Source: Clostridium sp. CAG:245 (GTDB lineage: Bacteria; Bacillota; Clostridia; TANB77; CAG-508). Taken from it: DNA of 64,000 bases. Position 1 is the stretch's first letter; each line of letters starts with the position of its first letter. Location of the stretch: positions 1,625 through 65,624 of the forward strand of contig FR880073.1 of the NCBI GenBank assembly GCA_000435175.1, written 5' to 3'. The notes below the pieces were generated by a model that saw only the letters and a list, made by a program, of their open reading frames with translations, was not told where the DNA came from and did no database searches. The position numbers and the translations under genes were made by a program. Of the stretch, positions 1-64,000 are shown piece by piece.

Positions 1-764
1 TTCTAGTTTTTTTATTTAACCTTAAGTCCTCTTTTTTCAAAAAAATTGTAAGTTGTTCTAGACAATATTTTAAGTATTCTTTAGACTCATGAAACAATAA
101 AAAATCATCTTGATAACGAATTACTCCTTTTATGTGTAGTTCATTTTTTATGAAATGATCCATGTCATTTAGGTAAAATACGGCTAGTACTTGACTTGTC
201 ATGTTACCGAATGCTTAGACCTTCGGAATCACTATCTATAACTTTAAAAACTACATCAAGAGCCTTTTTATCTTTGATTTTTCGTTCTAATTTTCTTTTT
301 AAAATGTCATGATTAATACTCGCAAAAAATTTGCTTATATCGCATTTTAAAATGTAATAAGTACCATATTTTTGCTTAAAGTAGTTACGATAATATATAT
401 AAAGTTCTAAGCCTCTTTTCATTCCCATGTCTTTTCTACTTGCAACATTAAAGTTTAGTAAACAAGGCATTAGAGCAGGGTAGAGTATATGCCTAGAAAT
501 TAAATGGTTTATAACTTTGTCTTGCATATTTTGGCTTACAATTCGTCTTTCTTTTGGCTCATAAATTGTAAAAATATTATATGGTCCAACTTCGTATTCC
601 TCGTTTTTTAAGATGTTATAAATACGTGAAACATACACACATTTATACTCTCTAAAAAATTCGACTTTTCTTTTATTTTTAGTATTTCTACAAACTTCAT
701 TATAAGCATTAACAATATTGTTAAAATCATAGGTTGCTTCATACAAGTGGCTTTTTCTTTTCAT
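1..764 (-). pseudogene. DGR-type reverse transcriptase, interrupted by a 1-nt frameshift near position 209; 3' end runs off the window
   Basis: ATG at 764 with SD AGGAGG upstream. RT motifs present: YEPKERRIVSQNMQDKVINH and YILKCDISKFFASINHD. The frame stops at TAA 204-206 just after GLSIR. Shifting one nt continues as IGNMTSQVLAVFYLNDMD...IRYQDDFLLFHES (motif 4 IGxxxSQ, motif 5 YxDD) through position 1. Confidence 0.75.
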
Positions 765-1197
765 CAGAAACCTCCTGCATAACTTGCTTAAAATCATGTT
801 GCAAATTAAAAAGAGTATCAAAGGCCTGACTTATTGATAGCATGTCTATGTTTAAATCTAAAAAATTATTTAAGGTTTTTTCAAATAATTGATTATTTAC
901 AAAGAAATTTAAATCAACAGAATTTGAAATTGTTTTGAAATCTTCATCACAAACAATATGAACTGAGTAACCTGCAATTTTAAATTTTTCTATATATTTG
1001 TCTAATGAATTTGTTGGAAAACCACACTTTACGACAGAATTGTTTAAATTGCTTAATTTAAAACCAAATTGTTGAGACATAGCTCGTGCGTCATCATCTA
1101 AAAAAATATAGAAAATTCCGCTTTTAAACAAATAAAACTTATTCGAATCTTGAGATTTTAGCGAGATATAGTTATTAAATAATTTACTCATAAACAT
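739..1197 (-). CDS. MutS domain I-only protein (MutS-like accessory gene coupled to the RT)
   Basis: 152 aa. NNYISLKSQDSNKFYLFKSGIFYIFLDDDARAMSQQFGFKLS...KCGFPTNSLDKYIEKFKIAGYSVHIV aligns by eye with the E. coli MutS N-terminus ([34 protein letters not shown]...MAGIPYHAVENYLAKLV). No ATPase domain. Its 3' end overlaps the RT start by 26 nt. Confidence 0.7.
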   Translation of the reverse strand: MFMSKLFNNYISLKSQDSNKFYLFKSGIFYIFLDDDARAMSQQFGFKLSNLNNSVVKCGFPTNSLDKYIEKFKIAGYSVHIVCDEDFKTISNSVDLNFFVNNQLFEKTLNNFLDLNIDMLSISQAFDTLFNLQHDFKQVMQEVSDEKKKPLV

Positions 1198-1410
1198 TTT
1201 TTCCTTTCTTGCTTTAATTAATATTTCATATAATAAAAAACTTTAACAATTTTTAGAAAAATTGCTGGAGATATTTTACAAATTCATCAAATAATTGTAT
1301 ATTAGATGTAGGTAAAAATTAACCACTAAAAATGGTTATTTTAAGAACCTAATTTAGGACTTACAATATATGGTAAGAAAATATATAATTTTAACAAAGG
1401 AGAAAGAAAA

Positions 1411-1770
1411 ATGTCATGTTTTAGCAGATTTTGTAAAAAAGGAACTACAGTAAACAAAAAATTGAGTATTGATGAAAATCTTTATCAAGATTTAACGGAG
1501 CTATCTAACAGTACGTATGATGCGTCAATCAGTAAGCTGGTAAATGCGGCAATAGAGGACTTAATTACTACCAAAAATGTAGCTCTGTATAAAAAAGAAA
1601 ACACAAATCAAGTATCTAGGTCTTTTTTAATAAGGGAAGACTTCTTAAATGGACTTTATGAATTAAAAGAAAATTATTCTGTTTCTATAAATTCGCTTGT
1701 AAATATTGCGATAAGAAATGCTGTAACAGAAGAAAAAATGGAAACAAAAGGATTAGACAAATTGAAATAG
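1411..1770 (+). CDS. Small DNA-binding protein with two ribbon-helix-helix-like (CopG/Arc) repeats
   Basis: Two internally similar segments: LSIDENLYQDLTELSNSTYDASISKLVNAAIEDLI and SFLIREDFLNGLYELKENYSVSINSLVNIAIRNAV. SD AAAGGAG upstream. Confidence 0.45.
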   Translation: MSCFSRFCKKGTTVNKKLSIDENLYQDLTELSNSTYDASISKLVNAAIEDLITTKNVALYKKENTNQVSRSFLIREDFLNGLYELKENYSVSINSLVNIAIRNAVTEEKMETKGLDKLK

Positions 1771-1780
1771 TAAAAAAATA

Positions 1781-1826
1781 CCATGGGATAATTATTTATA
1801 AAATTATCTCATGGCTTGATTTTATT
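1781..1826. terminator. Bidirectional hairpin between convergent genes
   Basis: 13-bp inverted repeat ccatgggataatt / aattatctcatgg. A-run upstream and T-rich run downstream. Confidence 0.5.
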
Positions 1827-1843
1827 ATTAAAAAATTATTAGT

Positions 1844-4069
1844 TTAGTGTAAATCACTTGCAACTTCTTGTAATGTTACTTTTACTACTGTTCCTTCTTC
1901 AACAGTTGCACCAACTGCTGGGTCTTGGGAAACTACTATTCCAGAACCTGTAGATTGAATATTTAAGTTTTTACTCTTTAAAGTTGCTGTTACGTTACTC
2001 AAACTCTTTCCTTTTAAGTCTGGCACTGTTACAGAAACTGATGTGCTATTTTCTTCTGTATATAGTTTACATACACCATTTTTTGAAACAGATACGCCTG
2101 CTTTTGGTGTTTGGACTGTTACTATTTCGTCATCACTTGCAGAAGTTACAGGAGTAATTCCTAAATTTTTCAATATTTGTTTTGCTTCTGATATTGTTTT
2201 ATTTCTTAAATCTGGTATTGTTATTAAAGATGTATTATTTGTTGTTACTTCTGTTGCATCATTTGAAGGAATTCCTAAGTATGGCAATACTTCGCTTAAT
2301 ACTTGAGATACAACTGGGGCTGCAATTGCACCACCATAGTAATTTTTAACTTGTGGACCATATAATACTAGTAATGCTACTACTTTTGTATTTTCAACTG
2401 GTGCTATTGCTAAGAAAGATACAACATATCCATCTTCTGGATGGTTAGGGTTTGGCTCAGATGTTCCTGTTTTTCCTCCTATTGTATATCCTTTTACTGC
2501 ACCGTATTTTCCACCACCGTCTGTAACAACAGATTGCATCATGCTACGTACTTTTGTAGCTGTTTCAGATGATATTACTTGACGTACTTCTTTTACATCA
2601 ATGTTTGTAACTGCACCTGTGTCTGGGTTTTCTATGCTTTTTACAATTCTTGGTTGTACTAAAACACCATTGTTGGCAATTGCACTTGCGGCTGTTATCA
2701 TTTGTAAAGGTGTAATTGTAAATCTTTGACCAAATGACATTGTAGCAAGCTCTGTTGTACCTACATTTTCTAGCTTATGGAATTGGCTTGAAGCTTCTCC
2801 AGACGTTGCAATTCCTGTTTTATCAAATAGTCCGAATGCTTTAAAATATTTATATAGTGTAGTTGCTCCTATACGTTGACCTAATTGAATTAATGCTGGG
2901 TTACAAGAGTTTTCTAAAGCGTTTCTTAAAGATTCACTTCCGTGCCCAGATTTGTTTGCACAATTTATTTTTATTCCAGAAACCATTTGGCTTCCACTAC
3001 AATAAAAGTCGCCAGCTGTGTCGGTTTCTACAACATCTTCCTCTAAGCCGACAGAAGCCATTACAGTTTTAAATACAGAACCGGGTTCATAGGTTTCGGT
3101 AACAACTTTGTTACGATACATTTTGTATAAGCTGTTTGTTTTTTCCTCACTAGAAAGTGTGTCCCAAGTTCCTTGAAGAGTTTCGTTTGGCTCGAATGGT
3201 GTATTTAGGTTATAGTCTGGATATGTAGCCATTGCTAGAATATCTCCAGTAGATGGGTCCATAATTGTCATTGCACCACCATTTTTACAATTGTTTTCTT
3301 CAACAGCCTGTTTTAAATATTTTTCTACAATAGTCTGAATATTTGCATCTATTGTAAGAGTAATGTTACTACCATTTTCAGGAGCTATGTATTTTTCATC
3401 AGTGTCTGGAATAGATTCTTGAGTTGCATCTATTGAAGTAGTTACACGCCCTGGAGTACCAGTTAATGTTTCATCCCAGTAATACTCAATTCCGGCTAGA
3501 CCGTTGTTATCACTCCCGCAAAATCCAATTAAATTTGAAGCTAAATTATTATAAGGGTAAGATCTTTTATTGTCTTTATCTATGTTAATTCCCGAGCTCC
3601 ACTTATTATCTTCCATCCATTGCTTTAATTTAGAAACTTTATCTATATCAACTTTTTTAGCAATTGTTTCTACTGAATTTGTGCTTGTTACTTTTACTAA
3701 TACTTCATTATAATCTAATTCAAAAATATCTGATAACGCTTTTGCAACTTTTTCTTTTAAAGCATTTGTAGCTTCAGCATCGTTTTTTACAGCTATAAGT
3801 GAAGGGTTTACACTAATAGTATCAACCTCAGAACTCACAGCTAAAGCCTTTCCAGTAGAATCGTAAATTGTTCCTCTTTTAGGGCTTAGAACTCTGTTAG
3901 CAGTAATTTGCTTATATGCTCGTTCTTTTAGAAAACTTCCATCAATGAATTGCAACCAGAAAATTCTAAAAACTAATAATAAAATTAATATTAAAAAAAT
4001 AACCGCAAACCACTTTAAATGGGTGCTTTTGTTATCTATTTTTACTTCTTTTTGTTTCTTATAATTCAT
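1844..4069 (-). CDS. Class B penicillin-binding protein (FtsI/SpoVD/PBP2B family) with two C-terminal PASTA domains
   Basis: N-terminal TM anchor. Transpeptidase motifs SVFK (SxxK), SCN (SxN) and KTGT. Two PASTA-like repeats at the C-terminus (ITIPDLRNKTISEAKQIL..., VTVPDLKGKSLSNVTATL...). Confidence 0.9.
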   Translation of the reverse strand: MNYKKQKEVKIDNKSTHLKWFAVIFLILILLLVFRIFWLQFIDGSFLKERAYKQITANRVLSPKRGTIYDSTGKALAVSSEVDTISVNPSLIAVKNDAEATNALKEKVAKALSDIFELDYNEVLVKVTSTNSVETIAKKVDIDKVSKLKQWMEDNKWSSGINIDKDNKRSYPYNNLASNLIGFCGSDNNGLAGIEYYWDETLTGTPGRVTTSIDATQESIPDTDEKYIAPENGSNITLTIDANIQTIVEKYLKQAVEENNCKNGGAMTIMDPSTGDILAMATYPDYNLNTPFEPNETLQGTWDTLSSEEKTNSLYKMYRNKVVTETYEPGSVFKTVMASVGLEEDVVETDTAGDFYCSGSQMVSGIKINCANKSGHGSESLRNALENSCNPALIQLGQRIGATTLYKYFKAFGLFDKTGIATSGEASSQFHKLENVGTTELATMSFGQRFTITPLQMITAASAIANNGVLVQPRIVKSIENPDTGAVTNIDVKEVRQVISSETATKVRSMMQSVVTDGGGKYGAVKGYTIGGKTGTSEPNPNHPEDGYVVSFLAIAPVENTKVVALLVLYGPQVKNYYGGAIAAPVVSQVLSEVLPYLGIPSNDATEVTTNNTSLITIPDLRNKTISEAKQILKNLGITPVTSASDDEIVTVQTPKAGVSVSKNGVCKLYTEENSTSVSVTVPDLKGKSLSNVTATLKSKNLNIQSTGSGIVVSQDPAVGATVEEGTVVKVTLQEVASDLH

Positions 4070-4251
4070 AAAACCACCATCTTTTCTTTAGATAGAATTA
4101 TTGTATATTAATATGGGGCAAAAATCAATAAAAAGCACAAAAATGGTTGAAAAATCTTGCTACAATTTATTGCTTTTAAATTTAAAATGTAATATAATTA
4201 AATATGTATAGGAATTTAAAATAATAAAAAATAAATAAAAGGATGGAGAGT

Positions 4252-7200
4252 ATGAAAAAGTTTAAAAAATTAGTATCAAGCATTTTAATTACTATGTTAA
4301 CAGTGGCTACACTTGGGAGCATTAGTGCTGTTAAGGCTGCAAGTGCAGGACCACTATATTTAGGCATTGTTTCACTTCGTAGAGCCGGATATGGCTATCA
4401 ACAAGAAGGTAGCAAAGTATGGAAAATAGCAGAATATGATAGTGAAAATGGAAAAACCGCAGATTTAAGTAAAACTATTTACTGTATTAAAGGTGGACCT
4501 GGATTTGGCTCTAGTGATATGGCAACAGGTGGTGTACCAACAATAAGTAAATATACACAAAAGTTTAACTTAAAAGATTTAGCTTCAATACCAAGTACAT
4601 ATTCAAAAATTTTACCAACAGGAAGCAATTATAATTCTTTAATGTGGTTATTAGATAATATTTATATAATGCCTGCAATTGGAACAGACAATACAACTGC
4701 AAGAGAAGAATTTTTAAAGAGTAAAATTCCAAATGAATTATATGAACTTATAACAGATGATGATATAGATGCTGTACAGCAATTAGCAATTTGGTATTTC
4801 ACAAACCCATCGGGAGATAAATATCATTATGAAACATCAAACTTTAAAATAAACTCAATTGCAAATGTAGATTCAAATTATGCTTCAATGGGAGATATTT
4901 TTGGAGATGATGGTTGGGATAGAGAAGATGCAATAGAAGCATTATTCCAATATTACATTACAAATGCAAAAGCAAATAGCAATTACAAGAGTACAAACAA
5001 TACAACATCTCCAATCGAAATTGTAAAGAGTAATGCTACAATGACAAAGGTTGGAAGTAACTATGTTGCAGGACCTTATAAAATAAACCAATTATTAAAT
5101 GTTGATTATACATTAAATGCAACATTTACAGATATAAATGGAACAACAATTACTCCAAGCATTGGCATTAAAGATGTAAGCGGAAATGTAACTGCCACAA
5201 CAAAAACATTAAAAGAATTAGTAGGACAAGAATTCTATTTAATTATGCCAACAAGCTCAAATATATCTGGAATAAAAATGACTGTAAATACATCATACAC
5301 ATCAAAAACAGTTGATTATTGGTCAGTTGCAGATGCTCCAACAACAGAGCAACCAGTTGTAATTGTAAATGAAACTCCATTAAACTTTTCAGATGCAACT
5401 TCAATAGTAGTACCAAAACCATTCGATTTAAGCTTAAGAAAATTTATTACAAACATAAATGGAACAGAAATTACAAATAGAATACCACAAGTAGATGTTA
5501 GCAAATTAGCTTCAGGAGAAGCAACAACAGCAACATATAATCACACAAAAACACCACTTAAAGTTGCAATTGGCGATGTTGTTACATATACAATAAGAGT
5601 ATATAACGAAGGTGATATAGATGGATATGTTGAAGAAATAACAGACCATTTACCAGACCAACTTGAATTTATAGTAGATGACCAAGTTAATATTGAGTAT
5701 GGTTGGAAAATAGCAAGTAGTACAGATTTAAAAACAATTAAAACAGAATATTTATCAAAAGCAAATGAAACAACTGATGGTGCAAATAAAATATCGGCAT
5801 TTAATGGAACAACACTTGCATATAAAGATGTAAAAATAAAATGTAGAGTTGTTGCAACAGATCCAATGGCTGATAAAATAACAAACATTGCAGATATTAC
5901 AAAATTTACAGATGGTGATGGAAATACAGTAACAGATAGAGATTCACAAGAAAACAATGTAAATTTACCAACTGGAAAAGACTTAGAAAATTATAGAGAC
6001 TCTGAAATAAACAGAGGAGAAGAATATATACCAGGACAACAAGATGATGATGATTTTGAAAAATTAACATTAAAAGAATTTGATTTAAGTTTAAGAAAAT
6101 TCATCACTGGAGTAAATGGAACAGCAATAACAAATAGAGAACCACAAGTAAATGTTACTCCATTAAAAAATGGTGGAACAACAGCAATATACAATCATCC
6201 AAAAACACCAGTATCTGTTGCAATTGGAGATTTAGTTGAATATACAATTAGAGTTTATAATGAAGCAGAAATAGATGGATATGTTGAAGAAATAACAGAC
6301 CATTTACCAGACCAACTTGAATTTGTTGCTGGAAACGAAATAAATACAAAATATGGTTGGGTAGTTGATAGTACAAACTCAAAAATAATAAAAACAAATT
6401 ATTTATCAAAAGCTAAAGAAGCTTCTGAAGGTGCTAATAAAATTAAGGCTTTTGATGGAACAAAGTTAGATTACAAAGATGTAAAAGTTGTATGTAAAGT
6501 AGTTTCAACAGATCCAATGCCAACTAAGATTACAAATATAGCTGATATTACAAAATTTACAGACGGCAACGGAAATACAGTAACAGATAGAGATTCACAA
6601 GAAAACAATGTAAATTTACCAACTGGAAAAGACTTAGAAAATTATAGAGACTCTGAAATAAACAGAGGAGAAGAATATATACCAGGACAACAAGATGATG
6701 ATGATTTTGAAAAATTAACATTAAAAGAATTTGATTTAAGTTTAAGAAAATTCATCACTGGAGTAAATGGTACAAAATTAAATGATGAAGAAATAACAAG
6801 CAGAATTCCACAACCAGATGTTAGTAAGCTAGCAGACGGAACAGCAACAACAGCTACATATAATCATCCAAAAACACCAATATCTGTTGCAATTGGAGAT
6901 GTAGTTGAATACACAATTAGAGTATATAACGAAGCTGAAGTGGATGGCTATGTAGAAGAAATAACAGACCATTTACCAGACCAACTTGAATTTGTTGCAG
7001 GAAACGAAACAAATACAAAATATGGTTGGACAGTTGATAGCAATAATTCAAAAATAATTAAAACAAAATATTTATCAAAGGCAAATGAAACTACAGAAGG
7101 TGACAATAAGATTAAGGCTTTTGACGGAACAAAATTAGATTACAAAGATGTAAAAGTAGTATGTAAAGTAGTTTCAACAGACCCAATGCCAACTAAGATT

Positions 7201-9255
7201 ACAAATATAGCTGATATTACAAAATTTACAGATGGCAACGGAAATACAGTAACAGATAGAGATTCACAAGAAAACAATGTAAATATTCCATCTGATTTAC
7301 CAGGATATAAAGATGATGAAATAGGAAAAGATTATGTGCCAGGACAACAAGATGATGATGATTTCGAAAAACTAAAAATAAAAGAATTTGATTTAGCTTT
7401 AAGAAAATTCATCACAAAAGTAAATAATACAGAAATAAAGAGCAGAATTCCACAAGTTGACACAACACCTTTGAAAAATGGAACAGGAACAACAGCAATT
7501 TATAATCACTCAAAAGAGCCTGTAAAAGTTTCATTAGGAGCAGTAGTTGAATATACAATTAGAGTATACAATGAAGGTCAAGTAGATGGATATGTAGAAG
7601 AAATTAAAGACCACTTACCAGACCAATTAGAATTTATTAAAGATAATGAAACAAATAAAAAATATGGTTGGACAGTTGATAGCACAGATTCAAAAGTAAT
7701 AAAAACATCATACTTATGTAAGGCAAATGAAAAAGTAGCAGGAGAAAACAAAATACCAGCATTTGATGGAACAACATTATCTTATAAAGAAGTAAAAGTA
7801 GCTTGTAAAGTAGTTTCAACAGATCCAATGCCAAGCAAAATAACAAACTTAGCAGATATATCAGACTTTACTGACGGAGAAGGAAACAAAGTTACAGATA
7901 GAGATTCTAAAGAAGACAATGTAAAAATTCCAGAAGATAGACCAGGATATAAAGATGATGAAAGTAAAAAAGATTATGTACCAGGACAAGAAGATGATGA
8001 TGACTTTGAAAAAGTAACACTTGTAAAATTCGACTTATCATTAAGAAAATTCATAACAGCAGTAAATAATACAGAAATAACAAGTAGAATACCACAAGTT
8101 GATGTTACTCCAATAAAAGATGGAAGCAGTACAACAGCAAAATACGATCATCCAAAAGATCCAGTACTTGTATCAAACGGAAACATAGTAACCTATACAA
8201 TTAGAGTATTTAACGAAGGTGAAATGGACGGATATGCAAGTGAAATAAAAGATGATATGCCACAAGGTTTAAAATTCTTAACAGATAATAAGACTAACAT
8301 AGAGTACAGATGGAAAATGTTAGATAAAGATGGAAAAGAAACAGAAAACTTAGATGAGGCAGTTTCAATAGTAACAGATTATCTATCAAAAGAACAAGAA
8401 AAAACAGCAGGAGCTAACTTATTAAAAGCATTCGATGGAGAAAAATTAGATTACAGAGATGTAAAAGTTGCATTTGAAGTAACAGAACCAAATACATCAG
8501 ATAGAATTTTAATAAACCAAGCTCAAATATCAAAAGACTCAGACAAAGATGGAAATGATGTTACAGACCAAGACTCAGTTCCAGATAAATGGAATGAAGG
8601 AGAAGATGACCAAGACATAGAAAAAGTTAAGGTACAATATTTCGACTTAAGCTTAAGAAAATGGGTAACACAAGCAATCGTAACTGAAAATGGAGAAGAA
8701 AAAATAATAGAATCTGGCCACAAGGCAGAAGATGACCCAGAAGATGTTGTAAAGGTTGACTTGAAAAAGAGCAAGATAAATAAAGTAACAATAAAATTCA
8801 GATACAAAATAAGAGTTAAAAATGAAGGAAATATAGCAGGATATGCAAAAGAATTAAAAGACTATATTCCAAACGGACTAAAATTTGTACCAGAAGATAA
8901 CCCATTATGGAAGCAAATAGACGAAAAAACAATAACAACAGACCAGACAAAAGACATATTATTACAACCAGGAGATACAACAGAAGTTGAAGTAGTGTTA
9001 ACATGGATTAACGATTCAGAAAACTTCGGAGTAATGGACAACTGGGCAGAAATAAGCAAAGATCATAACGATTTCAACAGCCCAGATATAGACTCAACAC
9101 CAGACAATAACAAAAAAGGTGAAGATGACATAGATGATGCTCCAGTATCTGTAGGCGTACAAACAGGACAAATAAAAACATTTACAACAATAGGCTTAGC
9201 AGTACTTGTAATATTATCTTCAGGAGTAGTATTAATAAAGAAGTTTGTTTTATAA
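4252..9255 (+). CDS. Giant cell-wall-anchored adhesin: signal peptide, thioester-type (TQxA-like) N-terminal domain, repeated DUF11/prealbumin-fold domains, xVQTG sorting signal
   Basis: Signal peptide MKKFKKLVSSILITMLTVATLGSISAVKA. YCIKGGPG plus AVQQLAIWYFTN match the Cys...TQxA(I/V)W thioester-domain signature. Six modules begin FDL(S/A)LRK(F/W). YTIRVYNEG..DGYVEEITDHLPDQLEF resembles the conserved repeat domain (DUF11). C-terminus is GVQTG + hydrophobic span + KK. ATG 4252 is preferred over 4243 on SD spacing. Confidence 0.85.
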   Translation: MKKFKKLVSSILITMLTVATLGSISAVKAASAGPLYLGIVSLRRAGYGYQQEGSKVWKIAEYDSENGKTADLSKTIYCIKGGPGFGSSDMATGGVPTISKYTQKFNLKDLASIPSTYSKILPTGSNYNSLMWLLDNIYIMPAIGTDNTTAREEFLKSKIPNELYELITDDDIDAVQQLAIWYFTNPSGDKYHYETSNFKINSIANVDSNYASMGDIFGDDGWDREDAIEALFQYYITNAKANSNYKSTNNTTSPIEIVKSNATMTKVGSNYVAGPYKINQLLNVDYTLNATFTDINGTTITPSIGIKDVSGNVTATTKTLKELVGQEFYLIMPTSSNISGIKMTVNTSYTSKTVDYWSVADAPTTEQPVVIVNETPLNFSDATSIVVPKPFDLSLRKFITNINGTEITNRIPQVDVSKLASGEATTATYNHTKTPLKVAIGDVVTYTIRVYNEGDIDGYVEEITDHLPDQLEFIVDDQVNIEYGWKIASSTDLKTIKTEYLSKANETTDGANKISAFNGTTLAYKDVKIKCRVVATDPMADKITNIADITKFTDGDGNTVTDRDSQENNVNLPTGKDLENYRDSEINRGEEYIPGQQDDDDFEKLTLKEFDLSLRKFITGVNGTAITNREPQVNVTPLKNGGTTAIYNHPKTPVSVAIGDLVEYTIRVYNEAEIDGYVEEITDHLPDQLEFVAGNEINTKYGWVVDSTNSKIIKTNYLSKAKEASEGANKIKAFDGTKLDYKDVKVVCKVVSTDPMPTKITNIADITKFTDGNGNTVTDRDSQENNVNLPTGKDLENYRDSEINRGEEYIPGQQDDDDFEKLTLKEFDLSLRKFITGVNGTKLNDEEITSRIPQPDVSKLADGTATTATYNHPKTPISVAIGDVVEYTIRVYNEAEVDGYVEEITDHLPDQLEFVAGNETNTKYGWTVDSNNSKIIKTKYLSKANETTEGDNKIKAFDGTKLDYKDVKVVCKVVSTDPMPTKITNIADITKFTDGNGNTVTDRDSQENNVNIPSDLPGYKDDEIGKDYVPGQQDDDDFEKLKIKEFDLALRKFITKVNNTEIKSRIPQVDTTPLKNGTGTTAIYNHSKEPVKVSLGAVVEYTIRVYNEGQVDGYVEEIKDHLPDQLEFIKDNETNKKYGWTVDSTDSKVIKTSYLCKANEKVAGENKIPAFDGTTLSYKEVKVACKVVSTDPMPSKITNLADISDFTDGEGNKVTDRDSKEDNVKIPEDRPGYKDDESKKDYVPGQEDDDDFEKVTLVKFDLSLRKFITAVNNTEITSRIPQVDVTPIKDGSSTTAKYDHPKDPVLVSNGNIVTYTIRVFNEGEMDGYASEIKDDMPQGLKFLTDNKTNIEYRWKMLDKDGKETENLDEAVSIVTDYLSKEQEKTAGANLLKAFDGEKLDYRDVKVAFEVTEPNTSDRILINQAQISKDSDKDGNDVTDQDSVPDKWNEGEDDQDIEKVKVQYFDLSLRKWVTQAIVTENGEEKIIESGHKAEDDPEDVVKVDLKKSKINKVTIKFRYKIRVKNEGNIAGYAKELKDYIPNGLKFVPEDNPLWKQIDEKTITTDQTKDILLQPGDTTEVEVVLTWINDSENFGVMDNWAEISKDHNDFNSPDIDSTPDNNKKGEDDIDDAPVSVGVQTGQIKTFTTIGLAVLVILSSGVVLIKKFVL
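5422..8640 (+). repeat. Five tandem ~650-670-nt coding repeats inside the adhesin gene (a sixth, divergent copy follows)
   Basis: Units start at about 5422, 6082, 6733, 7390 and 8029. 5920-6119 is identical to 6571-6770 (200 nt, offset 651). Confidence 0.9.
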
Positions 9256-9256
9256 T

Positions 9257-9299
9257 AAATTTCGCCCAATAGGGACACCCCTTTTTGGGCGAAATTTTT
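9257..9299 (+). repeat. Dispersed palindromic intergenic element, copy 1 (probably also the adhesin terminator)
   Basis: aaatttcgcccaa-tagggacaccccttt-ttggcgaaattt-type hairpin with a 13-bp outer stem, an internal GGG-ACA-CCC mini-stem and a T-run after it. Near-identical cores at 14939-14978 and 30796-30830. Confidence 0.8.
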
Positions 9300-9380
9300 A
9301 TGCCAAATTTATTTACTTTAAAAATTCTCTATGTTATAATTCTATTTGAAAAGCGTTTTATACTAAGGAAGGTAATTGGA

Positions 9381-10340
9381 ATGAATCAAATTTTAGTGAC
9401 GAAAAATGATAAATCAAAAAAGGTAAAAGAAAAGAAGGTGCGAGAACCAAAGGCACCAGGGGATATTACTGGTGTTGCAAAAGCTTTTGCTGGAATAATT
9501 CTTTTGTTTGGATTAGCTTTATCTGCTGATGGAGCTTATGCTTATACAAAAAACGTGGAACTTGCTAAAAATACTAAAGCACCAATTGTTTCTGTTTTAA
9601 AAACCGGAAATACAGCAAAATTATCTATTGAATGTACCAGCGGAATAAGAACAGTATCATTTACATGGAACAATTCTAATCCTACAATTGTTCAAGGACG
9701 TGGCAATAAAATATTGGAGCAAATAATATCAATTCCATCTGGAGAGAATAACAAATTAAATATAACAGTTATAGATTCTAACGGACAGACAAAGAGATAT
9801 GTAAAGACTTTAAACCAGGATGCAAAAGATATTACAGAACCAGTAATAACTATTGAAGGCATAAATTCTAATATAAAAATTACTGTAACAGATGATACGG
9901 CAATAGATTATGTAACATATAAATATGGTGATTCACAAGAAGTTACAATCAACGCAGAAGAAGAGGGGCAAACAACAATAGAAGAAACAATTCCTGCACA
10001 GCAAGGGGAAGCAACACTTACGATAGAAGCTGTTGATAAGGCTCAAAATGTTGCTACAAAAGAGCAAAAAATAAAAGGAACAAAACGTCCTACGGTAGAA
10101 GTAAAACGAGATCCTAATGATGCATCATACATATTAATAAAAGCAACAGATGATGATGGCTTAAGATTACTTTGCTACGACTTAAATGGACAAGGATATA
10201 CAACAGACCCTAATATTTCAATAAATGATACAAAATTTGAATATAGACAAAAGCTTGATTCTGGAACAAATAAAATATCTTTACGTGTTTATAATATAAA
10301 TGAACAAGTAACTGAATTTAATGCAGAATATGAAAACTAA
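9381..10340 (+). CDS. Membrane-anchored protein with three Ig-like ~75-aa repeats (hypothetical)
   Basis: ATG 9381 with SD AAGGAAGG. Lys-rich N-terminus, then TM segment AFAGIILLFGLALSA. Repeats have the pattern ...KITVTDDTAIDYVTY... and ...LIKATDDDGLRLLCY.... Confidence 0.55.
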   Translation: MNQILVTKNDKSKKVKEKKVREPKAPGDITGVAKAFAGIILLFGLALSADGAYAYTKNVELAKNTKAPIVSVLKTGNTAKLSIECTSGIRTVSFTWNNSNPTIVQGRGNKILEQIISIPSGENNKLNITVIDSNGQTKRYVKTLNQDAKDITEPVITIEGINSNIKITVTDDTAIDYVTYKYGDSQEVTINAEEEGQTTIEETIPAQQGEATLTIEAVDKAQNVATKEQKIKGTKRPTVEVKRDPNDASYILIKATDDDGLRLLCYDLNGQGYTTDPNISINDTKFEYRQKLDSGTNKISLRVYNINEQVTEFNAEYEN

Positions 10341-10352
10341 AAAAACAAGATG

Positions 10353-10379
10353 AGGTTGAATTAAATTCAGCCTAATTTT
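10353..10379 (+). terminator. Rho-independent terminator
   Basis: 9-bp stem aggttgaat / attcagcct followed by TTTT. Confidence 0.45.
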
Positions 10380-10499
10380 GCTGTAAAAGGCTATTCATAT
10401 AAAACAATATTATAATTAATAAATGAAAAATAATATCTAGTAACATGGTTTATAGGTAGAACCATAAAACCTAAATAATAATAAGGAACGTACTTAAAT

Positions 10500-11423
10500 A
10501 TGCATACCGTATATATAATTGATGATGATGAAAATTTGAAAAATAAACTGAATGAAGAATTTAAAAAAGATGATAATTATAAGTTTAAGCAAATAAGAAC
10601 AGAAGAAATTGATGTAGCGTTGAAAGATATACCAGCACTAATAATTGTAAATGAAGATACAATTTCGGAAAAGGCAACAGAGGTATGCCAAAAGATAAGA
10701 AACAATGATGATAATTCTATAACTCCTGTAATAGTTGTAACTTCAGAATATGAGAGAGAACATAAGTTGGAAATATTAAAGGCTGCGGCAACGTATTATA
10801 TAAAAAATCCTTTAGATTATGAATATTTATATTATACAATTACAAACATAATAAACCTTTTATACATAAATAGGAAAGTTAGCCCTCTAACAAATTTGCC
10901 GGGAAATGTACAGATACAGGCGGAAATGAAAAAACGTTTATTAAAAAAGCAATTTTTTGTTATGCTTTATATAGATTTAGACAATTTCAAGGCATATAAT
11001 GATGTTTATGGATTTTCAAATGGAGATGAAATAATAAAATTTACTGCTAGAACGATTTCTAGAAATGTTCACTCAAAGTGTGAAGATAATAATTTTGTTG
11101 GACATATTGGTGGAGATGATTTTATAGCAATAGTTGAAGATGAAGACTATGAGAGAATCTGTCAAAACATTGTATTAGAGTTTGACAAAAATGTAAAAAA
11201 GTATTTTTCGGAAGAAGATGTTGAAAAGGGTTATCTAGAAGTACCGAATAGAAAAGGTATAATAGAGGAATTTCCATTAACAACTATATCTGTCGGAGCG
11301 GTGGAAGTGGATCCAGGAAGATTCCATAATACATTAGAAATTGGAGAAGCAGGAGCACAAGTAAAACATTTATCTAAAACAATTCCAGGAAGTACATATG
11401 TAATAGATAGAAGAAAACACTAA
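10500..11423 (+). CDS. Response-regulator receiver domain fused to a GGDEF-family domain (GGDDF variant)
   Basis: REC-like N-terminus (IIDDDEN, VIVVTSE, YYIKNP). C-terminal half YIDLDNFKAYNDVYGFSNGDEII...VGHIGGDDFIAIV is a GGDEF fold with signature GGDDF. Confidence 0.75.
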   Translation: MHTVYIIDDDENLKNKLNEEFKKDDNYKFKQIRTEEIDVALKDIPALIIVNEDTISEKATEVCQKIRNNDDNSITPVIVVTSEYEREHKLEILKAAATYYIKNPLDYEYLYYTITNIINLLYINRKVSPLTNLPGNVQIQAEMKKRLLKKQFFVMLYIDLDNFKAYNDVYGFSNGDEIIKFTARTISRNVHSKCEDNNFVGHIGGDDFIAIVEDEDYERICQNIVLEFDKNVKKYFSEEDVEKGYLEVPNRKGIIEEFPLTTISVGAVEVDPGRFHNTLEIGEAGAQVKHLSKTIPGSTYVIDRRKH

Positions 11424-11514
11424 ATATTTGGAAGTAAAAAAATTTGATTAAAGTTTAATAGTAGGAATGAGCGAAAACTTTATTTTAATATATTATAAAA
11501 TATGACAAAAAATG

Positions 11515-11546
11515 ATGAGAAAATGTAAAATTCTCATTATTTTTTT
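11515..11546 (+). terminator. Rho-independent terminator
   Basis: 7-bp stem atgagaa / ttctcat followed by a T-run (tattttttt). Confidence 0.45.
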
Positions 11547-11660
11547 ACCATAAAATAAAAATTTGTAGAAATTGGTAATAATTTGACTTACGATTTAAAT
11601 TGACTTTAAAATTGGACTACCTTATAATTAAAGTAATTTAATTGAAGGGAAAGTGATTAT

Positions 11661-12620
11661 ATGAGAAAAATAAACACAGTGAAAGAACTGGTAGATTTTG
11701 CATACAATAGGTACAAAACTAAAAAGGCAATAACAATAGAAAGTGACTATATAAAAAATATAAACTATTTCAATTTTAGGTTTGATATATATTCAATGGC
11801 AAGAGTAATAAAATCAAAAGAAAACCAAATACGAAATAATAAAATAGCGATAATATCAGAATTCAGATATGAATTTTTAGTAACATATCTCGCAAACATA
11901 ATGGTAAACAATGCTGTAATATTAATAGATAATAAACTTAGCAAAAATGCAATGGAAAAAGTAATAAAAAAATATAATATAAACACAATATTTTTTTCAA
12001 GTACATATAAAGAAAAAATCTTAGAAATAATAAAAAATAATAATTGTAATAATTTTAACCTAATAAATTTTGATTCTGAAAATCAATTCCCAATTATAGA
12101 ATACGAAAAACTAATAAACATAGGAAGATACATAGAAAATTATAGTATAGATAATCTTTCAAAAGAAGAAAACCGAGAGAAGAGCACTATAATAGTAAGC
12201 TTAGCAGGAGAAAAGAAATATTCTCAACAAGAGTTTATAGAAAGTGCAAATGTAATTGCTAAAACTGCAAGAATAAGAAAAAGAAAAGAGATGAATGCCT
12301 TAGAACAGGTAAATACATTTTACGAAGTAGTAATAGGTATAATTTTGCCAATGATTTGTGGGTTAAATACAAAATATTTTGCAGATAATGAACTTATAAA
12401 AAATGATTTATTAATAATAGAAGAAAATAATAAGAATATGGTAATTTTGTATAGAAAACATAAATATTTAGTTGAACATACAGGAATAAATACATATGTA
12501 GCAAGAGCAGAAGAAAACTTGCCAGCAAGAGAACACAAGAAAGATACTCAAAATTTTGTATTAATTAAAACAGATAAAAAAGACAGGATAAAGAATAATA
12601 AAAGTCAAGCTACAGTATAA
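11661..12620 (+). CDS. Hypothetical protein resembling the N-terminal half of adenylate-forming (AMP-dependent) ligases, without the P-loop motif
   Basis: Pattern KKAITIES...NYFNFRFDIYSMARVI...NKIAIISEFRYEFLVTYLANIMVNNAVILID...MEKVIKKYNINTIFFSS resembles acyl-CoA synthetase N-termini. No TSGTTGxPKG-type motif seen. Confidence 0.3.
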   Translation: MRKINTVKELVDFAYNRYKTKKAITIESDYIKNINYFNFRFDIYSMARVIKSKENQIRNNKIAIISEFRYEFLVTYLANIMVNNAVILIDNKLSKNAMEKVIKKYNINTIFFSSTYKEKILEIIKNNNCNNFNLINFDSENQFPIIEYEKLINIGRYIENYSIDNLSKEENREKSTIIVSLAGEKKYSQQEFIESANVIAKTARIRKRKEMNALEQVNTFYEVVIGIILPMICGLNTKYFADNELIKNDLLIIEENNKNMVILYRKHKYLVEHTGINTYVARAEENLPAREHKKDTQNFVLIKTDKKDRIKNNKSQATV

Positions 12621-12871
12621 CAAAAGTTAATATATAGCATAATAGATAAAAATTACTGAAATTTTAGATTTTATAGAGGAGCGTAGGAAATAGAGTAAAG
12701 ACTGAAAATTGAAAAGTTCAGATTTGCTATAATAGAAAAACTACTGAGAAAAATAATGCTTTTAGACATATTTATATGGTGTAAATAACTGATTTGCTTT
12801 TAAAACTTAAATATTTGAGACTTTATAATGGTTTAGCAAAATTTTGAAAAAGGTTGAAATTAAGCGGAAAA

Positions 12872-12900
12872 TTGACAAATGCTTCAAAATAATGTAAAAT
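12872..12900 (+). promoter_or_regulatory. Sigma-A-type promoter upstream of gdpP
   Basis: TTGACA - 17 nt - TAAAAT, about 28 nt upstream of the ATG. Confidence 0.45.
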
Positions 12901-12927
12901 AGGTATATAAAGGTGGAGATAAAATAT

Positions 12928-14940
12928 ATGCCGAAAACTAAATTAAATTTAGATAAATTAATTTCGAGAACAAAAATATACTTGGTAGTAATTGCTATTA
13001 TATTGGTAATTTTATGCGTGGTTGAGCCTAAGGCAATAATACCATCTATTTTAGCGTACATTGCTATTTTTGTGTACACAATATGGTCAAATAATAAGAG
13101 AAAAACAGAAATCTCGGAGCATATTAATGAGCTTACTGTAAGTGTTGATAAAGCAGCACAAAGTACTATAATAAACTCGCCATTTCCATTAGTTGTTTTA
13201 GAAACGAATGGAAATATAATTTGGAAGAGTAGCAATTTTATTAAAGAGTTTGCCAATATAGATACTGGAACTACTTTAACAGACGTAATAAAAGAGCTAA
13301 AACTAAAAATTGAAAATGGAAAAAACACAAATAATATATCAATTTCTGAAAGTATGAAAATTGGTGATAAAAACTATAAGGTAATTGCAGAATATACAAA
13401 GCTTAGAGAAAAAGAGCATAAAAATTCATCAGAATATATGGCAACAGTATATTTTTTAGATGAGACAAACTATGTGAAATTGTTAGAAGAATACAATAAT
13501 TCTAGAACTTGTATAGGAATTATAGTATTAGATAATTACGAAGAATTGATGCAGAGAGTGACAGAAGAGGAAAAATTAAAAATCACTTCAAATGCAGAAA
13601 AAAACATATATTCTTGGGTGAATAAGTACGATGGATTACTTGTAAAGTCTGAAAGAGATACCTATGTATGCATATTTGATCAATTGAACTTAGAAAAAAT
13701 AAAAGAAGACAAATTTGAAATTTTAGATGAAATAAAAGAGATAAAGACTCAAGATAATATTCAATTAACATTGAGTATTGCAATTTCTGAAAATGAAAAA
13801 ACAAATTCAGAAGAATATAAATCGGCTAAGGCTGTAATAGACATAGCTTTAGGACGTGGCGGAGACCAGGCTATTATAAAGCAAAATGGTAAATACTACT
13901 TCTTTGGTGGTAGAACACAAGAAGTTGAAAAGCGTACAAGAGTTAAGGCAAGAATTGTTGCACAAGCATTAGAAGAATTGATGAATAGTGCAAGCAATGT
14001 TATAATAATGGGCCATACTAATAGTGATATAGATGCTATGGGCTCTGGAATGGGCGTGTATAGAATTGCAAAAACAATAGGAAAAGACGCTTATATTGTA
14101 AATGAAACAAATGGTACAAGCTTAGATAACTTTATAAATGATTTGAAAGATATAGAAGAATACAATGATGTTATAATTGACAAAGCTGAAGCTTTAAACA
14201 AAATAAGTGCAGATTCTTTATTAGTAGTAGTTGATACAGATAAGAAAAACTATGTTGAAGCTCCAGAATTACTAGACAAGACAGATAAAATTGTTGTAAT
14301 AGACCACCACAGAAGAGGAACAGATTATATAGAAAATGCAATACTTACATTCCACGAAGTATATGCATCATCTGCTTGTGAACTTGTAACAGAGCTTGTA
14401 GAATATGCTGAAAAAACGGTAAAACTTACCAAATTTGAGGTAGAAGCCTTGTATGCTGGAATAATGATGGATACAAAAAATTTTACATTTAAAACAGGTG
14501 TAAGAACTTTCGAAGCTGCAGCATTTTTAAGAAAATGTGGAGTAGATATTATAAAAGTAAAGAAATGGTTCCAAAGTGACCTAGAAACTTATAACAAAAT
14601 ATCTGAAATCGTTGCAAAATCAGAGATAATAGATGATACAATCGCGATTTCAATATATGACAAAGAAGATAGTGATGCAAACATCACATGTGCGAAAGCA
14701 GCAGACGAGTTATTAACAATAAGCAATATAACAGCATCATTCGTAATTGGAAAAATGGGTGACAAAATCTATATTAGTGGTAGATCTATTGGTGACATAA
14801 ATGTGCAATTAATACTAGAAAAACTTGGTGGCGGAGGACATATAACAGTTGCCGGAGCTCAAGTAGAAGGAATGACACAAGAAGAAGTAAAACAAGAATT
14901 AATAAATAGAATAAACGAATATTTTACAGAAATATCGTAA
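12928..14940 (+). CDS. gdpP: Cyclic-di-AMP phosphodiesterase GdpP (YybT family; DHH/DHHA1)
   Basis: Two N-terminal TM helices and a degenerate GGDEF region. DHH motifs (MGHTNSDIDAMGS, VVDTD, DHHRR) and DHHA1 GGGH. Conserved synteny gdpP-rplI-dnaB as in B. subtilis yybT-rplI-dnaC. Confidence 0.9.
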   Translation: MPKTKLNLDKLISRTKIYLVVIAIILVILCVVEPKAIIPSILAYIAIFVYTIWSNNKRKTEISEHINELTVSVDKAAQSTIINSPFPLVVLETNGNIIWKSSNFIKEFANIDTGTTLTDVIKELKLKIENGKNTNNISISESMKIGDKNYKVIAEYTKLREKEHKNSSEYMATVYFLDETNYVKLLEEYNNSRTCIGIIVLDNYEELMQRVTEEEKLKITSNAEKNIYSWVNKYDGLLVKSERDTYVCIFDQLNLEKIKEDKFEILDEIKEIKTQDNIQLTLSIAISENEKTNSEEYKSAKAVIDIALGRGGDQAIIKQNGKYYFFGGRTQEVEKRTRVKARIVAQALEELMNSASNVIIMGHTNSDIDAMGSGMGVYRIAKTIGKDAYIVNETNGTSLDNFINDLKDIEEYNDVIIDKAEALNKISADSLLVVVDTDKKNYVEAPELLDKTDKIVVIDHHRRGTDYIENAILTFHEVYASSACELVTELVEYAEKTVKLTKFEVEALYAGIMMDTKNFTFKTGVRTFEAAAFLRKCGVDIIKVKKWFQSDLETYNKISEIVAKSEIIDDTIAISIYDKEDSDANITCAKAADELLTISNITASFVIGKMGDKIYISGRSIGDINVQLILEKLGGGGHITVAGAQVEGMTQEEVKQELINRINEYFTEIS

Positions 14941-14978
14941 ATTTCGCCCAATAGGGACGCCCCTTTTGGGGTGAAAAA
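14939..14978 (+). repeat. Dispersed palindromic intergenic element, copy 2
   Basis: aatttcgcccaatagggacgccccttttggggtgaaaa, directly after the gdpP stop codon. Confidence 0.8.
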
Positions 14979-15056
14979 TATTTGAAAAAGGCAAGAAAAT
15001 GTTTTATTATTATCAATATAAAAAGCTTGTTATAATCAGAGTGAATAAGTTGATGG

Positions 15057-15091
15057 AGTATGTGTATCTGCGAGTACGCATACTTTTTTTC
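15057..15091 (+). terminator. Rho-independent terminator
   Basis: 8-bp stem agtatgtg / cgcatact (one G-U pair) followed by TTTTTTT. Confidence 0.55.
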
Positions 15092-15125
15092 GCAAAAATT
15101 AAAAAAAAGAGTAATATAAAAAATG

Positions 15126-15154
15126 TTTACAAATCTTAAATAAGATAGTAAAAT
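15126..15154 (+). promoter_or_regulatory. Sigma-A-type promoter upstream of rplI
   Basis: TTTACA - 17 nt - TAAAAT. Confidence 0.45.
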
Positions 15155-15189
15155 AGATGTGACACAAAAATAGGAAGGAGACAATTATT

Positions 15190-15636
15190 ATGAAGGTTAT
15201 TTTATTAGGTGATATAAAAGGAGTAGGAAAGAAAGATCAGGTTATTGAAGCAAGTGACGGATATGCACGTAATTTCTTATTTCCTAAAAAACTAGCTGTC
15301 GAAGCTAATAATGAAAATATGGGCAAATTAAAATCTAAGCAAGAGTCAAATAAATTTAGAAAAGATACCGAAAAGAAAGAAGCAGAAGAGCTTGCTAAGA
15401 AACTTACAGGAATTATGCTAAAAATTAAAGTAAGAGCTGGAGAAAATGGAAAAATCTTCGGAGGAGTTACAAGCAAAGAAATTTCTGAAGGATTAAAAAA
15501 GGATTATAAAATAGAGATAGATAAGAAAAAAATAATATTATCTGAAACTATCAAGACACTTGGAACTGTAACAGTTGATGTTAAATTGTATGAAGGTGTT
15601 ATGGGTAAGTTAAAGGTTGATATTATCGCAGAGTAA
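15190..15636 (+). CDS. rplI: 50S ribosomal protein L9
   Basis: MKVILLGDIKGVGKKDQVIEASDGYARNFLFPKKLA is the canonical L9 N-terminus. 148 aa. Confidence 0.95.
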   Translation: MKVILLGDIKGVGKKDQVIEASDGYARNFLFPKKLAVEANNENMGKLKSKQESNKFRKDTEKKEAEELAKKLTGIMLKIKVRAGENGKIFGGVTSKEISEGLKKDYKIEIDKKKIILSETIKTLGTVTVDVKLYEGVMGKLKVDIIAE

Positions 15637-15669
15637 CGTTGAAAAATAAACTATGAAAGGAAGATTGTA

Positions 15670-16998
15670 ATGGATTTAGGTAAAGTGCCACCACAGGATA
15701 TAGAAGCAGAGCAAGCTGTAATTGGAAGTATGCTTACAGACCAAGATGCAGTTAGTTCAGCTATTGAAACATTAAAACCAGAAGATTTTTATAGAGAAGA
15801 CAATAAAATAATTTATGAAGCTATTTTGAATATTTATAATAGGGCAGAGCCTATAGACATTATAACTCTAAAGGCAGAGCTCTCTTCTATGAACAAGTTA
15901 GAAGCCGTTGGAGGCCTAGAATATATTGCTGTTCTTCCAGATAAAGTTCCAACTACGGCAAATGTTGATAGATACATAAAAATAGTAGAAGAAAAGGCTA
16001 TGCTTAGAAATTTAATAAAAACTGCAAATGAAATTCTAAATATGGGGTATGAACCAACAGAAGAACCGGAAAGGGTTATGGATTTGGCTGAAAAGAAAAT
16101 TTTTGATGTTATGCAAAAAAAGAGCCAGAAGGGTTACACTCCAATTAAAGATGTTTTAGTTGAATCTTTTGCTAAGTTGGAAGAATTATATAATCAAAAA
16201 CAACACGTAACTGGTGTACCAACAGGATTTATTGACTTAGACAGAATGACTGCCGGACTTCACGGCTCTGAGTTTATATTAATTGCTGCTAGACCCGCAA
16301 TGGGAAAATCCGCATTTGCATTAAATATTGGTGCATATGCTGCTACAAGGGCAAACATTCCGGTTGCTATATTCAGCTTGGAAATGGCGAAAGATCAAGT
16401 TGCTAACAGAATTTTGTGCAGCGAAGCATTAGTTGATAGTAATGCTGTAAGAACTGGTGAATTAACAGATGAAGACCTAAGTAAGCTTGCAGAAACATCT
16501 GGGGAACTATCACAAGCACAAATTTTTATAGATGATACAGCAGGTATCTCTGTAATGGAAATACGTGCAAAATGTAGAAAATTAAAATTAGAAAAGAATA
16601 TAGGATTAGTAATAATCGACTATTTGCAACTTGTTCAAGGAAGTGGTAAAACGTCAAGCAGAGAGCAAGAAATTGCGGAGATCAGTAGATCTTTAAAAAT
16701 TCTTGCAAAAGAAATTGAAGTACCAGTAATTGCACTTTCACAGCTATCTAGAGCCGTTGAAGCAAGACCTGACCATAGACCTATGCTTTCAGACTTGCGT
16801 GAATCTGGTTCTATCGAGCAGGACGCTGATATAGTTATGTTCTTGTATAGAGACGACTATTATAATGAAGATTCAGAAAAGAAAAATCAAGCAGAAGTAA
16901 TAATAGCAAAGCAAAGAGCTGGTTCTACTGGAACTGTTGACCTAGCATGGCTTGGACAATATACTAAATTTGCTAACCTGGATAAATATAGAGAGTAA
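15670..16998 (+). CDS. dnaB: Replicative DNA helicase DnaB
   Basis: PPQDIEAEQAVIGSML N-terminus, Walker A ARPAMGKSAF, IIDYLQL, SQLSRAVE and RESGSIEQDAD motifs. Confidence 0.95.
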   Translation: MDLGKVPPQDIEAEQAVIGSMLTDQDAVSSAIETLKPEDFYREDNKIIYEAILNIYNRAEPIDIITLKAELSSMNKLEAVGGLEYIAVLPDKVPTTANVDRYIKIVEEKAMLRNLIKTANEILNMGYEPTEEPERVMDLAEKKIFDVMQKKSQKGYTPIKDVLVESFAKLEELYNQKQHVTGVPTGFIDLDRMTAGLHGSEFILIAARPAMGKSAFALNIGAYAATRANIPVAIFSLEMAKDQVANRILCSEALVDSNAVRTGELTDEDLSKLAETSGELSQAQIFIDDTAGISVMEIRAKCRKLKLEKNIGLVIIDYLQLVQGSGKTSSREQEIAEISRSLKILAKEIEVPVIALSQLSRAVEARPDHRPMLSDLRESGSIEQDADIVMFLYRDDYYNEDSEKKNQAEVIIAKQRAGSTGTVDLAWLGQYTKFANLDKYRE

Positions 16999-17060
16999 TT
17001 TTTTTAAGCTATAAATTATAATAATATACAGCTTGTAAAAAGTGAGGAATGAAATATTAT

Positions 17061-18053
17061 ATGGTAAAAGAAACAATATTAAATACAATAAAAAAGTATA
17101 ATTTAATAGAACCAAACGATACTATTATAGTGGCTGTTTCTGGTGGACCAGACTCGATGTGCCTATTGGATAATCTGATTGAATTAGAACAAGAATTACA
17201 AATAAAAAAGATAGTAGTTGCACATTTAAACCACATGATAAGAGAAGAAGCTAAATCTGAAACAGTATATGTGCAAGAATATTGTAAGAATAAAGAAATT
17301 GACTGCTATGTGAAATTTGTTGATATTTTGAAAAAATCAACAGAATTAAAGATTGGTACAGAAGAATGTGGAAGACGTGAAAGATATGCATTTTTTGATG
17401 AAATATCAGAAAAGGTTGGTGCAAATAAAATTGCAATTGCCCATAACCTTAACGACAATGCAGAAACAGTATTGATGCACATTTTAAGAGGAAGTGGAAT
17501 TTCTGGACTAGGAGGCATAAAACCATATAGAGAAGGAAAATTTATAAGGCCTCTAATAAAATGCGATAGAGCCGATATTGAAAATTATTGTGAAGAAAAA
17601 AATTTACAACCTAAATTTGACAAAACAAACAAAGATAATACTTACACAAGAAATAGAATAAGAAATGAACTTATTCCATATATTCAAAAGAAATTTAATC
17701 CAAATATAATAGAAACATTAGATAGACTTTCTGAACTTGTTTTAGATGAAGAAGATTACATGCAAAATGTTACGGAGGAAGCATTTACAGAGATTCTAAT
17801 AGAACAAGAAAACACAAAAATAGTTTTAGGCTTAAAAGAGTTTAATAAACTTGAATATGTAATAAAAACAAGAATAATAATGCAAACTACAAAAATATTA
17901 TTCGGAACATCGAATGGTATAGAAAAGAAACATGTAGAGGATATTATAAAATTATGTGGAAATAATATAGGAAATAAATTTTTGATGCCGAATAAATATT
18001 ATAAAATATCCGTAAAAGGCGGGAAAGTAAGTTTTGAAAAATTATCGTATTAA
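17061..18053 (+). CDS. tilS: tRNA(Ile)-lysidine synthetase TilS
   Basis: PP-loop VAVSGGPDSMCL and downstream AHNLNDNAETVLM. ATG 17061 is preferred over 17049, which lies only 1 nt after the SD. Confidence 0.9.
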   Translation: MVKETILNTIKKYNLIEPNDTIIVAVSGGPDSMCLLDNLIELEQELQIKKIVVAHLNHMIREEAKSETVYVQEYCKNKEIDCYVKFVDILKKSTELKIGTEECGRRERYAFFDEISEKVGANKIAIAHNLNDNAETVLMHILRGSGISGLGGIKPYREGKFIRPLIKCDRADIENYCEEKNLQPKFDKTNKDNTYTRNRIRNELIPYIQKKFNPNIIETLDRLSELVLDEEDYMQNVTEEAFTEILIEQENTKIVLGLKEFNKLEYVIKTRIIMQTTKILFGTSNGIEKKHVEDIIKLCGNNIGNKFLMPNKYYKISVKGGKVSFEKLSY

Positions 18054-18359
18054 TGACTGGAGCAAACTTATATTTAAAAAAAGTAAAACCCGAGCTCACA
18101 TTTTGAGGAGTCCGAAGGAGCTCCGACCAAGAACGATGTGTTGAAACTTAAAAAATATAAGTTTGTTCATAGTCAATATAAATATTCTTATTTCCGTAAG
18201 ATTTACGAAAATTTAACAATTTTGTAATAATAAACTTTGCCTGAAAGTATTGAAATAATGGCTTAAATGTGATATATTGCAAAATATCTGAAAGGAAAAA
18301 GTAATAATAAATATAACAAAAAATTATATTTATAGTATCAAACAAAAGGAGGAAATATT

Positions 18360-20168
18360 TTGAAAAATAGTTTAAAAACATTAGCTGTTTGGCTAATAAT
18401 TGGCGTAATTTTGGTGGTAGCAATATCAACAATATTAGAAAATTCAAATACAAAACTTTCATATTCAGACTTGATTGCAAAGATTGATGCCGGTCAAGTA
18501 GAAAAGATTGAGCTAGATGCAGGCGGTGCTTCTGCAACAGTAAAGCTAAAAAATGATAATATAGAGAAAAAAGTTAATGTGCCAAGTGTAGATAACTTGA
18601 TGGAAAATTTACAAGACAATATGAAATCAGCTAGCATAACAGTAACTGAAAAATCTGAGTCTGCATGGGGAATTTTCTTAGCATATTTAACTCCAATAGG
18701 AATTATAGTAATATTCTTTATTTTCTGGTTTGTATTAATGAGTGGAGCAAATAGCCAAAATGGCAATAAAACAATGACATTTGGAAAGAGCAAAGCTAGA
18801 GTATTAAACCCAACAGACAAAAACAGAGTTACATTTGATGATGTTGCTGGTGTTGATGAAGAAAAAGAAGAATTAGAAGAAATAGTAGAATTTTTAAAGA
18901 ATCCTACAAAGTTCACAGAGATGGGAGCACATATTCCAAAGGGTGTTTTATTAGTAGGTCAACCAGGAACTGGTAAAACATTACTTGCAAAAGCAGTTGC
19001 AGGCGAAGCAGGAGTTCCATTCTTCATAATAAGTGGTTCAGACTTCGTAGAAATGTTCGTTGGTGTTGGTGCATCACGTGTAAGAGATTTATTTGAAGAA
19101 GCAAAGAAAAAAGCTCCTTGTATTGTATTCATAGATGAAATTGATGCAGTTGGTCGTCAAAGAGGTGCAGGCCTTGGGGGAGGACACGATGAAAGAGAGC
19201 AAACATTAAACCAATTATTGGTTGAAATGGATGGATTTGCTGCAAACGAAGGCGTTATAGTTTTAGCAGCAACAAACAGACCTGATGTATTAGATAAAGC
19301 TTTATTAAGACCAGGAAGATTTGATAGACAAATAGTAGTCGGACTTCCAGATGTTAGAGCAAGAGAGCAAATATTAGAAGTTCATGCAAGAAAAAAGAAA
19401 TTAGCAGATGACATAGACTTAAAAATAGTTGCAAAAAATACTGCTGGATTTTCTGGTGCTGACTTAGAAAATGTATTAAATGAAGCAGCATTATTAGCAG
19501 CAAGAAGAAACTTAAAAGAAATTCATGAAAAAGAAATTGAAGATGCAATGGTTAAAGTTACAATGGGACCAGAAAAAACAACAAGAGTAAGAAGTGAAAA
19601 AGAAAAGAAGCTTGTAGCATATCACGAGGCTGGCCACGCAGTAGTAAGTAAATTCTTACCAACACAAGATGCAGTACACGAAATATCAATAGTTCCAAGA
19701 GGAATGGCTGGTGGATACACAATGTATCAACCAACAGAAGATAAATCATTTATGTCTAAAACAGAAATGATTGAACAAATAATATCACTATTAGGTGGTA
19801 GAGCTTCAGAAGAATTGATATTAGACGATATATCAACTGGTGCAAGCAATGATATTGAAAGAGCTACAAAAATTGCAAATTCAATGGTAACAAAATATGG
19901 AATGAGCCAAAGAGTAGGAACAATTACTTTGGGTTCAGACCAAAACGAAGTATTCTTAGGAAGAGATTTCGCACAGGAAAAAACATATTCTGAGGAAACT
20001 GCTGGAATAATAGATGAAGAAATGAAGAGAATTCTAGATACATGCTACAATAGTGCAAAAGAAATATTAAAAACACATGAAGACAAATTACACGCAGTAG
20101 CAAAAGTATTATTAGAAAAAGAGAAAATTACAGGAGAAGAATTCGAGGCAATATTTAATGAAGAATAG
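18360..20168 (+). CDS. ftsH: ATP-dependent zinc metalloprotease FtsH
   Basis: TTG start 7 nt after AGGAGG. Two TMs, Walker A GQPGTGKT, second region of homology [20 protein letters not shown], zinc motif HEAGHA. Confidence 0.95.
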
Positions 20169-20195
20169 TCTTGAAAAGTAAGGAAGGTAAAAAAA

Positions 20196-20537
20196 ATGGA
20201 GGCAATTGTTGTTATTGGAATATTAATATTCATAATTATAACATTGATTATGGTTGCTATAATGCAGATTAATATGGCTGGAATTGAAGTAAAAGACTTT
20301 TGGTCATTTATAAAAGCAAACGAAGAATTAGATAAACTATATCTATTCTCAAAAAAGTACAACAAAATGTCGCCACAAGAAAAAATAATTTTCTTACAGG
20401 AAACAGAAAAAATGTCTAATGCATTTGAAAAGATTCCTTCAATAATATGGGAAGATGAATATTCAAAGTATAGAGATGTAATGGACACATATAGAGATAT
20501 TAAAGTAGATAGATGGAAAGATTCATCTACAAAATAA
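20196..20537 (+). CDS. Small membrane protein (hypothetical)
   Basis: 113 aa. N-terminal TM IVVIGILIFIIITLIMVAIM. SD GGAAGG upstream, terminator downstream. Confidence 0.5.
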   Translation: MEAIVVIGILIFIIITLIMVAIMQINMAGIEVKDFWSFIKANEELDKLYLFSKKYNKMSPQEKIIFLQETEKMSNAFEKIPSIIWEDEYSKYRDVMDTYRDIKVDRWKDSSTK

Positions 20538-20539
20538 GG

Positions 20540-20575
20540 AAACGGTGTTGGTTAAAAGCCAGCACCGTTTTTTTA
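20540..20575 (+). terminator. Rho-independent terminator
   Basis: 12-bp stem aaacggtgttgg / ccagcaccgttt followed by a T-run. Confidence 0.75.
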
Positions 20576-20611
20576 TGTTTGAATATAATATATTGAATAG
20601 GAAGTGATTTT

Positions 20612-21757
20612 TTGAAGGAGATTTATTTTGACCATTCTGCAACAACTGCAGTAAAGAGAGAAGTTTTAAATGAGATGATACCATATTTTAATTTAGAGTA
20701 TGGTAATCCATCATCTTTATATTATATAGGCCGTGAGGCAAAAAGAGCTATAGAGTGTGCTAGACGAAAAGTTGCAAGAGCAATAAATTGTTGTGAAGAG
20801 GAAGTATATTTTACTTCTTGTGGAAGTGAAAGTGATAATTTAGCAATTAAAGGATTTGCATATGCAAATAGATGCAGAGGGAACCACATAATAACATCTA
20901 AAATTGAACACCCAGCGGTTTTAAATACGTGTAAAAATTTAGAGCACAAAGGTTTTAGAGTAACATATCTAAATGTCGACGAGAATGGCTTTATAGACAT
21001 TAATCAGTTAAAACGTAACATATGTAATGATACGATTTTAATTAGCATTATGATGGCAAATAATGAGCTAGGAACTATACAGAATATACAAGAAATTGGA
21101 AGAATAGCACATTGTAATAATATAGTGTTTCATACAGATGCAGTTCAAGCAGTTGGAAATATAAAAATAGATGTTCAGAGTATGAATGTAGATATGCTTT
21201 CGATGTCTGCACATAAATTTTATGGCCCAAAAGGTGTTGGAGCATTATATGTAAGAAAAGGTATAAATTTTGAAAGAATACAAGATGGTGGCCATCAAGA
21301 AAAAAATAAAAGGTCTGGAACAGAAAATGTTGCTGGAATAGTAGGATTAGGAAAAGCAATAGAGATTGCAACATACAATATAGACAGATATAATAAAAAA
21401 TTATTGGCTCTAAGACAATATTGTATATCAAGATTAATAGAGAATATTAAAGATATAAAAATAAACGGAGATTTAACAAATAGACTACCAGGAAATATAA
21501 ATGTTTCGTTTAAAGGCTGCGATTCAAGTGATATTTTAATGAAACTTGATGAAGTTGGAATATGTGCTTCTGATGGTTCTGCTTGTTCATCTGGAACTGC
21601 AACTCCGTCTCATGTATTAAGGGCTATAGGATTAGATAAAGAATGGCTAGAGGGAACAATAAGAATAACTTTAGGGGATGAAAATACAAAAGAAGATATA
21701 GATTATTTGGTAGTGAATTTAATAAAAATAACAAATGAGCTAAGAAATAAAGGATAA
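20612..21757 (+). CDS. nifS: Cysteine desulfurase (NifS/IscS family)
   Basis: IYFDHSATT N-terminus, PLP-lysine motif SAHKFYGPKG and C-terminal active-site SACSSG. Confidence 0.9.
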   Translation: MKEIYFDHSATTAVKREVLNEMIPYFNLEYGNPSSLYYIGREAKRAIECARRKVARAINCCEEEVYFTSCGSESDNLAIKGFAYANRCRGNHIITSKIEHPAVLNTCKNLEHKGFRVTYLNVDENGFIDINQLKRNICNDTILISIMMANNELGTIQNIQEIGRIAHCNNIVFHTDAVQAVGNIKIDVQSMNVDMLSMSAHKFYGPKGVGALYVRKGINFERIQDGGHQEKNKRSGTENVAGIVGLGKAIEIATYNIDRYNKKLLALRQYCISRLIENIKDIKINGDLTNRLPGNINVSFKGCDSSDILMKLDEVGICASDGSACSSGTATPSHVLRAIGLDKEWLEGTIRITLGDENTKEDIDYLVVNLIKITNELRNKG

Positions 21758-21871
21758 AATTAATATTTAAGTTTGTGGCTAAATAAAATTAAGTGGAAAA
21801 TTATATTTATAAAATACAAATAAAAAATATTATTATAGTTGATAAATAATAATCTGTAAAAATTTTCATAT

Positions 21872-21909
21872 AAAAAGATCCCCTGACTTGCAAGTGCAAG
21901 TTAGGGGAT
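21872..21909 (-). terminator. Rho-independent terminator of cassette gene 21932-22288
   Basis: ~14-bp inverted repeat atcccctgacttgca / tgcaagttaggggat. U-run when read on the minus strand. Confidence 0.7.
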
Positions 21910-21931
21910 TTAAAGGATTTTTTACTGTTTT

Positions 21932-22288
21932 TTACTTAAAGAACTCTTTCTTGAGCTCTCTGTAAATCTTTCGACCAGAAATGCGGCTGTAGCAGTGGAA
22001 TTCTGCACGCATGAAGTTTTTCCCGTCTTCTTGGTTAATAATGCTGTAATTAGACTTTATTTTGTCGTATGTTTTTGCAAACAACGGGCTTAGCTTACGC
22101 CGGATGCGCATACCAGCTCGGGAATGATTGCGTTCCTCAGATGTAATTTCTATGAGGAGCAAAATGTTCAACTTGTCCTCGGCTGGAATAAAAACATCAA
22201 GAACGTGAGGTTGGTTAACATAGAGACAAATTTCTCTTTGCACTCCTAAAAGATTTTTCCGAATTGCCAAATTCACTAAATCAGTCAT
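21932..22288 (-). CDS. Hypothetical 118-aa protein, G+C-richer cassette gene A
   Basis: Complete ORF with its own promoter and terminator. Visibly higher G+C than the flanks. C-terminal DGKNFMRAEFHCYSRISGRKIYRELKKEFF resembles the C-terminus of the neighbouring cassette protein. Confidence 0.6.
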   Translation of the reverse strand: MTDLVNLAIRKNLLGVQREICLYVNQPHVLDVFIPAEDKLNILLLIEITSEERNHSRAGMRIRRKLSPLFAKTYDKIKSNYSIINQEDGKNFMRAEFHCYSRISGRKIYRELKKEFFK

Positions 22289-22340
22289 ATTATAATCCTT
22301 TCCAATATAAAAATTACAGGCATGATGCCTCGATATATAT

Positions 22341-22369
22341 ATTATAATACATATTTACATAAAATGCAA
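22341..22369 (-). promoter_or_regulatory. Consensus-like sigma-A promoter of cassette gene A
   Basis: Minus strand TTGCAT - 17 nt (TTTATGTAAATATGTAT) - TATAAT. Palindrome AGGCATcATGCCT lies just downstream. Confidence 0.6.
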
Positions 22370-22374
22370 ATGAG

Positions 22375-22416
22375 GAAAAATAAAACCCCTGAACCACAAG
22401 TGTGATCCAAGGGTTT
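22375..22416 (-). terminator. Rho-independent terminator of cassette gene B
   Basis: On the minus strand, AACCCUUGGAUCACA / UGUGGUUCAGGGGUU pairs fully (with G-U pairs) and is followed by a U-run. Confidence 0.7.
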
Positions 22417-22429
22417 GGAGGTTTAGGAG

Positions 22430-22801
22430 TTACTTCTCATCGAAGTACTTTTTCTTTAGCTTTTGGTAAAGAGCGATGCCCTCTTCCATGTTGTACACAT
22501 GGTAGTAGAACAGCAAAAATGTTTTGCCATTGAATTTGCTTTTCAGACATTCAGTCTGACCAAGGGGAAATTTGACTAGATGCAGGTTACTGAATTTTTG
22601 ATTCAGCTCTGCAAGAGACATGTGTGTCTCTTCGTCAGTCAAACCGATCCGGAAATCGAGCAGAACTCGGTCACCATAAGAAATGTAGGGATTTTGAAGC
22701 AAAGGGCAAGAACCGCTCAAAATTACCTGCCGTTCTGAATCATTCATCTTGGATACGGAATACAATGTTTCAAAACTATTCTTTACGCTTACTTCAGCCA
22801 T
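22430..22801 (-). CDS. Hypothetical 123-aa protein, G+C-richer cassette gene B (distant paralog of gene A)
   Basis: ATG 22801 sits 7 nt after SD GGAGGG (the track's TTG at 22816 is less likely). C-terminal NGKTFLLFYYHVYNMEEGIALYQKLKKKYF aligns with gene A at about 11 of 30 identities by eye. Confidence 0.6.
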   Translation of the reverse strand: MAEVSVKNSFETLYSVSKMNDSERQVILSGSCPLLQNPYISYGDRVLLDFRIGLTDEETHMSLAELNQKFSNLHLVKFPLGQTECLKSKFNGKTFLLFYYHVYNMEEGIALYQKLKKKYFDEK

Positions 22802-22859
22802 AATAAGGCCCTCCAATGTAATATTTTATACGAGGTTTGGGTAACTCTCGATTAGGTAT

Positions 22860-22888
22860 ATTATAGCACAAATTTACATAAAATGCAA
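22860..22888 (-). promoter_or_regulatory. Consensus-like sigma-A promoter of cassette gene B
   Basis: Minus strand TTGCAT - 17 nt (TTTATGTAAATTTGTGC) - TATAAT. Nearly identical to the gene A promoter. Confidence 0.6.
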
Positions 22889-23010
22889 ATTTTAGTTCGC
22901 TATTTTCTTGATTTTTTCCTAATTTTGTTGTATTATTGTATAGTAAAAATATAGATATAAAAGTTGAAATAATATAGGGATAATATAAAATGAAAGGAAT
23001 GAACTTTTAA

Positions 23011-23265
23011 ATGGAATATAGATATAAACCACAAGGAGTATGTTCTACAGAAATAATTGTAGAAGTTGAGAATAATATTATAAAGAACCTAAAAGTAATA
23101 AATGGTTGTAACGGAAATTTGCAAGGAATTGCAAGCCTCGTAAAAGGAATGACCATTGATGATGTAATTGCAAAATTAAAAGGAATTGAATGTGGCAGAA
23201 AAGGAACTTCTTGCCCAGACCAAATTGCGATTGCTTTAGAAAAAATTAAAAAGGGAGAAATTTAG
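23011..23265 (+). CDS. TSCPD-domain protein (TIGR03905-like)
   Basis: 84 aa. GVCSTEIIVEVENNIIKNLKVINGCNGNLQGIASLVKGM...CGRKGTSCPDQIA matches the small TSCPD family pattern. Confidence 0.7.
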   Translation: MEYRYKPQGVCSTEIIVEVENNIIKNLKVINGCNGNLQGIASLVKGMTIDDVIAKLKGIECGRKGTSCPDQIAIALEKIKKGEI

Positions 23266-23274
23266 AAAAGCACT

Positions 23275-23829
23275 ATGGAACAAATATCAATTTTAGATGA
23301 CAACAAAAGAATTGAAATAAATAAACGAAAGAAAGAAGTAAAATTTGTTGCAATTGATGTTGAAACTACAGGACTTTCGCCTGTATATAATGAGCTTATT
23401 GAAATTAGTGCAATTAAGTATGAGGGTGCAAAAAAGATAGACAATTTTTCTACACTTGTAAAGCCTAAGAAAGAAGTTTCAAATATTATAACAAATTTGA
23501 CTGGAATTACTAATAAAATGTTAGAGAATGCTCCACAAATTGAAGAGGTAATGCCTAAACTTGTAAAGTTTATTGGTAATCATATTATCGTTGCACATAA
23601 TGCTAATTTTGATGTTAGCTTTTTACAAAACAATTCAAACAAGAGCTTTTCTAAAAATAAGGTTATAGATACGGTTGCACTTAGCAGAAAAATGTTGCCA
23701 AACTTGCCAAACCATAAGCTAAATACAGTAGCAAGATATATTGGAATTCAAGAAGATGGGTTTCATAGGGCAGAATTTGACTGTGAATGTTGTGCAAAAA
23801 TTTATATTAAATATCTAGAAAATATGTAA
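23275..23829 (+). CDS. DnaQ-like 3'-5' exonuclease (DNA polymerase III epsilon family)
   Basis: Exo motifs FVAIDVETTGL, VAHNANFDVSFL and H..E.D (FHRAEFDCE). Confidence 0.85.
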   Translation: MEQISILDDNKRIEINKRKKEVKFVAIDVETTGLSPVYNELIEISAIKYEGAKKIDNFSTLVKPKKEVSNIITNLTGITNKMLENAPQIEEVMPKLVKFIGNHIIVAHNANFDVSFLQNNSNKSFSKNKVIDTVALSRKMLPNLPNHKLNTVARYIGIQEDGFHRAEFDCECCAKIYIKYLENM

Positions 23830-23840
23830 GAGGAATAGTA

Positions 23841-26800
23841 ATGAATATTCTAATTAAAGAGCTTGAAAACTTGAAAAAGTTTAAAGAGTATGTATCAGAT
23901 ATAAATAAAAAAATAAGTCCGATAGTATTATCGGGCTTATCTAGCGTTGGAAAAATACAATTATTAGAGGCTACGAAAGAGTTTGCAGATAGAAACATTT
24001 GCATAGTAACTTATAATGAGTTGCAGGCTAAAAAAATATATAAAGATTTAAAATATTTTTCTGGCAATGTTGTATATTTCCCAAAGAGAGAAATAGCTTC
24101 ATATGACTACGTGGCAGAGAGTAAAGATTTGCCATATGAAAGAATAGAAACATTAAATAAAATTTTTGAACAAGAAAAATCTGCTAAAAAGAATGAAAAT
24201 AGACTAATTGTAATTACAACTATAGAAGCAATGATGCAAAAAATGATTTCGAAAGAAGAAGTGTATAAAGCATTATTAGAGTTTAAGGTTGGTAAGTGTT
24301 TCAATTTGGAAGAATTAAAGCAAAGCTTGATTCACCTTGGATATGAAAGGGCAGATATAGTTGATGGAAAAGGTCAGTTTAGTGTTAGAGGCGGAATTTT
24401 AGATATTGGAACTACTAACACACAGGGTGTAAGAATTGAGTTCTGGGGAGACGAAGTCGATTCAATTAGAAGTTTTAGCATAACTTCTCAACGTTCTAAT
24501 AAGATGATTGAAGAAGCTAGAATTTATCCATCACATGAGCTTATTGTAACAAAAAATATCGATGAAATCTGCAAACAAATTGAGACTAAAAAAGAGAATG
24601 CGAGTGAAGAAAACGCTAAAAATATAACAGAAGACATAGAGCTTATAAGAAATGGAGATTATATAAGCAAAGTCGATAAATATTTTAATGAGTTTTATGA
24701 TAAGCAATCGTCTTTTATGGAATACATTGGAGAAGATTATTTAATATGTTTAGATGATATTGAGAAAATAAATGTAAGACAAGAAAATATAATTAATGAC
24801 AATAATCAACTTATTGAAACTTTGCTAGAAAAAGATAGAATTGTTCCAGATTCTATAAAGAATATTACAAAATATGATGTGGAAAATGTGGAAAATCAGT
24901 TGATATATTTGTACGAAACAGACTTATTAAGTGATAAGAATATTACAAAATTTTCTGCAAATGTATTTAATTTTAAATACAGAGATATGCATTTTTTTAA
25001 GAGTGAATTGAACATTTTAACCACAGAAATAAAGAAAGCACTAGATGAAAATAAGAGAGTTATAGTACTTGCTGGAAATGAGGCTGGAAGCAAGAAAATT
25101 GAGGCTTTATTAGAACCAGAAGAAATAAAGTATAAATACTTAGAAAAATTAGAAGATTCACAAGAGAAAATTTATAAAAATTCAATTGAGGAATATTTTA
25201 AAAATAAAACGGTAATCATATCAAATGGAAGCCTGTCGTCTGGTTTTGAAAATTACGAGACAAATGTAATGGTAATTACGGGCGAAGATTTTATTGCGAG
25301 TGAACCGAAAAAGAAAAAGCATACAGATTCTTTCAAACAGGGAGAAAAGGTCGTTTTTGCAGATTTAAGAGCTGGAGATTATGTTGTTCACAAGACACAA
25401 GGAATAGGAATTTATATTGGTGTAAATACTATTACAACAGCAGATGGAATTACAAAAGATTATATAAAGGTTAAGTATAAAAACGATGATGTTTTGTATG
25501 TGCCAACAGATATGCTTGATAACATTAGAAAATATGTTGGTGGGGGCGATGGAGAGCCTAAACTTAATAAGCTTGGAAGCAAAGAGTGGGAAAACACTAA
25601 GGCAAGAGTAAAGAACAATTTAAAAGAAGTCGCTAGAGACTTAATTGAATTGTATGCCAGAAGACAAAAGGCTCAGGGCTTTATGTTTTCTAAAGATACG
25701 CCGTGGCAAAAACAATTTGAAGATAGTTTTCCATATCAAGAAACAGATGACCAATTAAGATGTATTGCAGAAGTGAAAAAAGATATGGAGTCGAATAAAC
25801 CAATGGATAGACTACTTTGTGGAGATGTTGGTTATGGAAAAACAGAAGTTGCAATCCGTGCAGCATTTAAGGCTGTAATGGATCAAAAGCAAGTTGCATA
25901 TTTAGTTCCAACAACAATTCTTGCAAATCAGCAGTATGAAGAGTTTAAGACAAGAATGGAAGAGTTTGCAATAAAAGTTGAATTGCTAAACAGATTTAGA
26001 ACTAAAAAAGAGCAAGATGAGGTAATAAAAAAACTAAAACTAGGAGAAGTAGATGTAGTAGTTGGAACACATAGACTTTTAAGTAAAGATGTGGAATTTA
26101 AAGACTTAGGCTTGCTAATTATAGACGAGGAACACAGATTTGGTGTAAAGGATAAAGAAAAGATAAAAAAGCTAAAAGAAAACATAGATGTACTTACAAT
26201 GACAGCAACACCAATTCCAAGAACACTGCATATGTCGATTGTTGGTGTAAGAGATATGTCTGTAATCTATGAGCCACCTCAAAACAGGAAACCTGTTCAA
26301 ACTTATGTGTTAGAGTATGATGATGAAGTTATTAAAGAAGCAATAACAAGAGAACTTGAAAGAAATGGTCAAGTATTCTATCTGTTCAATAATGTTGAAA
26401 AAATAATAAGAAAAGCAGACGAAATTTCAAAATTAGTTCCAGAGGCGAGAGTTGAATTTGCGCATGGCAAAATGACTGGAGCAGAGATTGAAAGTATAAT
26501 GCAGGACTTCATTGAGCATAAAACAGATGTACTTGTTTGTACAACAATTTTGGAATCTGGAATAGATATTCCAAATGCGAACACAATAATAGTAGAAAAT
26601 GCAGATAGACTTGGACTTGCTCAATTGTATCAGATACGTGGAAGAGTTGGCCGTTCAGACAGGCAAGGATACGCATATGTAACATATAGAAGAGATAAAC
26701 TATTATCAGAAGTTGCAGACAAGAGATTGAAAGCAATAAAAGAATTTACCGAATTTGGTTCTGGATTTAAAATTGCCATGAGAGATTTGGAAATAAGAGG

Positions 26801-27380
26801 TGCAGGAAGCATGCTTGGAGAAATTCAATCTGGACACATGGAGCAAGTTGGATATGATACATACTGTAAATTGTTAGATGAAGTCGTAAGAGAGATGCAG
26901 GGAACACCGGTAAAAGAAGAAAAAGACGTACAAATAGATATCGATTTATCAAGCTATATTCCAGAAACATACATAGAAGACAGCGCACAAAAAATTGAAA
27001 TCTATCAAGATATTGCATTGTGTAGAAACAATAAAGATATAGAAGACGTTATAGATGAAATAATAGACAGATATGGAACAATGCCAACAGAAGTTGAAAA
27101 TTTAATAGAAATTGCAAGAATAAAAATACTTGCAAGAAACGCAAATGTGCTTAAACTATCACAAAAAGGCAAAAATGTAGTATTTTACTTAGATAAAGAC
27201 AACATTCAAATAAACGGAGACATGATAAACAAATTAGTAACAAAATATGGACCCAAAATAAGATTCTCACAGGGAATTGAACCATACATAACATTAAATA
27301 CAAACGAAAAAGACGAAAAGAAGATTATAGAAATAATCAAAGAAATGTTAATTTTACTTAGTGTTTCTATACAGAAATAA
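23841..27380 (+). CDS. mfd: Transcription-repair coupling factor Mfd
   Basis: 1179 aa. CarD-like segment GDYVVHKTQGIGIY. Helicase motifs GDVGYGKTEVA, DEEHRFG and QLYQIRGRVGRS, plus a TRCF C-terminal domain. Confidence 0.95.
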   Translation: MNILIKELENLKKFKEYVSDINKKISPIVLSGLSSVGKIQLLEATKEFADRNICIVTYNELQAKKIYKDLKYFSGNVVYFPKREIASYDYVAESKDLPYERIETLNKIFEQEKSAKKNENRLIVITTIEAMMQKMISKEEVYKALLEFKVGKCFNLEELKQSLIHLGYERADIVDGKGQFSVRGGILDIGTTNTQGVRIEFWGDEVDSIRSFSITSQRSNKMIEEARIYPSHELIVTKNIDEICKQIETKKENASEENAKNITEDIELIRNGDYISKVDKYFNEFYDKQSSFMEYIGEDYLICLDDIEKINVRQENIINDNNQLIETLLEKDRIVPDSIKNITKYDVENVENQLIYLYETDLLSDKNITKFSANVFNFKYRDMHFFKSELNILTTEIKKALDENKRVIVLAGNEAGSKKIEALLEPEEIKYKYLEKLEDSQEKIYKNSIEEYFKNKTVIISNGSLSSGFENYETNVMVITGEDFIASEPKKKKHTDSFKQGEKVVFADLRAGDYVVHKTQGIGIYIGVNTITTADGITKDYIKVKYKNDDVLYVPTDMLDNIRKYVGGGDGEPKLNKLGSKEWENTKARVKNNLKEVARDLIELYARRQKAQGFMFSKDTPWQKQFEDSFPYQETDDQLRCIAEVKKDMESNKPMDRLLCGDVGYGKTEVAIRAAFKAVMDQKQVAYLVPTTILANQQYEEFKTRMEEFAIKVELLNRFRTKKEQDEVIKKLKLGEVDVVVGTHRLLSKDVEFKDLGLLIIDEEHRFGVKDKEKIKKLKENIDVLTMTATPIPRTLHMSIVGVRDMSVIYEPPQNRKPVQTYVLEYDDEVIKEAITRELERNGQVFYLFNNVEKIIRKADEISKLVPEARVEFAHGKMTGAEIESIMQDFIEHKTDVLVCTTILESGIDIPNANTIIVENADRLGLAQLYQIRGRVGRSDRQGYAYVTYRRDKLLSEVADKRLKAIKEFTEFGSGFKIAMRDLEIRGAGSMLGEIQSGHMEQVGYDTYCKLLDEVVREMQGTPVKEEKDVQIDIDLSSYIPETYIEDSAQKIEIYQDIALCRNNKDIEDVIDEIIDRYGTMPTEVENLIEIARIKILARNANVLKLSQKGKNVVFYLDKDNIQINGDMINKLVTKYGPKIRFSQGIEPYITLNTNEKDEKKIIEIIKEMLILLSVSIQK

Positions 27381-27395
27381 CTGGAAGGAGAGCTC

Positions 27396-28187
27396 ATGCA
27401 AATTATTACTAGTAAAGATAATGAAACTGTAAAAAATATTAAAAAGTTAAAAGATAAAAAGTACAGAGATGAAGCTGGGTTGTATATAATCGAAGGTGTG
27501 AAGATGATTGAAGAGGCTATTTTAGCAAATGCTAAAATAGATAAGATTGTTGTTTGCGAAGAGTGCTTAAAAACCGGAGATATAGAACAGAAACTTTTAT
27601 ATGAAATTGCAAAATATGATTGCATATATGTAAATGCAAAGGTATTTAACTTTTTGACTGATGTTGTGGCTCCACAGGGAATTCTTGCTGTTTTAGAAAA
27701 GCCTAGTAAAACAGAAAAAATACAATATGATCAAGATATAATCCTTGCACTAGATGGAATACAAGACCCAGGAAATTTAGGAACCATTTTAAGAACTGCA
27801 GATAGTGTAAATTTAAAACAGATAATAGTTACAAAAACAACTGCAGATAGCTATAATCCAAAAGTTGTAAGGTCAACCATGGGAGCAATATTAAGGGTAA
27901 AAGTAATAGAAACTGATGATTTGGTTGCAACCCTTAAAGAAATAAAGAAAAATAAATTCAAGGTTGTTGTAACTTCGCTAGATACAAACGATAGTGTTTA
28001 TGATATAGAATACAATAAAAAAGTAATTGTAATTGGAAATGAGGCAAATGGTGTCTCAAAAGAAGTACAGGCAATAGCTGATAACAGAGTAAAAATACCT
28101 ATGCTGGGCAAGACGGAAAGTTTAAATGCATCTGTTGCAACTGGGATTATGTTGTACGAATATGTAAGACAAAAAATTAATAAATAA
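27396..28187 (+). CDS. TrmH/SpoU-family RNA 2'-O-methyltransferase
   Basis: SPOUT motifs LDGIQDPGNLGTILRTA, VIVIGNEANGVS and IPMLGKTESLNASVA. Confidence 0.85.
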   Translation: MQIITSKDNETVKNIKKLKDKKYRDEAGLYIIEGVKMIEEAILANAKIDKIVVCEECLKTGDIEQKLLYEIAKYDCIYVNAKVFNFLTDVVAPQGILAVLEKPSKTEKIQYDQDIILALDGIQDPGNLGTILRTADSVNLKQIIVTKTTADSYNPKVVRSTMGAILRVKVIETDDLVATLKEIKKNKFKVVVTSLDTNDSVYDIEYNKKVIVIGNEANGVSKEVQAIADNRVKIPMLGKTESLNASVATGIMLYEYVRQKINK

Positions 28188-28192
28188 AACAA

Positions 28193-28224
28193 AGGGCATT
28201 CAAGTAAATTTGAATGCTCTTTAA
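28193..28224. terminator. Bidirectional hairpin between convergent genes
   Basis: 11-bp stem agggcattcaa / ttgaatgctct. Confidence 0.55.
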
Positions 28225-28228
28225 AAGT

Positions 28229-29104
28229 CTAATTTATTTTTTTGAAAGATTTAATAATATTGCAAACTTCTTCTTCAGACATATCAACAATTGAAGCTAT
28301 TTGAGCTATTGAGAAAGTTTGATTGATAAGGTTTTTTATTATTTTTATTGCTTCCTGTTTTTGGCCATCAGATAAGCCTGTATGATAAATTGATTTTTGG
28401 TCTCTTTCGTATTTTTCACGTAAGAATGCAATTCTTTTTAATTTTTCATCTTGGCTCATTTCTTTTACTGTAACTACGGCTTTTTCTATAGATTTGTTGC
28501 TTTCCATAATCTCAGAAACCTCCTTGTCTTCAGGGTTATTAACAAACATGATCCATTGAGATTTTAAATTTTGTTTGTCCTTCATGTATGTTTCCCTTGC
28601 TTTTCTTAATTCTATTATATCTATTTCGAGTTTGTCTGTCAATTCAAGAAAATGCTTTTTATCGAAAAGTTTAAACTGAGTTTCCATCTCTTTTACGGCT
28701 TTTGTTACATCAAGGTCAAAGTCGATAATGGCTATAAGAATTATTTTCTTAGCAGAGAGGTATTTATCACCTTTATGCAATTGCATTTCATATAGTCTTG
28801 AAAAATAAAATAGAAGTCGTTCTATAAAATCATCTTGTTTCATTAATTGAACTTCTATATCAACCTTTTCTATACCATTGACTTCAGCCTCTAAGTCGAG
28901 TATTCCGAACTTGTCATCAGGTAATTCTCTATACAAATCTTTTGTATCGTTTATTTTTATGCTTTCAATTTTTTCGTTTAATAAAGCAGAAATAAAGTCT
29001 TTTGTGATTTCTTCATTTTTAGCCGAAAATAAACACTGAAAAACAAAATCGTTTTTAGGTTTAAGCAAATGGGTGTCTTTAGTATATGTTGAGTTATCAA
29101 ACAT
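28229..29104 (-). CDS. Rpn-family recombination-promoting nuclease / putative transposase (PD-(D/E)xK, YhgA-like)
   Basis: N-terminus LLKPKNDFVFQCLF...ITKDFISALL...ILDLEAEVNG..KVDIEVQ is the typical Rpn/PDDEXK_2 pattern. Confidence 0.75.
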   Translation of the reverse strand: MFDNSTYTKDTHLLKPKNDFVFQCLFSAKNEEITKDFISALLNEKIESIKINDTKDLYRELPDDKFGILDLEAEVNGIEKVDIEVQLMKQDDFIERLLFYFSRLYEMQLHKGDKYLSAKKIILIAIIDFDLDVTKAVKEMETQFKLFDKKHFLELTDKLEIDIIELRKARETYMKDKQNLKSQWIMFVNNPEDKEVSEIMESNKSIEKAVVTVKEMSQDEKLKRIAFLREKYERDQKSIYHTGLSDGQKQEAIKIIKNLINQTFSIAQIASIVDMSEEEVCNIIKSFKKIN

Positions 29105-29233
29105 ATTAACCTCCTGAGCTAACCCTATTTATTTACTTAAAGTTATTATGCCATTCATATTATAAATGAAAAAACAGAAACCAGCAATTAAATTCGTATA
29201 TCAAAATAATGAATAAAAATACAAATTTTGCAA

Positions 29234-29262
29234 ACAAAAAGAAGCACTATAATGCTTCTTTT
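29234..29262 (-). terminator. Rho-independent terminator of asnS
   Basis: 8-bp stem aagaagca / tgcttctt. U-run on the minus strand. Confidence 0.6.
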
Positions 29263-29268
29263 ACCGTA

Positions 29269-30657
29269 TTAGAAATCACAGTTATTTGGTGTTCTTGGAT
29301 AAGGTATTACATCTCTTATGTTTTCGATTCCTGTAATGTACATAAGAAGCCTTTCAAAGCCTAATCCAAAACCAGAGTGAATTACTGAACCATATCTACG
29401 TAAGTCTAGATACCAGTATAATGGCTCTGTTGCAATACCCATCTCTTTCATACGGGCTACTAGTTTTTCGTAATTTTCCTCTCTTTGAGAACCACCCATA
29501 ATTTCTCCTGCTCCTGGAACTTCTAAGTCAACACCTGCAACAGTTTCTCCATCTGGGTTAAGTTTCATGTAATATGATTTTATGTCTTTTGGCCAATTCT
29601 TTACAAATACTGGTCCATTGAAATATTCTGTTAAATATTTCTCATGTTCTTTTGCTAAATCTTCGCCATATTCAGGTTGAAATTCCCATTCTTTGTCTGC
29701 TTTTTTTAAAATATCGATAGCTTCTTTGTGGTCAATTCTGACAAATTTTGAATTAACTAATTTGTGTAGCTTATCGATTAATCCTTTTTCGATAAACTTA
29801 TCACAAAATTCCATTTCTTCTGGGCATTTTTCTAAAACTCTAGAAACTACGAATTTTAAGCAATCTTCTTCTATGTCCATTAATTGCTCCAAATCGCAGA
29901 ATGCAATTTCTGGCTCAATCATCCAGAATTCGTTGGCGTGTGTTTTTGTGTTTGAATTTTCGCTTCTTAATGTTGGCCCAAATGTGTAAATTTTTCCGTA
30001 TGCTTCTGCAAATGTCTCGCCATGAAGTTGTCCAGAACCTGTAATGTAAGCTTTTTTACCGAATAAGTCTTCACTAAAATCTGTTTTGCCATCTTTTTGA
30101 GGAAGTGGCTTGTCCAAATCTAGTGTAGTAAGTTTAAACATTTCTGCTGAACCTTCACAGTCGGCACATGTTATTATAGGAGTATTAACATATACATATC
30201 CATTGTTTTGAAAATACTCGTGTATTGCAAATGCTGCGACACTTCTAATTCTAAATACTGCATTAAAAGTATTTGTTCTTGGACGCAAATGTGCAACAGT
30301 TCTTAAATATTCAAAAGAATGTCTTTTCTTTTGTAATGGATAATCTGCATCTGCTAGATTGAATATTTCTACACTATCTGCATGAATTTCGAATGGTTGC
30401 TTTGCATTCTCCGTTTTTACAACTTTTCCGTTTACAATAATAGATGAACTGATTGTTAATTTACGAACTTCTTCAAAATTTGCTAATTTGTCGTTGAAAA
30501 CTATTTGCAAATTATTGAAAAAAGAACCATCATTTAATTCTATAAATCCAAAAGCTTTTGAATCTCTAACTGTTCTAACCCAGCCAGCAACTTCAACAGT
30601 TTTGTCAATGTAATTTTCTATGTTACGATATAAATCTTTAATTGTTACTTTCTCCAT
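29269..30657 (-). CDS. asnS: Asparagine--tRNA ligase
   Basis: Class IIb aaRS: OB-fold N-terminus (VEVAGWVRTVRDSKAFGFIELNDGS), FRSENSNT-like RSENSNTKTHANEFWMIEPE and C-terminal GFGLGFERL. ATG 30657 has SD GGGAG. Confidence 0.92.
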   Translation of the reverse strand: MEKVTIKDLYRNIENYIDKTVEVAGWVRTVRDSKAFGFIELNDGSFFNNLQIVFNDKLANFEEVRKLTISSSIIVNGKVVKTENAKQPFEIHADSVEIFNLADADYPLQKKRHSFEYLRTVAHLRPRTNTFNAVFRIRSVAAFAIHEYFQNNGYVYVNTPIITCADCEGSAEMFKLTTLDLDKPLPQKDGKTDFSEDLFGKKAYITGSGQLHGETFAEAYGKIYTFGPTLRSENSNTKTHANEFWMIEPEIAFCDLEQLMDIEEDCLKFVVSRVLEKCPEEMEFCDKFIEKGLIDKLHKLVNSKFVRIDHKEAIDILKKADKEWEFQPEYGEDLAKEHEKYLTEYFNGPVFVKNWPKDIKSYYMKLNPDGETVAGVDLEVPGAGEIMGGSQREENYEKLVARMKEMGIATEPLYWYLDLRRYGSVIHSGFGLGFERLLMYITGIENIRDVIPYPRTPNNCDF

Positions 30658-30795
30658 AAGAAACACTCCCATCTCTAAATTAATATAAGGAAATTATACG
30701 CGTAAATGGCAAAAAAATCAAGGAAAAAAAGTAATCGAATGTGAAAATTATGAATAAACATTGAAAAATAAGTTGTTTTAAGATAGAATATAAGA

Positions 30796-30830
30796 AATTC
30801 GCCCAATAGGGACGCCCTTTTTTGGGCGAA
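30796..30830 (+). repeat. Dispersed palindromic intergenic element, copy 3 (in a divergent promoter region)
   Basis: aaattcgcccaatagggacgcccttttttgggcgaa, ending 13 nt before the start codon at 30844. Confidence 0.8.
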
Positions 30831-30843
30831 GAGAGGACAGATT

Positions 30844-32316
30844 ATGAAAAATAAAAAATTGTATATAGTGTTTAGTATGTTATTAATTGTAATAATTTTG
30901 ATGACTGTTACAAAAGAAATGCAAAATGATACATTTTTTACTATTGCAACAGGTGAACATATATTGCAAGAAGGATACGATAATGTAGATCACCTTACAT
31001 GGCATGAGAATTTAGGGTTTTATAAATTGAGATGGGCCTTTGATGTGGCAATTGCATTTATTTACAACACTTTTGGCTTTGCAGGAATTTATGCTTTTGT
31101 AGTACTGATTGCATGTTTAACAGCATTTTCGCTATTCAATATTTTATTGAAACAAAAGAATAATATAGTACTTTCGTTTATTGCAACAGTAATTTCAATG
31201 TTATTAATGACGTCGAATTGGGCATTTACTGCACGTGGTCAAATAATCTCATATTTACTGCTACTGTTAGAAATATATTTCATTGAAAAAATGATTAGTA
31301 CAAAACAAAAAAGATATTATATTATATTTTTAGTTATATCAGCATTAATTGTAAATTTCCATGCTTCTGTTTGGTACATGACGATTATACTTGTGTTACC
31401 ATACTTAGCAGAGGCCATAATGCACAAAATAATGAAAAATAAAAATCTAGAAAAATCAAAAATTATATTAGAGCCAATTAGTATAAAAATGTTGATTATA
31501 GCAATTTTATGTTTTGTATTAGGAAGTTTTATTTCTCCGATTGGAACATACACATATACATACATGTTTAAAGTAATTGGTGGGATATCTTCTACATTTA
31601 TTTCAGAGTTGCAACAGACTGATATAATCTCATCCATTGGAATGATATTAGGACTTATAGTTATTGATATATTAATGCTTGCAACAAAATCAAAAATGAA
31701 ATTAAGTGACGTTTTATTGTTCTTTGGATTATATTTTATGGCAATTTTGGCAAGGAGAAACCAAGCATTTTTATATTTAATTGGAACAATTCCGGTTGTA
31801 AGACTAATAACAAATTTCTTCGATACCTATGACACAGAAAATATATTAGAAAAAGTAAATAATTTTTTCTCTAAAAATTGGGTACTAGGCTGTACAACAA
31901 TAGTAATTGTGATTGGTCTTTCGAGTAATATGATTACCAGAATAAGAGAAAAATATGTAAATGAGAAGAAATATCCTGTTGAAGCTGTAAAGTATATTAA
32001 AGAAAATTTAGATTATAAAAATTTGAAAATATATAATGGATTTAATTATGGAAGCTATATTGAATACTCAGGAATAAAGGCTTTTGTAGATTCAAGGTCA
32101 GAAATTTACACAGAAGGATTTAACAATGTAACAATATTGAAAGATTGGCTTGAAACATCAAGAGGAAATGTTAATTATAATGAAACATTTGAAAAATATG
32201 GAATAGATTATGCAATTGTTGAAAACAGTGAAATAATAAATACATATATTAGTGCAGACGAAAAATATGAGAAGGTTTATGATGATGAAACTTTTTCAAT
32301 ATATATGAAAAAATAA
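30844..32316 (+). CDS. Polytopic membrane protein with C-terminal soluble domain (GT-C-type glycosyltransferase-like; hypothetical)
   Basis: About 10-12 hydrophobic segments over 350 aa, then a hydrophilic ~130-aa tail. Architecture only; no specific motif recognised. Confidence 0.4.
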   Translation: MKNKKLYIVFSMLLIVIILMTVTKEMQNDTFFTIATGEHILQEGYDNVDHLTWHENLGFYKLRWAFDVAIAFIYNTFGFAGIYAFVVLIACLTAFSLFNILLKQKNNIVLSFIATVISMLLMTSNWAFTARGQIISYLLLLLEIYFIEKMISTKQKRYYIIFLVISALIVNFHASVWYMTIILVLPYLAEAIMHKIMKNKNLEKSKIILEPISIKMLIIAILCFVLGSFISPIGTYTYTYMFKVIGGISSTFISELQQTDIISSIGMILGLIVIDILMLATKSKMKLSDVLLFFGLYFMAILARRNQAFLYLIGTIPVVRLITNFFDTYDTENILEKVNNFFSKNWVLGCTTIVIVIGLSSNMITRIREKYVNEKKYPVEAVKYIKENLDYKNLKIYNGFNYGSYIEYSGIKAFVDSRSEIYTEGFNNVTILKDWLETSRGNVNYNETFEKYGIDYAIVENSEIINTYISADEKYEKVYDDETFSIYMKK

Positions 32317-32321
32317 ATTTT

Positions 32322-32354
32322 AAGTAGTGCAATAAGAATTGTACTACTTTTTTC
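32322..32354 (+). terminator. Rho-independent terminator
   Basis: 10-bp stem aagtagtgca / tgtactactt followed by TTTTT. Confidence 0.65.
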
Positions 32355-32461
32355 TACAAATTATTTTAATTTACAACATCGTAAGTATAGACTTTTGCCG
32401 AAAAATGTTGTAAAATTATGGCACGGATAAAATAAATTTTAATGAAAAGGATGTAATGTAA

Positions 32462-34237
32462 ATGTCAAACGTATATAGAACACAAAATTGTGGTGAGTTA
32501 AACATTCAAAATGTTGGACAAGAAGTTAAACTTGCAGGATGGATTCAAAGAATTAGAAATCTTGGAGGAATGACTTTTATAGATTTAAGAGACCAATATG
32601 GAATTACTCAAATTGTTGTATCTAGTGAAGAATTAAAGGCACAAATAGCTAATTTATGCACAGAATGCGTTATTTCTGTGGAAGGAACAGTTGTTGAAAG
32701 ATCTAACAAAAATGCAAAGATTCCGACTGGAGAAATTGAAATAGATGCAAAGAAAGTTGTTTTATTAGGTGAATGTGAATCAACATTGCCTTTTGAAATA
32801 AATTCAGAGAAAGCTGATATTGAAGCTGTAAGAGAAGATTTAAGACTAGAATATAGATTTTTAGACTTACGTAACAACAAAATACATAACAGCATATTGC
32901 TACGTTCTAAAATAATGAAAACTATAAGAGACAAGATGGATGAAATGGGATTTGCAGAAATCCAAACTCCAATACTTGCAAATTCATCACCAGAAGGGGC
33001 TAGAGACTTCTTAGTTCCAAGCAGATTGCATCCAGGAGAGTTCTATGCATTACCACAGGCTCCACAACAATTTAAACAATTACTTATGATTTCTGGATTT
33101 GATAAATACTTCCAAATTGCTCCATGTTTTAGAGATGAAGATCCAAGAGCAGATAGAGCACCAGGGGAGTTCTACCAAGTCGATTTTGAGATGGCTTTTG
33201 CTACTCAAGAAGATGTACTTGCTGTAATGGAAGAATTAGTACCAACTGTATTTAAGAAATTTACAGACTGGAAAGTAGACGAAGGTCCATTTATACGTAT
33301 ACCATACAGAGAAGCAATGGAGAAGTACGGAATTGATAAACCAGACTTAAGAAACCCATTAATAATACAAGATGCAACAAAAATATTTGCAGGAACAGAA
33401 TTTAAAGCATTCCAAGATAAGATAATAAAAGCAATAGTTGTTCCAAACGGTGCAGCTCAAGGAAGAAAATTCTTTGATAATATGACAGAATTTGCAGTTG
33501 AAGAACAAGGGGCTAAAGGTCTTGCATGGACAAAAATAGATGAGAATAATGCTCCACAAGGTGGAATTGCTAAATTTATAACAGAGGATATTTTAAAAGG
33601 ATTAGAAGAAAAACTCGGAGCAAAATCTGGAGATAGCATATTCTTTATAGCAGATAAATTAGAAACAGCTCAAAAAATAGCAGGTCAAGTAAGAATAGAA
33701 TTAGGAAATAGACTAGATTTACTAGAAAAGAATGTATACAGATTCTGCTTTATAGTAGATTTTCCAATGTATGAATACAATGAAGACGAAGAAAAAGTTG
33801 ACTTTAATCATAACCCATTCTCAATGCCACAAGGTGGAATGGAAGCATTAGAAAATAAAGACCCATTAGATATTTTAGCATATCAATATGATTTAGTATG
33901 TAATGGATATGAAATGGCTTCTGGAGCAGTTAGAAACCATGACCCTAAACTGATGGTAAAAGCTTTCGAGATAGCAGGATATTCAGAAAAAACAGTAGAA
34001 GAAAAATTTGGAGCATTATATAAGGCATTTAAATATGGAACACCTCCACATGCAGGTGCGGCTCCTGGACTTGATAGAATGGTAATGTTAATTGCAAATA
34101 CTCAAAATATAAGAGAAGTAATAGCATTTCCTAAGAACAAGAAAGCAAGAGATGCAATGATGAATGCACCAAGCAGAGTAGAAGATAAGCAACTTAAGGA
34201 TGTTCACATTAAAATAGATGAATTTGTTGAAAAATAA
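32462..34237 (+). CDS. aspS: Aspartate--tRNA ligase
   Basis: RTQNCGEL N-terminus, GWIQRIRNLGGMTFIDLRD OB fold, class II motifs FYALPQAPQQFKQLLM, CFRDED and GLDRMVM. Confidence 0.95.
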   Translation: MSNVYRTQNCGELNIQNVGQEVKLAGWIQRIRNLGGMTFIDLRDQYGITQIVVSSEELKAQIANLCTECVISVEGTVVERSNKNAKIPTGEIEIDAKKVVLLGECESTLPFEINSEKADIEAVREDLRLEYRFLDLRNNKIHNSILLRSKIMKTIRDKMDEMGFAEIQTPILANSSPEGARDFLVPSRLHPGEFYALPQAPQQFKQLLMISGFDKYFQIAPCFRDEDPRADRAPGEFYQVDFEMAFATQEDVLAVMEELVPTVFKKFTDWKVDEGPFIRIPYREAMEKYGIDKPDLRNPLIIQDATKIFAGTEFKAFQDKIIKAIVVPNGAAQGRKFFDNMTEFAVEEQGAKGLAWTKIDENNAPQGGIAKFITEDILKGLEEKLGAKSGDSIFFIADKLETAQKIAGQVRIELGNRLDLLEKNVYRFCFIVDFPMYEYNEDEEKVDFNHNPFSMPQGGMEALENKDPLDILAYQYDLVCNGYEMASGAVRNHDPKLMVKAFEIAGYSEKTVEEKFGALYKAFKYGTPPHAGAAPGLDRMVMLIANTQNIREVIAFPKNKKARDAMMNAPSRVEDKQLKDVHIKIDEFVEK

Positions 34238-34262
34238 TTTAATATAGAAAGCAGGTGGTATT

Positions 34263-34496
34263 ATGAGTTCTACCCATAGTAAAAATGAAGAAACACTTGC
34301 AGTAATATTAGAAGAAATAAATAAAAAACTAGATGAAGAAATAAAAATAAGAAAAGCTATGCAAAAAGAACAAGAACAAAAGACAAAAGCCATATTGCAG
34401 AAATTAAGCAAATTACAAGAATACAACGAAATAAATGATATGAGAGCAATATTTATGAGCAAGCAAATACAAAACATATTGGAAAAATTATATTAA
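34263..34496 (+). CDS. Small coiled-coil protein (hypothetical)
   Basis: 77 aa, Lys/Glu-rich heptad-like sequence. SD GCAGGTGG upstream, strong terminator downstream. Confidence 0.4.
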   Translation: MSSTHSKNEETLAVILEEINKKLDEEIKIRKAMQKEQEQKTKAILQKLSKLQEYNEINDMRAIFMSKQIQNILEKLY

Positions 34497-34513
34497 AGAA
34501 GTATTCAAAAAAA

Positions 34514-34552
34514 GGAGATTTAAGAGAATATCTTAAGTCTCCAAATTTTTTT
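34514..34552 (+). terminator. Rho-independent terminator
   Basis: 12-bp stem ggagatttaaga / tcttaagtctcc followed by a T-run. Confidence 0.75.
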
Positions 34553-34747
34553 GTAAAATATATTGAAAAATATAACATATAAAGGTAAAATGTAAATAGT
34601 TTTGAAAATAATTATAAACTTGTCTGCGATAAATTGTATTAAAAATGCAGTTACATACAAAAAGTATGCGCCCTTGCCTTTGAAATTCATTTTCCTTGCC
34701 AAAGTTTAATTCTTTTCAAAGCTAAATTAAGGAGGAAACAAATAAAA

Positions 34748-36139
34748 ATGAAGAAAACTTTTAAATTTTATACAGCAATGTTTTTAGCAAAATGTGCAAA
34801 TAAATCTCTAAAATTGCTAAGAAGAAATGCATCATACTTTCCAGGAAATTTAGCATTAAAAATATGCCCTAACTTTCTAGAGCAAATAGATAAACCACCA
34901 GTAATTATAGGAGTTACAGGAACAAATGGAAAAACAACAGTATCCAACATGATTAATGATGTGCTAGAAGATAATGGATACAAAGTTATTAATAATAGAT
35001 ATGGTTCAAATATGAATACTGGAATTGCAGCAAGCTTTGTAAATAATAACACAATAACAGGGAAAAATACAAAAGATATTGCAGTATTTGAGATGGACGA
35101 GAGGAGTACAATACATATTTTTAAATATATTACTCCAACATATCTAGTATGTAACAATCTTTCGAGAGATTCACTAAAAAGAAATGCACACACCGCATTT
35201 ATTGCTGGAATTATAAACAATGCAATACCAAAGGCTACAACAGTAATTACAAATGGTGACGATCCGATATGTGTAAATTTAGCCAGTGAAAATAAGAAGA
35301 TTTATTTTGGAATAGATAGACTAGATACTGATACTGAAAAATGTGAAAACATTGTTCAAGACATGGTACTATGCCCAAAATGTGGTACAAAGTTAGAATA
35401 TGAATATTATAGATATCATCATGTTGGAAAAATGAAATGCCCAAATTGTGGATTTGGAACTCCAAAAAGAGATTATGAAACAACTAAAATTGACTTTGAA
35501 AATAAACTTGTAACAATAAAAGACAATGATAAAAATACAGAATACAGTTATTCAATGGTAGCAGATGGTATAATAAACATTTATAATATGTTATCCGCAA
35601 TAGTTGCTCTAAAACAGGTTGGATTAAGTGATGAGAAAATAAATGATGCACTTAAGAAAACTAAGATAGTAGATACAAGATTTTCGCAAGACGAGGTTGC
35701 GGGAAAGAAAATTGTACTTCACCTTGCGAAAGGACAGAACCCAATTGCTTGTTCTAGAGTATTTGACTATGTAAGAAAACAACCAGAAAAGAAAACTATA
35801 ATTTTATTTTTAGATGACTTGCATGAAGATAATGAAACTATAACATGGTTTTATGATACAGATTATGAGTTCTTAAATGGAGACAATGTTGAACAAATAA
35901 TAGTAAGTGGTAAAAGGTCTAAAGACACAATTGTAAGACTTTTAATGGCAGGAGTACCAATGGAAAAAATATTTGCAGATAGAGATGAAGTTGAGTCTGT
36001 AAGAAAATATTTCAAGCCTAAAGATATAGAAAGTGTTTATGTTTTGTACGATTTATATGCAATGAAACAGAAAGAAGAAGTTCATCAAGAAGTTAAGAAA
36101 ATATTGGAAGATACTTTCGGAAAGAAGGTTGAAGAATGA
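34748..36139 (+). CDS. murT: Lipid II isoglutaminyl synthase, Mur-ligase-like subunit MurT
   Basis: Mur ligase P-loop GVTGTNGKTT, four-Cys ribbon CPKCG...CPNCG and a DUF1727-like C-terminus. Overlaps the downstream gatD homolog by 4 nt. Confidence 0.85.
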   Translation: MKKTFKFYTAMFLAKCANKSLKLLRRNASYFPGNLALKICPNFLEQIDKPPVIIGVTGTNGKTTVSNMINDVLEDNGYKVINNRYGSNMNTGIAASFVNNNTITGKNTKDIAVFEMDERSTIHIFKYITPTYLVCNNLSRDSLKRNAHTAFIAGIINNAIPKATTVITNGDDPICVNLASENKKIYFGIDRLDTDTEKCENIVQDMVLCPKCGTKLEYEYYRYHHVGKMKCPNCGFGTPKRDYETTKIDFENKLVTIKDNDKNTEYSYSMVADGIINIYNMLSAIVALKQVGLSDEKINDALKKTKIVDTRFSQDEVAGKKIVLHLAKGQNPIACSRVFDYVRKQPEKKTIILFLDDLHEDNETITWFYDTDYEFLNGDNVEQIIVSGKRSKDTIVRLLMAGVPMEKIFADRDEVESVRKYFKPKDIESVYVLYDLYAMKQKEEVHQEVKKILEDTFGKKVEE

Positions 36140-36828
36140 AAATAGAAATGTTATATCCAGAAGTTTGTAACTTATTTGGAGATATTAGCAATATAAAATA
36201 TTTAAAAAAATGTTTGCCAGATGCAGAAATAATAAAAACAGAAATAAATTCTGAGCCTGCATTTGTAACACAAGATATTGACATGATATATATGGGGCCA
36301 ATGCCAGAGAATATTCAAGAAGTTGCAATACGCAAGTTAAGACCATATAAAGAAAAAATAGAAGAACTAATAAAGAAAAATGTTGTATTTTTAGTAACAG
36401 GAAATGCAGTTGAGTTATTTGGAAAATACATAGAAAATGAAGATGGAAGTAGGATAGAAGCACTTTCAATATTTGATATCTATGCAAAAAGAGATATGAT
36501 GCACAGACATAACAGCATATTCTTAGGAAAATATGAAGACATAGAAATAGTAGGGTTTAAGAGCCAATTTACAATGACATATGGAGATAATGAAAATAAT
36601 TATTTTGTAGAAGCAGAAAAAGGAATAGGGCTAAATAAAGAAAGCAAGTTAGAAGGCATAAAACAAAATAACTTTATTGGAACATATTTAATAGGACCAA
36701 TATTAATATTAAATCCATTGTTTACCAAGAAATTAATTCAAATGCTAGGAGTAGAGAAGCCAACAATAGCTTTTGAGAAAGAAACAATGGAGGCATATGA
36801 GCAAAGATTAGAAGAATTTAAAAGATAA
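36136..36828 (+). CDS. gatD: GatD/CobQ-type glutamine amidotransferase-like partner of MurT, apparently lacking the Cys-His catalytic pair
   Basis: LYPEVCNLFGDISNIKYL and GTYLIGPIL align with S. aureus GatD NLYSDIGNI and GTYLHGPIL. The ICGGYQFLGKKY region reads VTGNAVELFGKY here. Confidence 0.7.
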   Translation: MKIEMLYPEVCNLFGDISNIKYLKKCLPDAEIIKTEINSEPAFVTQDIDMIYMGPMPENIQEVAIRKLRPYKEKIEELIKKNVVFLVTGNAVELFGKYIENEDGSRIEALSIFDIYAKRDMMHRHNSIFLGKYEDIEIVGFKSQFTMTYGDNENNYFVEAEKGIGLNKESKLEGIKQNNFIGTYLIGPILILNPLFTKKLIQMLGVEKPTIAFEKETMEAYEQRLEEFKR

Positions 36829-36834
36829 ATGAAA

Positions 36835-36876
36835 ATATGATGTAAAGGTTATTAAAAATTTACATCATATTTTTTG
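36835..36876 (+). terminator. Rho-independent terminator
   Basis: 12-bp stem atatgatgtaaa / tttacatcatat followed by TTTTT. Confidence 0.75.
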
Positions 36877-36939
36877 TAAGACCGCTGAATATAAATTTAC
36901 GAATATGGAAAAAATAAAAAAACAAAAATAAAAAAACTA

Positions 36940-36968
36940 TTGACATTTAAATTTTGTATTGTTATTAT
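36940..36968 (+). promoter_or_regulatory. Sigma-A-type promoter of the T7SS-like locus
   Basis: TTGACA - 17 nt - TATTAT, about 50 nt upstream of the first WXG100-like gene. Confidence 0.5.
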
Positions 36969-37018
36969 GATTTTGAAAATATCATTCTAAAATGATAATC
37001 TTAAAGGAGGAAAAGAAT

Positions 37019-37633
37019 ATGGCAAAAATAGATCATGTAGATTATGAGGCAATGCCAAGACAAGCAAAAGCAATGAGAGAGTATGCATTAGAATTAAATA
37101 ATGAATTAAGAACAGCATACTCAAACGTAGGAGAAATGCATAATTCATGGTATGGAGTTAGATACAATGAATTAGTAAAAGATTTTAATGAATTAATACC
37201 ACAAGTAAATGATTTACTAAAATTGGTAGTTACAGAAATACCATTTGCAGTTGAAACAATAGCTAACAACTATGCTCAAGCTGATAAAGGACAAAATGTT
37301 ACATCAGCAGAAGAAACATCTGCCAATAACATTGAAAACTTACCAATAACAAACGATGTTGGAATGAGATTCATGACAGCAGAAGTTGCTAATACACAAA
37401 GAAGCGTATCTGAAAAATTTGATGCATCAAAGGAATTAATGAATAAAATTGAAGCTGAATATAACAGAGTTGAATGGCAAAGTGAAGCTTCTGAAAGCTT
37501 TAAAGCAAGATTCAACAAATTAAAGAATGACATATTAATGGCATTTGACAACATTAATAATGAATTTTCAAAATTAATGACTCAAACACAACAAGATATT
37601 GAAACAACAGAAAAAGCAAATACAGTACAATAA
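37019..37633 (+). CDS. Double-length WXG100-like protein (two ESAT-6-like halves), paralog 1
   Basis: 204 aa with SD AAAGGAGG. The first half has central W-x-G (HNSWYGVRYNELV) between helical arms. The second half repeats the pattern (EWQSEASESFKARFNKL). Paralog at 46200-46820. Confidence 0.7.
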   Translation: MAKIDHVDYEAMPRQAKAMREYALELNNELRTAYSNVGEMHNSWYGVRYNELVKDFNELIPQVNDLLKLVVTEIPFAVETIANNYAQADKGQNVTSAEETSANNIENLPITNDVGMRFMTAEVANTQRSVSEKFDASKELMNKIEAEYNRVEWQSEASESFKARFNKLKNDILMAFDNINNEFSKLMTQTQQDIETTEKANTVQ

Positions 37634-37635
37634 AA

Positions 37636-37658
37636 AGAAAGCACTATATGTGCTTTCT
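37636..37658 (+). terminator. Stem-loop after the first WXG100-like gene (attenuator or mRNA-stabilising hairpin)
   Basis: 9-bp stem agaaagcac / gtgctttct with loop tatat. No clear T-run. Confidence 0.35.
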
Positions 37659-37725
37659 AAAGCGACACTGGTTTTAGAAAGCATATATATAATATGTTTA
37701 ATTACAAATGAAGGGAGAAAATAAT

Positions 37726-38013
37726 ATGGAAGGAAAATTCTTACCAATAGGAAGTGTAGTAAGATTAAAAGATGGCCAAAAAAGATTAATGATAACAGGA
37801 TTTTTACAAATGGAACAAGGTGAAAATGGTCAAAAAAATATATGGGATTACAGTGGATGCCTATACCCAGAGGGAATGCTAACATCAGAGGCTAACTATG
37901 TATTCAATCATTCACAAATAGAAGAAGTACATTTTATTGGACTAGTAGATGAAGAAGAAGAGGAGTTCAAGAAAAAGTTAAAAGAAGCAATAGAAGAACT
38001 TGAAAATAAATAG
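37726..38013 (+). CDS. DUF4176-family protein (T7SSb-associated)
   Basis: FLPIGSVVRLKDGQKRLMITGF...WDYSGCLYPEG...VFNHSQIEEVHFIG matches the DUF4176 pattern. ATG 37726 follows SD GAAGGGAG. Confidence 0.7.
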   Translation: MEGKFLPIGSVVRLKDGQKRLMITGFLQMEQGENGQKNIWDYSGCLYPEGMLTSEANYVFNHSQIEEVHFIGLVDEEEEEFKKKLKEAIEELENK

Positions 38014-38027
38014 GAAAGTGTAAAAAA

Positions 38028-41000
38028 ATGCTAGTCACATTAATAGGAAAAAATGTTTTGTATAAATTAATATTACCTCATGAAAAAACAGGTAATTATT
38101 GGATAACAAATAGTGACGATGGAAAGAAACTTGTAAACATTATTGGAAAAAATAATGAATGGAACATATATAGTAATGAACAAGCAAAAATCTTGGATCC
38201 AAGAGCAATAAATTCATGGAATATCTCAAAAATAGTAAAAAACAAAGCAAATATTTTTAGTGAGATAAAGTTACAAGAAAATGGCATATATTATATTTCT
38301 TTAGCGAGTAATCCAAATATGCTGTATATATTGCTTTGTGAACCGACATATGAGAGAGATTTTATTCAGTTAAATGCTAAAAATTTTCAAGAAATAACAA
38401 TTGGAAGAAAAGCAGATAGCGATATTATATATAATAATTCTTTAATAAAGCAAGAACAAGCCAGAATTTTTTACAGCAATGGAAAGTTGATGGTAGAAAA
38501 TTTTGATGAAAGTTATGGAACTTTTCTAAATGATTTACCAGTGGCAAATAGATTAAAGTTACTATTTAATGGTGATATTATATTTATAATGGGATTAAGG
38601 ATTATAATTGTTGGAAACAATGTTTTCATAAATAATCCTTTTAATAGAGTAACATATAATTTAAATAAACTGGAAATTGTAAAAAAAGAAAACAGAATAA
38701 TAACAAGTAGTGAAGTAACAGATGAAGATGTTCAACTTTTTACAGATAAGGATTACTTTACGAGAGCACCAAGGATAACTAATCAAATTGAAAAAGAAAA
38801 AATAAAAATAGATGCTCCACCACAAAAACAAGAGAAAGACGAAAAACCATTAATATATACAATAGGACCAAGTCTGGCTATGGGAATTGTAATGGTATTA
38901 TCTATGAGTTCAACAATTAGCGATGTTTCAAGTGGAACGGCATCTTTTAAAAGTACCGGACTATCTGCGTTAATGACAGTCTCAATGTTAATTAGTATGA
39001 TTTTGTTTCCAATACTTAATAATAAGTATGAGAAAAATAAGAAGATAAAGAAAGAAGCTAAACGTCAGAAAAAATATAAAGAATATATAAATAAAAAAAT
39101 TCAACAAATAGACGATGTAATGCTTAAACAAAAGAAGATACTTTTTGAAAAATATTTATCTGCTGAGGAATGTGCTAGAATAATACTAAATAGAGAATCT
39201 AGGCTATGGGAAAGAAGAACAGAGGACGATGATTTTCTTACTGTGAGGTTAGGACTTGGAAATTTGCCAATAGCGGCAGATATAGAGTATCCTAATAAGG
39301 AATTTTCTTTGGAGGAAGATAACCTAGTAGAATTAATAAATTCTGTAGCAAAAAAATCTAAGGTGATAAAGAATGTTCCAATCACGGCTTCTCTTACATC
39401 AAAAAATATTGCGGCTGCAATTATTGAAAATGATGATAGAACAACTGAAAAGTTTGCACAAAATTTAATTATGCAATTAATTGCGTTGCATAGTTATGCA
39501 GATTTAAAATTAGTATTCTTATTAAAAAAAGAGAAAACCATAAGATGGGAGAACATGAAAACCTTACCACATGTGTGGGATGAACAAAAACAAATTAGAT
39601 TTTGGGCAGACGAATATGAGGACATGAAGGATATTTCAAGATATCTTGAAATTGAATTAAATAATAGAAGAAAGTATGATGACAAATTTGATTACCGTTC
39701 ATTTGCACCATATTATTTAATAATAACAGATGATTACCAAAAAATAGAAGGACTTAAAATAATAACAGAAATTTTAAACGCAAAGAGGAACTTAGGATTT
39801 GGATTGTTCTGTTTAACAGATAATATGTTACATTTACCAAATGAATGTCAACTGTTTATTAGTATAGACGGAACAAATGGTAGCTTATTTGAAAATCAAA
39901 TTACATCGACTACAAAAAAAGAGTTTTATTTTGATCCATCTTTCACGTTCTTTTTCGAAAATATTGGGCAAAGGTTATCTAATATACCAATTAAGCTTAA
40001 TGCAACATCAAAGTTTGCATTACCAGAGGTGTATACTTTTTTGGAAATGTATGATGCTGGTAGAATTGAGCAGTTAAATATATTACAAAGATGGATGACA
40101 AATGATTCTACAAAATCTTTGCAAGCACCAATAGGAATCGATACTAATGGAATGCCAATTGTGTTAGATATTCATGAAAAGGCACATGGACCACATGGAT
40201 TAATAGCAGGAAGTACTGGATCCGGAAAGAGTGAATTTATAATCACATATATCCTTTCACTTGCGGTTAACTACCATCCAAATGATGTATCTATGATATT
40301 AATAGATTACAAAGGTGGAGGCCTTGCAGGAGCGTTCCAAAAAGGTGATGTGAAATTACCTCATATAGTTGGAACCATAACAAATATTGATAAAGCCGGA
40401 CTTCAAAGGTCTTTAGTTTCTATACAGAGTGAGCTAAGAAGAAGACAAGTAAAGTTTAATCAGGCAAGAGAAAAAACAGATGAAGGAACTATTGATATAT
40501 ACAAGTATCAAAAATTATACCATGATGGAATTGTAAAAGAGCCAATACCGCACTTATTGATAATATGTGATGAATTTGCAGAGTTAAAACAGCAACAACC
40601 TGACTTTATGGATGAATTAATAAGTGTTGCGAGAATAGGACGTAGTTTAGGAGTACACTTAATACTTGCAACTCAAAAACCGGCTGGCGTTGTAAATGAC
40701 CAAATTCGTAGTAATAGTAGGTTCGGTATATGTTTAAAAGTACAAGACAGACAAGACAGTATAGATGTTATAAAAAGACCAGATGCGGCAGATTTAAAGA
40801 GGGTTGGACAATTTTATATTCAAGTTGGTAATAACGAATATTTTGCATTAGGACAATCTGCTTGGGCTGGAGCAAGTTATGAGCCATCAGACATAATCAA
40901 GAAAAAAGTAGATACTTCAATGAAATTTGTATCAAATATTGGTTCTGTAATAAAAAAAGTAGATGATACATTAAAGTCTCCAACAAGAAAAGATGGTGAA

Positions 41001-42608
41001 CAGTTAACCAACATTGTAAAATATATTTATCAGCTTGGAAAACATGAAAACATTAAACTTAAACCATTATGGTTGGATAATATACCAAATGTTATTATGT
41101 TAGATAACATTAAGAAAAAATACAATATACAGAAAAAAGAAAATGAAGTAATACCTGTAGTTGGAGAATATGATGATCCATATAACCAAAGACAAGGACC
41201 AGTTGAAATTGACTTTAAGAAACAGGGAAATGTTATTGTTTATGGAAATGCTGAGAGTGGTAAAGAAACATTCATAAGCACAATGGTATATGACATAATA
41301 TCAACATACTCTGTTAAGGAAGCTCAAATGTATTTAATTGACTTTGGTAGTGAAGCCTTGAAAATCTTTAAGGATGCACCACATATAGGTGATGTAGTAT
41401 TAAGTACAGATACAGAAAAAATAAATAGATTGTTCGAAATACTACAAAGAGAAATGAAAAGAAGAACAGAAATTTTATCAAACTATGATGGTGATATAAA
41501 ATTATATATAAATGATACAGGTGCTGAAATGCCACAAGTATTTATAATTATAAACAATTATGAAGGATTTGTGGAAAACTTCGGAGAAAAATATGACGAT
41601 GTATTGCTTACTCTATGTAGAGAGGGAATAAAATATGGAATCATATTTGTAATTACAGCAAGTGCATATAACAGTGTAAGATATAGACTATCTCAAAACT
41701 TTAAACAAAAAATAGCATTACAATTAAATAATGAAGATGATTATTTAAATATAATAGATGGAGTTAGAAAACAAAGACCTGCTCACATGTTTGGAAGAGG
41801 ATTGATAAAATATAGTGACATATATGAATTCCAAACAGCTCGTATATGCGAACCAGAAAAATGGAATGTATTTATAAGAGATAAGATAAAACAATTAAAT
41901 GAAAAATATGACGAAAAGGCAGATCCTATTCCAGTTTTACCAGATCAAATAAAGGTAGAAGAGATAAAAGAATTTGTAAAAAGCTTGGATAAATTACCAG
42001 TTGGAATTTACAAAGATAGTTTGAACTTAGCAATATATAATTTTAAGAGCAATTTAGTAAATTTAATTTCAGCAAAAAATATAGAAGTAGCTACAGAATA
42101 TGTAACACATTTATACGAGGAATTAAAACTACTAGAAGACATTGATGTAACCGTATTTGATGCAGAGGGAATTGTACAAACTGCTAGTAAAAACATAAAA
42201 CTTGACTATCAGAACTATTCATTAAGAATACAAAACAATATAAGTAAATCAAAATACAATGTATGTATAATAGTTGGAATTGATAAGTTCTTAATAAACA
42301 TAGAAAAAGAAATTTTGTCAGATCTTAGAAAAGCTGAAGAATTAAAGAATTATACATTTATAGTAGTTGATAGTGTATTTAAATTAAAGAACCATGAATA
42401 TGATGACTGGTATAAAGCGTATATCACAAAAGATTCTGGAATTTGGGTAGGCAATGGTGTTGCAGATCAATACTTAATAAGAATGAACACAAGCACTAGA
42501 AATTTAGTAAACAACTGTGGAGAAAGCTTCGGATACTTAATAAAACAAGAAGAAGCTAAGCTGATAAAATTAATAGGAATGAAAGATACTGGTGAAAAAA
42601 ATGGATAA
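38028..42608 (+). CDS. essC: Type VII secretion FtsK/SpoIIIE-family ATPase EssC
   Basis: 1526 aa. Two N-terminal FHA-like domains (ITIGRKADSDIIY...YGTFLND), two TM helices and three P-loop modules. D1 has GSTGSGKSE and ICDEFAEL, D2 has GNAESGKET, and D3 is degenerate. Confidence 0.9.
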   Translation: MLVTLIGKNVLYKLILPHEKTGNYWITNSDDGKKLVNIIGKNNEWNIYSNEQAKILDPRAINSWNISKIVKNKANIFSEIKLQENGIYYISLASNPNMLYILLCEPTYERDFIQLNAKNFQEITIGRKADSDIIYNNSLIKQEQARIFYSNGKLMVENFDESYGTFLNDLPVANRLKLLFNGDIIFIMGLRIIIVGNNVFINNPFNRVTYNLNKLEIVKKENRIITSSEVTDEDVQLFTDKDYFTRAPRITNQIEKEKIKIDAPPQKQEKDEKPLIYTIGPSLAMGIVMVLSMSSTISDVSSGTASFKSTGLSALMTVSMLISMILFPILNNKYEKNKKIKKEAKRQKKYKEYINKKIQQIDDVMLKQKKILFEKYLSAEECARIILNRESRLWERRTEDDDFLTVRLGLGNLPIAADIEYPNKEFSLEEDNLVELINSVAKKSKVIKNVPITASLTSKNIAAAIIENDDRTTEKFAQNLIMQLIALHSYADLKLVFLLKKEKTIRWENMKTLPHVWDEQKQIRFWADEYEDMKDISRYLEIELNNRRKYDDKFDYRSFAPYYLIITDDYQKIEGLKIITEILNAKRNLGFGLFCLTDNMLHLPNECQLFISIDGTNGSLFENQITSTTKKEFYFDPSFTFFFENIGQRLSNIPIKLNATSKFALPEVYTFLEMYDAGRIEQLNILQRWMTNDSTKSLQAPIGIDTNGMPIVLDIHEKAHGPHGLIAGSTGSGKSEFIITYILSLAVNYHPNDVSMILIDYKGGGLAGAFQKGDVKLPHIVGTITNIDKAGLQRSLVSIQSELRRRQVKFNQAREKTDEGTIDIYKYQKLYHDGIVKEPIPHLLIICDEFAELKQQQPDFMDELISVARIGRSLGVHLILATQKPAGVVNDQIRSNSRFGICLKVQDRQDSIDVIKRPDAADLKRVGQFYIQVGNNEYFALGQSAWAGASYEPSDIIKKKVDTSMKFVSNIGSVIKKVDDTLKSPTRKDGEQLTNIVKYIYQLGKHENIKLKPLWLDNIPNVIMLDNIKKKYNIQKKENEVIPVVGEYDDPYNQRQGPVEIDFKKQGNVIVYGNAESGKETFISTMVYDIISTYSVKEAQMYLIDFGSEALKIFKDAPHIGDVVLSTDTEKINRLFEILQREMKRRTEILSNYDGDIKLYINDTGAEMPQVFIIINNYEGFVENFGEKYDDVLLTLCREGIKYGIIFVITASAYNSVRYRLSQNFKQKIALQLNNEDDYLNIIDGVRKQRPAHMFGRGLIKYSDIYEFQTARICEPEKWNVFIRDKIKQLNEKYDEKADPIPVLPDQIKVEEIKEFVKSLDKLPVGIYKDSLNLAIYNFKSNLVNLISAKNIEVATEYVTHLYEELKLLEDIDVTVFDAEGIVQTASKNIKLDYQNYSLRIQNNISKSKYNVCIIVGIDKFLINIEKEILSDLRKAEELKNYTFIVVDSVFKLKNHEYDDWYKAYITKDSGIWVGNGVADQYLIRMNTSTRNLVNNCGESFGYLIKQEEAKLIKLIGMKDTGEKNG

Positions 42609-42852
42609 AGTCTTAGTAAAAGTTTATGTTCCTATGTTGGAAGGAGTCTATGATGTATGGATTCCTTCTAACAAAAAAATATATGAGATAATTATATTAT
42701 TATCAAGAGCAATATCAGAACTAAGTGAGGGAGATTATGATCCTAAAGCGCTTCCTACGCTATATGATAAAATCAGTGCACAAGAGTTTGATTTGAACTC
42801 ATTTTTAAAGGATACAACAATAAGAAATGGAACAGAAGTAATATTAATATAA
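42601..42852 (+). CDS. esaB: YukD/EsaB-like ubiquitin-fold protein
   Basis: ~83 aa. VLVKVYVP...YDVWIPSNKKIYEII...LYDKISAQEFDLNSFLKDTTIRNGTEVILI fits the YukD family. Overlaps the essC stop, so translation is probably coupled. GTG 42592 is an alternative start. Confidence 0.7.
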   Translation: MDKVLVKVYVPMLEGVYDVWIPSNKKIYEIIILLSRAISELSEGDYDPKALPTLYDKISAQEFDLNSFLKDTTIRNGTEVILI

Positions 42853-42877
42853 ATTTTAGTTTTGAAAGGAATTTTGA

Positions 42878-43699
42878 ATGAAGACACTAAATGTAGATAA
42901 CACGTACAAAAGTAATACTAATCTTACAATAAATGAATTATTACAAGAAAATAAAAAGATAGTTTCTTTTATCGGAGCTAGTCAAAGTGGCACATCTTTT
43001 TTAGTAAATAATATTGCAAGAATAATGGCAAGAAGAAACTTTGATGTGGCTATATTAGATATGACGCAAAATAAAGATTCATACTATATATATACTCAAA
43101 ACAAAGAGTCTATAAGAGTTAGTATTAGAAACAGTTTTAAGGATTTAAGTGAAGGAAAACTGAATGGATTACAAATTGAAAATAACCTAACTGTATATAC
43201 AGATGTACCAGGAAAGAATAAATATAGTGCAAGAGTTGAAAATATATTAGAGACGCTTTTGAAGAAACATCAGGTTGTAATTATAGACACAGATTTTTCT
43301 ACAGATGCTGATTACTTTGCGTATTCAGAGCAAGTATATTTGGTACAAACAATGGATATATTAACCATTCAACCACTTACAGAATTCCTTTCAAATCTAA
43401 AATCTAAGAATGCAATAAACAATGAGAAAATAAGGATTATATTAAATAAGTTTATGAATTTTGATGAAATAACAGTGAGCAAATTGATAGGCGGAATGGC
43501 TTTTTATAATGATCCTTCGATGACATATATGCAACAAATATTTGAAAAAAATGGAGTAAGGTATACAACAGTTTCATATAATCAACAGGCCTACGAAAAA
43601 TACATACAAGATGTTGCAAATTGTCAATTTACAACAAATTATTCTATAGAATTTAGAAAAGAGTTAGAAATGTTAACAGATGATGTTATAAAAGGATAA
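42878..43699 (+). CDS. ParA/MinD/CpaE-like P-loop-fold protein with a degenerate Walker A (no lysine)
   Basis: KKIVSFIGASQSGTSFLVNNIARIMARRNFDVAILDMTQN...VVIIDTD has SIMIBI-class layout, but the GK(S/T) position reads GTS. Confidence 0.55.
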   Translation: MKTLNVDNTYKSNTNLTINELLQENKKIVSFIGASQSGTSFLVNNIARIMARRNFDVAILDMTQNKDSYYIYTQNKESIRVSIRNSFKDLSEGKLNGLQIENNLTVYTDVPGKNKYSARVENILETLLKKHQVVIIDTDFSTDADYFAYSEQVYLVQTMDILTIQPLTEFLSNLKSKNAINNEKIRIILNKFMNFDEITVSKLIGGMAFYNDPSMTYMQQIFEKNGVRYTTVSYNQQAYEKYIQDVANCQFTTNYSIEFRKELEMLTDDVIKG

Positions 43700-43719
43700 A
43701 AGTTAGGAGGTATTTTATT

Positions 43720-43980
43720 ATGGGGTTTATTGGAAATTTTTTTAAACAATTATTTGGTGGGGATAGTAGCTCAAATAACAGTAGTTCTGGTAGCTCAAGT
43801 AATACGTGGACAGGCTCAACTGGAGTATCTGGTAATGTGAGTAATTCCTTAAAAACAAAATATAAAAATGTAGATGGACAAAATAAGTTAAAGGGAGTAT
43901 TATTTACAGGTTTAATAAATAATACAAACGATATAATTGACAATGCAAATACTAAAAAAGCAAATACAAAAATACACTAA
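43720..43980 (+). CDS. Small Ser/Gly/Asn-rich protein with an amphipathic N-terminus (hypothetical)
   Basis: 86 aa with strong SD AGGAGG. MGFIGNFFKQLFGG followed by a low-complexity SSSNNSSSGSSSN tract. Confidence 0.5.
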   Translation: MGFIGNFFKQLFGGDSSSNNSSSGSSSNTWTGSTGVSGNVSNSLKTKYKNVDGQNKLKGVLFTGLINNTNDIIDNANTKKANTKIH

Positions 43981-43994
43981 CTAAGGAGGAAATT

Positions 43995-45647
43995 ATGTTT
44001 GAATTTGTAGAGAAAGTTGCCACAGATATAATCACAAGTTTGGGGAACACGATTAGTCAAATGAGTTTTGATGCTTCAAGCTATGATGCACAGGCAACTG
44101 AAAATGATGCGAAAGCAGCACAATGTGAAGCAGATGCTAGTGCAGAAGAGGCAAGTTGTCCACATTATAAATCAGAACCATATGAGACAACAGATGATGA
44201 TGGAAATACAGTAACAAAGTATGAGCAGGTTCCAGATACAGCTGCTGATGCTGCTGCGATGGCAAGAGCAGCAACTCTAAGAGCAGAAGCAGCAAACTTA
44301 AAAGCAATTGCGGCAGCTCTAAGAGGTTTAGCAGCAGCTTTAAGAGGTACATTATTTTCAATGACTAGTCAACAAAAGCAAATCTCACAAGCTTCTCAAG
44401 ACTCACAATTTGCAATAGTTGCTACCACTAAATTATTAAGAGAGGGTATAGATGTTACTAAAAGAGTAATAGCAGCATTTAATGTACCAGAAGCTAGCAA
44501 TTTCAAAGAGTGGACATCTGCCGTAGGAGATAATCTGCTAAATGCAATTGGAGTAGACTTATCAGATGGACTTAATGATGAGATATATACAGCAATTGGT
44601 GTTGTTACTACAGTAGGTGCTATTGCGGGACCACTAGTAGTTAGACGTACAACCTCAATAATAGGTGCTAAAATGGGTAATGGCATAATTGGAAATATTG
44701 GTAGATATGAAGCAAACATTGTGTCTGAGGCAATAATAAAAACATACTTTAATGAAACAGGTGCGAAAGTGGCACAAAACGCAATAGCATCTGCATTAAC
44801 CTTTATTGGAATAGATTCATTGCCAACACAGGGAAAAAAAGCAGTTCCGAATGCTGCAACTATAAATGGTACAGAACAAGATTCAAAGATGACTTTTGAA
44901 GAAGCAAAAACAGATGCAAAAGAAAAATATGCTAAATATGTTGAAAAATTCAATTGTTATACAGAAGAACAAAAAAAAGATCTGATTAATAAGTATAATG
45001 AGCAAATAGATAAAGCAGTAGTGCTTTCAGATGAAGAATTTTTTAGACAATTAGGAGAATATAACGAAGGAATTGTTGCATATAATAATGGGGCTCAAGA
45101 TAGGGTGTATATCAGAGAAGGGTATGCTAATGATCCAAGTGTAATAATACATGAAGTTGGTGGACATGGTACAGGTACAATGTCTCAGACAGCAGGATAT
45201 TATTACACAGATCCAGAGACAGGAGAGAATGTATTATATACTGGAAAGTATGAAGATTCACCATACAAATTAACATGGAAGGGAAACTATAATGGAATAG
45301 ATGAGGCAGCAACAGAATATTTTGCAAGGAAAATAAATGGCGAAAAATGGGAAGATTGCGCATACAATCCTAGCACTGATGCATTACAAAAAATAACAGA
45401 TTCAATGACAAAATATACAGGTGTAAATGGAGAAGAAGTATTAATGAAAACATATACTGGTGAAAATAAAGATTTATTTAAAAATGTATATAATGAAATA
45501 TCTGGAAATGAAAAGGCCTATGATGCATTGGATGCAATGATGAAAGATTCTAATACAGGTAACCAAAGGGGTGGAACTCAAGCGTTAAATACAGTAACTA
45601 GAAATTTTGACAGAGATTGTCAAATAGCAAAAGTAAAGAATATATAA
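43995..45647 (+). CDS. 550-aa putative T7SS substrate/effector: Ala-rich helical N-terminal region, hydrophobic segments, C-terminal domain with an HEVGGH motif
   Basis: SD AAGGAGG. AADAAAMARAATLRAEAANLKAIAAALRGLAAALRG helix pair. Hydrophobic IYTAIGVVTTVGAIAGPLVV. C-terminal IIHEVGGHGTG...IDEAATEYF resembles a zincin-like site but is non-canonical (HExxxH). Confidence 0.5.
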   Translation: MFEFVEKVATDIITSLGNTISQMSFDASSYDAQATENDAKAAQCEADASAEEASCPHYKSEPYETTDDDGNTVTKYEQVPDTAADAAAMARAATLRAEAANLKAIAAALRGLAAALRGTLFSMTSQQKQISQASQDSQFAIVATTKLLREGIDVTKRVIAAFNVPEASNFKEWTSAVGDNLLNAIGVDLSDGLNDEIYTAIGVVTTVGAIAGPLVVRRTTSIIGAKMGNGIIGNIGRYEANIVSEAIIKTYFNETGAKVAQNAIASALTFIGIDSLPTQGKKAVPNAATINGTEQDSKMTFEEAKTDAKEKYAKYVEKFNCYTEEQKKDLINKYNEQIDKAVVLSDEEFFRQLGEYNEGIVAYNNGAQDRVYIREGYANDPSVIIHEVGGHGTGTMSQTAGYYYTDPETGENVLYTGKYEDSPYKLTWKGNYNGIDEAATEYFARKINGEKWEDCAYNPSTDALQKITDSMTKYTGVNGEEVLMKTYTGENKDLFKNVYNEISGNEKAYDALDAMMKDSNTGNQRGGTQALNTVTRNFDRDCQIAKVKNI

Positions 45648-45669
45648 AATTAAATGAAAGGATTATAAA

Positions 45670-46188
45670 ATGGAAAATTTTAAAGATATTATAGATAAAT
45701 TTGTAATAAAATTTTCAGAATCAACTAAAGATGCTTTTGACAAAAAAAGATTAACAGAAGCTTTTGAAAAATACTTATATAAACAAGTAGAAGCAGAAGA
45801 AAAAATAAATCAAAATTTTAATATTGATGATAAAAGTGATATGGAATCTTTGTTGAAATATGTTACTGATGATGTAATTAAATTACCATTAGAGCAAAAA
45901 AGACAAATGTTAATCAGAGACGAAAGTTTTGAAACAATTCGTAGCATATCAAACAATGCTTTTGAAATGGCACAAGAAGCTTATACTAGCAAAAGTGATA
46001 ACATTGATGAAACTAAAGTAGATGAAATGCAAAAAAAATTAAATGAGTTATTAAAGAGTGTAAAAGCTTTTAATAAACAACAGGCTATTTGGCTTGTATC
46101 AGAAGGAATATTGGACTTGAATTTTGTAAAGAATCCTAAAACAGATATTATGAGTATAAGATTAGGAAGATGTTTACAAAGCAAGTAA
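45670..46188 (+). CDS. Hypothetical 172-aa helical protein (candidate immunity protein or chaperone for the upstream gene)
   Basis: SD AAAGGA. No recognisable motifs. The suggested role rests on position only. Confidence 0.4.
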   Translation: MENFKDIIDKFVIKFSESTKDAFDKKRLTEAFEKYLYKQVEAEEKINQNFNIDDKSDMESLLKYVTDDVIKLPLEQKRQMLIRDESFETIRSISNNAFEMAQEAYTSKSDNIDETKVDEMQKKLNELLKSVKAFNKQQAIWLVSEGILDLNFVKNPKTDIMSIRLGRCLQSK

Positions 46189-46199
46189 AAGGAGAAAAG

Positions 46200-46820
46200 A
46201 TGGAAAACCAGATAAAAATTGATTATGAAAATATGCCTAATCAATCTAATAGTATTAGAGGGCAGGCTATAGAAATAAATAATAAATTATTAGCAATTTA
46301 CAGAAAAATTTCCGAAATGCATATTTGTTGGTATGGGAAGAGATATAATGAATTGGTAACTAAATTTAACGAATTAGCTCCACAATTAAACTTATTTCTA
46401 GAAGCAATAGTTGGAGAAGTTCCATATATGTTTGAAGAGATAGCAAACACTGTTTCTGACGTAGATATAAAGCAGAATGTAGCTGTACCACAAAAAGAGA
46501 GTATACAAAAAATACAGGCATTACAAGTATATGATGATGTAGGAATGAGATATATATCTAAAGAAGTAGAAGAAATAAACAATGATATTATGAAAATTTT
46601 TCAAGAAATAGAAGATATAATGCAAGAAATAGATAGAACAGTTGATCAAATAAAATTGGAGTGTGATGGTTCAGAAGAATTTAGAAGACAATTTGTAAGA
46701 CTATCTGATGCATTTCAGTATACAATAGGTAATGTTGAGAGTCAATTCTCTAAGCTTATGCAACAAGATAGAGAACTTATGGAAGAGACAGAAAGAAAGA
46801 ATAATGTGGCTAATAGTTAG
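46200..46820 (+). CDS. Double-length WXG100-like protein, paralog 2
   Basis: 206 aa with SD AAGGAG. ...MHICWYGKRYNELVTKFNELAPQLN... is colinear with paralog 1 (DYENMP / DYEAMP, VGMRYIS / VGMRFMT, FSKLMQQ / FSKLMTQ). Confidence 0.7.
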   Translation: MENQIKIDYENMPNQSNSIRGQAIEINNKLLAIYRKISEMHICWYGKRYNELVTKFNELAPQLNLFLEAIVGEVPYMFEEIANTVSDVDIKQNVAVPQKESIQKIQALQVYDDVGMRYISKEVEEINNDIMKIFQEIEDIMQEIDRTVDQIKLECDGSEEFRRQFVRLSDAFQYTIGNVESQFSKLMQQDRELMEETERKNNVANS

Positions 46821-46840
46821 AATAATATGATAATTGAATG

Positions 46841-46885
46841 AACCTAAATTGTTGGATAAATATTTAACAGTTTGGGTTTATTTTA
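46841..46885 (+). terminator. Rho-independent terminator ending the T7SS-like locus
   Basis: 13-bp stem aacctaaattgtt / aacagtttgggtt (with G-U pairs) followed by a T-rich run. Confidence 0.6.
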
Positions 46886-47033
46886 TTAGTGCAAGGAATG
46901 CAACTATTAGTAGAAACTATTGAAAAAATCCCTTTATTGTGGTATAAATATTATTGTAGAAATTTTAGAAAAGAGAAAAATTGAAAAAAATTAATTCTTT
47001 TTCAATTAATCATGTGCTTAGAAGGAAAATAAA

Positions 47034-48062
47034 ATGAAGAATATAAAAGATTATGATTTACAAGATTTAAAAGATGAACTTGTAAGCATAGGAGAAAAAG
47101 GTTTTAGAGCGGAGCAAATATTTAAATGGATTTATCAAGAAAAAGTAAAAAGCTTTGATGAAATGACAAATCTTTCATTAGAATTAAGAGAAAAACTAAA
47201 ACAAAATTATACAATTTGCAATTACAATATATTAAAAAAATTAGAATCATCTGATGGAACTAAGAAATACCTATTTGATATATTAGATGGAAATGCAATT
47301 GAATCGGTTCTTATGGAATACCACTATGGAAAATCAATTTGTGTATCTTCACAAGTTGGATGCAAAATGGGCTGTAAGTTCTGTGCATCAACAGGGATTC
47401 CTTTTATAAGAAGCTTGACAGCAGGGGAAATAGTTGAGCAAATTTTAGCTGTTGAACAAGATACGGGTGATAAAATCTCTAATGTTGTATTTATGGGAAT
47501 TGGAGAACCATTAGATAATTATGATAATGTTATAAAGGCCATAAGAATATTAAATAATCCTAAAGGATTAAATATTGGAGCAAGACACATAAGTGTATCT
47601 ACAAGTGGTTTAGTACCAAGAATTTACGACTTGGCAAACGAAAATATACAATGTACATTGTCAGTTTCTTTACATGCAAGCAATGATGAAAAGCGTTCAA
47701 GCATGATGCCAGTAAACAATGCTTATAATATAAAAGAGCTTATGAAGGCATGCAGAGATTATATAGCAATTACTAATAAAAGAATATCTTTTGAATATGC
47801 ACTTGCAAAAGATAATAACGATAATTTAGAAGATGCAAAAGAATTAGTAAATTTGCTAAGAGGAATGATATGCCATGTAAATTTAATACCAATAAATAAA
47901 ATAGAAAATGGAAAATTTACAAAGAGTTCTAATGAAAATATTATAAAATTCAGAGATTATTTAAATGACCACGGAATTGTTGCTACAATTAGAAGAGAGT
48001 TAGGCTCAGATATTGATGCAGCTTGTGGACAGCTAAGAAGACAAAATTTAAAAGAGCAGTAA
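47034..48062 (+). CDS. rlmN: 23S rRNA/tRNA (adenine-C2)-methyltransferase RlmN (radical SAM)
   Basis: FRAEQIFKWIY N-terminus, radical SAM CKMGCKFCAS, GIGEPL and C-terminal DIDAACGQL. Confidence 0.93.
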   Translation: MKNIKDYDLQDLKDELVSIGEKGFRAEQIFKWIYQEKVKSFDEMTNLSLELREKLKQNYTICNYNILKKLESSDGTKKYLFDILDGNAIESVLMEYHYGKSICVSSQVGCKMGCKFCASTGIPFIRSLTAGEIVEQILAVEQDTGDKISNVVFMGIGEPLDNYDNVIKAIRILNNPKGLNIGARHISVSTSGLVPRIYDLANENIQCTLSVSLHASNDEKRSSMMPVNNAYNIKELMKACRDYIAITNKRISFEYALAKDNNDNLEDAKELVNLLRGMICHVNLIPINKIENGKFTKSSNENIIKFRDYLNDHGIVATIRRELGSDIDAACGQLRRQNLKEQ

Positions 48063-48104
48063 TCAAAAATGAATGATACTATATGAAAGACTGGAGGGGA
48101 ACAT

Positions 48105-48830
48105 ATGCAAGTTTTTGCTAAATCAGACATAGGAAGAGAAAGAAAAACAAACGAAGATTTCTACTATGTATCTAAACCAGAAGATAAAATAAGACTGTTT
48201 ATATTAGCAGATGGAATGGGCGGATATAATGCAGGAGAGGTAGCAAGTAGAATGGCTGTAGAATCTGCAAAAGATTACATACACAAGCATTTTGCAAAAA
48301 ATAAAGACAGCAAAGAAAAGCTAGAAGCACTCCTAAAAGATGCTATTGAATATGCAAATAGTGTGGTATATAAAAAAGCTCAAAGTAAAGAAGATTTAAG
48401 AGGAATGGGTACTACATTAGATGTTTGCTTAATATATAATAGTAGAATATATATAGGTCATGTTGGAGATAGCAGAGTATATAGAATACGTAAAGAGTTT
48501 ATGAGAAGACTTACAAAAGACCATAGTTATGTTCAAACATTGGTAGATGACGGAACTATAACAAAAGAAGAAGCATATAGTCATCCAAAGAAAAATATGC
48601 TTACAAAAGCCCTAGGTTGCGTGCAAACTGTAGAACCAGACGTATATACTAAAACATTTATTAAAGATGATATTATTTTAATGTGTTCAGATGGATTAAC
48701 TAATATGATTCGAGAAGAGGAAATTTCTAAAATAATTAAGCAGGATAAAGAAAAAGCTATAGAAAATTTAGTTAAACAAGCAAATGATAATGGCGGATTA
48801 GACAACATTACTGTTGTTATTATAATGTAA
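48105..48830 (+). CDS. stp: PP2C-family Ser/Thr phosphatase (Stp/PrpC)
   Basis: SDIGRERKTNED, LADGMGG, GTTL, HVGDSR, CSDGL and DNITVV motifs. Confidence 0.92.
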   Translation: MQVFAKSDIGRERKTNEDFYYVSKPEDKIRLFILADGMGGYNAGEVASRMAVESAKDYIHKHFAKNKDSKEKLEALLKDAIEYANSVVYKKAQSKEDLRGMGTTLDVCLIYNSRIYIGHVGDSRVYRIRKEFMRRLTKDHSYVQTLVDDGTITKEEAYSHPKKNMLTKALGCVQTVEPDVYTKTFIKDDIILMCSDGLTNMIREEEISKIIKQDKEKAIENLVKQANDNGGLDNITVVIIM

Positions 48831-48845
48831 TAGGGAGAAAATTTT

Positions 48846-50837
48846 ATGGATATAATAGGAAGAACAATAGCAAATAGATATGAAATTATAAGTAAAACTG
48901 GAGTTGGAGGAATGGCAACAGTATATGTTGCAAGAGACAAGGTTTTAAATAGAGATGTTGCTGTTAAAGTACTAAAAGATGAATTTACCACAGATGATGA
49001 ATTTGTAAAAAGATTTAATTCAGAGGCTCAAGCAGCGGCAAGTCTTACTCATGCTAACATAGTTTCAATATATGATGTTGGGAATGAAGACGGAATTTAT
49101 TATATAGTAATGGAATTGGTAAGAGGAAAAACTCTAAAACAAATAATAAACGAGGAAGGAGCACTTCCTTGGAAATGGTCTGTAAATATTGCAGGACAAA
49201 TTGCATCAGCCTTAGAAATGGCTCACAAAAACAACATTGTTCATAGAGATATAAAACCACACAATATAATAATTACAGAAGATGGAGTTGCAAAAGTAAC
49301 AGATTTTGGAATAGCAAAGGCAGTATCAAATTCAACAATAACAGCATTTGGAACAACTATTGGTTCTGTACACTATTTCTCACCAGAGCAAGCAAAAGGA
49401 GGATATACAGATGCTAAATCTGATATTTACTCTTTAGGTGTTGTAATGTACGAAATGCTTACAGGAAAAGTTCCTTTTGATGCAGATACATCAGTTTCTG
49501 TTGCATTAAAACACATGCAAGAGGATCCTGTACCACCAATGGAAATAAATCCAAACATCCCAAAGGCGGTAAATGATATAATTTTAAAAGCTATGCAAAA
49601 AGAGCCAATGGCTAGATATCAAACTGCAACAGCCATGCTAAGAGATTTAGCACAAGCCTTAAAAAATCCAGATGGAGAATTTGTTGAGAAAGAAGATTTA
49701 GACGATGGCTTAACAAGAAGAATGGATGCTATTACAGATGATATGGCGAAAAATGCTAAGAGTAGCAACAAAAAGAAGAAAAATAAAGTTGCCATATTCT
49801 TTGAAAACCATCCAAAGACAAGAGTTTTAGCAATAATAGCACTTTGCTTAATAATATTTGCAGGAAGTATAGCAATAACATCTGCAATATTAAATGCAAA
49901 TTCAGTAAAAGATGTTCAAATTCCAAACTTAGTTGGAAGGACTGAGGCAGAAGCAAAGGCAGAACTTGCAAAATACAAACTTGTATACGAAAAATCAGGA
50001 GAAGATTATAATTCTGAGGTAGAAGCTGGAAAAGTTTTTGAACAAAATCCTGTATATTCAGACAATTACAAAGTAAAAGAAAAGAGCACAGTATCTGTAA
50101 AAATAAGCAAAGGCACAGAGCAGACTACAGTTCCAAAGGTTGCTGGTATGACATATGAAGGAGCAGTTGCTGCATTAGAAAAGAATAAATTAAAAGCAGA
50201 AAAAATAGAAGAAACAAGTAAAACAATAAAAGAAGGAATTGTAATTAGCCAAGAAACAGATGCAAACACAACAGCAAATGCTGGAGATACAGTAAAAATA
50301 CATGTAAGCATCGGAACAGGTGTAAACCAAGTAGTAATGCCAAATGTATTAGGAAAAACAGAAGCAGATGCAAAATCAGCATTAGAAGCCAAAAACTTAG
50401 TAGTAAAGGTAGAATACAAAGAAAACACAGACAAAGAAAATGGAGAAGTATTAGAGCAAAGCATAAAATCTGGTGAAAACATAGACGAAGGAACAGAAGT
50501 AACAATTACAGTAAACAAATTAGCAGAAATGAAAGAAGCAACAATAACAATAAACGTAAAATCGCTTACAGGTGGTTACGAGGTACCAGATAAAGAAAAC
50601 ACAAACACAACAAATACAACAGGTTCATCAAGTTCGACAACAGTAAAGGAAAAGAAACTTACAGTAAAAGTTGGAGAAGACAAAGTATATGACAAGAAAG
50701 TAGACTTAAATTCAACAAATATTCAAACAAAAATAAGTGGAAAAGGCACAGTAACAGTAAAAGTATATGTAGATGACATATTAAAATCACAAAAAGACAT
50801 AAACCTAAACACAACAAGTTCATATACATTTGAATAA
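48846..50837 (+). CDS. prkC: Ser/Thr kinase PrkC/PknB with extracellular PASTA repeats
   Basis: Kinase motifs GVGGMATVY, VAVK, HRDIKPHN, DFG and SPEQ. One TM, then three PASTA-like repeats (VQIPNLVGRTEAEA, TTVPKVAGMTYEGA, VVMPNVLGKTEADA). Confidence 0.93.
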   Translation: MDIIGRTIANRYEIISKTGVGGMATVYVARDKVLNRDVAVKVLKDEFTTDDEFVKRFNSEAQAAASLTHANIVSIYDVGNEDGIYYIVMELVRGKTLKQIINEEGALPWKWSVNIAGQIASALEMAHKNNIVHRDIKPHNIIITEDGVAKVTDFGIAKAVSNSTITAFGTTIGSVHYFSPEQAKGGYTDAKSDIYSLGVVMYEMLTGKVPFDADTSVSVALKHMQEDPVPPMEINPNIPKAVNDIILKAMQKEPMARYQTATAMLRDLAQALKNPDGEFVEKEDLDDGLTRRMDAITDDMAKNAKSSNKKKKNKVAIFFENHPKTRVLAIIALCLIIFAGSIAITSAILNANSVKDVQIPNLVGRTEAEAKAELAKYKLVYEKSGEDYNSEVEAGKVFEQNPVYSDNYKVKEKSTVSVKISKGTEQTTVPKVAGMTYEGAVAALEKNKLKAEKIEETSKTIKEGIVISQETDANTTANAGDTVKIHVSIGTGVNQVVMPNVLGKTEADAKSALEAKNLVVKVEYKENTDKENGEVLEQSIKSGENIDEGTEVTITVNKLAEMKEATITINVKSLTGGYEVPDKENTNTTNTTGSSSSTTVKEKKLTVKVGEDKVYDKKVDLNSTNIQTKISGKGTVTVKVYVDDILKSQKDINLNTTSSYTFE

Positions 50838-50845
50838 AGTACAAA

Positions 50846-50868
50846 TTGGGGACGGAGCAAAAAATGCA
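50846..50868 (+). repeat. Left copy of an imperfect ~22-nt direct repeat flanking the lipoprotein cassette
   Basis: TTGGGGACGGAGCAAAAAATGCA here versus TTGGGGACGGAGTAAAAATGTA at 51660-51681. The left copy lies within the hairpin after prkC. Confidence 0.7.
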
Positions 50869-50907
50869 CGTCTCCAATTTGCAAAATACAGGAGTAGTCA
50901 TATAAAC

Positions 50908-50936
50908 TTGACATAATTATAAGAAAAAGCTATAAT
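50908..50936 (+). promoter_or_regulatory. Consensus sigma-A promoter of the lipoprotein cassette
   Basis: TTGACA - 17 nt - TATAAT exactly. Hairpin aaaacgt/acgtttt lies just downstream. Confidence 0.6.
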
Positions 50937-51064
50937 ATATATAGTAAAAACGTTAAATACGTTTTTTTGCAATATAATTCCTTTCGCAATGCATCCTAAT
51001 GGGTGTTTTATATAAACGTACGAATTCACAATATTGGAACAACAAGAAAGGAAAGAAAATTCCC

Positions 51065-51517
51065 ATGAAAAGTAGTTTTAGAAAAATGTTCGGTATGATC
51101 GTTATTTGTGCCATTCTGTTGGTCGCTTGTGGCCGGAAGGATCCGTTAAATCGGCAAGCTGCTTACTTCACGATCACAGAAGGAAGTAGTGGAGAGGTCT
51201 ATGGTGTGAGAGAAACTTATCGTGCAAATACAACGGTTACTCGCAACCAGTTCCTGGACCAGGACGAAGATGTGGTCAAAGCATTAAAAGACTACATTGA
51301 AAATAGACTCCCGAAAGAAAAAGTAGGTATCCTTTTATATGAGGAGATGCCTCAGGAAGATGGCTATGAGTTAACAGTATTTTATCAGAGTTTGGTGGCT
51401 AAGGAACATGACAAAGACATTGATTGCGACATTGACAAGTGTTATTGTTTAACAATATCGGTAAACGAAAATGAAAATGTGGAAATTTTCAAGCTGTTGT
51501 CTTTGGCAGCGAAGTAA
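51065..51517 (+). CDS. Lipoprotein (hypothetical), G+C-richer than its surroundings
   Basis: MKSSFRKMFGMIVICAILLVAC has a lipobox (LVAC) and follows SD AAAGGAAAG. Codon usage and G+C are visibly different from neighbouring genes. Confidence 0.65.
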   Translation: MKSSFRKMFGMIVICAILLVACGRKDPLNRQAAYFTITEGSSGEVYGVRETYRANTTVTRNQFLDQDEDVVKALKDYIENRLPKEKVGILLYEEMPQEDGYELTVFYQSLVAKEHDKDIDCDIDKCYCLTISVNENENVEIFKLLSLAAK

Positions 51518-51605
51518 TGAGCTAACGTAAGTTAGACTTGTGCGAAAGGTCAGAACAAAGCCTGTTATTGTGAGAACACTACAGTAAATAGGCAAAGTAA
51601 AGAAA

Positions 51606-51648
51606 GGTTAACTGGGATTCTTTGATTAAGAGTCCTAGTTGACCTTTT
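51606..51648 (+). terminator. Rho-independent terminator of the lipoprotein cassette
   Basis: 17-bp stem ggttaactgggattctt / aagagtcctagttgacc followed by TTTT. Confidence 0.75.
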
Positions 51649-51659
51649 ATATGTACATT

Positions 51660-51681
51660 TTGGGGACGGAGTAAAAATGTA
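51660..51681 (+). repeat. Right copy of the direct repeat flanking the lipoprotein cassette
   Basis: TTGGGGACGGAGTAAAAATGTA. The first 12 nt are identical to the left copy. Confidence 0.7.
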
Positions 51682-51712
51682 TATTTATATAAAAAATACA
51701 GTGAAATTTTCA

Positions 51713-51741
51713 TTGTAAAAAAACTGCAAATTTGGTATAAT
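51713..51741 (+). promoter_or_regulatory. Sigma-A-type promoter (extended -10) of the DUF6922/AbiEii pair
   Basis: TTGTAA - 17 nt (ending TGg) - TATAAT. Confidence 0.5.
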
Positions 51742-51770
51742 ATAGATGTAAGTTAAATTTGGAGGAAAAA

Positions 51771-52067
51771 ATGCCAGAAGAATTGAAAAAATATTTTTGG
51801 GACACTGATTTTCAAAAGTTAGATATAGAAAAGAATAAGAGATATATAATTGCAAGACTATATTGTTATGGTGATCTAAGAGCGATAAAATGGGTAAAAG
51901 AAACATATAGTAAAGTCGATATAGAAGATACGGCAAGAAACTGTAGAAATTTAAAGCCGATTGTTGCTAATTACCTTAGACAACAGTATAACTTAAAAAA
52001 GGAAGAGATGGCTTATTATAGAGCTATTATGGCAATGAATTATGATTTTTGGAGAGGAAATTGCTAG
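51771..52067 (+). CDS. DUF6922-like small protein (putative antitoxin/partner of the AbiEii-like NTase)
   Basis: 98 aa with SD GGAGG. KKYFWDTDFQKLDIEKNKRYIIARLYCYGDLRAIKWVKETY matches the pattern I associate with DUF6922. Its stop is 1 nt before the next ATG. Confidence 0.55.
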   Translation: MPEELKKYFWDTDFQKLDIEKNKRYIIARLYCYGDLRAIKWVKETYSKVDIEDTARNCRNLKPIVANYLRQQYNLKKEEMAYYRAIMAMNYDFWRGNC

Positions 52068-52068
52068 A

Positions 52069-52716
52069 ATGTATTGGAGTATATTAGATAATAAAAGAAT
52101 TGAATTATTAAGAAAAATTGTAAAAACTATAAGTTTAAATAATTATTATATGGTAGGAGGAACAGCATTATCTTTACAATTAAATTTAAGAGAATCATTT
52201 GACTTTGATTTCTGCGTTCCTGACATGTTTAATAGTGATGTATTGATTAGCGAATTAAAAAGTATTGGAAATACTGAAGTAAAGCAAAATCAAAAAGGAA
52301 CTATTGACGTTTTACTAGATGGAGTGCAGGTTAGTTTCTTCTTTTATCAAAACAATTTGGTAGAAAATATCGTGAAGAATGATGAAATACCTAATTTGAG
52401 AATGGCTAGTATTTTAGACATAGCGGCAATGAAAGTAGCCGCTATAGGTGGAAGAGGAGCTAAAAAGGATTTTTTTGATTTATATAATATAATGAAAAAA
52501 TGTAATATTGATACAGAAAAATTAGCTAGTGCTGTAATAAAGAAATTTGGAACAAACGTAAATTATGTGAATATGATTATGGGATTAAGCTATTTTGAAG
52601 ATGCAGAAAGTGAAGAATTACCTAAAACATTTGTAGAATATGATTGGAACACTATAAAGAAATACTTTATAGATATTCAACCTAAATTTCAAATGGCATT
52701 AGAAAAATATTTGTAG
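52069..52716 (+). CDS. Nucleotidyltransferase, AbiEii/AbiGii toxin family-like
   Basis: Pol-beta NTase signature GGTALSLQLNLRESFDFDF. Downstream DIAAMKVAAIGGRGAKKDFFDLY is typical of AbiEii/DUF1814 proteins. Confidence 0.65.
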   Translation: MYWSILDNKRIELLRKIVKTISLNNYYMVGGTALSLQLNLRESFDFDFCVPDMFNSDVLISELKSIGNTEVKQNQKGTIDVLLDGVQVSFFFYQNNLVENIVKNDEIPNLRMASILDIAAMKVAAIGGRGAKKDFFDLYNIMKKCNIDTEKLASAVIKKFGTNVNYVNMIMGLSYFEDAESEELPKTFVEYDWNTIKKYFIDIQPKFQMALEKYL

Positions 52717-52726
52717 GAAGGCATAA

Positions 52727-53608
52727 ATGCAAGGATTAATTGTAGAAAATAAAGCAAATTTATATAAAATAAAATTAGGAGATATCAACTATATTGCTAC
52801 TGCTAGGGGAAAGTTTAAGAATGATAGCTTTACTCCTGTAGTAGGAGATATAGCTGAATTTTCTATTGTTGATGAAAACAAAAAAACGGCTGTAATTGAA
52901 AGTGTGAAAGAAAGAGTGTCATACATAAAAAGACCGAAGCTTGCTAATATAAATCAAATTGTCTTTGTGGTGTCTAGCAAGCATCCAAAGCCAGATTTGT
53001 TGTTATTAGATAAACAGCTTGCTTTTGCAGAGTTTTTACACATAAAGCCTGTAATAGTTCTAAACAAAATTGATTTAGATGATAAACATGAATTTTTAAA
53101 TATTCAGAAAATATATGAAGAAATAGGCTATAAAGTAATACAAACTGATGCAAAAAATGGCATTGGAGTTGAAGAAATTTTATTAGAATTAAAGAATAAC
53201 ATCAGTGCATTTGCTGGAAATTCTGGAGTTGGAAAGTCAACTCTTATAAACGACTTGTTCAAAGAAAACGTAACTCAAGAGGGAGAAATTAGCCAGAAGA
53301 ATAAGCGTGGAAAAAATACCACAACAGATATTTGTTTATATGAGCTTGATACAGATACATATATAGCAGATACACCTGGTTTTTCGACATTTGACGTGTA
53401 TGAAATTCCATATAGAGAATTAGATAAATATTTTAGAGAGTTCAAAAATTGTATTGATAAATGCAGATATATAGGCTGTAGCCACATTAAAGAAGATGAG
53501 TGTGGAATAAAGCTAGAACTTGAACAAGGAAAAATAGCAAAGTCTAGATATGATAATTACGTAAAAATATATAGCGAATTAAAAGACAAGGAGGAACACA
53601 AATGGTAG
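52727..53608 (+). CDS. rsgA: Ribosome small-subunit-dependent GTPase RsgA (CpgA/YloQ)
   Basis: OB-fold N-terminus, circularly permuted GTPase motifs NKIDL...GNSGVGKSTLIN...DTPGF, and a Cys/His zinc cluster CRYIGCSHIKEDEC. Confidence 0.92.
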   Translation: MQGLIVENKANLYKIKLGDINYIATARGKFKNDSFTPVVGDIAEFSIVDENKKTAVIESVKERVSYIKRPKLANINQIVFVVSSKHPKPDLLLLDKQLAFAEFLHIKPVIVLNKIDLDDKHEFLNIQKIYEEIGYKVIQTDAKNGIGVEEILLELKNNISAFAGNSGVGKSTLINDLFKENVTQEGEISQKNKRGKNTTTDICLYELDTDTYIADTPGFSTFDVYEIPYRELDKYFREFKNCIDKCRYIGCSHIKEDECGIKLELEQGKIAKSRYDNYVKIYSELKDKEEHKW

Positions 53609-54258
53609 ATATTTCAACATCTCTATTGAGTGTAAAAAAAGAAAAAATAATAGATACTGTTTATAAGTTAGAAGATGCAAACACAAATTATTTTCATATA
53701 GATGTTATGGATGGCGAGTTTGTAGAAAATGATACACATGATATAATGCTAGAATATTGCGAATATTTGGACAATATTACAAAAATTCCACTAGATATTC
53801 ATTTAATGGTAAAAGACGTAAAAAACTTTGTTGATAGTTACTTGATATTTAATCCAAACATAATTACATTTCATTATGAAGCTTGTAAAAATAAAGAAGA
53901 AGTAATGAATTTGATAAATTATATTAAAGAAAAGGGAAGAAGAGTAGGAATTTCTGTAAAGCCGGAGACTGATGTGAAAGAAATTCTAGAATTTTTACCA
54001 TATGTGCACGTAGTTTTAGTTATGACTGTTGAGCCAGGGAAAGGTGGACAAGAATTAATTTCTTCAACTATAGAAAAAATAAAAGAGCTTAATTCTTACA
54101 GAGAAGAACACAAATTAGATTATGAAATTGAAGCAGATGGTGGAATTAAAGTGGAAAACTCAAAAAAAATAATAGATGCTGGAGCAGATATATTAGTGGC
54201 TGGAACAGCTATAATAAATTCAAAAGATTATGCAGAAACAATAAAAAAATTAAAATAA
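53602..54258 (+). CDS. rpe: Ribulose-phosphate 3-epimerase
   Basis: SLLS...FHIDVMDG.FV, DIHLMV, MTVEPGKGGQ and DGGI motifs. Confidence 0.92.
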   Translation: MVDISTSLLSVKKEKIIDTVYKLEDANTNYFHIDVMDGEFVENDTHDIMLEYCEYLDNITKIPLDIHLMVKDVKNFVDSYLIFNPNIITFHYEACKNKEEVMNLINYIKEKGRRVGISVKPETDVKEILEFLPYVHVVLVMTVEPGKGGQELISSTIEKIKELNSYREEHKLDYEIEADGGIKVENSKKIIDAGADILVAGTAIINSKDYAETIKKLK

Positions 54259-54265
54259 AAATAAA

Positions 54266-54297
54266 CCTCTGATTAATTGAAATCAGAGGAATTTTTT
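54266..54297. terminator. Bidirectional terminator between rpe and the permease gene
   Basis: 9-bp stem cctctgatt / aatcagagg, flanked by an A-run and a T-run. Confidence 0.7.
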
Positions 54298-54314
54298 ATA
54301 TTGAGCCAGTTTAA

Positions 54315-55817
54315 TTACATTGGCATTATTAAATTTGCCAAAGGATATCCAATAAATGATGCAACTAAAATAATTACAAACATCATTAAGAATCCGTATT
54401 TTAATAAACTTGTTGAATCAGACCAACCTGATGAACCAGCTACTGCAACGTAAGGCATTGCAGGTGGAGCAGCAGAACCTGTTGAAGCAATTAAACCAAT
54501 AACAGCTGTAATAGCTGCGGCATTTAATGCACCACCAGATGCTAGTGCTACTGGAACAGCAAGTGTTGGAACTAATTGTGCTGTAACCATGTGAGAAGAT
54601 ACGTTTGATTGTAATCCAGCCCACAATGAGAATAACAAAATTAGTAATACTGGTGATAAGCCAGTTGTAATTGGTGCAATAGATGCAGACAAGAATGTTG
54701 TAAGCCCTATTGCTTTATTTGTCATTGCAGCACCTAAAGCAAGTGTTGCAGATGCCATTATTATACTTGGCCAAGATACACCTTTTACCATAGATTCGTT
54801 AATATTTATTAATGGTTTTCCTTGGTATTTCAAAATAGATAAAACTATTATTCCAAATAGTGGAGGCATAGCTGTACCTAAACTGCTAATCCAAGTAAAT
54901 GCTGTTGAAATCCATTTTACTGAACTTGTTTTTAATAAGCTTGGTAGAACCCATAATGCAACTACTAAAAGGAATGTTCCAAGAATAATTTTTTCACCTT
55001 GGTTTGCACTAGGAATTTCTTTTTTCATCTTATCAAATTCATTAGATTTTAGGTTTATTTTCTTTGTATTTGGTCTCATTAAGAATTTGAATACAAGCAT
55101 CATTAATGCAAATATTATAATTCCTGTTGGAATTGCATAAAGCATGTATTGACCATAGCTTATGCTAGATCCTGTTAGAGATTTGAATACTCCCATTGAA
55201 AGAACAGGGAATACGTGTGCTATTGGTGTCATACCAGAAGATAAGCTTGTACAGAATACTAAGCCCATCATAAGCATGTTTGCGTATTTATCACCTTTTT
55301 TTAGTCCTAATACATTATAAATTTCTTCAAGAATAGGTAATATTATAAAGTATAAAACTGTTGGAGACATGAATAACCCAATTACAAGAACTGCTGCAAA
55401 AAAGCAGAAGGCAAATCTCCAAGGTGTTTTTCTTGCAAATTTACTAGTTACAAATCCAAGAGCAATTTTCTTAACATATCCTGTCTGAGAAAATGCATAT
55501 GTGAACATGAATGTAAATAGTAAGAATGCGAAAGTCTCGTTACCAAACGAATTTTGCAATGTCGTTTTCATTCCAAGTGATGGAACAAGAGCAAGCGTTG
55601 CTAAACATAATAAACTTGGCCAGCCTATTCCAACTGTTATCCATAAGAATAAAACAGATATGAATACGCCAAGAACTTTCATACCATCGGTGCTAAGACC
55701 TGATGGAGGTGTTGCTATAAAAAATATAGCAATGATAATTAATGCAAAAAGAGTGCAAACAAACTCTTTTTCATTTTTAGTCATTAAAGGCTTTTTTTCC
55801 TTTTTTGTTTTTTCCAT
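54315..55817 (-). CDS. Anion permease (DASS/SLC13- or ArsB/NhaD-type transporter)
   Basis: 500 aa with about 12-14 TM segments in a two-halves layout typical of divalent anion:Na+ symporter-like permeases. Family-level call only. Confidence 0.6.
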   Translation of the reverse strand: MEKTKKEKKPLMTKNEKEFVCTLFALIIIAIFFIATPPSGLSTDGMKVLGVFISVLFLWITVGIGWPSLLCLATLALVPSLGMKTTLQNSFGNETFAFLLFTFMFTYAFSQTGYVKKIALGFVTSKFARKTPWRFAFCFFAAVLVIGLFMSPTVLYFIILPILEEIYNVLGLKKGDKYANMLMMGLVFCTSLSSGMTPIAHVFPVLSMGVFKSLTGSSISYGQYMLYAIPTGIIIFALMMLVFKFLMRPNTKKINLKSNEFDKMKKEIPSANQGEKIILGTFLLVVALWVLPSLLKTSSVKWISTAFTWISSLGTAMPPLFGIIVLSILKYQGKPLININESMVKGVSWPSIIMASATLALGAAMTNKAIGLTTFLSASIAPITTGLSPVLLILLFSLWAGLQSNVSSHMVTAQLVPTLAVPVALASGGALNAAAITAVIGLIASTGSAAPPAMPYVAVAGSSGWSDSTSLLKYGFLMMFVIILVASFIGYPLANLIMPM

Positions 55818-55920
55818 ATTTTAGTCCTTTTTCATAAGATTTAGGCCTTTAAGGGAAAGCCTATAAAACCATAGGCTCAATATAAAAATTTATTTTAAGT
55901 AAAAATAATTACATTAAAAT

Positions 55921-57174
55921 CTAAATTAAAGCACCTTGATTAACAAGTTCTTCTTGAACAGCTTTTACATCATAAGATGTGTTGTCTAGTGTTAAAGCTG
56001 CTGCTACACCTGCTGCTTGTCCAGTAGCAAATCCTGTTCCCATAACACGTACAGAACCAAGTGCTAATGAGTCTGTAGAAATTGTTCTACCAGCAGCCCA
56101 TAAATTCTTAGCATCTTTAACTTTTAGACATCCTAAAGGAATAGAGAAGTACTCGTTATCTGGAATATGAGTGTATTTTATAGAAGTGTTGCTTTTGTGC
56201 ATTTCTGGGCTCCAAGCGCCTCTTGCTATACTATCATCACTCTTTGGTGCCATTATTATTTCTTCACCTTTAAGCATTTTGTCACCAATTATTCTTCTTG
56301 CTTCACGAATACCAACTGCTGGTCCAGAAGAAGAAATAATCATGTCTTGGAATCCGTCTAGATAGTTCTTAAATGCCATTGCATAATTGTGAACTTGTGA
56401 ACGAAGTTCCATTTCTGTTTCTGTAAGTGTTTCTGCGTCAAGAGCAGGAACTATTGTACTTGGAATTGTACAATATCCATAAGTTTTGTCTGGAATTTTA
56501 ATTATTAATCCAGTTTCCTTCTTAATTTCAATTCCATTTTCCTTTGCTTTTTTCAAAGCAGCTTCAATGTCAGGTTTCAAGATTTCTCTTGCTGGAATAT
56601 TGTCAATTCTAAATGGTAATGAAGATTGTTGAACTTTTCCTTCAGCATCTCCCCAGTTAGTTGCTATTCCTGCAAAATGAACTAAGTTAGCATTTCCAGA
56701 AGCATCAACAAAAGCCTTAGCTTTTACTGTGAATGTTCCTTCATCATCTGTACATTTAATTTCTTCAATCATTCCATTATTGTTTACTACTTCATACATT
56801 TGAGCATGTAAGAAATATTCTACAGAACTCTTTTTTAACATTTGGTCCATAACCAATTTTACGTATTCTGGATTAAAAGATACAGAAACGTTACCTGTGG
56901 ACTTTGATGGTCTTGGATGGATATTTGTGCCATAGGCTTCTAACTTTTTTAGAACTTCTCCACCAATTCCTTGTACAACTTGATCATAATTTTCGCCTCT
57001 TGTGAAAAAACCACAATAAGCAGTAACTTGTGAATTTGTAGCTTGTCCACCGAAATATGGATTTCTTTCGATTAAGACTGTTCTAGCACCAGCTCTTGAT
57101 GCTCCAATTGCTGCAGCTATACCTGCTGCACCACCGCCAACAACCGCTACATCACATTCAATATGTCTTTGCAT
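55921..57174 (-). CDS. FAD-dependent oxidoreductase
   Basis: ATG 57174 follows SD AAAGGAGG. Dinucleotide-binding motif DVAVVGGGAAGIAAAIGASRAGARTVLIE. Confidence 0.8.
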   Translation of the reverse strand: MQRHIECDVAVVGGGAAGIAAAIGASRAGARTVLIERNPYFGGQATNSQVTAYCGFFTRGENYDQVVQGIGGEVLKKLEAYGTNIHPRPSKSTGNVSVSFNPEYVKLVMDQMLKKSSVEYFLHAQMYEVVNNNGMIEEIKCTDDEGTFTVKAKAFVDASGNANLVHFAGIATNWGDAEGKVQQSSLPFRIDNIPAREILKPDIEAALKKAKENGIEIKKETGLIIKIPDKTYGYCTIPSTIVPALDAETLTETEMELRSQVHNYAMAFKNYLDGFQDMIISSSGPAVGIREARRIIGDKMLKGEEIIMAPKSDDSIARGAWSPEMHKSNTSIKYTHIPDNEYFSIPLGCLKVKDAKNLWAAGRTISTDSLALGSVRVMGTGFATGQAAGVAAALTLDNTSYDVKAVQEELVNQGALI

Positions 57175-57336
57175 AATTGAACCTCCTTTAAAAAATATTA
57201 TATAAAAATACACTCAAATTATACCATAAAAAGAAAAAATAAAGGCAATTGCAATATAAATGTCATAAAAATGTAACAAAATGTAAAATAACGTCTAAAA
57301 TTAATTTTGAAAATTTATAAAATCTATATAAAATAC

Positions 57337-57365
57337 TTGAAAACTGTTTGTCTTTGGTATAGAAT
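57337..57365 (+). promoter_or_regulatory. Sigma-A-type promoter upstream of gap
   Basis: TTGAAA - 17 nt - TAGAAT. Confidence 0.4.
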
Positions 57366-57370
57366 ATTAA

Positions 57371-58435
<1,065 letters not shown>

Positions 58436-58456
58436 TAGAGTATAATAACAATTTTG

Positions 58457-58488
58457 GGGCTTGGCATTTCTTAATTCAAGCCCTTTTA
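58457..58488 (+). terminator. Hairpin/attenuator between gap and pgk
   Basis: 7-bp stem gggcttg / caagccc followed by TTTT. Confidence 0.5.
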
Positions 58489-58515
58489 TTACAATTTAAG
58501 AAAGGGAGATATACC

Positions 58516-59703
58516 ATGAATAAAAAGACTGTTAGAGACATTGATGTTAAAGGAAAGAAAGTTTTAGTAAGATGCGATTTCAACGTTCCTTTAGATGAAA
58601 ATAAAAATATAACAGATAATAGAAGAATAGTTGGAGCTCTTCCAACAATAAAATATTTATTAGATAATGATTGCAAAGTAATTCTTTGCTCACATTTAGG
58701 AAGACCAAAGGGACAAGTAAATAAAGATTTTTCTTTAGAGCCAGTTGCAAAAGAATTATCTAAATTATTAGGTAAAGAAGTAAAACTTGCAAATGATATA
58801 ATAGGAAAGAGTGCTAAAGAATTAACTGCAAACATGAAAGATGGAGAAATTGTTCTATTAGAAAATGTTAGATTTGATAGTAGAGAAGAAGCAAATGATG
58901 CAGAGTTTGCAAAAGAACTTGCAAGTTTAGCTGAAATATATGTAAATGATGCATTTGGAACAGCTCACAGAGCACATGCTTCAACAGCAGGAGTAGCAAG
59001 CTATTTGCCAGCAGTAGCAGGTTTCTTAATGGAGAAAGAATTAAACTTCTTAGGAACAACACTAGAAAATCCAGAAAGACCATTTGTTGCAATACTTGGA
59101 GGAAAAAAGGTATCAGATAAAATTGGTGTTATCGATAGTTTATTAGAAAAAGTAGATACATTAATGATTGGTGGAGGAATGGCTTATACATTCTTTAAAT
59201 CAATGGGATACAATGTTGGAAATTCTATTTGTGAATTAGATAAATTAGATTTAGCAAAAAGTTTAATGGAAAAAGCTAAAGCAAAAGGTGTAAAATTGAT
59301 GCTTCCTGTAGATACTAAAGTAGGAAAAGAATTCAAAGAAGACACAGAAAGTAAAACTGTTAAATACACAGAAATACCAGATGGTTGGGAAGGATTCGAC
59401 ATTGGTGCAGAAACAATAAAGATGTATCAAAACGAATTATCAAAAGCAAAAACTGTTATCTGGAATGGACCTTTAGGATTGTTTGAATTTGACCAATTTG
59501 CAATAGGAACAAATGCAATAGCAGAATACTTAGGAAACCTAGAAAATGTTACAACAGTAATAGGTGGAGGAGATTCAGCAGCTGCAATAGAAAAACTAGG
59601 AATTGGAGATAAATTCACACACATTTCAACAGGTGGTGGAGCATCACTTGAATTCTTAGAAGGAAAGAAACTTCCAGGAGTTGAATGTTTATTAGATAAA
59701 TAG
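58516..59703 (+). CDS. pgk: Phosphoglycerate kinase
   Basis: [29 protein letters not shown] and GGGDS motifs. Confidence 0.95.
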
Positions 59704-59713
59704 GAGGACGTTT

Positions 59714-60463
59714 ATGAGAAGAAAGGTAATCGCAGGAAACTGGAAAATGAATATGCTTCCAGCAGATACAATAAATTTTATAGAAGGTTTAGCTCCTCTT
59801 GTAAAAGATTCTGAAAATGAAGTTATATTATGTGTACCATATACAGATTTATTTTATGCATGGCATACAACAGAAGGCACTAATATTCATATCGGTGCAG
59901 AAAATATGCACTGGGAAGAAAAGGGGGCATATACAGGAGAAGTTTCTGGACAAATGCTAAAGAGCATAGGAGTTGAATATGTTATAATAGGCCACTCTGA
60001 GAGACGTGCATATTTTGCAGAAACAGATGAAACTGTAAACAAGAAAATTAAATCTGCATTTGCAAATGATTTGAAACCAATAGTTTGTGTTGGAGAGTCT
60101 TTAGAACAAAGAGAAGCTGGCAAAACTGAAGAAGTTATAACAAAGCAAGTTGAATTAGCACTAGCTGGTCTTACAGAAGAACAAGTAAAAAATACTATAA
60201 TAGCATATGAACCAATTTGGGCAATTGGAACTGGAAAAACAGCTACATCAGAAGATGCAAATAATAGTATTAAAGCTATAAGAAAAAAGATTTCTGAAAT
60301 ATATGGAAATGTTGCAGAAGATGTAATTATTCAATATGGTGGAAGTGTAAAATCAACAAATGCAAAAGAACTATTCGAAACATCAGATATTGATGGAGCC
60401 CTAGTTGGAGGAGCAAGTTTAAAAGTAGACGAATTTGCAAAAATAGTAAATTACAATAAATAG
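59714..60463 (+). CDS. tpiA: Triosephosphate isomerase
   Basis: IAGNWKMN, IGHSERR, AYEPIWAIGTG and GGASL motifs. Confidence 0.95.
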   Translation: MRRKVIAGNWKMNMLPADTINFIEGLAPLVKDSENEVILCVPYTDLFYAWHTTEGTNIHIGAENMHWEEKGAYTGEVSGQMLKSIGVEYVIIGHSERRAYFAETDETVNKKIKSAFANDLKPIVCVGESLEQREAGKTEEVITKQVELALAGLTEEQVKNTIIAYEPIWAIGTGKTATSEDANNSIKAIRKKISEIYGNVAEDVIIQYGGSVKSTNAKELFETSDIDGALVGGASLKVDEFAKIVNYNK

Positions 60464-60540
60464 ACACAGTGTGTAGCATGGAGCTGATTTATAGAAAAAA
60501 ATATAGCTCTGTGCCTTTGGAAAGGAAATGGAATAAGAAA

Positions 60541-62076
60541 ATGAAAGATAAATTGACAATGCTAATGATATTAGATGGTTTTGGAATAAATGAAAATGAG
60601 CAAGGAAATGCAGTAAAGCTTGCCAATACTCCAAACATAGACAAATTAATGAAAACATGCCCAACAACAAGAATTTTTGCTAGTGGAATGAGTGTAGGAC
60701 TACCAGAAGGACAAATGGGAAATTCAGAGGTAGGCCATACAAACATTGGAGCTGGAAGAATTGTTTATCAAGAGTTAACAAAAATAACAAAATCAATAGA
60801 AGATGGAGATTTTTTCAGTATTCCAGAATTTAATAAGGCAATAGAAAATTGTAAAAAATATAATTCTAAATTGCATATAATGGGCTTATTATCAGACGGT
60901 GGTGTACATAGCCACATTCGCCATTTGTATGGATTATTAGAACTTGCAAAGAGAAAAGATTTTGAAAATGTATTTGTACATTGCTTTATGGATGGTAGAG
61001 ATACACCACCAGCTTCAGGTGAAGGATATATTACAAAACTAGAAGAAAAAATGAAAGAAAAAGGAATAGGCAAAATTGCAAGTATATCTGGAAGATTCTA
61101 TGCAATGGATAGAGATAAGAGATGGCAAAGAGTTCAAAAGGCTTATGATGCAATGGTTAATGGAGTTGGAAACAAGGCTTCATCTGCAATACAAGCAGTA
61201 GAGGCATCATACCAAAAAGAAATTTTTGATGAATTTATAGAGCCAACTGTAATATGCAATGGAGATACACCAGTTGCAAAAATAGAGCCTCATGATTCTG
61301 TAATATTCTTTAACTTTAGACCAGATAGAGCAAGAGAAATAAGCAGAACATTAGTTGATCCAGAATTTAATGATTTTGAAACAAGAAAAGATTTGGATTT
61401 ATGCTTTGTTTGTATGACCCCATATGATGAAACATTACCAAATGTTGATGTAGCATTCAAGAAAGAACATCTAAAAAATACATTTGGGGAATACATCAGT
61501 AATTTAGGTTATACTCAATTACGTATAGCAGAAACAGAGAAATATGCCCACGTAACATTCTTCTTTAATGGTGGTCAAGAAAAACAATATCCAGGAGAAG
61601 ACAGAATATTGGTTCCATCACCAAAGGTTGAAACATATGATATGCAACCAGAAATGAGTGCACCAGAAGTTACAGAAAAAGTTGTAGATGCAATAAACTC
61701 TAAGAAATATGATGTAATAATATTAAACTTTGCAAACCCAGATATGGTTGGACACACAGGAAACTTAGAAGCTGCTATAAAAGCAGTTGAAACAATAGAT
61801 GCAAGTGTTGGAAAAGTTGTAGAAGCTGTAAATGCTCAAAATGGTGTATTAATGATAACTGCTGACCATGGAAACTGCGAGCAAATGATAGACTACAAAA
61901 CAGGAGAACCACACACAGCACACACAACAAACCCTGTTCCACTAATATTAGTTGGAATGGATAATGCAAAACTAAGAGAAGGAAAACTAGCTGATTTAAC
62001 ACCAACAATGTTAGACATAATGGGATTAAAGAAGCCAGAAGAAATGACTGGAGAAAGTATTATAGTTGAAAAATAG
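60541..62076 (+). CDS. gpmI: 2,3-bisphosphoglycerate-independent phosphoglycerate mutase
   Basis: LMILDGFG, GNSEVGHTNIGAGR, DGGVHSH, NFANPDMVGHTG and ADHGN motifs. Start taken at MKDKL (60541). Confidence 0.93.
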   Translation: MKDKLTMLMILDGFGINENEQGNAVKLANTPNIDKLMKTCPTTRIFASGMSVGLPEGQMGNSEVGHTNIGAGRIVYQELTKITKSIEDGDFFSIPEFNKAIENCKKYNSKLHIMGLLSDGGVHSHIRHLYGLLELAKRKDFENVFVHCFMDGRDTPPASGEGYITKLEEKMKEKGIGKIASISGRFYAMDRDKRWQRVQKAYDAMVNGVGNKASSAIQAVEASYQKEIFDEFIEPTVICNGDTPVAKIEPHDSVIFFNFRPDRAREISRTLVDPEFNDFETRKDLDLCFVCMTPYDETLPNVDVAFKKEHLKNTFGEYISNLGYTQLRIAETEKYAHVTFFFNGGQEKQYPGEDRILVPSPKVETYDMQPEMSAPEVTEKVVDAINSKKYDVIILNFANPDMVGHTGNLEAAIKAVETIDASVGKVVEAVNAQNGVLMITADHGNCEQMIDYKTGEPHTAHTTNPVPLILVGMDNAKLREGKLADLTPTMLDIMGLKKPEEMTGESIIVEK

Positions 62077-62093
62077 AAAATAAGGGAGCGCAT

Positions 62094-62891
62094 ATGCCAA
62101 AGGGTGAAACTATAAAAGATTTATATTCCGAAATTAGAAAATGCCTTTTTTATATGATACCAGAAAAATGGGAAAGCATATATCTTTATGCGTCAGTTAT
62201 ACAAAGGGATAATGGTGAAGAAACAGGAGAAATGTTTTTTTACTATTTTCCCAAGAGTATAATAAAAAGAAATCCAATAAATGTGTATCAAATTCCACAA
62301 AAATTCAATCTAAACGAAGAAGAATATATAAAACTTACAGATGAATTGTATAACTATATAAAAAAATTAAGACACGAATGCCAGAAATATGACAAGATAA
62401 ACTGGACAAATATAACAATCAGTATAGAAAATGTTGAATTTTTGGCAGAATATAACTGTGAAGATTTAATAAATTCTATATATTCAAATGAAGATAGGAT
62501 GGCAATTTGGCAGTACAAATATCTTGAATATCCAATAGAAAAATTTACAAAATCACAGAGAGAACAAATAGAAGCATATTTGAAAGAAGAAGAAAATGGC
62601 TTACATCAATCAAAAATGTATACAGAAACCTTCTATCAACAGCATGAACACAATAGTATAGAGTATGATGTAAACAAAAAAGTGGATGAATATATAAAAG
62701 AAGATAATGAAACAACAGACTTTACAATGGTTGATAGTGAACAGTATCAAATACAGTCTGGAGGCTTTTTTAAGAGAAGAAAAAATAGATTGTTAAATGA
62801 AAGAAATGACATAGCACAGTTTGAAAATACGAGCTGCAATGAAAACAAAGAAAACGAAATTGTTGTAAGAAATCAAATATTAAAATATTAA
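62094..62891 (+). CDS. YezG/DUF600-family immunity-like protein with a ~115-aa C-terminal extension
   Basis: LYSEIRKCLFYMIPEKWESIYLYASV...EMFFYYFP...IPQKFNL.EEEY...LRHEC...WTNITISIENVEFLAEYNCEDL...RMAIWQYKYL follows the YezG (LXG-toxin antitoxin) pattern. Confidence 0.65.
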   Translation: MPKGETIKDLYSEIRKCLFYMIPEKWESIYLYASVIQRDNGEETGEMFFYYFPKSIIKRNPINVYQIPQKFNLNEEEYIKLTDELYNYIKKLRHECQKYDKINWTNITISIENVEFLAEYNCEDLINSIYSNEDRMAIWQYKYLEYPIEKFTKSQREQIEAYLKEEENGLHQSKMYTETFYQQHEHNSIEYDVNKKVDEYIKEDNETTDFTMVDSEQYQIQSGGFFKRRKNRLLNERNDIAQFENTSCNENKENEIVVRNQILKY

Positions 62892-63068
62892 ATAAGTGAT
62901 TGAAGGAAACTTTGATTGCTTATTTTTTGTAATCTTAAAAAAATTTAATAAATTACTTCACTAAAAATATTCTTTATGGTATTATAGTAGAGAAAAGAGA
63001 AAAGCTGGTTTAAAAATAATTATAATTTTATAACTAGATTTGCAAATAGAAAGAGGAATAGAATTTAT

Positions 63069-64000
63069 ATGAGAAGTAAGAAAAAAGAAAAGAAAATATA
63101 TATTTATAAATTAATTGTAACAATAATATTTGCATTGGCAATAGTATTTGTACTTAATACAGCGCAAAATTATATAAGAAATGAAATTACTGGGAAAACC
63201 AATTTAGTAATTAATAATGGAAATGTTACAAAGAGTATCAAGAATGATGTAATTGTAGAAGATGATGTAATATATTTATCTACTAAAGATATTGCAAATT
63301 TCTTTGATGACCATATTTTTTATGATAATAAGTACAATCAAATTATAACAACATCAGATACGAAGGTTGCAACATTTGTGATTGATAAAAATAAATGTAC
63401 AATAAATAGTTCAGATGTGAGTCTAATTGCACCAGCCAAAAAGATAGGTAATGAGTTTTATTTACCTTTTTCGGAGATTAGCAAGAGTGTATATAATGTG
63501 GAAACTAAATATATAAGTGAGACAAATACTGTTGTTTTAGTTTCATTAGATAGAGAACTTGTATATGCTAATAGTAGCAAGAATAATTCAGTAAAATATA
63601 TGCCAACAATTTTTTCAAAGACTGTTGATAAAATCGAAAAAGGCGATAATGTTACAGTTGTGAAGGATGATAAGACTGCAGAAAATGGCTGGACTAAGGT
63701 TACGACCGAAAATGGAAAGATTGGCTATGTAAAAACTAGCACCTTGGCAAATGAAAAACAGATTAGAGAAAAATTAAACATAGAGAAACAAATTGAAGGA
63801 AATATTAGTTTGGCATGGGATTATTTTTCAGAGTATGCATCTGCGCCACAAAGAACAGGAACAATAAAGGGTGTAAATGTTGTATCTCCAGCATTCTTAG
63901 CATTACAAGATGGAGGCAAAGGAAACCTTGTTGCTAATGTTGGAACAGCAGGAACAAATTATATAAATTGGGCTCATAATAATGGATACAAAGTTTGGGC
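63069..64000 (+). CDS. Glycoside hydrolase family 18-like spore/cell-wall hydrolase (YaaH/YdhD-like), 5' partial: TM anchor, copper-amine-oxidase-N-like domain, SH3b, start of GH18
   Basis: Open frame from ATG 63069 to the window end; absent from the ORF track because it has no stop. MRSKKKEKKIYIYKLIVTIIFALAIVFVL anchor. GDNVTVVKDDKTAENGWTKVTTENGKIGYVK is SH3-like. ISLAWDYF...GVNVVSPAFLAL...NYINWAHNNGYKVW is a GH18 N-terminal pattern. Confidence 0.65.
   Translation, partial: MRSKKKEKKIYIYKLIVTIIFALAIVFVLNTAQNYIRNEITGKTNLVINNGNVTKSIKNDVIVEDDVIYLSTKDIANFFDDHIFYDNKYNQIITTSDTKVATFVIDKNKCTINSSDVSLIAPAKKIGNEFYLPFSEISKSVYNVETKYISETNTVVLVSLDRELVYANSSKNNSVKYMPTIFSKTVDKIEKGDNVTVVKDDKTAENGWTKVTTENGKIGYVKTSTLANEKQIREKLNIEKQIEGNISLAWDYFSEYASAPQRTGTIKGVNVVSPAFLALQDGGKGNLVANVGTAGTNYINWAHNNGYKVW

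Follow-up and report, generated by a model that had tools for sequence, protein, structure and literature searches.

Two paralogous single-gene cassettes of a lineage-restricted protein family exchange alleles in a fixed nifS-TSCPD slot of uncultured gut Clostridia

The window, i.e. the whole stretch of 64 kb analysed here, carries two small minus-strand genes, gene A (21932..22288; 118 aa, basic, pI 9.7) and gene B (22430..22801; 123 aa, pI 6.8). The right flank of the slot in which they lie is a gene for a nifS-like cysteine desulfurase (20612..21757, plus strand; Pfam Aminotran_5, E = 1e-88), and its left flank is a TSCPD-domain gene (23011..23265, plus strand; Pfam TSCPD, E = 1.5e-28) that is divergent from B. 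The surroundings of the slot consist of core bacterial genes (nifS, TSCPD, a DEDDh exonuclease and mfd), and between positions 4243 and 28187 the minus strand carries A and B only. The GC skew indicates that the plus strand is probably the leading one; as A and B are opposed to the surrounding run of plus-strand genes, they are probably oriented head-on to replication. The product of A contains a motif, NHSRAGMRIRRKLSP, referred to below as the A-type motif.

Each gene has its own set of minus-strand expression signals. The promoter boxes of A (22341..22369; TTGCAT-17-TATAAT) and B (22860..22888; extended -10 type, TGTGCTATAAT) share the 29-nt sequence TTGCATTTTATGTAAAT(A/T)TGT..TATAAT, of which the 64 kb contain exactly two copies against none expected, and the repeat reaches 34 nt at 91 % identity. 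The preliminary description, which had noticed this match of about 29 nt, called both promoters near-consensus; this holds for the -10 hexamer, which is perfect in A and B, but not for the -35 region, which is weak (3-4 of 6 matches). The short palindromes that it placed in the leaders are present near the predicted mRNA 5' ends, on the minus strand at 22318..22330 for A (AGGCATCATGCCT, beginning about 10 nt past the -10 hexamer) and at 22831..22850 for B (CGAGAG...CCTCG; -5.0 kcal/mol, with equal folding in 3 % of shuffles). A hairpin was found at the equivalent position in nine of nine distinct leaders, its sequence being different in each. The case for these hairpins is a joint test, in which the summed energy is -53.1 kcal/mol versus -17.2 ± 4.9 in shuffles, some alleles having weak hairpins if the whole leader is folded. 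Strong Shine-Dalgarno sequences, recognised by sequence, follow at 22296..22303 for A (GGAAAGGA) and at 22809..22814 for B (GGAGGG), both on the minus strand. The predicted terminator hairpins are also there, and both are strong: that of A occupies 21872..21907 of the minus strand (stem 21880-21907 and a T-run; -20.4 kcal/mol, then UCUUUUUAU), and that of B occupies 22373..22416 of the same strand (15-bp stem and T-run; -21.4 kcal/mol) and adjoins the promoter of A. A and B are each an autonomous moron-like transcription unit with a promoter box, a stem-loop near the predicted mRNA 5' end, a Shine-Dalgarno sequence and a terminator, in agreement with their initial characterisation as single-gene cassettes of deviant composition. 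The sole candidate for flanking target-site repeats, a 20-nt AT-rich direct repeat of 85 % identity (21856-21875 and 22943-22962), may be due to chance and was not retained.

Comparison of the two proteins supports the suspected paralogy. They share 25 % sequence identity (BLASTP E = 1e-7), and their AlphaFold2 models (pLDDT 76 for A; pLDDT 87.5 and pTM 0.81 for B) have the secondary-structure elements in identical order. A and B are paralogues arranged in tandem and belong to a family, here called X, that is very small and confined to this lineage; it comprises 20 clusters among 1.84 billion representative proteins and is found in two of 185,579 species genomes. Homology within X persists at the protein level between alleles that cannot be aligned as DNA (profile E-values as low as 1e-24). 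Hydrophobic or structural residues make up most of the columns that are conserved throughout X, and the remaining sequence is strongly variable. The A-type motif, a predicted basic helix (HSRxxLRIRRKLSP), does not vary between classes whose identity is otherwise 40-47 %, and is missing from B; the A proteins are basic throughout (pI 8.8-9.7).

As the preliminary description had anticipated, X belongs to no recognisable family. Searches of A, B and 27 X members against Pfam, NCBIfam, PHROGs and PADLOC identified none, with one chance-level match of a single member to the PADLOC models (E = 0.014); the profile of the anti-defence protein Tad4 (PF25186) gave no Pfam match in any of the 27 members. 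A profile search of X against PDB sequences yielded no matches, and Foldseek, run with model A against PDB and BFVD and with model B against PDB, gave best E-values of 0.017-0.06 at TM of 0.48 or less. The confident model of B (pLDDT 87.5) resembles no solved structure, so that the fold provides no functional hint, and X stands as a novel protein family. Neither A nor B had a TBLASTN match among 50,697 phage and 72,556 plasmid records, and scans of IMG/VR with the A-type profile, the B-type profile and the promoter box were equally negative.

The higher G+C content of the coding regions, initially judged by eye, was confirmed by computation. It is 0.40 in the coding sequences of A and B versus 0.30 in the window, and the excess is limited to the coding sequences, the leaders being AT-rich despite being transcribed. 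The GC3 values (0.445 in A and 0.476 in B) compare with a mean of 0.195 (sd 0.038) in 48 other ORFs, which corresponds to z = 6.6 and 7.5, respectively; third codon positions are nearly uniform, although GC3 is merely 0.28 in one A allele class. Translational optimisation as the cause of the high GC3 was rejected, since A and B use codons that the host avoids. Decay of a recent import towards the host composition was rejected too, because third-position changes are balanced (S>W versus W>S, 8 versus 9 in A and 18 versus 16 in B). An equilibrium GC3 of 0.45-0.47 follows from the substitution pattern, and the GC3 of family X is kept near 0.47, at its own equilibrium. Stable, nearly uniform third positions in a genome of 30 % G+C constitute a concrete and unexplained test case for what sets local base composition, the candidates being mRNA-level selection, biased gene conversion and gene flow.

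The slot belongs to a group of uncultured gut Clostridia of about 30 % G+C, and it holds family X in every relative traced. Distant relatives, with flanks about 79-82 % identical, have a single X copy in the slot, most others have two, and one contig has three; B/A fusion proteins, chimeras and one frameshift were also found among the X genes. No recombinase was detected within ±6 kb.

These observations bear on the idea that A and B are recent acquisitions of this genome, derived from a donor richer in G+C and inserted after nifS. Their GC3 of 0.45-0.48, with codons that the host almost never uses, and their autonomy and orientation opposite to that of the neighbours would suit such an event. 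However, the slot is filled by X in all relatives traced, including those with flanks of about 80 % identity, the substitution counts show no AT-ward decay, and no donor pool outside the lineage was found among the 1.84 billion proteins, the 185,579 genomes and the phage, plasmid and viral collections. Recent acquisition is therefore very improbable and largely refuted. For the nifS-TSCPD junction the preliminary description had stated beforehand that conservation of the genes in relatives would speak against its reading, and X is conserved there. What stands of the proposed horizontal acquisition is that cassettes are exchanged between genomes; recent insertion, an outside donor and GC3 decay are all unsupported.

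Within this fixed slot the alleles are hypervariable. At least five allele classes coexist for each gene, and between classes A is 40-47 % and B 31-39 % identical, while nucleotide identity in the flanks is 95-99 %. The segment 21725..22850 has no DNA-level homology to L008 despite flanks that are 96-97 % identical to it, and within the species the same segment forms a sharp-edged divergence peak (85-94 % versus about 99 % identity). The final approximately 30 nt of the nifS-like gene lie within this replaceable segment, since DNA homology to L008 restarts at 21725, and the nifS product of L008 differs over the C-terminal approximately 20 aa. The two genes can be replaced separately: a comparison of L027 with L028 gives 100 % identity for B and only 59 % for A, nucleotide identity passing from 100 % to 45-60 % and back to 100 %, and L008 and L025 show the converse. 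L007 has alleles of the window's class even though its flanks are more distant. These comparisons demonstrate that the leader together with the coding sequence, about 0.4 kb, is an exchangeable allele replaced between strains and species, that one break point falls within the conserved promoter or leader and the other within the terminator or flank, and that A and B reassort independently. Exchange of such 0.4-kb units between a conserved promoter and a terminator generates trans-specific allele classes in otherwise nearly identical genomes.

The pattern of selection is in line with replacement. Within an allele class the dN/dS ratio is 0.23-0.27 for A and 0.14-0.27 for B, demonstrating purifying selection, and dS is 0.29-0.39 in A and B versus 0.03-0.06 in the flanks. 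A dS about ten times that of the flanks combined with a low dN/dS points to old, swapped alleles; the divergence, initially described as fast, is not fast adaptive evolution. The same dS excess, together with the nearly uniform third positions, could also arise from local hypermutation, in which strong head-on transcription, possibly coupled to Mfd, increases mutation across the transcribed unit and so produces high dS and flat composition in the absence of allele exchange; the position of A and B as the sole minus-strand genes of a long region, with the plus strand probably leading, fits this too. Step-like L027/L028 mosaics and the independent reassortment of A and B, however, need replacement and not gradual change. 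The L007 alleles are closer to those of the window although the flanks are more distant, the transcribed leaders have remained AT-rich, and one A allele class has a GC3 as low as 0.28; moreover, the head-on effects reported from work on B. subtilis are a few-fold. We consider hypermutation quite unlikely as the cause and retain allele replacement.

The low dN/dS also argues against the ORFs being spurious and the G+C-rich transcripts being structured non-coding RNAs. G+C-rich islands of AT-rich genomes are often RNA genes, and the units have a promoter and a terminator; nevertheless, the protein homology across DNA-unalignable alleles and the confident model of B speak for translation, and Rfam gave chance-level matches only in 20000-25000. 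We reject this explanation as having practically no probability.

The suggestion that a search with the promoter box would reveal further cassettes proved correct. In metagenomes, 108 boxes were found on 93 contigs; 46 of them drive X genes and the rest about 45 other, unrelated small genes on related contigs, the downstream ORFs being chosen by a heuristic. The pattern used had 23 positions fixed, so the apparent invariance of the box comes in part from hit selection. Conservation of the 17 nt that precede the -10 region goes well beyond the needs of an extended -10 promoter, even before unrelated genes, and unrelated box cassettes have only the 29-nt promoter in common. GC3 is at least 0.36 in 24 of 48 listed non-X box genes; several box genes are isolated GC3-rich islands amid core genes, and about half of the box-driven genes are ordinary in composition. 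One box-driven gene is an ordinary host gene, the orthologue of the window's 113-aa gene. Box genes match three PHROG families and have homologues in large Bacillus phages, and one (L092), GC3-rich and of the single-gene layout, is a Tad4 homologue (PF25186, E = 6.7e-32). Tad4 binds and blocks ThsB (PMC13402655). The association of X with anti-defence genes, as initially proposed, consists only of a promoter shared with the Tad4 homologue, on other contigs. The box is a practical handle by which conflict genes of uncultured gut bacteria can be discovered through guilt by promoter, one of those retrieved being a homologue of a known Thoeris inhibitor.

The conservation of the 17 upstream nucleotides before unrelated genes could alternatively mean that X is a cellular regulator of a box regulon, the basic helix of the A-type motif binding box DNA or leader hairpin RNA and controlling its own gene and the other box cassettes. 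The invariance of the motif across divergent classes, the basic character of A and the observation that the box part ATGTAAAT is missing where only single-copy S-type genes occur are consistent with this. However, X yielded no match to any known fold or domain that binds DNA or RNA, hypervariability is unusual for regulators, B has no such motif, and the co-occurrence of motif and box may reflect shared ancestry only. We regard a regulatory role as unlikely.

The reading that we favour, at slightly better than even probability, is that A and B are moron-like chromosomal cassettes for abundant binding proteins in genetic conflict, a function that we infer. Ordinary homologous recombination would use the conserved promoter and terminator as homology arms, and the old alleles would persist through balancing or frequency-dependent selection. 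The 5' hairpin may stabilise the mRNA, which would make the X proteins abundant. Conserved columns that are mostly hydrophobic or structural amid strongly variable sequence suggest non-enzymatic binders, such as inhibitors, sponges or immunity-type proteins, and A (basic) and B (near-neutral) possibly work as a pair. These proteins would act in conflict with phages or competitors; the link is guilt by promoter, the identical box preceding the Tad4 homologue and genes of phage families.

Some of these properties would be expected of orphan immunity proteins directed against toxins of competing bacteria rather than related to phages. The X proteins are small and cytoplasmic, they are hypervariable and probably abundant, most of their conserved residues are structural, they show allelic diversity and duplication, and gut bacteria reportedly carry orphan immunity genes. 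Against this, no toxin gene, recombinase or known Imm/SUKH-type domain was found near A and B, such genes are usually patchy and not fixed in one slot, and the identifiable cassettes sharing the promoter are of the phage type. This explanation is accordingly given a low probability. X was absent from the phage, plasmid and viral collections searched, has become fixed in its lineage and evolves under purifying selection, all of which would fit a lineage-specific cellular factor as well.

Extending the favoured reading of conflict cassettes, we tentatively propose a recombinase-free, promoter-anchored cassette system, which at present is a rather speculative generalisation. The 29-nt promoter would, with the terminator, tag small, G+C-balanced ORFs and double as a portable homology arm for swapping them into chromosomal slots. 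The chromosome would thereby store counter-defence or immunity proteins of the phage type, namely Tad4-like proteins, several PHROG families and X. X would be the most widespread cargo, with a previously unseen fold, and A-type X might read the box.

Several known systems resemble the X locus in part. Phage morons are single genes with their own promoter and terminator and deviant GC, added between conserved genes, with cargo that often serves host benefit or conflict (PMC3594210). A and B share with them the promoter, the terminator and a GC3 unlike that of the neighbours (z = 6.6 and 7.5), but are flanked by core bacterial genes outside any phage or prophage, in a fixed slot that is filled in all traced relatives, with many alleles and a composition at equilibrium. 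Like Tad4 and other small phage anti-defence proteins, X is small, single-domain and probably abundant, and it uses the identical 29-nt box and the GC3-rich single-gene layout of the L092 homologue; unlike Tad4 or solved anti-defence proteins, it has no sequence or fold similarity to them and was not found in phages. With integron cassettes and sedentary chromosomal integrons X has in common small, mostly unknown ORFs that can be exchanged and that form arrays, differing in length, at one fixed position of the chromosome. In contrast to them, neither an integrase nor attC-like repeats were detected at X, the promoter being the only repeat common to the A and B units; A and B each carry a promoter and a terminator of their own, whereas integron cassettes are usually promoterless and expressed from Pc, and exchange at X resembles homologous recombination by way of the conserved regulatory sequences.

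Orphan immunity genes of gut bacteria, reportedly presented as acquired interbacterial defence by Ross et al. in 2019, form islands that resemble X in their gut hosts, small diverse binding proteins (binding being presumed for X), deviant composition and arrays with conserved intergenic DNA; X differs in having no recombinase or recognisable immunity domain, and in being one family in one slot rather than a mixed array. Mobile promoters, said to have been described by Matus-Garcia et al. in 2012 as the same sequence upstream of non-homologous genes, are similar in that the X box also precedes non-homologous genes. In the case of X, though, only 29 nt are common, and they are tied to a unit design with leader hairpin, terminator and often a G+C-rich coding sequence. 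Toxin-antitoxin pairs differ from A and B, which are separately promoted and terminated paralogues with the same predicted fold, have single-copy relatives and contain no toxin or antitoxin domain. Unlike targets of diversity-generating retroelements, A and B have no repeat of the coding sequence, either internal or nearby, and no reverse transcriptase in the gene tables of ±6 kb, and their differences extend across the whole coding sequence at low dN/dS.

The Neisseria 'minimal mobile elements' and the pneumococcal pherotype loci are hypervariable alleles swapped via conserved flanks. As in these loci, deeply divergent X alleles occur in genomes that otherwise hardly differ, the break points lie in conserved flanks, and the alleles do not follow the genome tree; unlike them, the unit of X is as small as one leader with its coding sequence, and the putative homology arm is a promoter that unrelated cassettes elsewhere employ as well.

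The window, with about 30 % G+C, resembles a Clostridia chromosome, and its plus strand carries tilS, ftsH, a gene for a 113-aa membrane protein, the nifS-like desulfurase gene (20612-21757), the TSCPD gene (23011-23265), a DEDDh exonuclease gene and mfd. Between nifS and TSCPD lie, on the minus strand, gene A (118 aa, 21932-22288) and gene B (123 aa, 22430-22801), members of a protein family called here X. Both are preceded by a minus-strand promoter box, TTGCATTTTATGTAAAT(A/T)TGT..TATAAT (22341-22369 for A and 22860-22888 for B), found only at these two positions in the whole 64 kb, where none is expected; the near-identity of the promoters over about 29 nt reported in the preliminary description extends to a 34-nt repeat at 91 %. 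The same description called the promoters near-consensus, which holds for the perfect -10 hexamer and is overstated for the weak -35 (3-4 of six positions matching); the B promoter contains the TRTGn extended -10 motif. Leader stem-loops on the minus strand (22318-22330 in A, 22831-22850 in B) start 8-9 nt past the -10 hexamer, a good Shine-Dalgarno site follows in both units, and intrinsic terminators with T-runs (-20.4 and -21.4 kcal/mol) close them. Judged by these signals, A and B are each a complete transcription unit, that is, an autonomous single-gene cassette as first proposed. A 20-nt AT-rich direct repeat with 85 % identity (21856-21875 and 22943-22962), which may be due to chance, brackets the pair, and a PDDEXK_2 gene (YhgA/Rpn-like nuclease/transposase family; 28229-29104, minus strand) is located 5 kb from the locus.

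Wherever an examined locus carries the pair, both genes retain the box; a few alleles differ in it by 1-2 substitutions. A hairpin is present 7-11 nt past the -10 hexamer in all nine distinct leaders, its sequence differing in each; some of the changes are compensatory (such as CGAG/CTCG, CGGG/CCCG and CGTG/CACG). The hairpin energies add up to -53.1 kcal/mol versus -17.2 ± 4.9 for shuffled sequences, some hairpins being weak individually. In B. subtilis and other Firmicutes a stem-loop near the 5' end is a classic protection of mRNA from 5'-end-dependent decay, and the leader stem-loops may shield X mRNAs in this way.

A rival reading takes the units for non-coding RNAs. Rfam, however, yielded no match to the A/B region, and the dN/dS ratio between alleles is 0.14-0.27, a range that also leaves the previously suggested fast divergence of the ORFs unsupported. 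The ORFs of A and B are real, paralogous proteins, as weakly similar as originally described (25 % identity, E = 1e-7), and AlphaFold2 predicts the same order of elements in both, with three strands followed by a short helix, another helix, two further strands and, at the C-terminus, a long helix (pLDDT 76 in A and 87.5 in B; pTM 0.81 for B). In line with the initial failure to recognize a family, none was found for X in Pfam, NCBIfam, PHROG or PADLOC, PDB sequences gave no match, and a Foldseek search of the models against PDB and BFVD returned nothing significant. Few columns are conserved family-wide, most of them hydrophobic or structural residues, and some B types have another residue in place of the YHxY-motif histidine; this conservation pattern would suit a binding protein more than an enzyme. 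Basic character (pI 8.8-9.7) and the invariant motif NHSR(A/P)(G/S)(L/M)RIRRKLSP mark the A-type proteins, while B-type proteins are for the most part near neutral. Two X proteins, P0008 and P0089, are fusions of a B N-terminus with an A C-terminus in two different allele backgrounds, which suggests that the paralogues have recombined unequally. In one strain, B is frameshifted (L002:5487-5864).

Only 20 clusters of X emerged when 1.84 billion representative proteins were searched exhaustively by profile, and among 185,579 species genomes scanned X was found in two, which are MAGs labelled 'uncultured Clostridia bacterium' and derived from Hadza gut samples. A recent insertion of A and B after nifS, as initially proposed, gains no support from the comparison of the nifS-TSCPD junction across relatives: the arrangement TSCPD, X, nifS is present in every X context that could be traced, and relatives whose flanks are just ~79-82 % identical carry a single X gene of a third subtype, S, in this slot. 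By these comparisons, the pair stems from a tandem duplication that is old and lies at a fixed site, and is no recent insertion. The copy number is variable, one contig having three cassettes (L045:321-2000, consecutive and in the order B, B, A). In a more distant relative (L102:3548-4669), the slot is occupied by two small genes that do not belong to X (98 and 111 aa); a box accompanies one of them, and the exonuclease gene is absent.

Within the species, the flanks are ~99 % identical, versus 85-94 % for 21700-22900, with sharp edges. In the related locus L008, with flanks 96-97 % identical to those of the A/B pair, DNA homology is lost between 22849 and 21725 and returns within the last codons of nifS. 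Among loci with the exonuclease and TSCPD flank 95-99 % identical and nifS 89-99 % identical, A alleles form at least five classes with 40-47 % identity (59 % for one pair) and B alleles at least five, mostly with 31-39 % identity; dS is 0.29-0.39 within a class, versus 0.03-0.06 in the flanks, and saturated between classes. Local hypermutation from head-on transcription could raise dS in genes oriented as A and B are, but the mosaics seen between loci change in steps, and this requires whole units of ~0.4 kb to have been replaced. Loci L027 and L028 have identical B genes and A genes with 59 % identity: their nucleotide identity is 100 % as far as the loop of A's leader hairpin, 45-60 % over the A leader and coding region, and again 100 % from ~40 nt past the stop codon. 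The comparison of L008 with L025 shows the converse pattern, for B, and L007 has more distant flanks yet alleles of the window's class. A and B reassort. The break points fall in the conserved promoter or leader at one end and in the terminator at the other, and these elements may serve as arms for homologous recombination that swaps units of this size.

The coding regions are indeed richer in G+C than the flanks, and the excess is limited to them: GC3 is 0.445 in A (z = 6.6) and 0.476 in B (z = 7.5), with a mean of 0.195 (sd 0.038) for 48 other ORFs. Pooled over alleles, third positions of X are near-uniform (A.22, C.27, G.23, T.29; host genes A.49, C.09, G.09, T.33). Translational optimization is ruled out as the cause, since X uses CGG, CGC, CTC, CCC and TCC, codons that are nearly absent from host genes. 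When within-class polymorphisms were polarized by taking the minor allele as derived, third-position S>W and W>S changes numbered 8 and 9 in A and 18 and 16 in B; the implied equilibrium GC3 of 0.45-0.47 equals the present value (flanks, 0.28-0.34). GC3 is 0.38-0.65 in all allele classes, including S, except one A class at 0.28, the P0071-like allele of L045 and L043. No outside donor pool for X was found. The excess is therefore not a fading trace of recent import; candidate causes are mRNA-level selection, a recombination hot spot with biased gene conversion, and flux to and from an unsampled phage pool.

Another G+C-rich single-gene unit (50839-51677) encodes a 150-aa lipoprotein (51065-51517, plus strand; lipobox LVAC|G; GC3 0.42, z = 5.7) with its own TTGACA-17-TATAAT promoter and leader hairpin, and is bracketed by a 25-nt direct repeat with 88 % identity (50839-50863, 51653-51677); the identical lipoprotein is found at the same place on many contigs. 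Together with a DUF6922 and AbiEii pair (AbiE-type abortive-infection/TA module; 51759-52716, plus strand), it separates the PASTA kinase gene (48846-50837) from rsgA. In Firmicutes the kinase gene and rsgA are normally neighbours, which makes the site a small accessory hot spot.

The search of metagenomes for further cassettes was productive: an exact scan of JGI contigs for TTGCWTTTTATGTAAATNNNTNNTATAAT, a pattern with 23 fixed positions, gave 108 boxes on 93 contigs, 46 driving X genes and the others ~45 unrelated genes, downstream ORFs being selected by a heuristic. GC3 is at least 0.36 in 24 of the 48 genes listed (contigs, 0.25-0.33 G+C), about half having ordinary composition. Several stand alone as GC3-rich single genes among core genes that are AT-rich, frequently with a leader hairpin; prophage-like contexts also occur. 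The unrelated cassettes have nothing in common beyond the 29 nt. A rival and less likely reading makes X a regulator of this box regulon. One box gene with a leader hairpin (L092:1432-1921, minus strand; 129 aa, GC3 0.53), next to an AT-rich histidine-kinase gene on an AT-rich, chromosomal-looking contig, matches Pfam Tad4, 'Type I Thoeris inhibitor' (E = 6.7e-32), and large Bacillus phages encode homologues of it with 47-51 % identity. Tad4 has been described as a phage protein binding to ThsB, whose TIR active site it blocks (PMC13402655; see also 10.1101/2025.06.06.658234). Three more box genes match two other PHROG families (function unknown). In L065 and L078, orthologues of the 113-aa membrane protein gene (20196-20537 in the window, 28 nt after ftsH and without a box) have a box promoter behind a terminator. 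The short G+C-richer contig L015 (1-1154) contains at least three tandem single-gene units, one an S-type X gene and two whose products, of 104 and >69 aa, resemble paralogues from a different small family. Each unit has a TTGCATTTTT...TATAAT promoter, a CTGAAC..GTTCAG leader hairpin and a terminator.

The architecture and evolutionary mechanism of the cassettes are well supported. Of the original proposal of horizontally acquired conflict genes, recent insertion and fast divergence are not supported, and a conflict role is still the best guess because of guilt by promoter and the pattern of variation; that X are abundant binding proteins in phage or interbacterial conflict is only moderately likely, and orphan immunity proteins would be a rival, less likely reading. 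The closest known concept is the phage moron, which likewise combines a promoter and a terminator of its own with deviant GC (PMC3594210), whereas the X cassettes form a multi-allelic locus in a slot of the core chromosome.

Follow-up and report, generated by a model that had tools for sequence, protein, structure and literature searches.

A predicted compact type VII secretion locus with a TseC-related EssC and a ParA/MinD-fold protein in uncultured gut Clostridia

Organization of the locus

The ORF list of the window analysed here, a 64-kb stretch of DNA of Clostridium sp. CAG:245, contains a block of nine genes (hereafter g1 to g9), which all lie on the + strand in the places and order of the original prediction. 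They encode a fused double WXG100 protein (g1, 36992..37633, 213 residues as the longest ORF, Pfam WXG100), a member of the DUF4176 family of Ltc-type toxin-specific chaperones (g2, 37708..38013, Pfam PF13780 at 9.5e-29), an EssC/TsxC motor ATPase of 1526 residues (g3, 38028..42608, TIGR03928 and Pfam), a small YukD/EsaB/TseB-like ubiquitin-fold protein of 83-88 residues whose gene overlaps the end of essC (g4, 42592..42852), a ParA/MinD-fold, TadZ-like protein (g5, 42878..43699, Pfam CbiA/ParA at 1.9e-5), a small low-complexity protein of 86 residues (g6, 43720..43980), a candidate polymorphic substrate or effector of 550 residues (g7, 43995..45647), a cytoplasmic helical protein of 172 residues (g8, 45670..46188) and a second fused double WXG100 protein of 216 residues (g9, 46170..46820, Pfam WXG100 at 1.5e-6). 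The g6, g7 and g8 proteins have no family match in Pfam or NCBIfam. The true starts of g1, g2, g4 and g9 are probably located a few codons downstream of the ORF starts. The block is flanked by MurT-like and GatD-like genes on one side and by genes for RlmN, Stp1 and a PASTA kinase on the other, as expected from its proposed location between murT-gatD and rlmN.

It had been described as a promoter-to-terminator unit, and signals resembling both were found at exactly those limits, as consensus matches only. The promoter-like site 5' of g1 (36940..36968, + strand) is of the sigma-70 type (TTGACA, 17-nt spacer, TG-TATTAT) and has the highest promoter-like score across positions 36700-47100 (11/12 matches, TG-extended), in a region where the total number of such sites is not above shuffle expectation. 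The hairpin closing the block (46837..46882, + strand) has a 20-pair stem and a T-rich tail, and another terminator- or attenuator-like hairpin, whose 19-pair stem precedes a T-rich tail, is present between g1 and g2 (37645..37689, + strand). Both hairpins are pattern matches only.

Searches with Pfam and NCBIfam profiles yielded no match at E<=1 to EssB/YukC, EsaA/YueB, EssA or LXG in the locus and none in the remaining sizeable ORFs of the window, in agreement with the predicted lack of EssA, EssB, EsaA and Pfam-recognisable LXG proteins. Similarly, the T7SSe-specific parts, namely kinase, PP2C, TseI and TseJ, were not found in the nine-gene block. EssC is the only product of the block with clear transmembrane segments. 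The suggestion that other proteins replace the usual membrane complex is unsupported, and none of the conserved accessory proteins is a membrane protein.

An EssC family related to TseC

EssC scores 1015 bits with TIGR03928 (cutoff 778) and harbours Pfam FHA and FtsK_SpoIIIE domains, organized as N-terminal FHA-type domains, two transmembrane helices (approximately residues 275-297 and 312-330) and FtsK/SpoIIIE ATPase modules. The Walker A motif of D1 is intact (GSTGSGKSE). Most members of the family have lost the phosphothreonine-binding SxxH and NG motifs of the FHA domains, a degeneration in keeping with the lack of a kinase partner.

In a tree anchored with one OCR-derived representative per published subtype and three real TseCs, the EssC family is monophyletic (100/100 bootstraps) and sister to TseC of T7SSe (99/100), followed by TsdC (97) and TsiC (96). 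It could nest within TseC diversity beyond these sampled anchors. Members of the family share at least 59% identity, and the EssC of the window is 38-40% identical to the three TseCs, which share 47-55% identity between them. The 'type VIIb-like' label must thus be abandoned, since EssC falls in the T7SSd/e clade, away from TsbC and TsfC.

Genes of the DUF4176 and YukD-like kinds typically accompany T7SSb, and their presence here, together with a score above the cutoff of TIGR03928, the Firmicutes EssC model, would be expected of an ordinary T7SSb with its EssA, EssB and EsaA genes at a second site beyond the window. However, quite apart from its position in the tree, EssC shares only about 34% identity with its S. 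aureus counterpart, and EssA, EssB and EsaA are absent within +/-10 kb at ten independent loci, although the described T7SSb systems keep these genes clustered with essC (PMC11217815). An ordinary T7SSb is therefore highly improbable.

The sister relationship with TseC is compatible with a reduced T7SSe derivative still reliant on components encoded elsewhere, for example on Stp and PrkC as surrogates of TseF and TseD, or on unlinked proteins spanning the membrane or cell wall. Genes for stp and prkC are found just 3' of rlmN, 1.2 kb downstream of the locus, and their products are about 30% identical to TseF and TseD of real T7SSe loci. [quoted passage not shown] Nevertheless, no match to this protein was found in 23 T7SSe loci, and tblastn with a real TseI (2121 residues, from L118) detected nothing in the window. 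The downstream kinase scores above the equivalog cutoff as a standard PASTA Stk1, and the rlmN-stp-prkC neighbourhood is limited to the window and two related loci (L001 and L028), other lineages carrying the locus elsewhere. Taken with the degenerate FHA residues, these observations make a T7SSe derivative of this kind rather unlikely.

YukD-like and ParA-like partners of EssC

The match of g4 to Pfam YukD is weak (E=0.12, profile positions 2-75 of 76), and three of five orthologs also match this profile, the best at 0.023. However, tblastn searches identified g4 as a homolog of TseB, whose gene directly follows that of TseC in 14 T7SSe loci (31-39% identity, E-values down to 3e-16). A g4-type gene is always found 3' of EssC in this EssC family.

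The AlphaFold2 model of g5 (pLDDT 77, pTM 0.81) matches ParA, MinD, FlhG, BcsQ and ParF at TM-scores of 0.6-0.73. Both Walker-A lysines are missing, and the Walker A motif reads G-x-x-x-S-G-T-S without exception across 22 homologs. The absence of both lysines is shared with TadZ, which is active despite their loss (PMC10482377).

Among the loci encoding relatives of g5, 76 of 88 correspond to a non-T7SS housekeeping context, the widespread paralog being next to GGDEF-ireB-ruvX. It might be argued, then, that the ParA-like gene is simply carried along as a passenger and has a housekeeping role unrelated to secretion. However, the short form of the protein (273-296 residues) is always encoded 12-32 nt 3' of the YukD-like gene, irrespective of the flanks, and the T7SS-linked proteins form a clade of their own, split from the housekeeping paralogs (99/100 bootstraps), with subclades that mirror the EssC tree. 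A MinD/TadZ-like component, TsfV, is also already known among T7SSf genes (PMC11217815). We thus give very little credence to a passenger role, and the phylogeny points to g5 as a T7SS-specific offshoot of the widespread housekeeping paralog.

Recurrence and conservation of the core

Collecting homologous loci revealed the same architecture in at least 10 genomic contexts, all in uncultured low-GC gut Clostridia. The conserved core comprises EssC, the YukD/TseB-like protein, the ParA/MinD-fold protein and, usually, a fused double WXG100 protein, and EssC is accompanied by accessory genes other than the canonical ones, as had been anticipated. The EssC-YukD-ParA triplet was found with different flanks in the window/L001/L028, L002, L005, L007, L009/L061, L029, L030, L129 and L130. 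In L030, only the fused WXG, EssC, YukD and ParA-like genes are present, between housekeeping genes. No kinase, PP2C, DUF6382-FHA, TseI-like, EssB, EsaA or EssA gene was found in any of these loci.

The core is under purifying selection, with dN/dS values relative to L028 of 0.06 for EssC, 0.18 for YukD and 0.10 for ParA. The locus lacks most accessory components of its nearest subtype, T7SSe, and its ParA-like protein is devoid of canonical Walker-A lysines, as might be seen in the decaying remnant of a larger T7SS that has lost secretion. Against such decay, EssC ORFs are intact (1526-1529 residues) across lineages sharing 59-83% identity (dN/dS 0.06-0.17), and the D1 Walker A motif of EssC is unbroken. 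The gene order is kept at different genomic sites, cargo turnover is active, and TadZ illustrates that loss of the lysines need not abolish activity. There is hence little likelihood that the locus is a remnant.

A variable cargo cassette

The other genes, g2, g6, g7, g8 and g9, make up a cargo cassette of variable content. Sequence divergence is much faster in the cargo than in the core: between the window and L002, identity is 83% for EssC and 79% for ParA, but 43% for g7 and 48% for g6. DUF4176 proteins are chaperones that bind T7SS toxins at a disordered middle domain (PMC12478183), and in related loci g2 is duplicated or missing together with the cargo. Homologs of g6 (54-115 residues), which has a conserved C-terminal KLKGxLFxxLIxxTNxxI motif, are always encoded immediately 5' of a g7-like gene (L001, L002, L005, L007 and L028), making g6 a candidate accessory partner of g7-type substrates.

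The AlphaFold2 model of g7 consists of an N-terminal coiled-coil helical hairpin (helix 6-53, hairpin 58-80, helix 82-161), a glycine-rich middle region (pLDDT <50 for residues 146-297) and a C-terminal domain (approximately residues 300-550, pLDDT about 90). The latter harbours an IHEVGGHGTG...GIDEAATEY motif, with no fold match in the PDB and no sequence match, and g7 has no LXG or other Pfam match. About half of the 39 homologs found resemble g7 only over its N-terminal 50-56%, and in the near-identical strain L001 conservation is limited to residues 1-278. C-termini are thus swapped between near-identical strains, with conservation of the N-terminal 290 residues or so. Although the 550-residue protein had been envisaged as a possible membrane protein, it is not a membrane component of the machine: this behaviour and the association of g8 with one C-terminal type make g7 a candidate polymorphic substrate or effector. 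In many g7 relatives the C-terminus is a low-complexity coiled coil and no immunity-like gene lies next to them, and 'toxin' may therefore misname part of the family.

The g8 protein, with no predicted transmembrane segment, is found only where g7 has the same C-terminal domain (L005 and L028, 30% and 54% identity, respectively) and is missing from L001, L002 and L007, whose g7 C-termini differ. This co-occurrence in only three loci makes g8 a candidate for an immunity protein, or a domain-specific chaperone, acting on the C-terminal domain of g7.

Both proteins predicted to be WXG100-like do belong to that family, but they are double-length tandem fusions. In g1, Pfam WXG100 matches residues 16-99 (8.6e-10), and TIGR03930 and NF035934 each match two stretches, the second at residues 131-208, showing that both halves are of the WXG100 type. 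Its start is likely Met10 (37019), as 204-residue orthologs align from residue 10. A g1-type gene precedes EssC in most related loci, and g1 is a candidate core TsxA-like secreted co-substrate. The g9 protein (likely start Met11, 37% identical to g1) also has two stretches each for NF035934 and TIGR03930. As its gene is the last of the cassette in L001, L002, L005, L007 and L028, g9 is a candidate cargo-associated targeting partner.

Proposed model and relationship to known subtypes

We favour the view that the locus encodes a functional T7SS of a subtype distinct from T7SSa-j, found in a lineage of uncultured low-GC gut Clostridia and made of a core and a swappable cargo cassette, and we consider it probable. 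In our working model, EssC hexamers would be the sole membrane-embedded element, serving as both motor and channel, and the YukD-like protein would bind EssC, as with EsaB/YukD in T7SSb. The ParA-like protein might dimerise at the cytoplasmic face and, by analogy with TadZ, FlhG and BcsQ in other envelope machines, scaffold, position or gate EssC assembly, thereby taking the role of the kinase/phosphatase/FHA module of T7SSe or of the EssB pseudokinase of T7SSb. The fused WXG100 protein would be an obligatory co-secreted substrate. The g7 effector would be targeted through its helical-hairpin N-terminus with the help of g6 and g9, stabilised by the g2 chaperone through its disordered middle region and neutralised by g8 inside the producer cell.

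T7SSs devoid of the VIIb membrane proteins, T7SSc-j, have already been described (Garrett, Higginson and Palmer 2024, PMC11217815). The general idea of a T7SS lacking these proteins is thus not new, although none of the ten published subtypes has this particular set of components. The locus shares its TseC-sister EssC and TseB-like gene with T7SSe but not the kinase, PP2C, TseI and TseJ of the latter; it differs from T7SSb by the absence of EssA, EssB and EsaA from locus and window; and its g5 is reminiscent of TsfV of T7SSf, whose TsfC does not group with its EssC. If g5 proved orthologous to TsfV, the system would be better described as a T7SSe/f hybrid. The locus is a compact predicted T7SS that matches none of the ten described subtypes T7SSa-j, and as such an incremental addition to the documented diversity of these systems.

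Organization of the locus

The locus comprises nine ORFs (g1 to g9) at 36940-46885 of the window, all in one direction and with short or overlapping junctions. In order, they code for a fused double WXG100 protein (g1), a DUF4176 protein (g2), EssC (g3), a YukD-like protein (g4), a ParA/MinD-like protein (g5), a small low-complexity protein (g6), a 550-residue candidate substrate (g7), a 172-residue protein (g8) and a second fused WXG100 protein (g9). The original prediction of a single gene block with this order and these limits was borne out by the agreement of ORF directions, profile matches and boundary signals. As anticipated, the block extends from a promoter-like site, the strongest of the region (36940-36968), to a terminator-like hairpin (46837-46882). 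A further hairpin lies 3' of g1 (37645-37689), all three signals being pattern matches only. The core genes expected at the flanks are there: MurT-like and GatD-like proteins are encoded upstream, and RlmN downstream, where it is followed by Stp1 and a PASTA kinase. Stp1 and the PASTA kinase are standard housekeeping equivalogs, whose adjacency to the locus is limited to the sublineage of the window. Pfam and NCBIfam profile searches gave no family match for g6, g7 or g8. No small transmembrane ORF was found in the locus, in which EssC alone has convincing transmembrane segments.

Elsewhere in the window, directly after gpmI (62094-62891, +), a gene codes for a 265-residue protein in which a YezG-like immunity domain was matched (PF04634, E=3.5e-22). 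This gene, 15 kb away from the locus, resembles an orphan version of the immunity genes that counteract the LXG toxins of T7SSs. An AbiEii-type toxin gene is found between prkC and rsgA (52042-52716, +), a gene for a PD-(D/E)XK family transposase at 28229-29104 (-), and short fragments matching reverse-transcriptase and MutS domain I at the start of the window (204-1197, -).

Phylogenetic position of EssC

The g3 protein is an EssC, with a TIGR03928 score of 1015 bits (cutoff 778), FHA domains, an FtsK_SpoIIIE Pfam match at 3.7e-52 and two transmembrane segments. Both defining components of a T7SS are thus encoded in the cluster, the membrane-bound FtsK/SpoIIIE-type ATPase of the EccC/EssC kind by g3 and WXG100 proteins by g1 and g9. 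The T7SSb membrane proteins EssB/YukC, EsaA/YueB and EssA, which had not been recognised on first inspection, gave no profile match among the nine locus proteins (E<=1) or, at stricter thresholds, among the remaining ORFs of appreciable size in the 64-kb window. EsaA/YueB and EssA are missing from ten related loci as well, and no EssB, EsaA, EssA, kinase, PP2C or DUF6382-FHA protein was recognisable in the related loci whose contexts were read.

We compared EssC with representative ATPases of the ten published T7SS subtypes (T7SSa-j), of which the first ~1200-1290 residues were rebuilt by OCR from figure S2 of PMC11217815. In this set, where identities are slightly underestimated, the closest sequence is TseC, the ATPase of T7SSe, with 40% identity and 865 bits over an alignment that starts at residue 1. 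This score exceeds any obtained between two published subtypes (maximum 764 bits). EssC is 34% identical to TsfC, the T7SSf ATPase, and 33.6% identical to EssC of Staphylococcus aureus. In a neighbour-joining tree (100 bootstraps), the EssC proteins of the window family are monophyletic (100) and sister to TseC (99), followed by TsdC (97) and TsiC (96), while TsbC and TsfC group together away from them. The sister position is to a single published TseC representative (99/100) and, with TseC sampling thin (three further sequences compared), the window family may yet nest within the TseC clade. The window-family EssCs show a uniform 37-40% identity to these three genuine TseCs, versus 47-55% between TseCs and at least 59% within the family.

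The phosphothreonine-binding motifs of the FHA domains have degenerated in the window family. Of seven aligned members, some retain GR, a single one retains SxxH and none retains NG. As these residues are conserved in TseC, their degeneration fits the missing kinase.

Comparison with T7SSe and other subtypes

Eight subtypes, T7SSc-j, all devoid of the VIIb membrane proteins, have been added to T7SSa and T7SSb (Garrett, Higginson and Palmer 2024, PMC11217815). Among them, T7SSe is found in Bacillota and consists of TseA, A2, B, C, D, F, H, I, J and K (PMC11217815). By scanning metagenomes with the TseC sequence we recovered 23 genuine T7SSe loci, which keep the published gene order: PP2C, kinase, single-pass protein, giant 2121-residue TseI, TseC, TseB and two 100-residue WXG100 genes. 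The locus of the window resembles them in its nearest EssC clade (99/100), with sequences alignable from residue 1 and including the first FHA-type domain, in a YukD-like gene directly 3' of the ATPase gene and in two WXG100 units. It differs in that the TseD kinase, the TseF PP2C phosphatase, the single-pass TseH/K, the giant Ig-repeat TseI and the DUF6382-FHA protein TseJ are all missing from the block, that its WXG100 units are fused into a protein of ~205 residues encoded upstream of EssC, and that it has a ParA/MinD-like gene missing from the 23 T7SSe loci. In addition, EssC identity is only 38-40%, and the FHA phosphothreonine motifs are degenerate in the window family.

In the main alternative reading, the locus is a reduced T7SSe derivative that still uses components encoded elsewhere. 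The position of EssC and the YukD-like gene is compatible with this scenario, which we nevertheless regard as improbable. When the other genes of the window were compared with T7SSe proteins, only the housekeeping Stp and PrkC matched, at a generic 30% level, and tblastn with the 2121-residue TseI of one T7SSe locus (L118) gave no match in the window. We favour the reading in which the locus belongs to a separate lineage. With an EssC sister to TseC and a TseB-like protein beside it, the locus is probably a sister lineage of T7SSe without any of the T7SSe-specific accessory genes, and is not type VIIb. The initial 'type VIIb-like' label must therefore be abandoned: EssC groups with TseC, TsdC and TsiC (bootstraps of 96-99), is ~34% identical to S. 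aureus EssC and is not accompanied by EssA, EssB or EsaA.

[quoted passage not shown] Its gene is followed by that of a 351-residue single-pass protein without family (9285-10340, +). We discarded the idea that the 1670-residue protein is a displaced TseI, as comparisons between the window and the 23 T7SSe loci revealed no similarity in either direction.

Features are also shared with T7SSb of S. aureus and Bacillus subtilis. In both, EssC carries N-terminal FHA-type domains in which the residues for phosphothreonine binding are missing, and it is accompanied by a YukD-like protein, a DUF4176 chaperone, substrates of the WXG100 family and a polymorphic substrate whose gene adjoins an immunity-like one. 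However, EssA, EssB and EsaA are absent from the window, EssC is phylogenetically separate and the substrates are not recognised as LXG proteins. T7SSf, a system of Clostridia, consists of TsfA, B, C, F, J and V, the last of which combines a TadZ-type receiver with a MinD/ParA-type P-loop domain and matches TadZ, MinD, Soj and BcsQ in Foldseek searches (PMC11217815). Common to T7SSf and the window are the clostridial host, an FHA-bearing ATPase with partly lost phosphothreonine motifs, the lack of an associated kinase and a cytoplasmic MinD/ParA/TadZ-like component among the T7SS genes, g5 and TsfV being compared by description only. In contrast, EssC lies outside the TsfC clade, neither the TsfF phosphatase nor the DUF6382-FHA protein TsfJ is encoded in the block, and g5 has no TadZ-type receiver domain.

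The original prediction of an undescribed T7SS architecture thus stands in part. The combination of genes lies outside the ten subtypes, for each of which tested defining features do not fit, but T7SSs without EssA, EssB and EsaA had already been published. What is new is that a TseC-sister ATPase with degenerate FHA motifs occurs together with fused double WXG100s, a protein like TseB and a TadZ-like protein devoid of the receiver domain, and that kinase, phosphatase, FHA and Ig-repeat components are all missing. The survey that defined subtypes a-j was built from RefSeq (PMC11217815) and the lineage of the window is known only from MAGs, which is probably why this combination was missed.

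The ParA/MinD-like protein

ParA/MinD-family proteins such as TadZ/CpaE, FlhG/FleN and BcsQ position or regulate envelope machines. The profile match of g5 is to CbiA/ParA-type P-loop proteins, and its likeness to the sequences of solved ParA proteins is limited to the P-loop. An AlphaFold (AF2) model built from 22 homologues (pLDDT 77, pTM 0.81) has the ParA/MinD (SIMIBI) fold, and Foldseek matched it to ParA, FlhG, BcsQ, MinD and ParF at TM scores of 0.6-0.73 (E 4e-9 to 1e-7). The deviant Walker A motif KGGxGK[ST] is not found in g5. Its Walker A reads G-x-x-[QK]-S-G-T-[ST], with Thr replacing the P-loop Lys and without the signature Lys in all 22 aligned homologues. We considered that g5 might be a catalytically dead pseudo-ATPase. 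However, the passage of PMC10482377 that cites Xu et al. 2012 reports the same double lysine loss in TadZ of Eubacterium rectale, a protein that is nonetheless active, and we therefore refrain from calling g5 inactive.

Thus, g5 shares with TadZ/CpaE, FlhG/FleN and BcsQ its fold and the embedding of its gene in a secretion locus, and with TadZ the loss of both lysines. It differs from them by its partner machine, a T7SS, and by the lack of an N-terminal receiver domain (the protein has 273 residues, with its P-loop from residue 33) and of a recognisable C-terminal amphipathic membrane-targeting helix. The small protein encoded immediately after g5, g6, has an amphipathic N-terminus (43720-43765 of the window) that begins MGFIGNFFKQLFGG. 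This start is kept in the related loci L001 and L028 but not in L002. We take this stretch to resemble the C-terminal membrane-targeting helix of MinD.

In the protein collection, g5 has 225 clusters of homologues, every one of which derives from metagenomes or MAGs. In 76 of the 88 loci with a g5 relative, the ParA-like domain is the C-terminal domain of a protein of 396-1078 residues. The genes of these long paralogues always lie beside a GGDEF gene, ireB, ruvX and a DUF1292 gene, a housekeeping context in gut Clostridia. Some of the long proteins harbour extended proline/glutamine-rich repeats; examples of the group are encoded at 4763-7999 of L004, 10001-11251 of L026 and 10001-11191 of L027. 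The short T7SS-linked proteins separate from the housekeeping paralogues in 99 of 100 bootstraps, and their inner branching mirrors that of the EssC tree. This pattern indicates that the ParA-like protein was recruited into this T7SS once and co-evolved with it thereafter.

The YukD-like and fused WXG100 proteins

The Pfam YukD match of g4 is weak (E 0.12-0.023, orthologues included), with full-length coverage, and a sequence search of the PDB with the YukD-like profile gave no match. In tblastn searches, g4 proved homologous to TseB of the T7SSe loci, with 31-39% identity and E-values down to 3e-16. Its putative identity as a YukD-like protein is better settled by this homology than by Pfam.

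The WXG100 Pfam scores of g1 and g9 are 39.2 and 28.9 bits, respectively, relative to a gathering threshold of 27.3. Both proteins are twice as long as usual WXG100 proteins, and each half matches WXG100-type models, as in a fused tandem. A sequence search of the PDB with g1 yielded only a marginal match, to an Esx-type entry. The first fused WXG100 proteins of the window (36992-37633) and of L001 (4112-4750) are 72% identical, though the EssC and ParA-like proteins of the two strains are 98.6% and 99.6% identical, respectively, which suggests that the secreted WXG protein is under recombination or diversifying selection in these strains.

Recurrence and conservation of the core genes

We read the genomic contexts of nine of the 225 g5-homologue clusters and those of the genome-scan matches. 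Loci with the same gene order recur: genes for EssC (1526-1529 residues), a protein of 83-88 residues and a ParA-like protein (273-296 residues) are always found together, in at least ten distinct neighbourhoods of the chromosome. This triplet is usually preceded by a gene for a fused WXG100 protein of ~205 residues and by one or two DUF4176 genes. The window has a nearly identical counterpart in L001, a contig that belongs to an uncultured Clostridia MAG recovered from gut metagenomes of the Hadza. In one species (L030), the locus consists of the fused WXG100, EssC, small protein and ParA-like genes only, flanked by housekeeping genes. In another locus (L129, 4133-8729), EssC is called as two ORFs, of 334 residues with FHA and of 1209 residues. 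This split may be genuine or may stem from a frameshift or an assembly error; downstream of it, the YukD-like and ParA-like genes are intact.

Relative to the 82%-identical orthologue of L028, dN/dS values are 0.06 for EssC, 0.18 for the YukD-like protein, 0.10 for the ParA-like protein and 0.08 for the DUF4176 protein. Between more distant pairs dN/dS is well below 1, with dS saturated. Purifying selection thus acts on the core genes, which speaks against the locus being a relic.

The cargo cassette

The remaining genes (g2 and g6 to g9) appear to form a swappable cargo cassette. Only 39 homologues of g7 were found, about half of which match just its N-terminal 50-56%: the N-terminal ~290 residues are conserved and the C-termini are swapped. 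Even in the near-identical strain of L001, g7 is conserved at residues 1-278 only, and g8 is missing. Between the window and L002, identity is 83% for EssC and 79% for the ParA-like protein, versus 43% for g7 and 48% for g6. The g7 model comprises a helical hairpin (residues 6-53 and 82-161) with a beta-hairpin tip, a glycine-rich middle region of low confidence (146-297) and a C-terminal domain that is modelled as well folded (pLDDT about 90). When g7 was searched with Foldseek and against PDB profiles, nothing but generic long helical hairpins and designed coiled coils came up, and the C-terminal domain had no fold or sequence match. The large cargo proteins of related loci have no precomputed Pfam match.

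The g8 protein is found only alongside the same C-terminal domain of g7 (L005 and L028), a pattern expected of an immunity protein or a domain-specific chaperone, for either of which g8 is a candidate. Small g6-like genes always directly precede g7-like genes, a second fused WXG100 gene closes the cassette, and L005 carries two such g6/g7/fused-WXG100 cassettes. DUF4176 proteins are toxin-specific chaperones that bind the disordered middle domain of T7SS toxins (PMC12478183), which fits the presence of g2 and of a disordered middle region in g7.

The conserved helical N-terminus, the swapped C-termini and the association of g8 with one C-terminal type support the proposal that g7 is an effector. 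We rejected an alternative role for g7 as a membrane part of the machine on account of its marginal hydropathy (one segment, 1.75), fast divergence and swapped C-termini, and of its absence from L009, L029 and L030. As in LXG toxins with their Lap and Ltc partners, a long helical N-terminus is followed in g7 by a disordered middle and a variable C-terminal domain, and its gene is accompanied by a DUF4176 gene, by genes for small helical or WXG-like proteins and, downstream, by an immunity-like gene. Unlike LXG toxins, g7 has a hairpin with a beta-hairpin tip and Ala-rich heptads, its partners are fused double WXG100s and a novel small protein, and many of its relatives have non-enzymatic coiled-coil C-termini. 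No LXG domain (PF04740) was detected in g7 by Pfam or NCBIfam at E<=1, and the statement that the locus has no LXG toxin holds only in the narrow Pfam sense. As the C-termini of many g7 relatives are low-complexity coiled coils with no immunity-like neighbour, not all members of this putative effector family need be enzymatic toxins.

Residues ~380-445 of g7 (45130-45330 of the window) contain a conserved IHEVGGHGTG ... GIDEAATEY signature that recalls the gluzincin HExxH ... NEAxxE motif with one extra residue. One homologue has a canonical HESNH and another has Tyr for the first His. We did not retain a zincin assignment of the C-terminal domain (HExxxH ... DEAxTE), as it is a motif likeness only, with a variable first His and no support from Pfam or Foldseek.

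Discussion

Our analyses make it fairly likely that the locus encodes a functional T7SS outside the ten subtypes, made up of a core of EssC, YukD-like, ParA-like and fused WXG100 proteins together with swappable cargo. In such a system, EssC would be the sole membrane component and the motor, and the YukD-like protein would bind to it. By analogy with TadZ, FlhG and BcsQ, the ParA-like protein may be a cytoplasmic scaffold, or a positioning or gating factor. The fused WXG100 protein would be a co-secreted substrate; g2, g6 and g9 would deliver g7, and g8 would protect the producer. More tentatively, and with a somewhat greater chance of being wrong than right, the four components may form a self-sufficient T7SS with EssC as its only membrane part, in which a ParA-like protein of housekeeping origin replaces the pseudokinase or kinase-FHA scaffolds for assembly or positioning. 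Such a system would rank as the eleventh subtype and as the smallest T7SS in nature, and it would have a family of polymorphic substrates of its own, distinct from LXG.

The locus is an incremental addition to the documented diversity of T7SSs, from uncultured organisms. It bears on how T7SS substrates cross the monoderm membrane and on which accessory proteins this strictly needs, both unsettled questions, and the RefSeq-built catalogue of subtypes a-j largely misses the uncultured gut Clostridia. A lineage reduced to EssC, a ubiquitin-like protein, a ParA/MinD-like protein and a fused WXG100 pair, which make up the whole locus in one species (L030), would provide a very short list of natural parts to reconstitute. 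After TsfV, g5 would be the second and an independent example of a ParA/MinD-type protein built into a T7SS, and such a recurrence suggests that T7SSs repeatedly need to be positioned in space or controlled in their assembly. Finally, with the cargo cassette, the putative T7SS effectors of abundant human and animal gut bacteria gain a new family of N-terminal targeting domains and a C-terminal domain of no known class.
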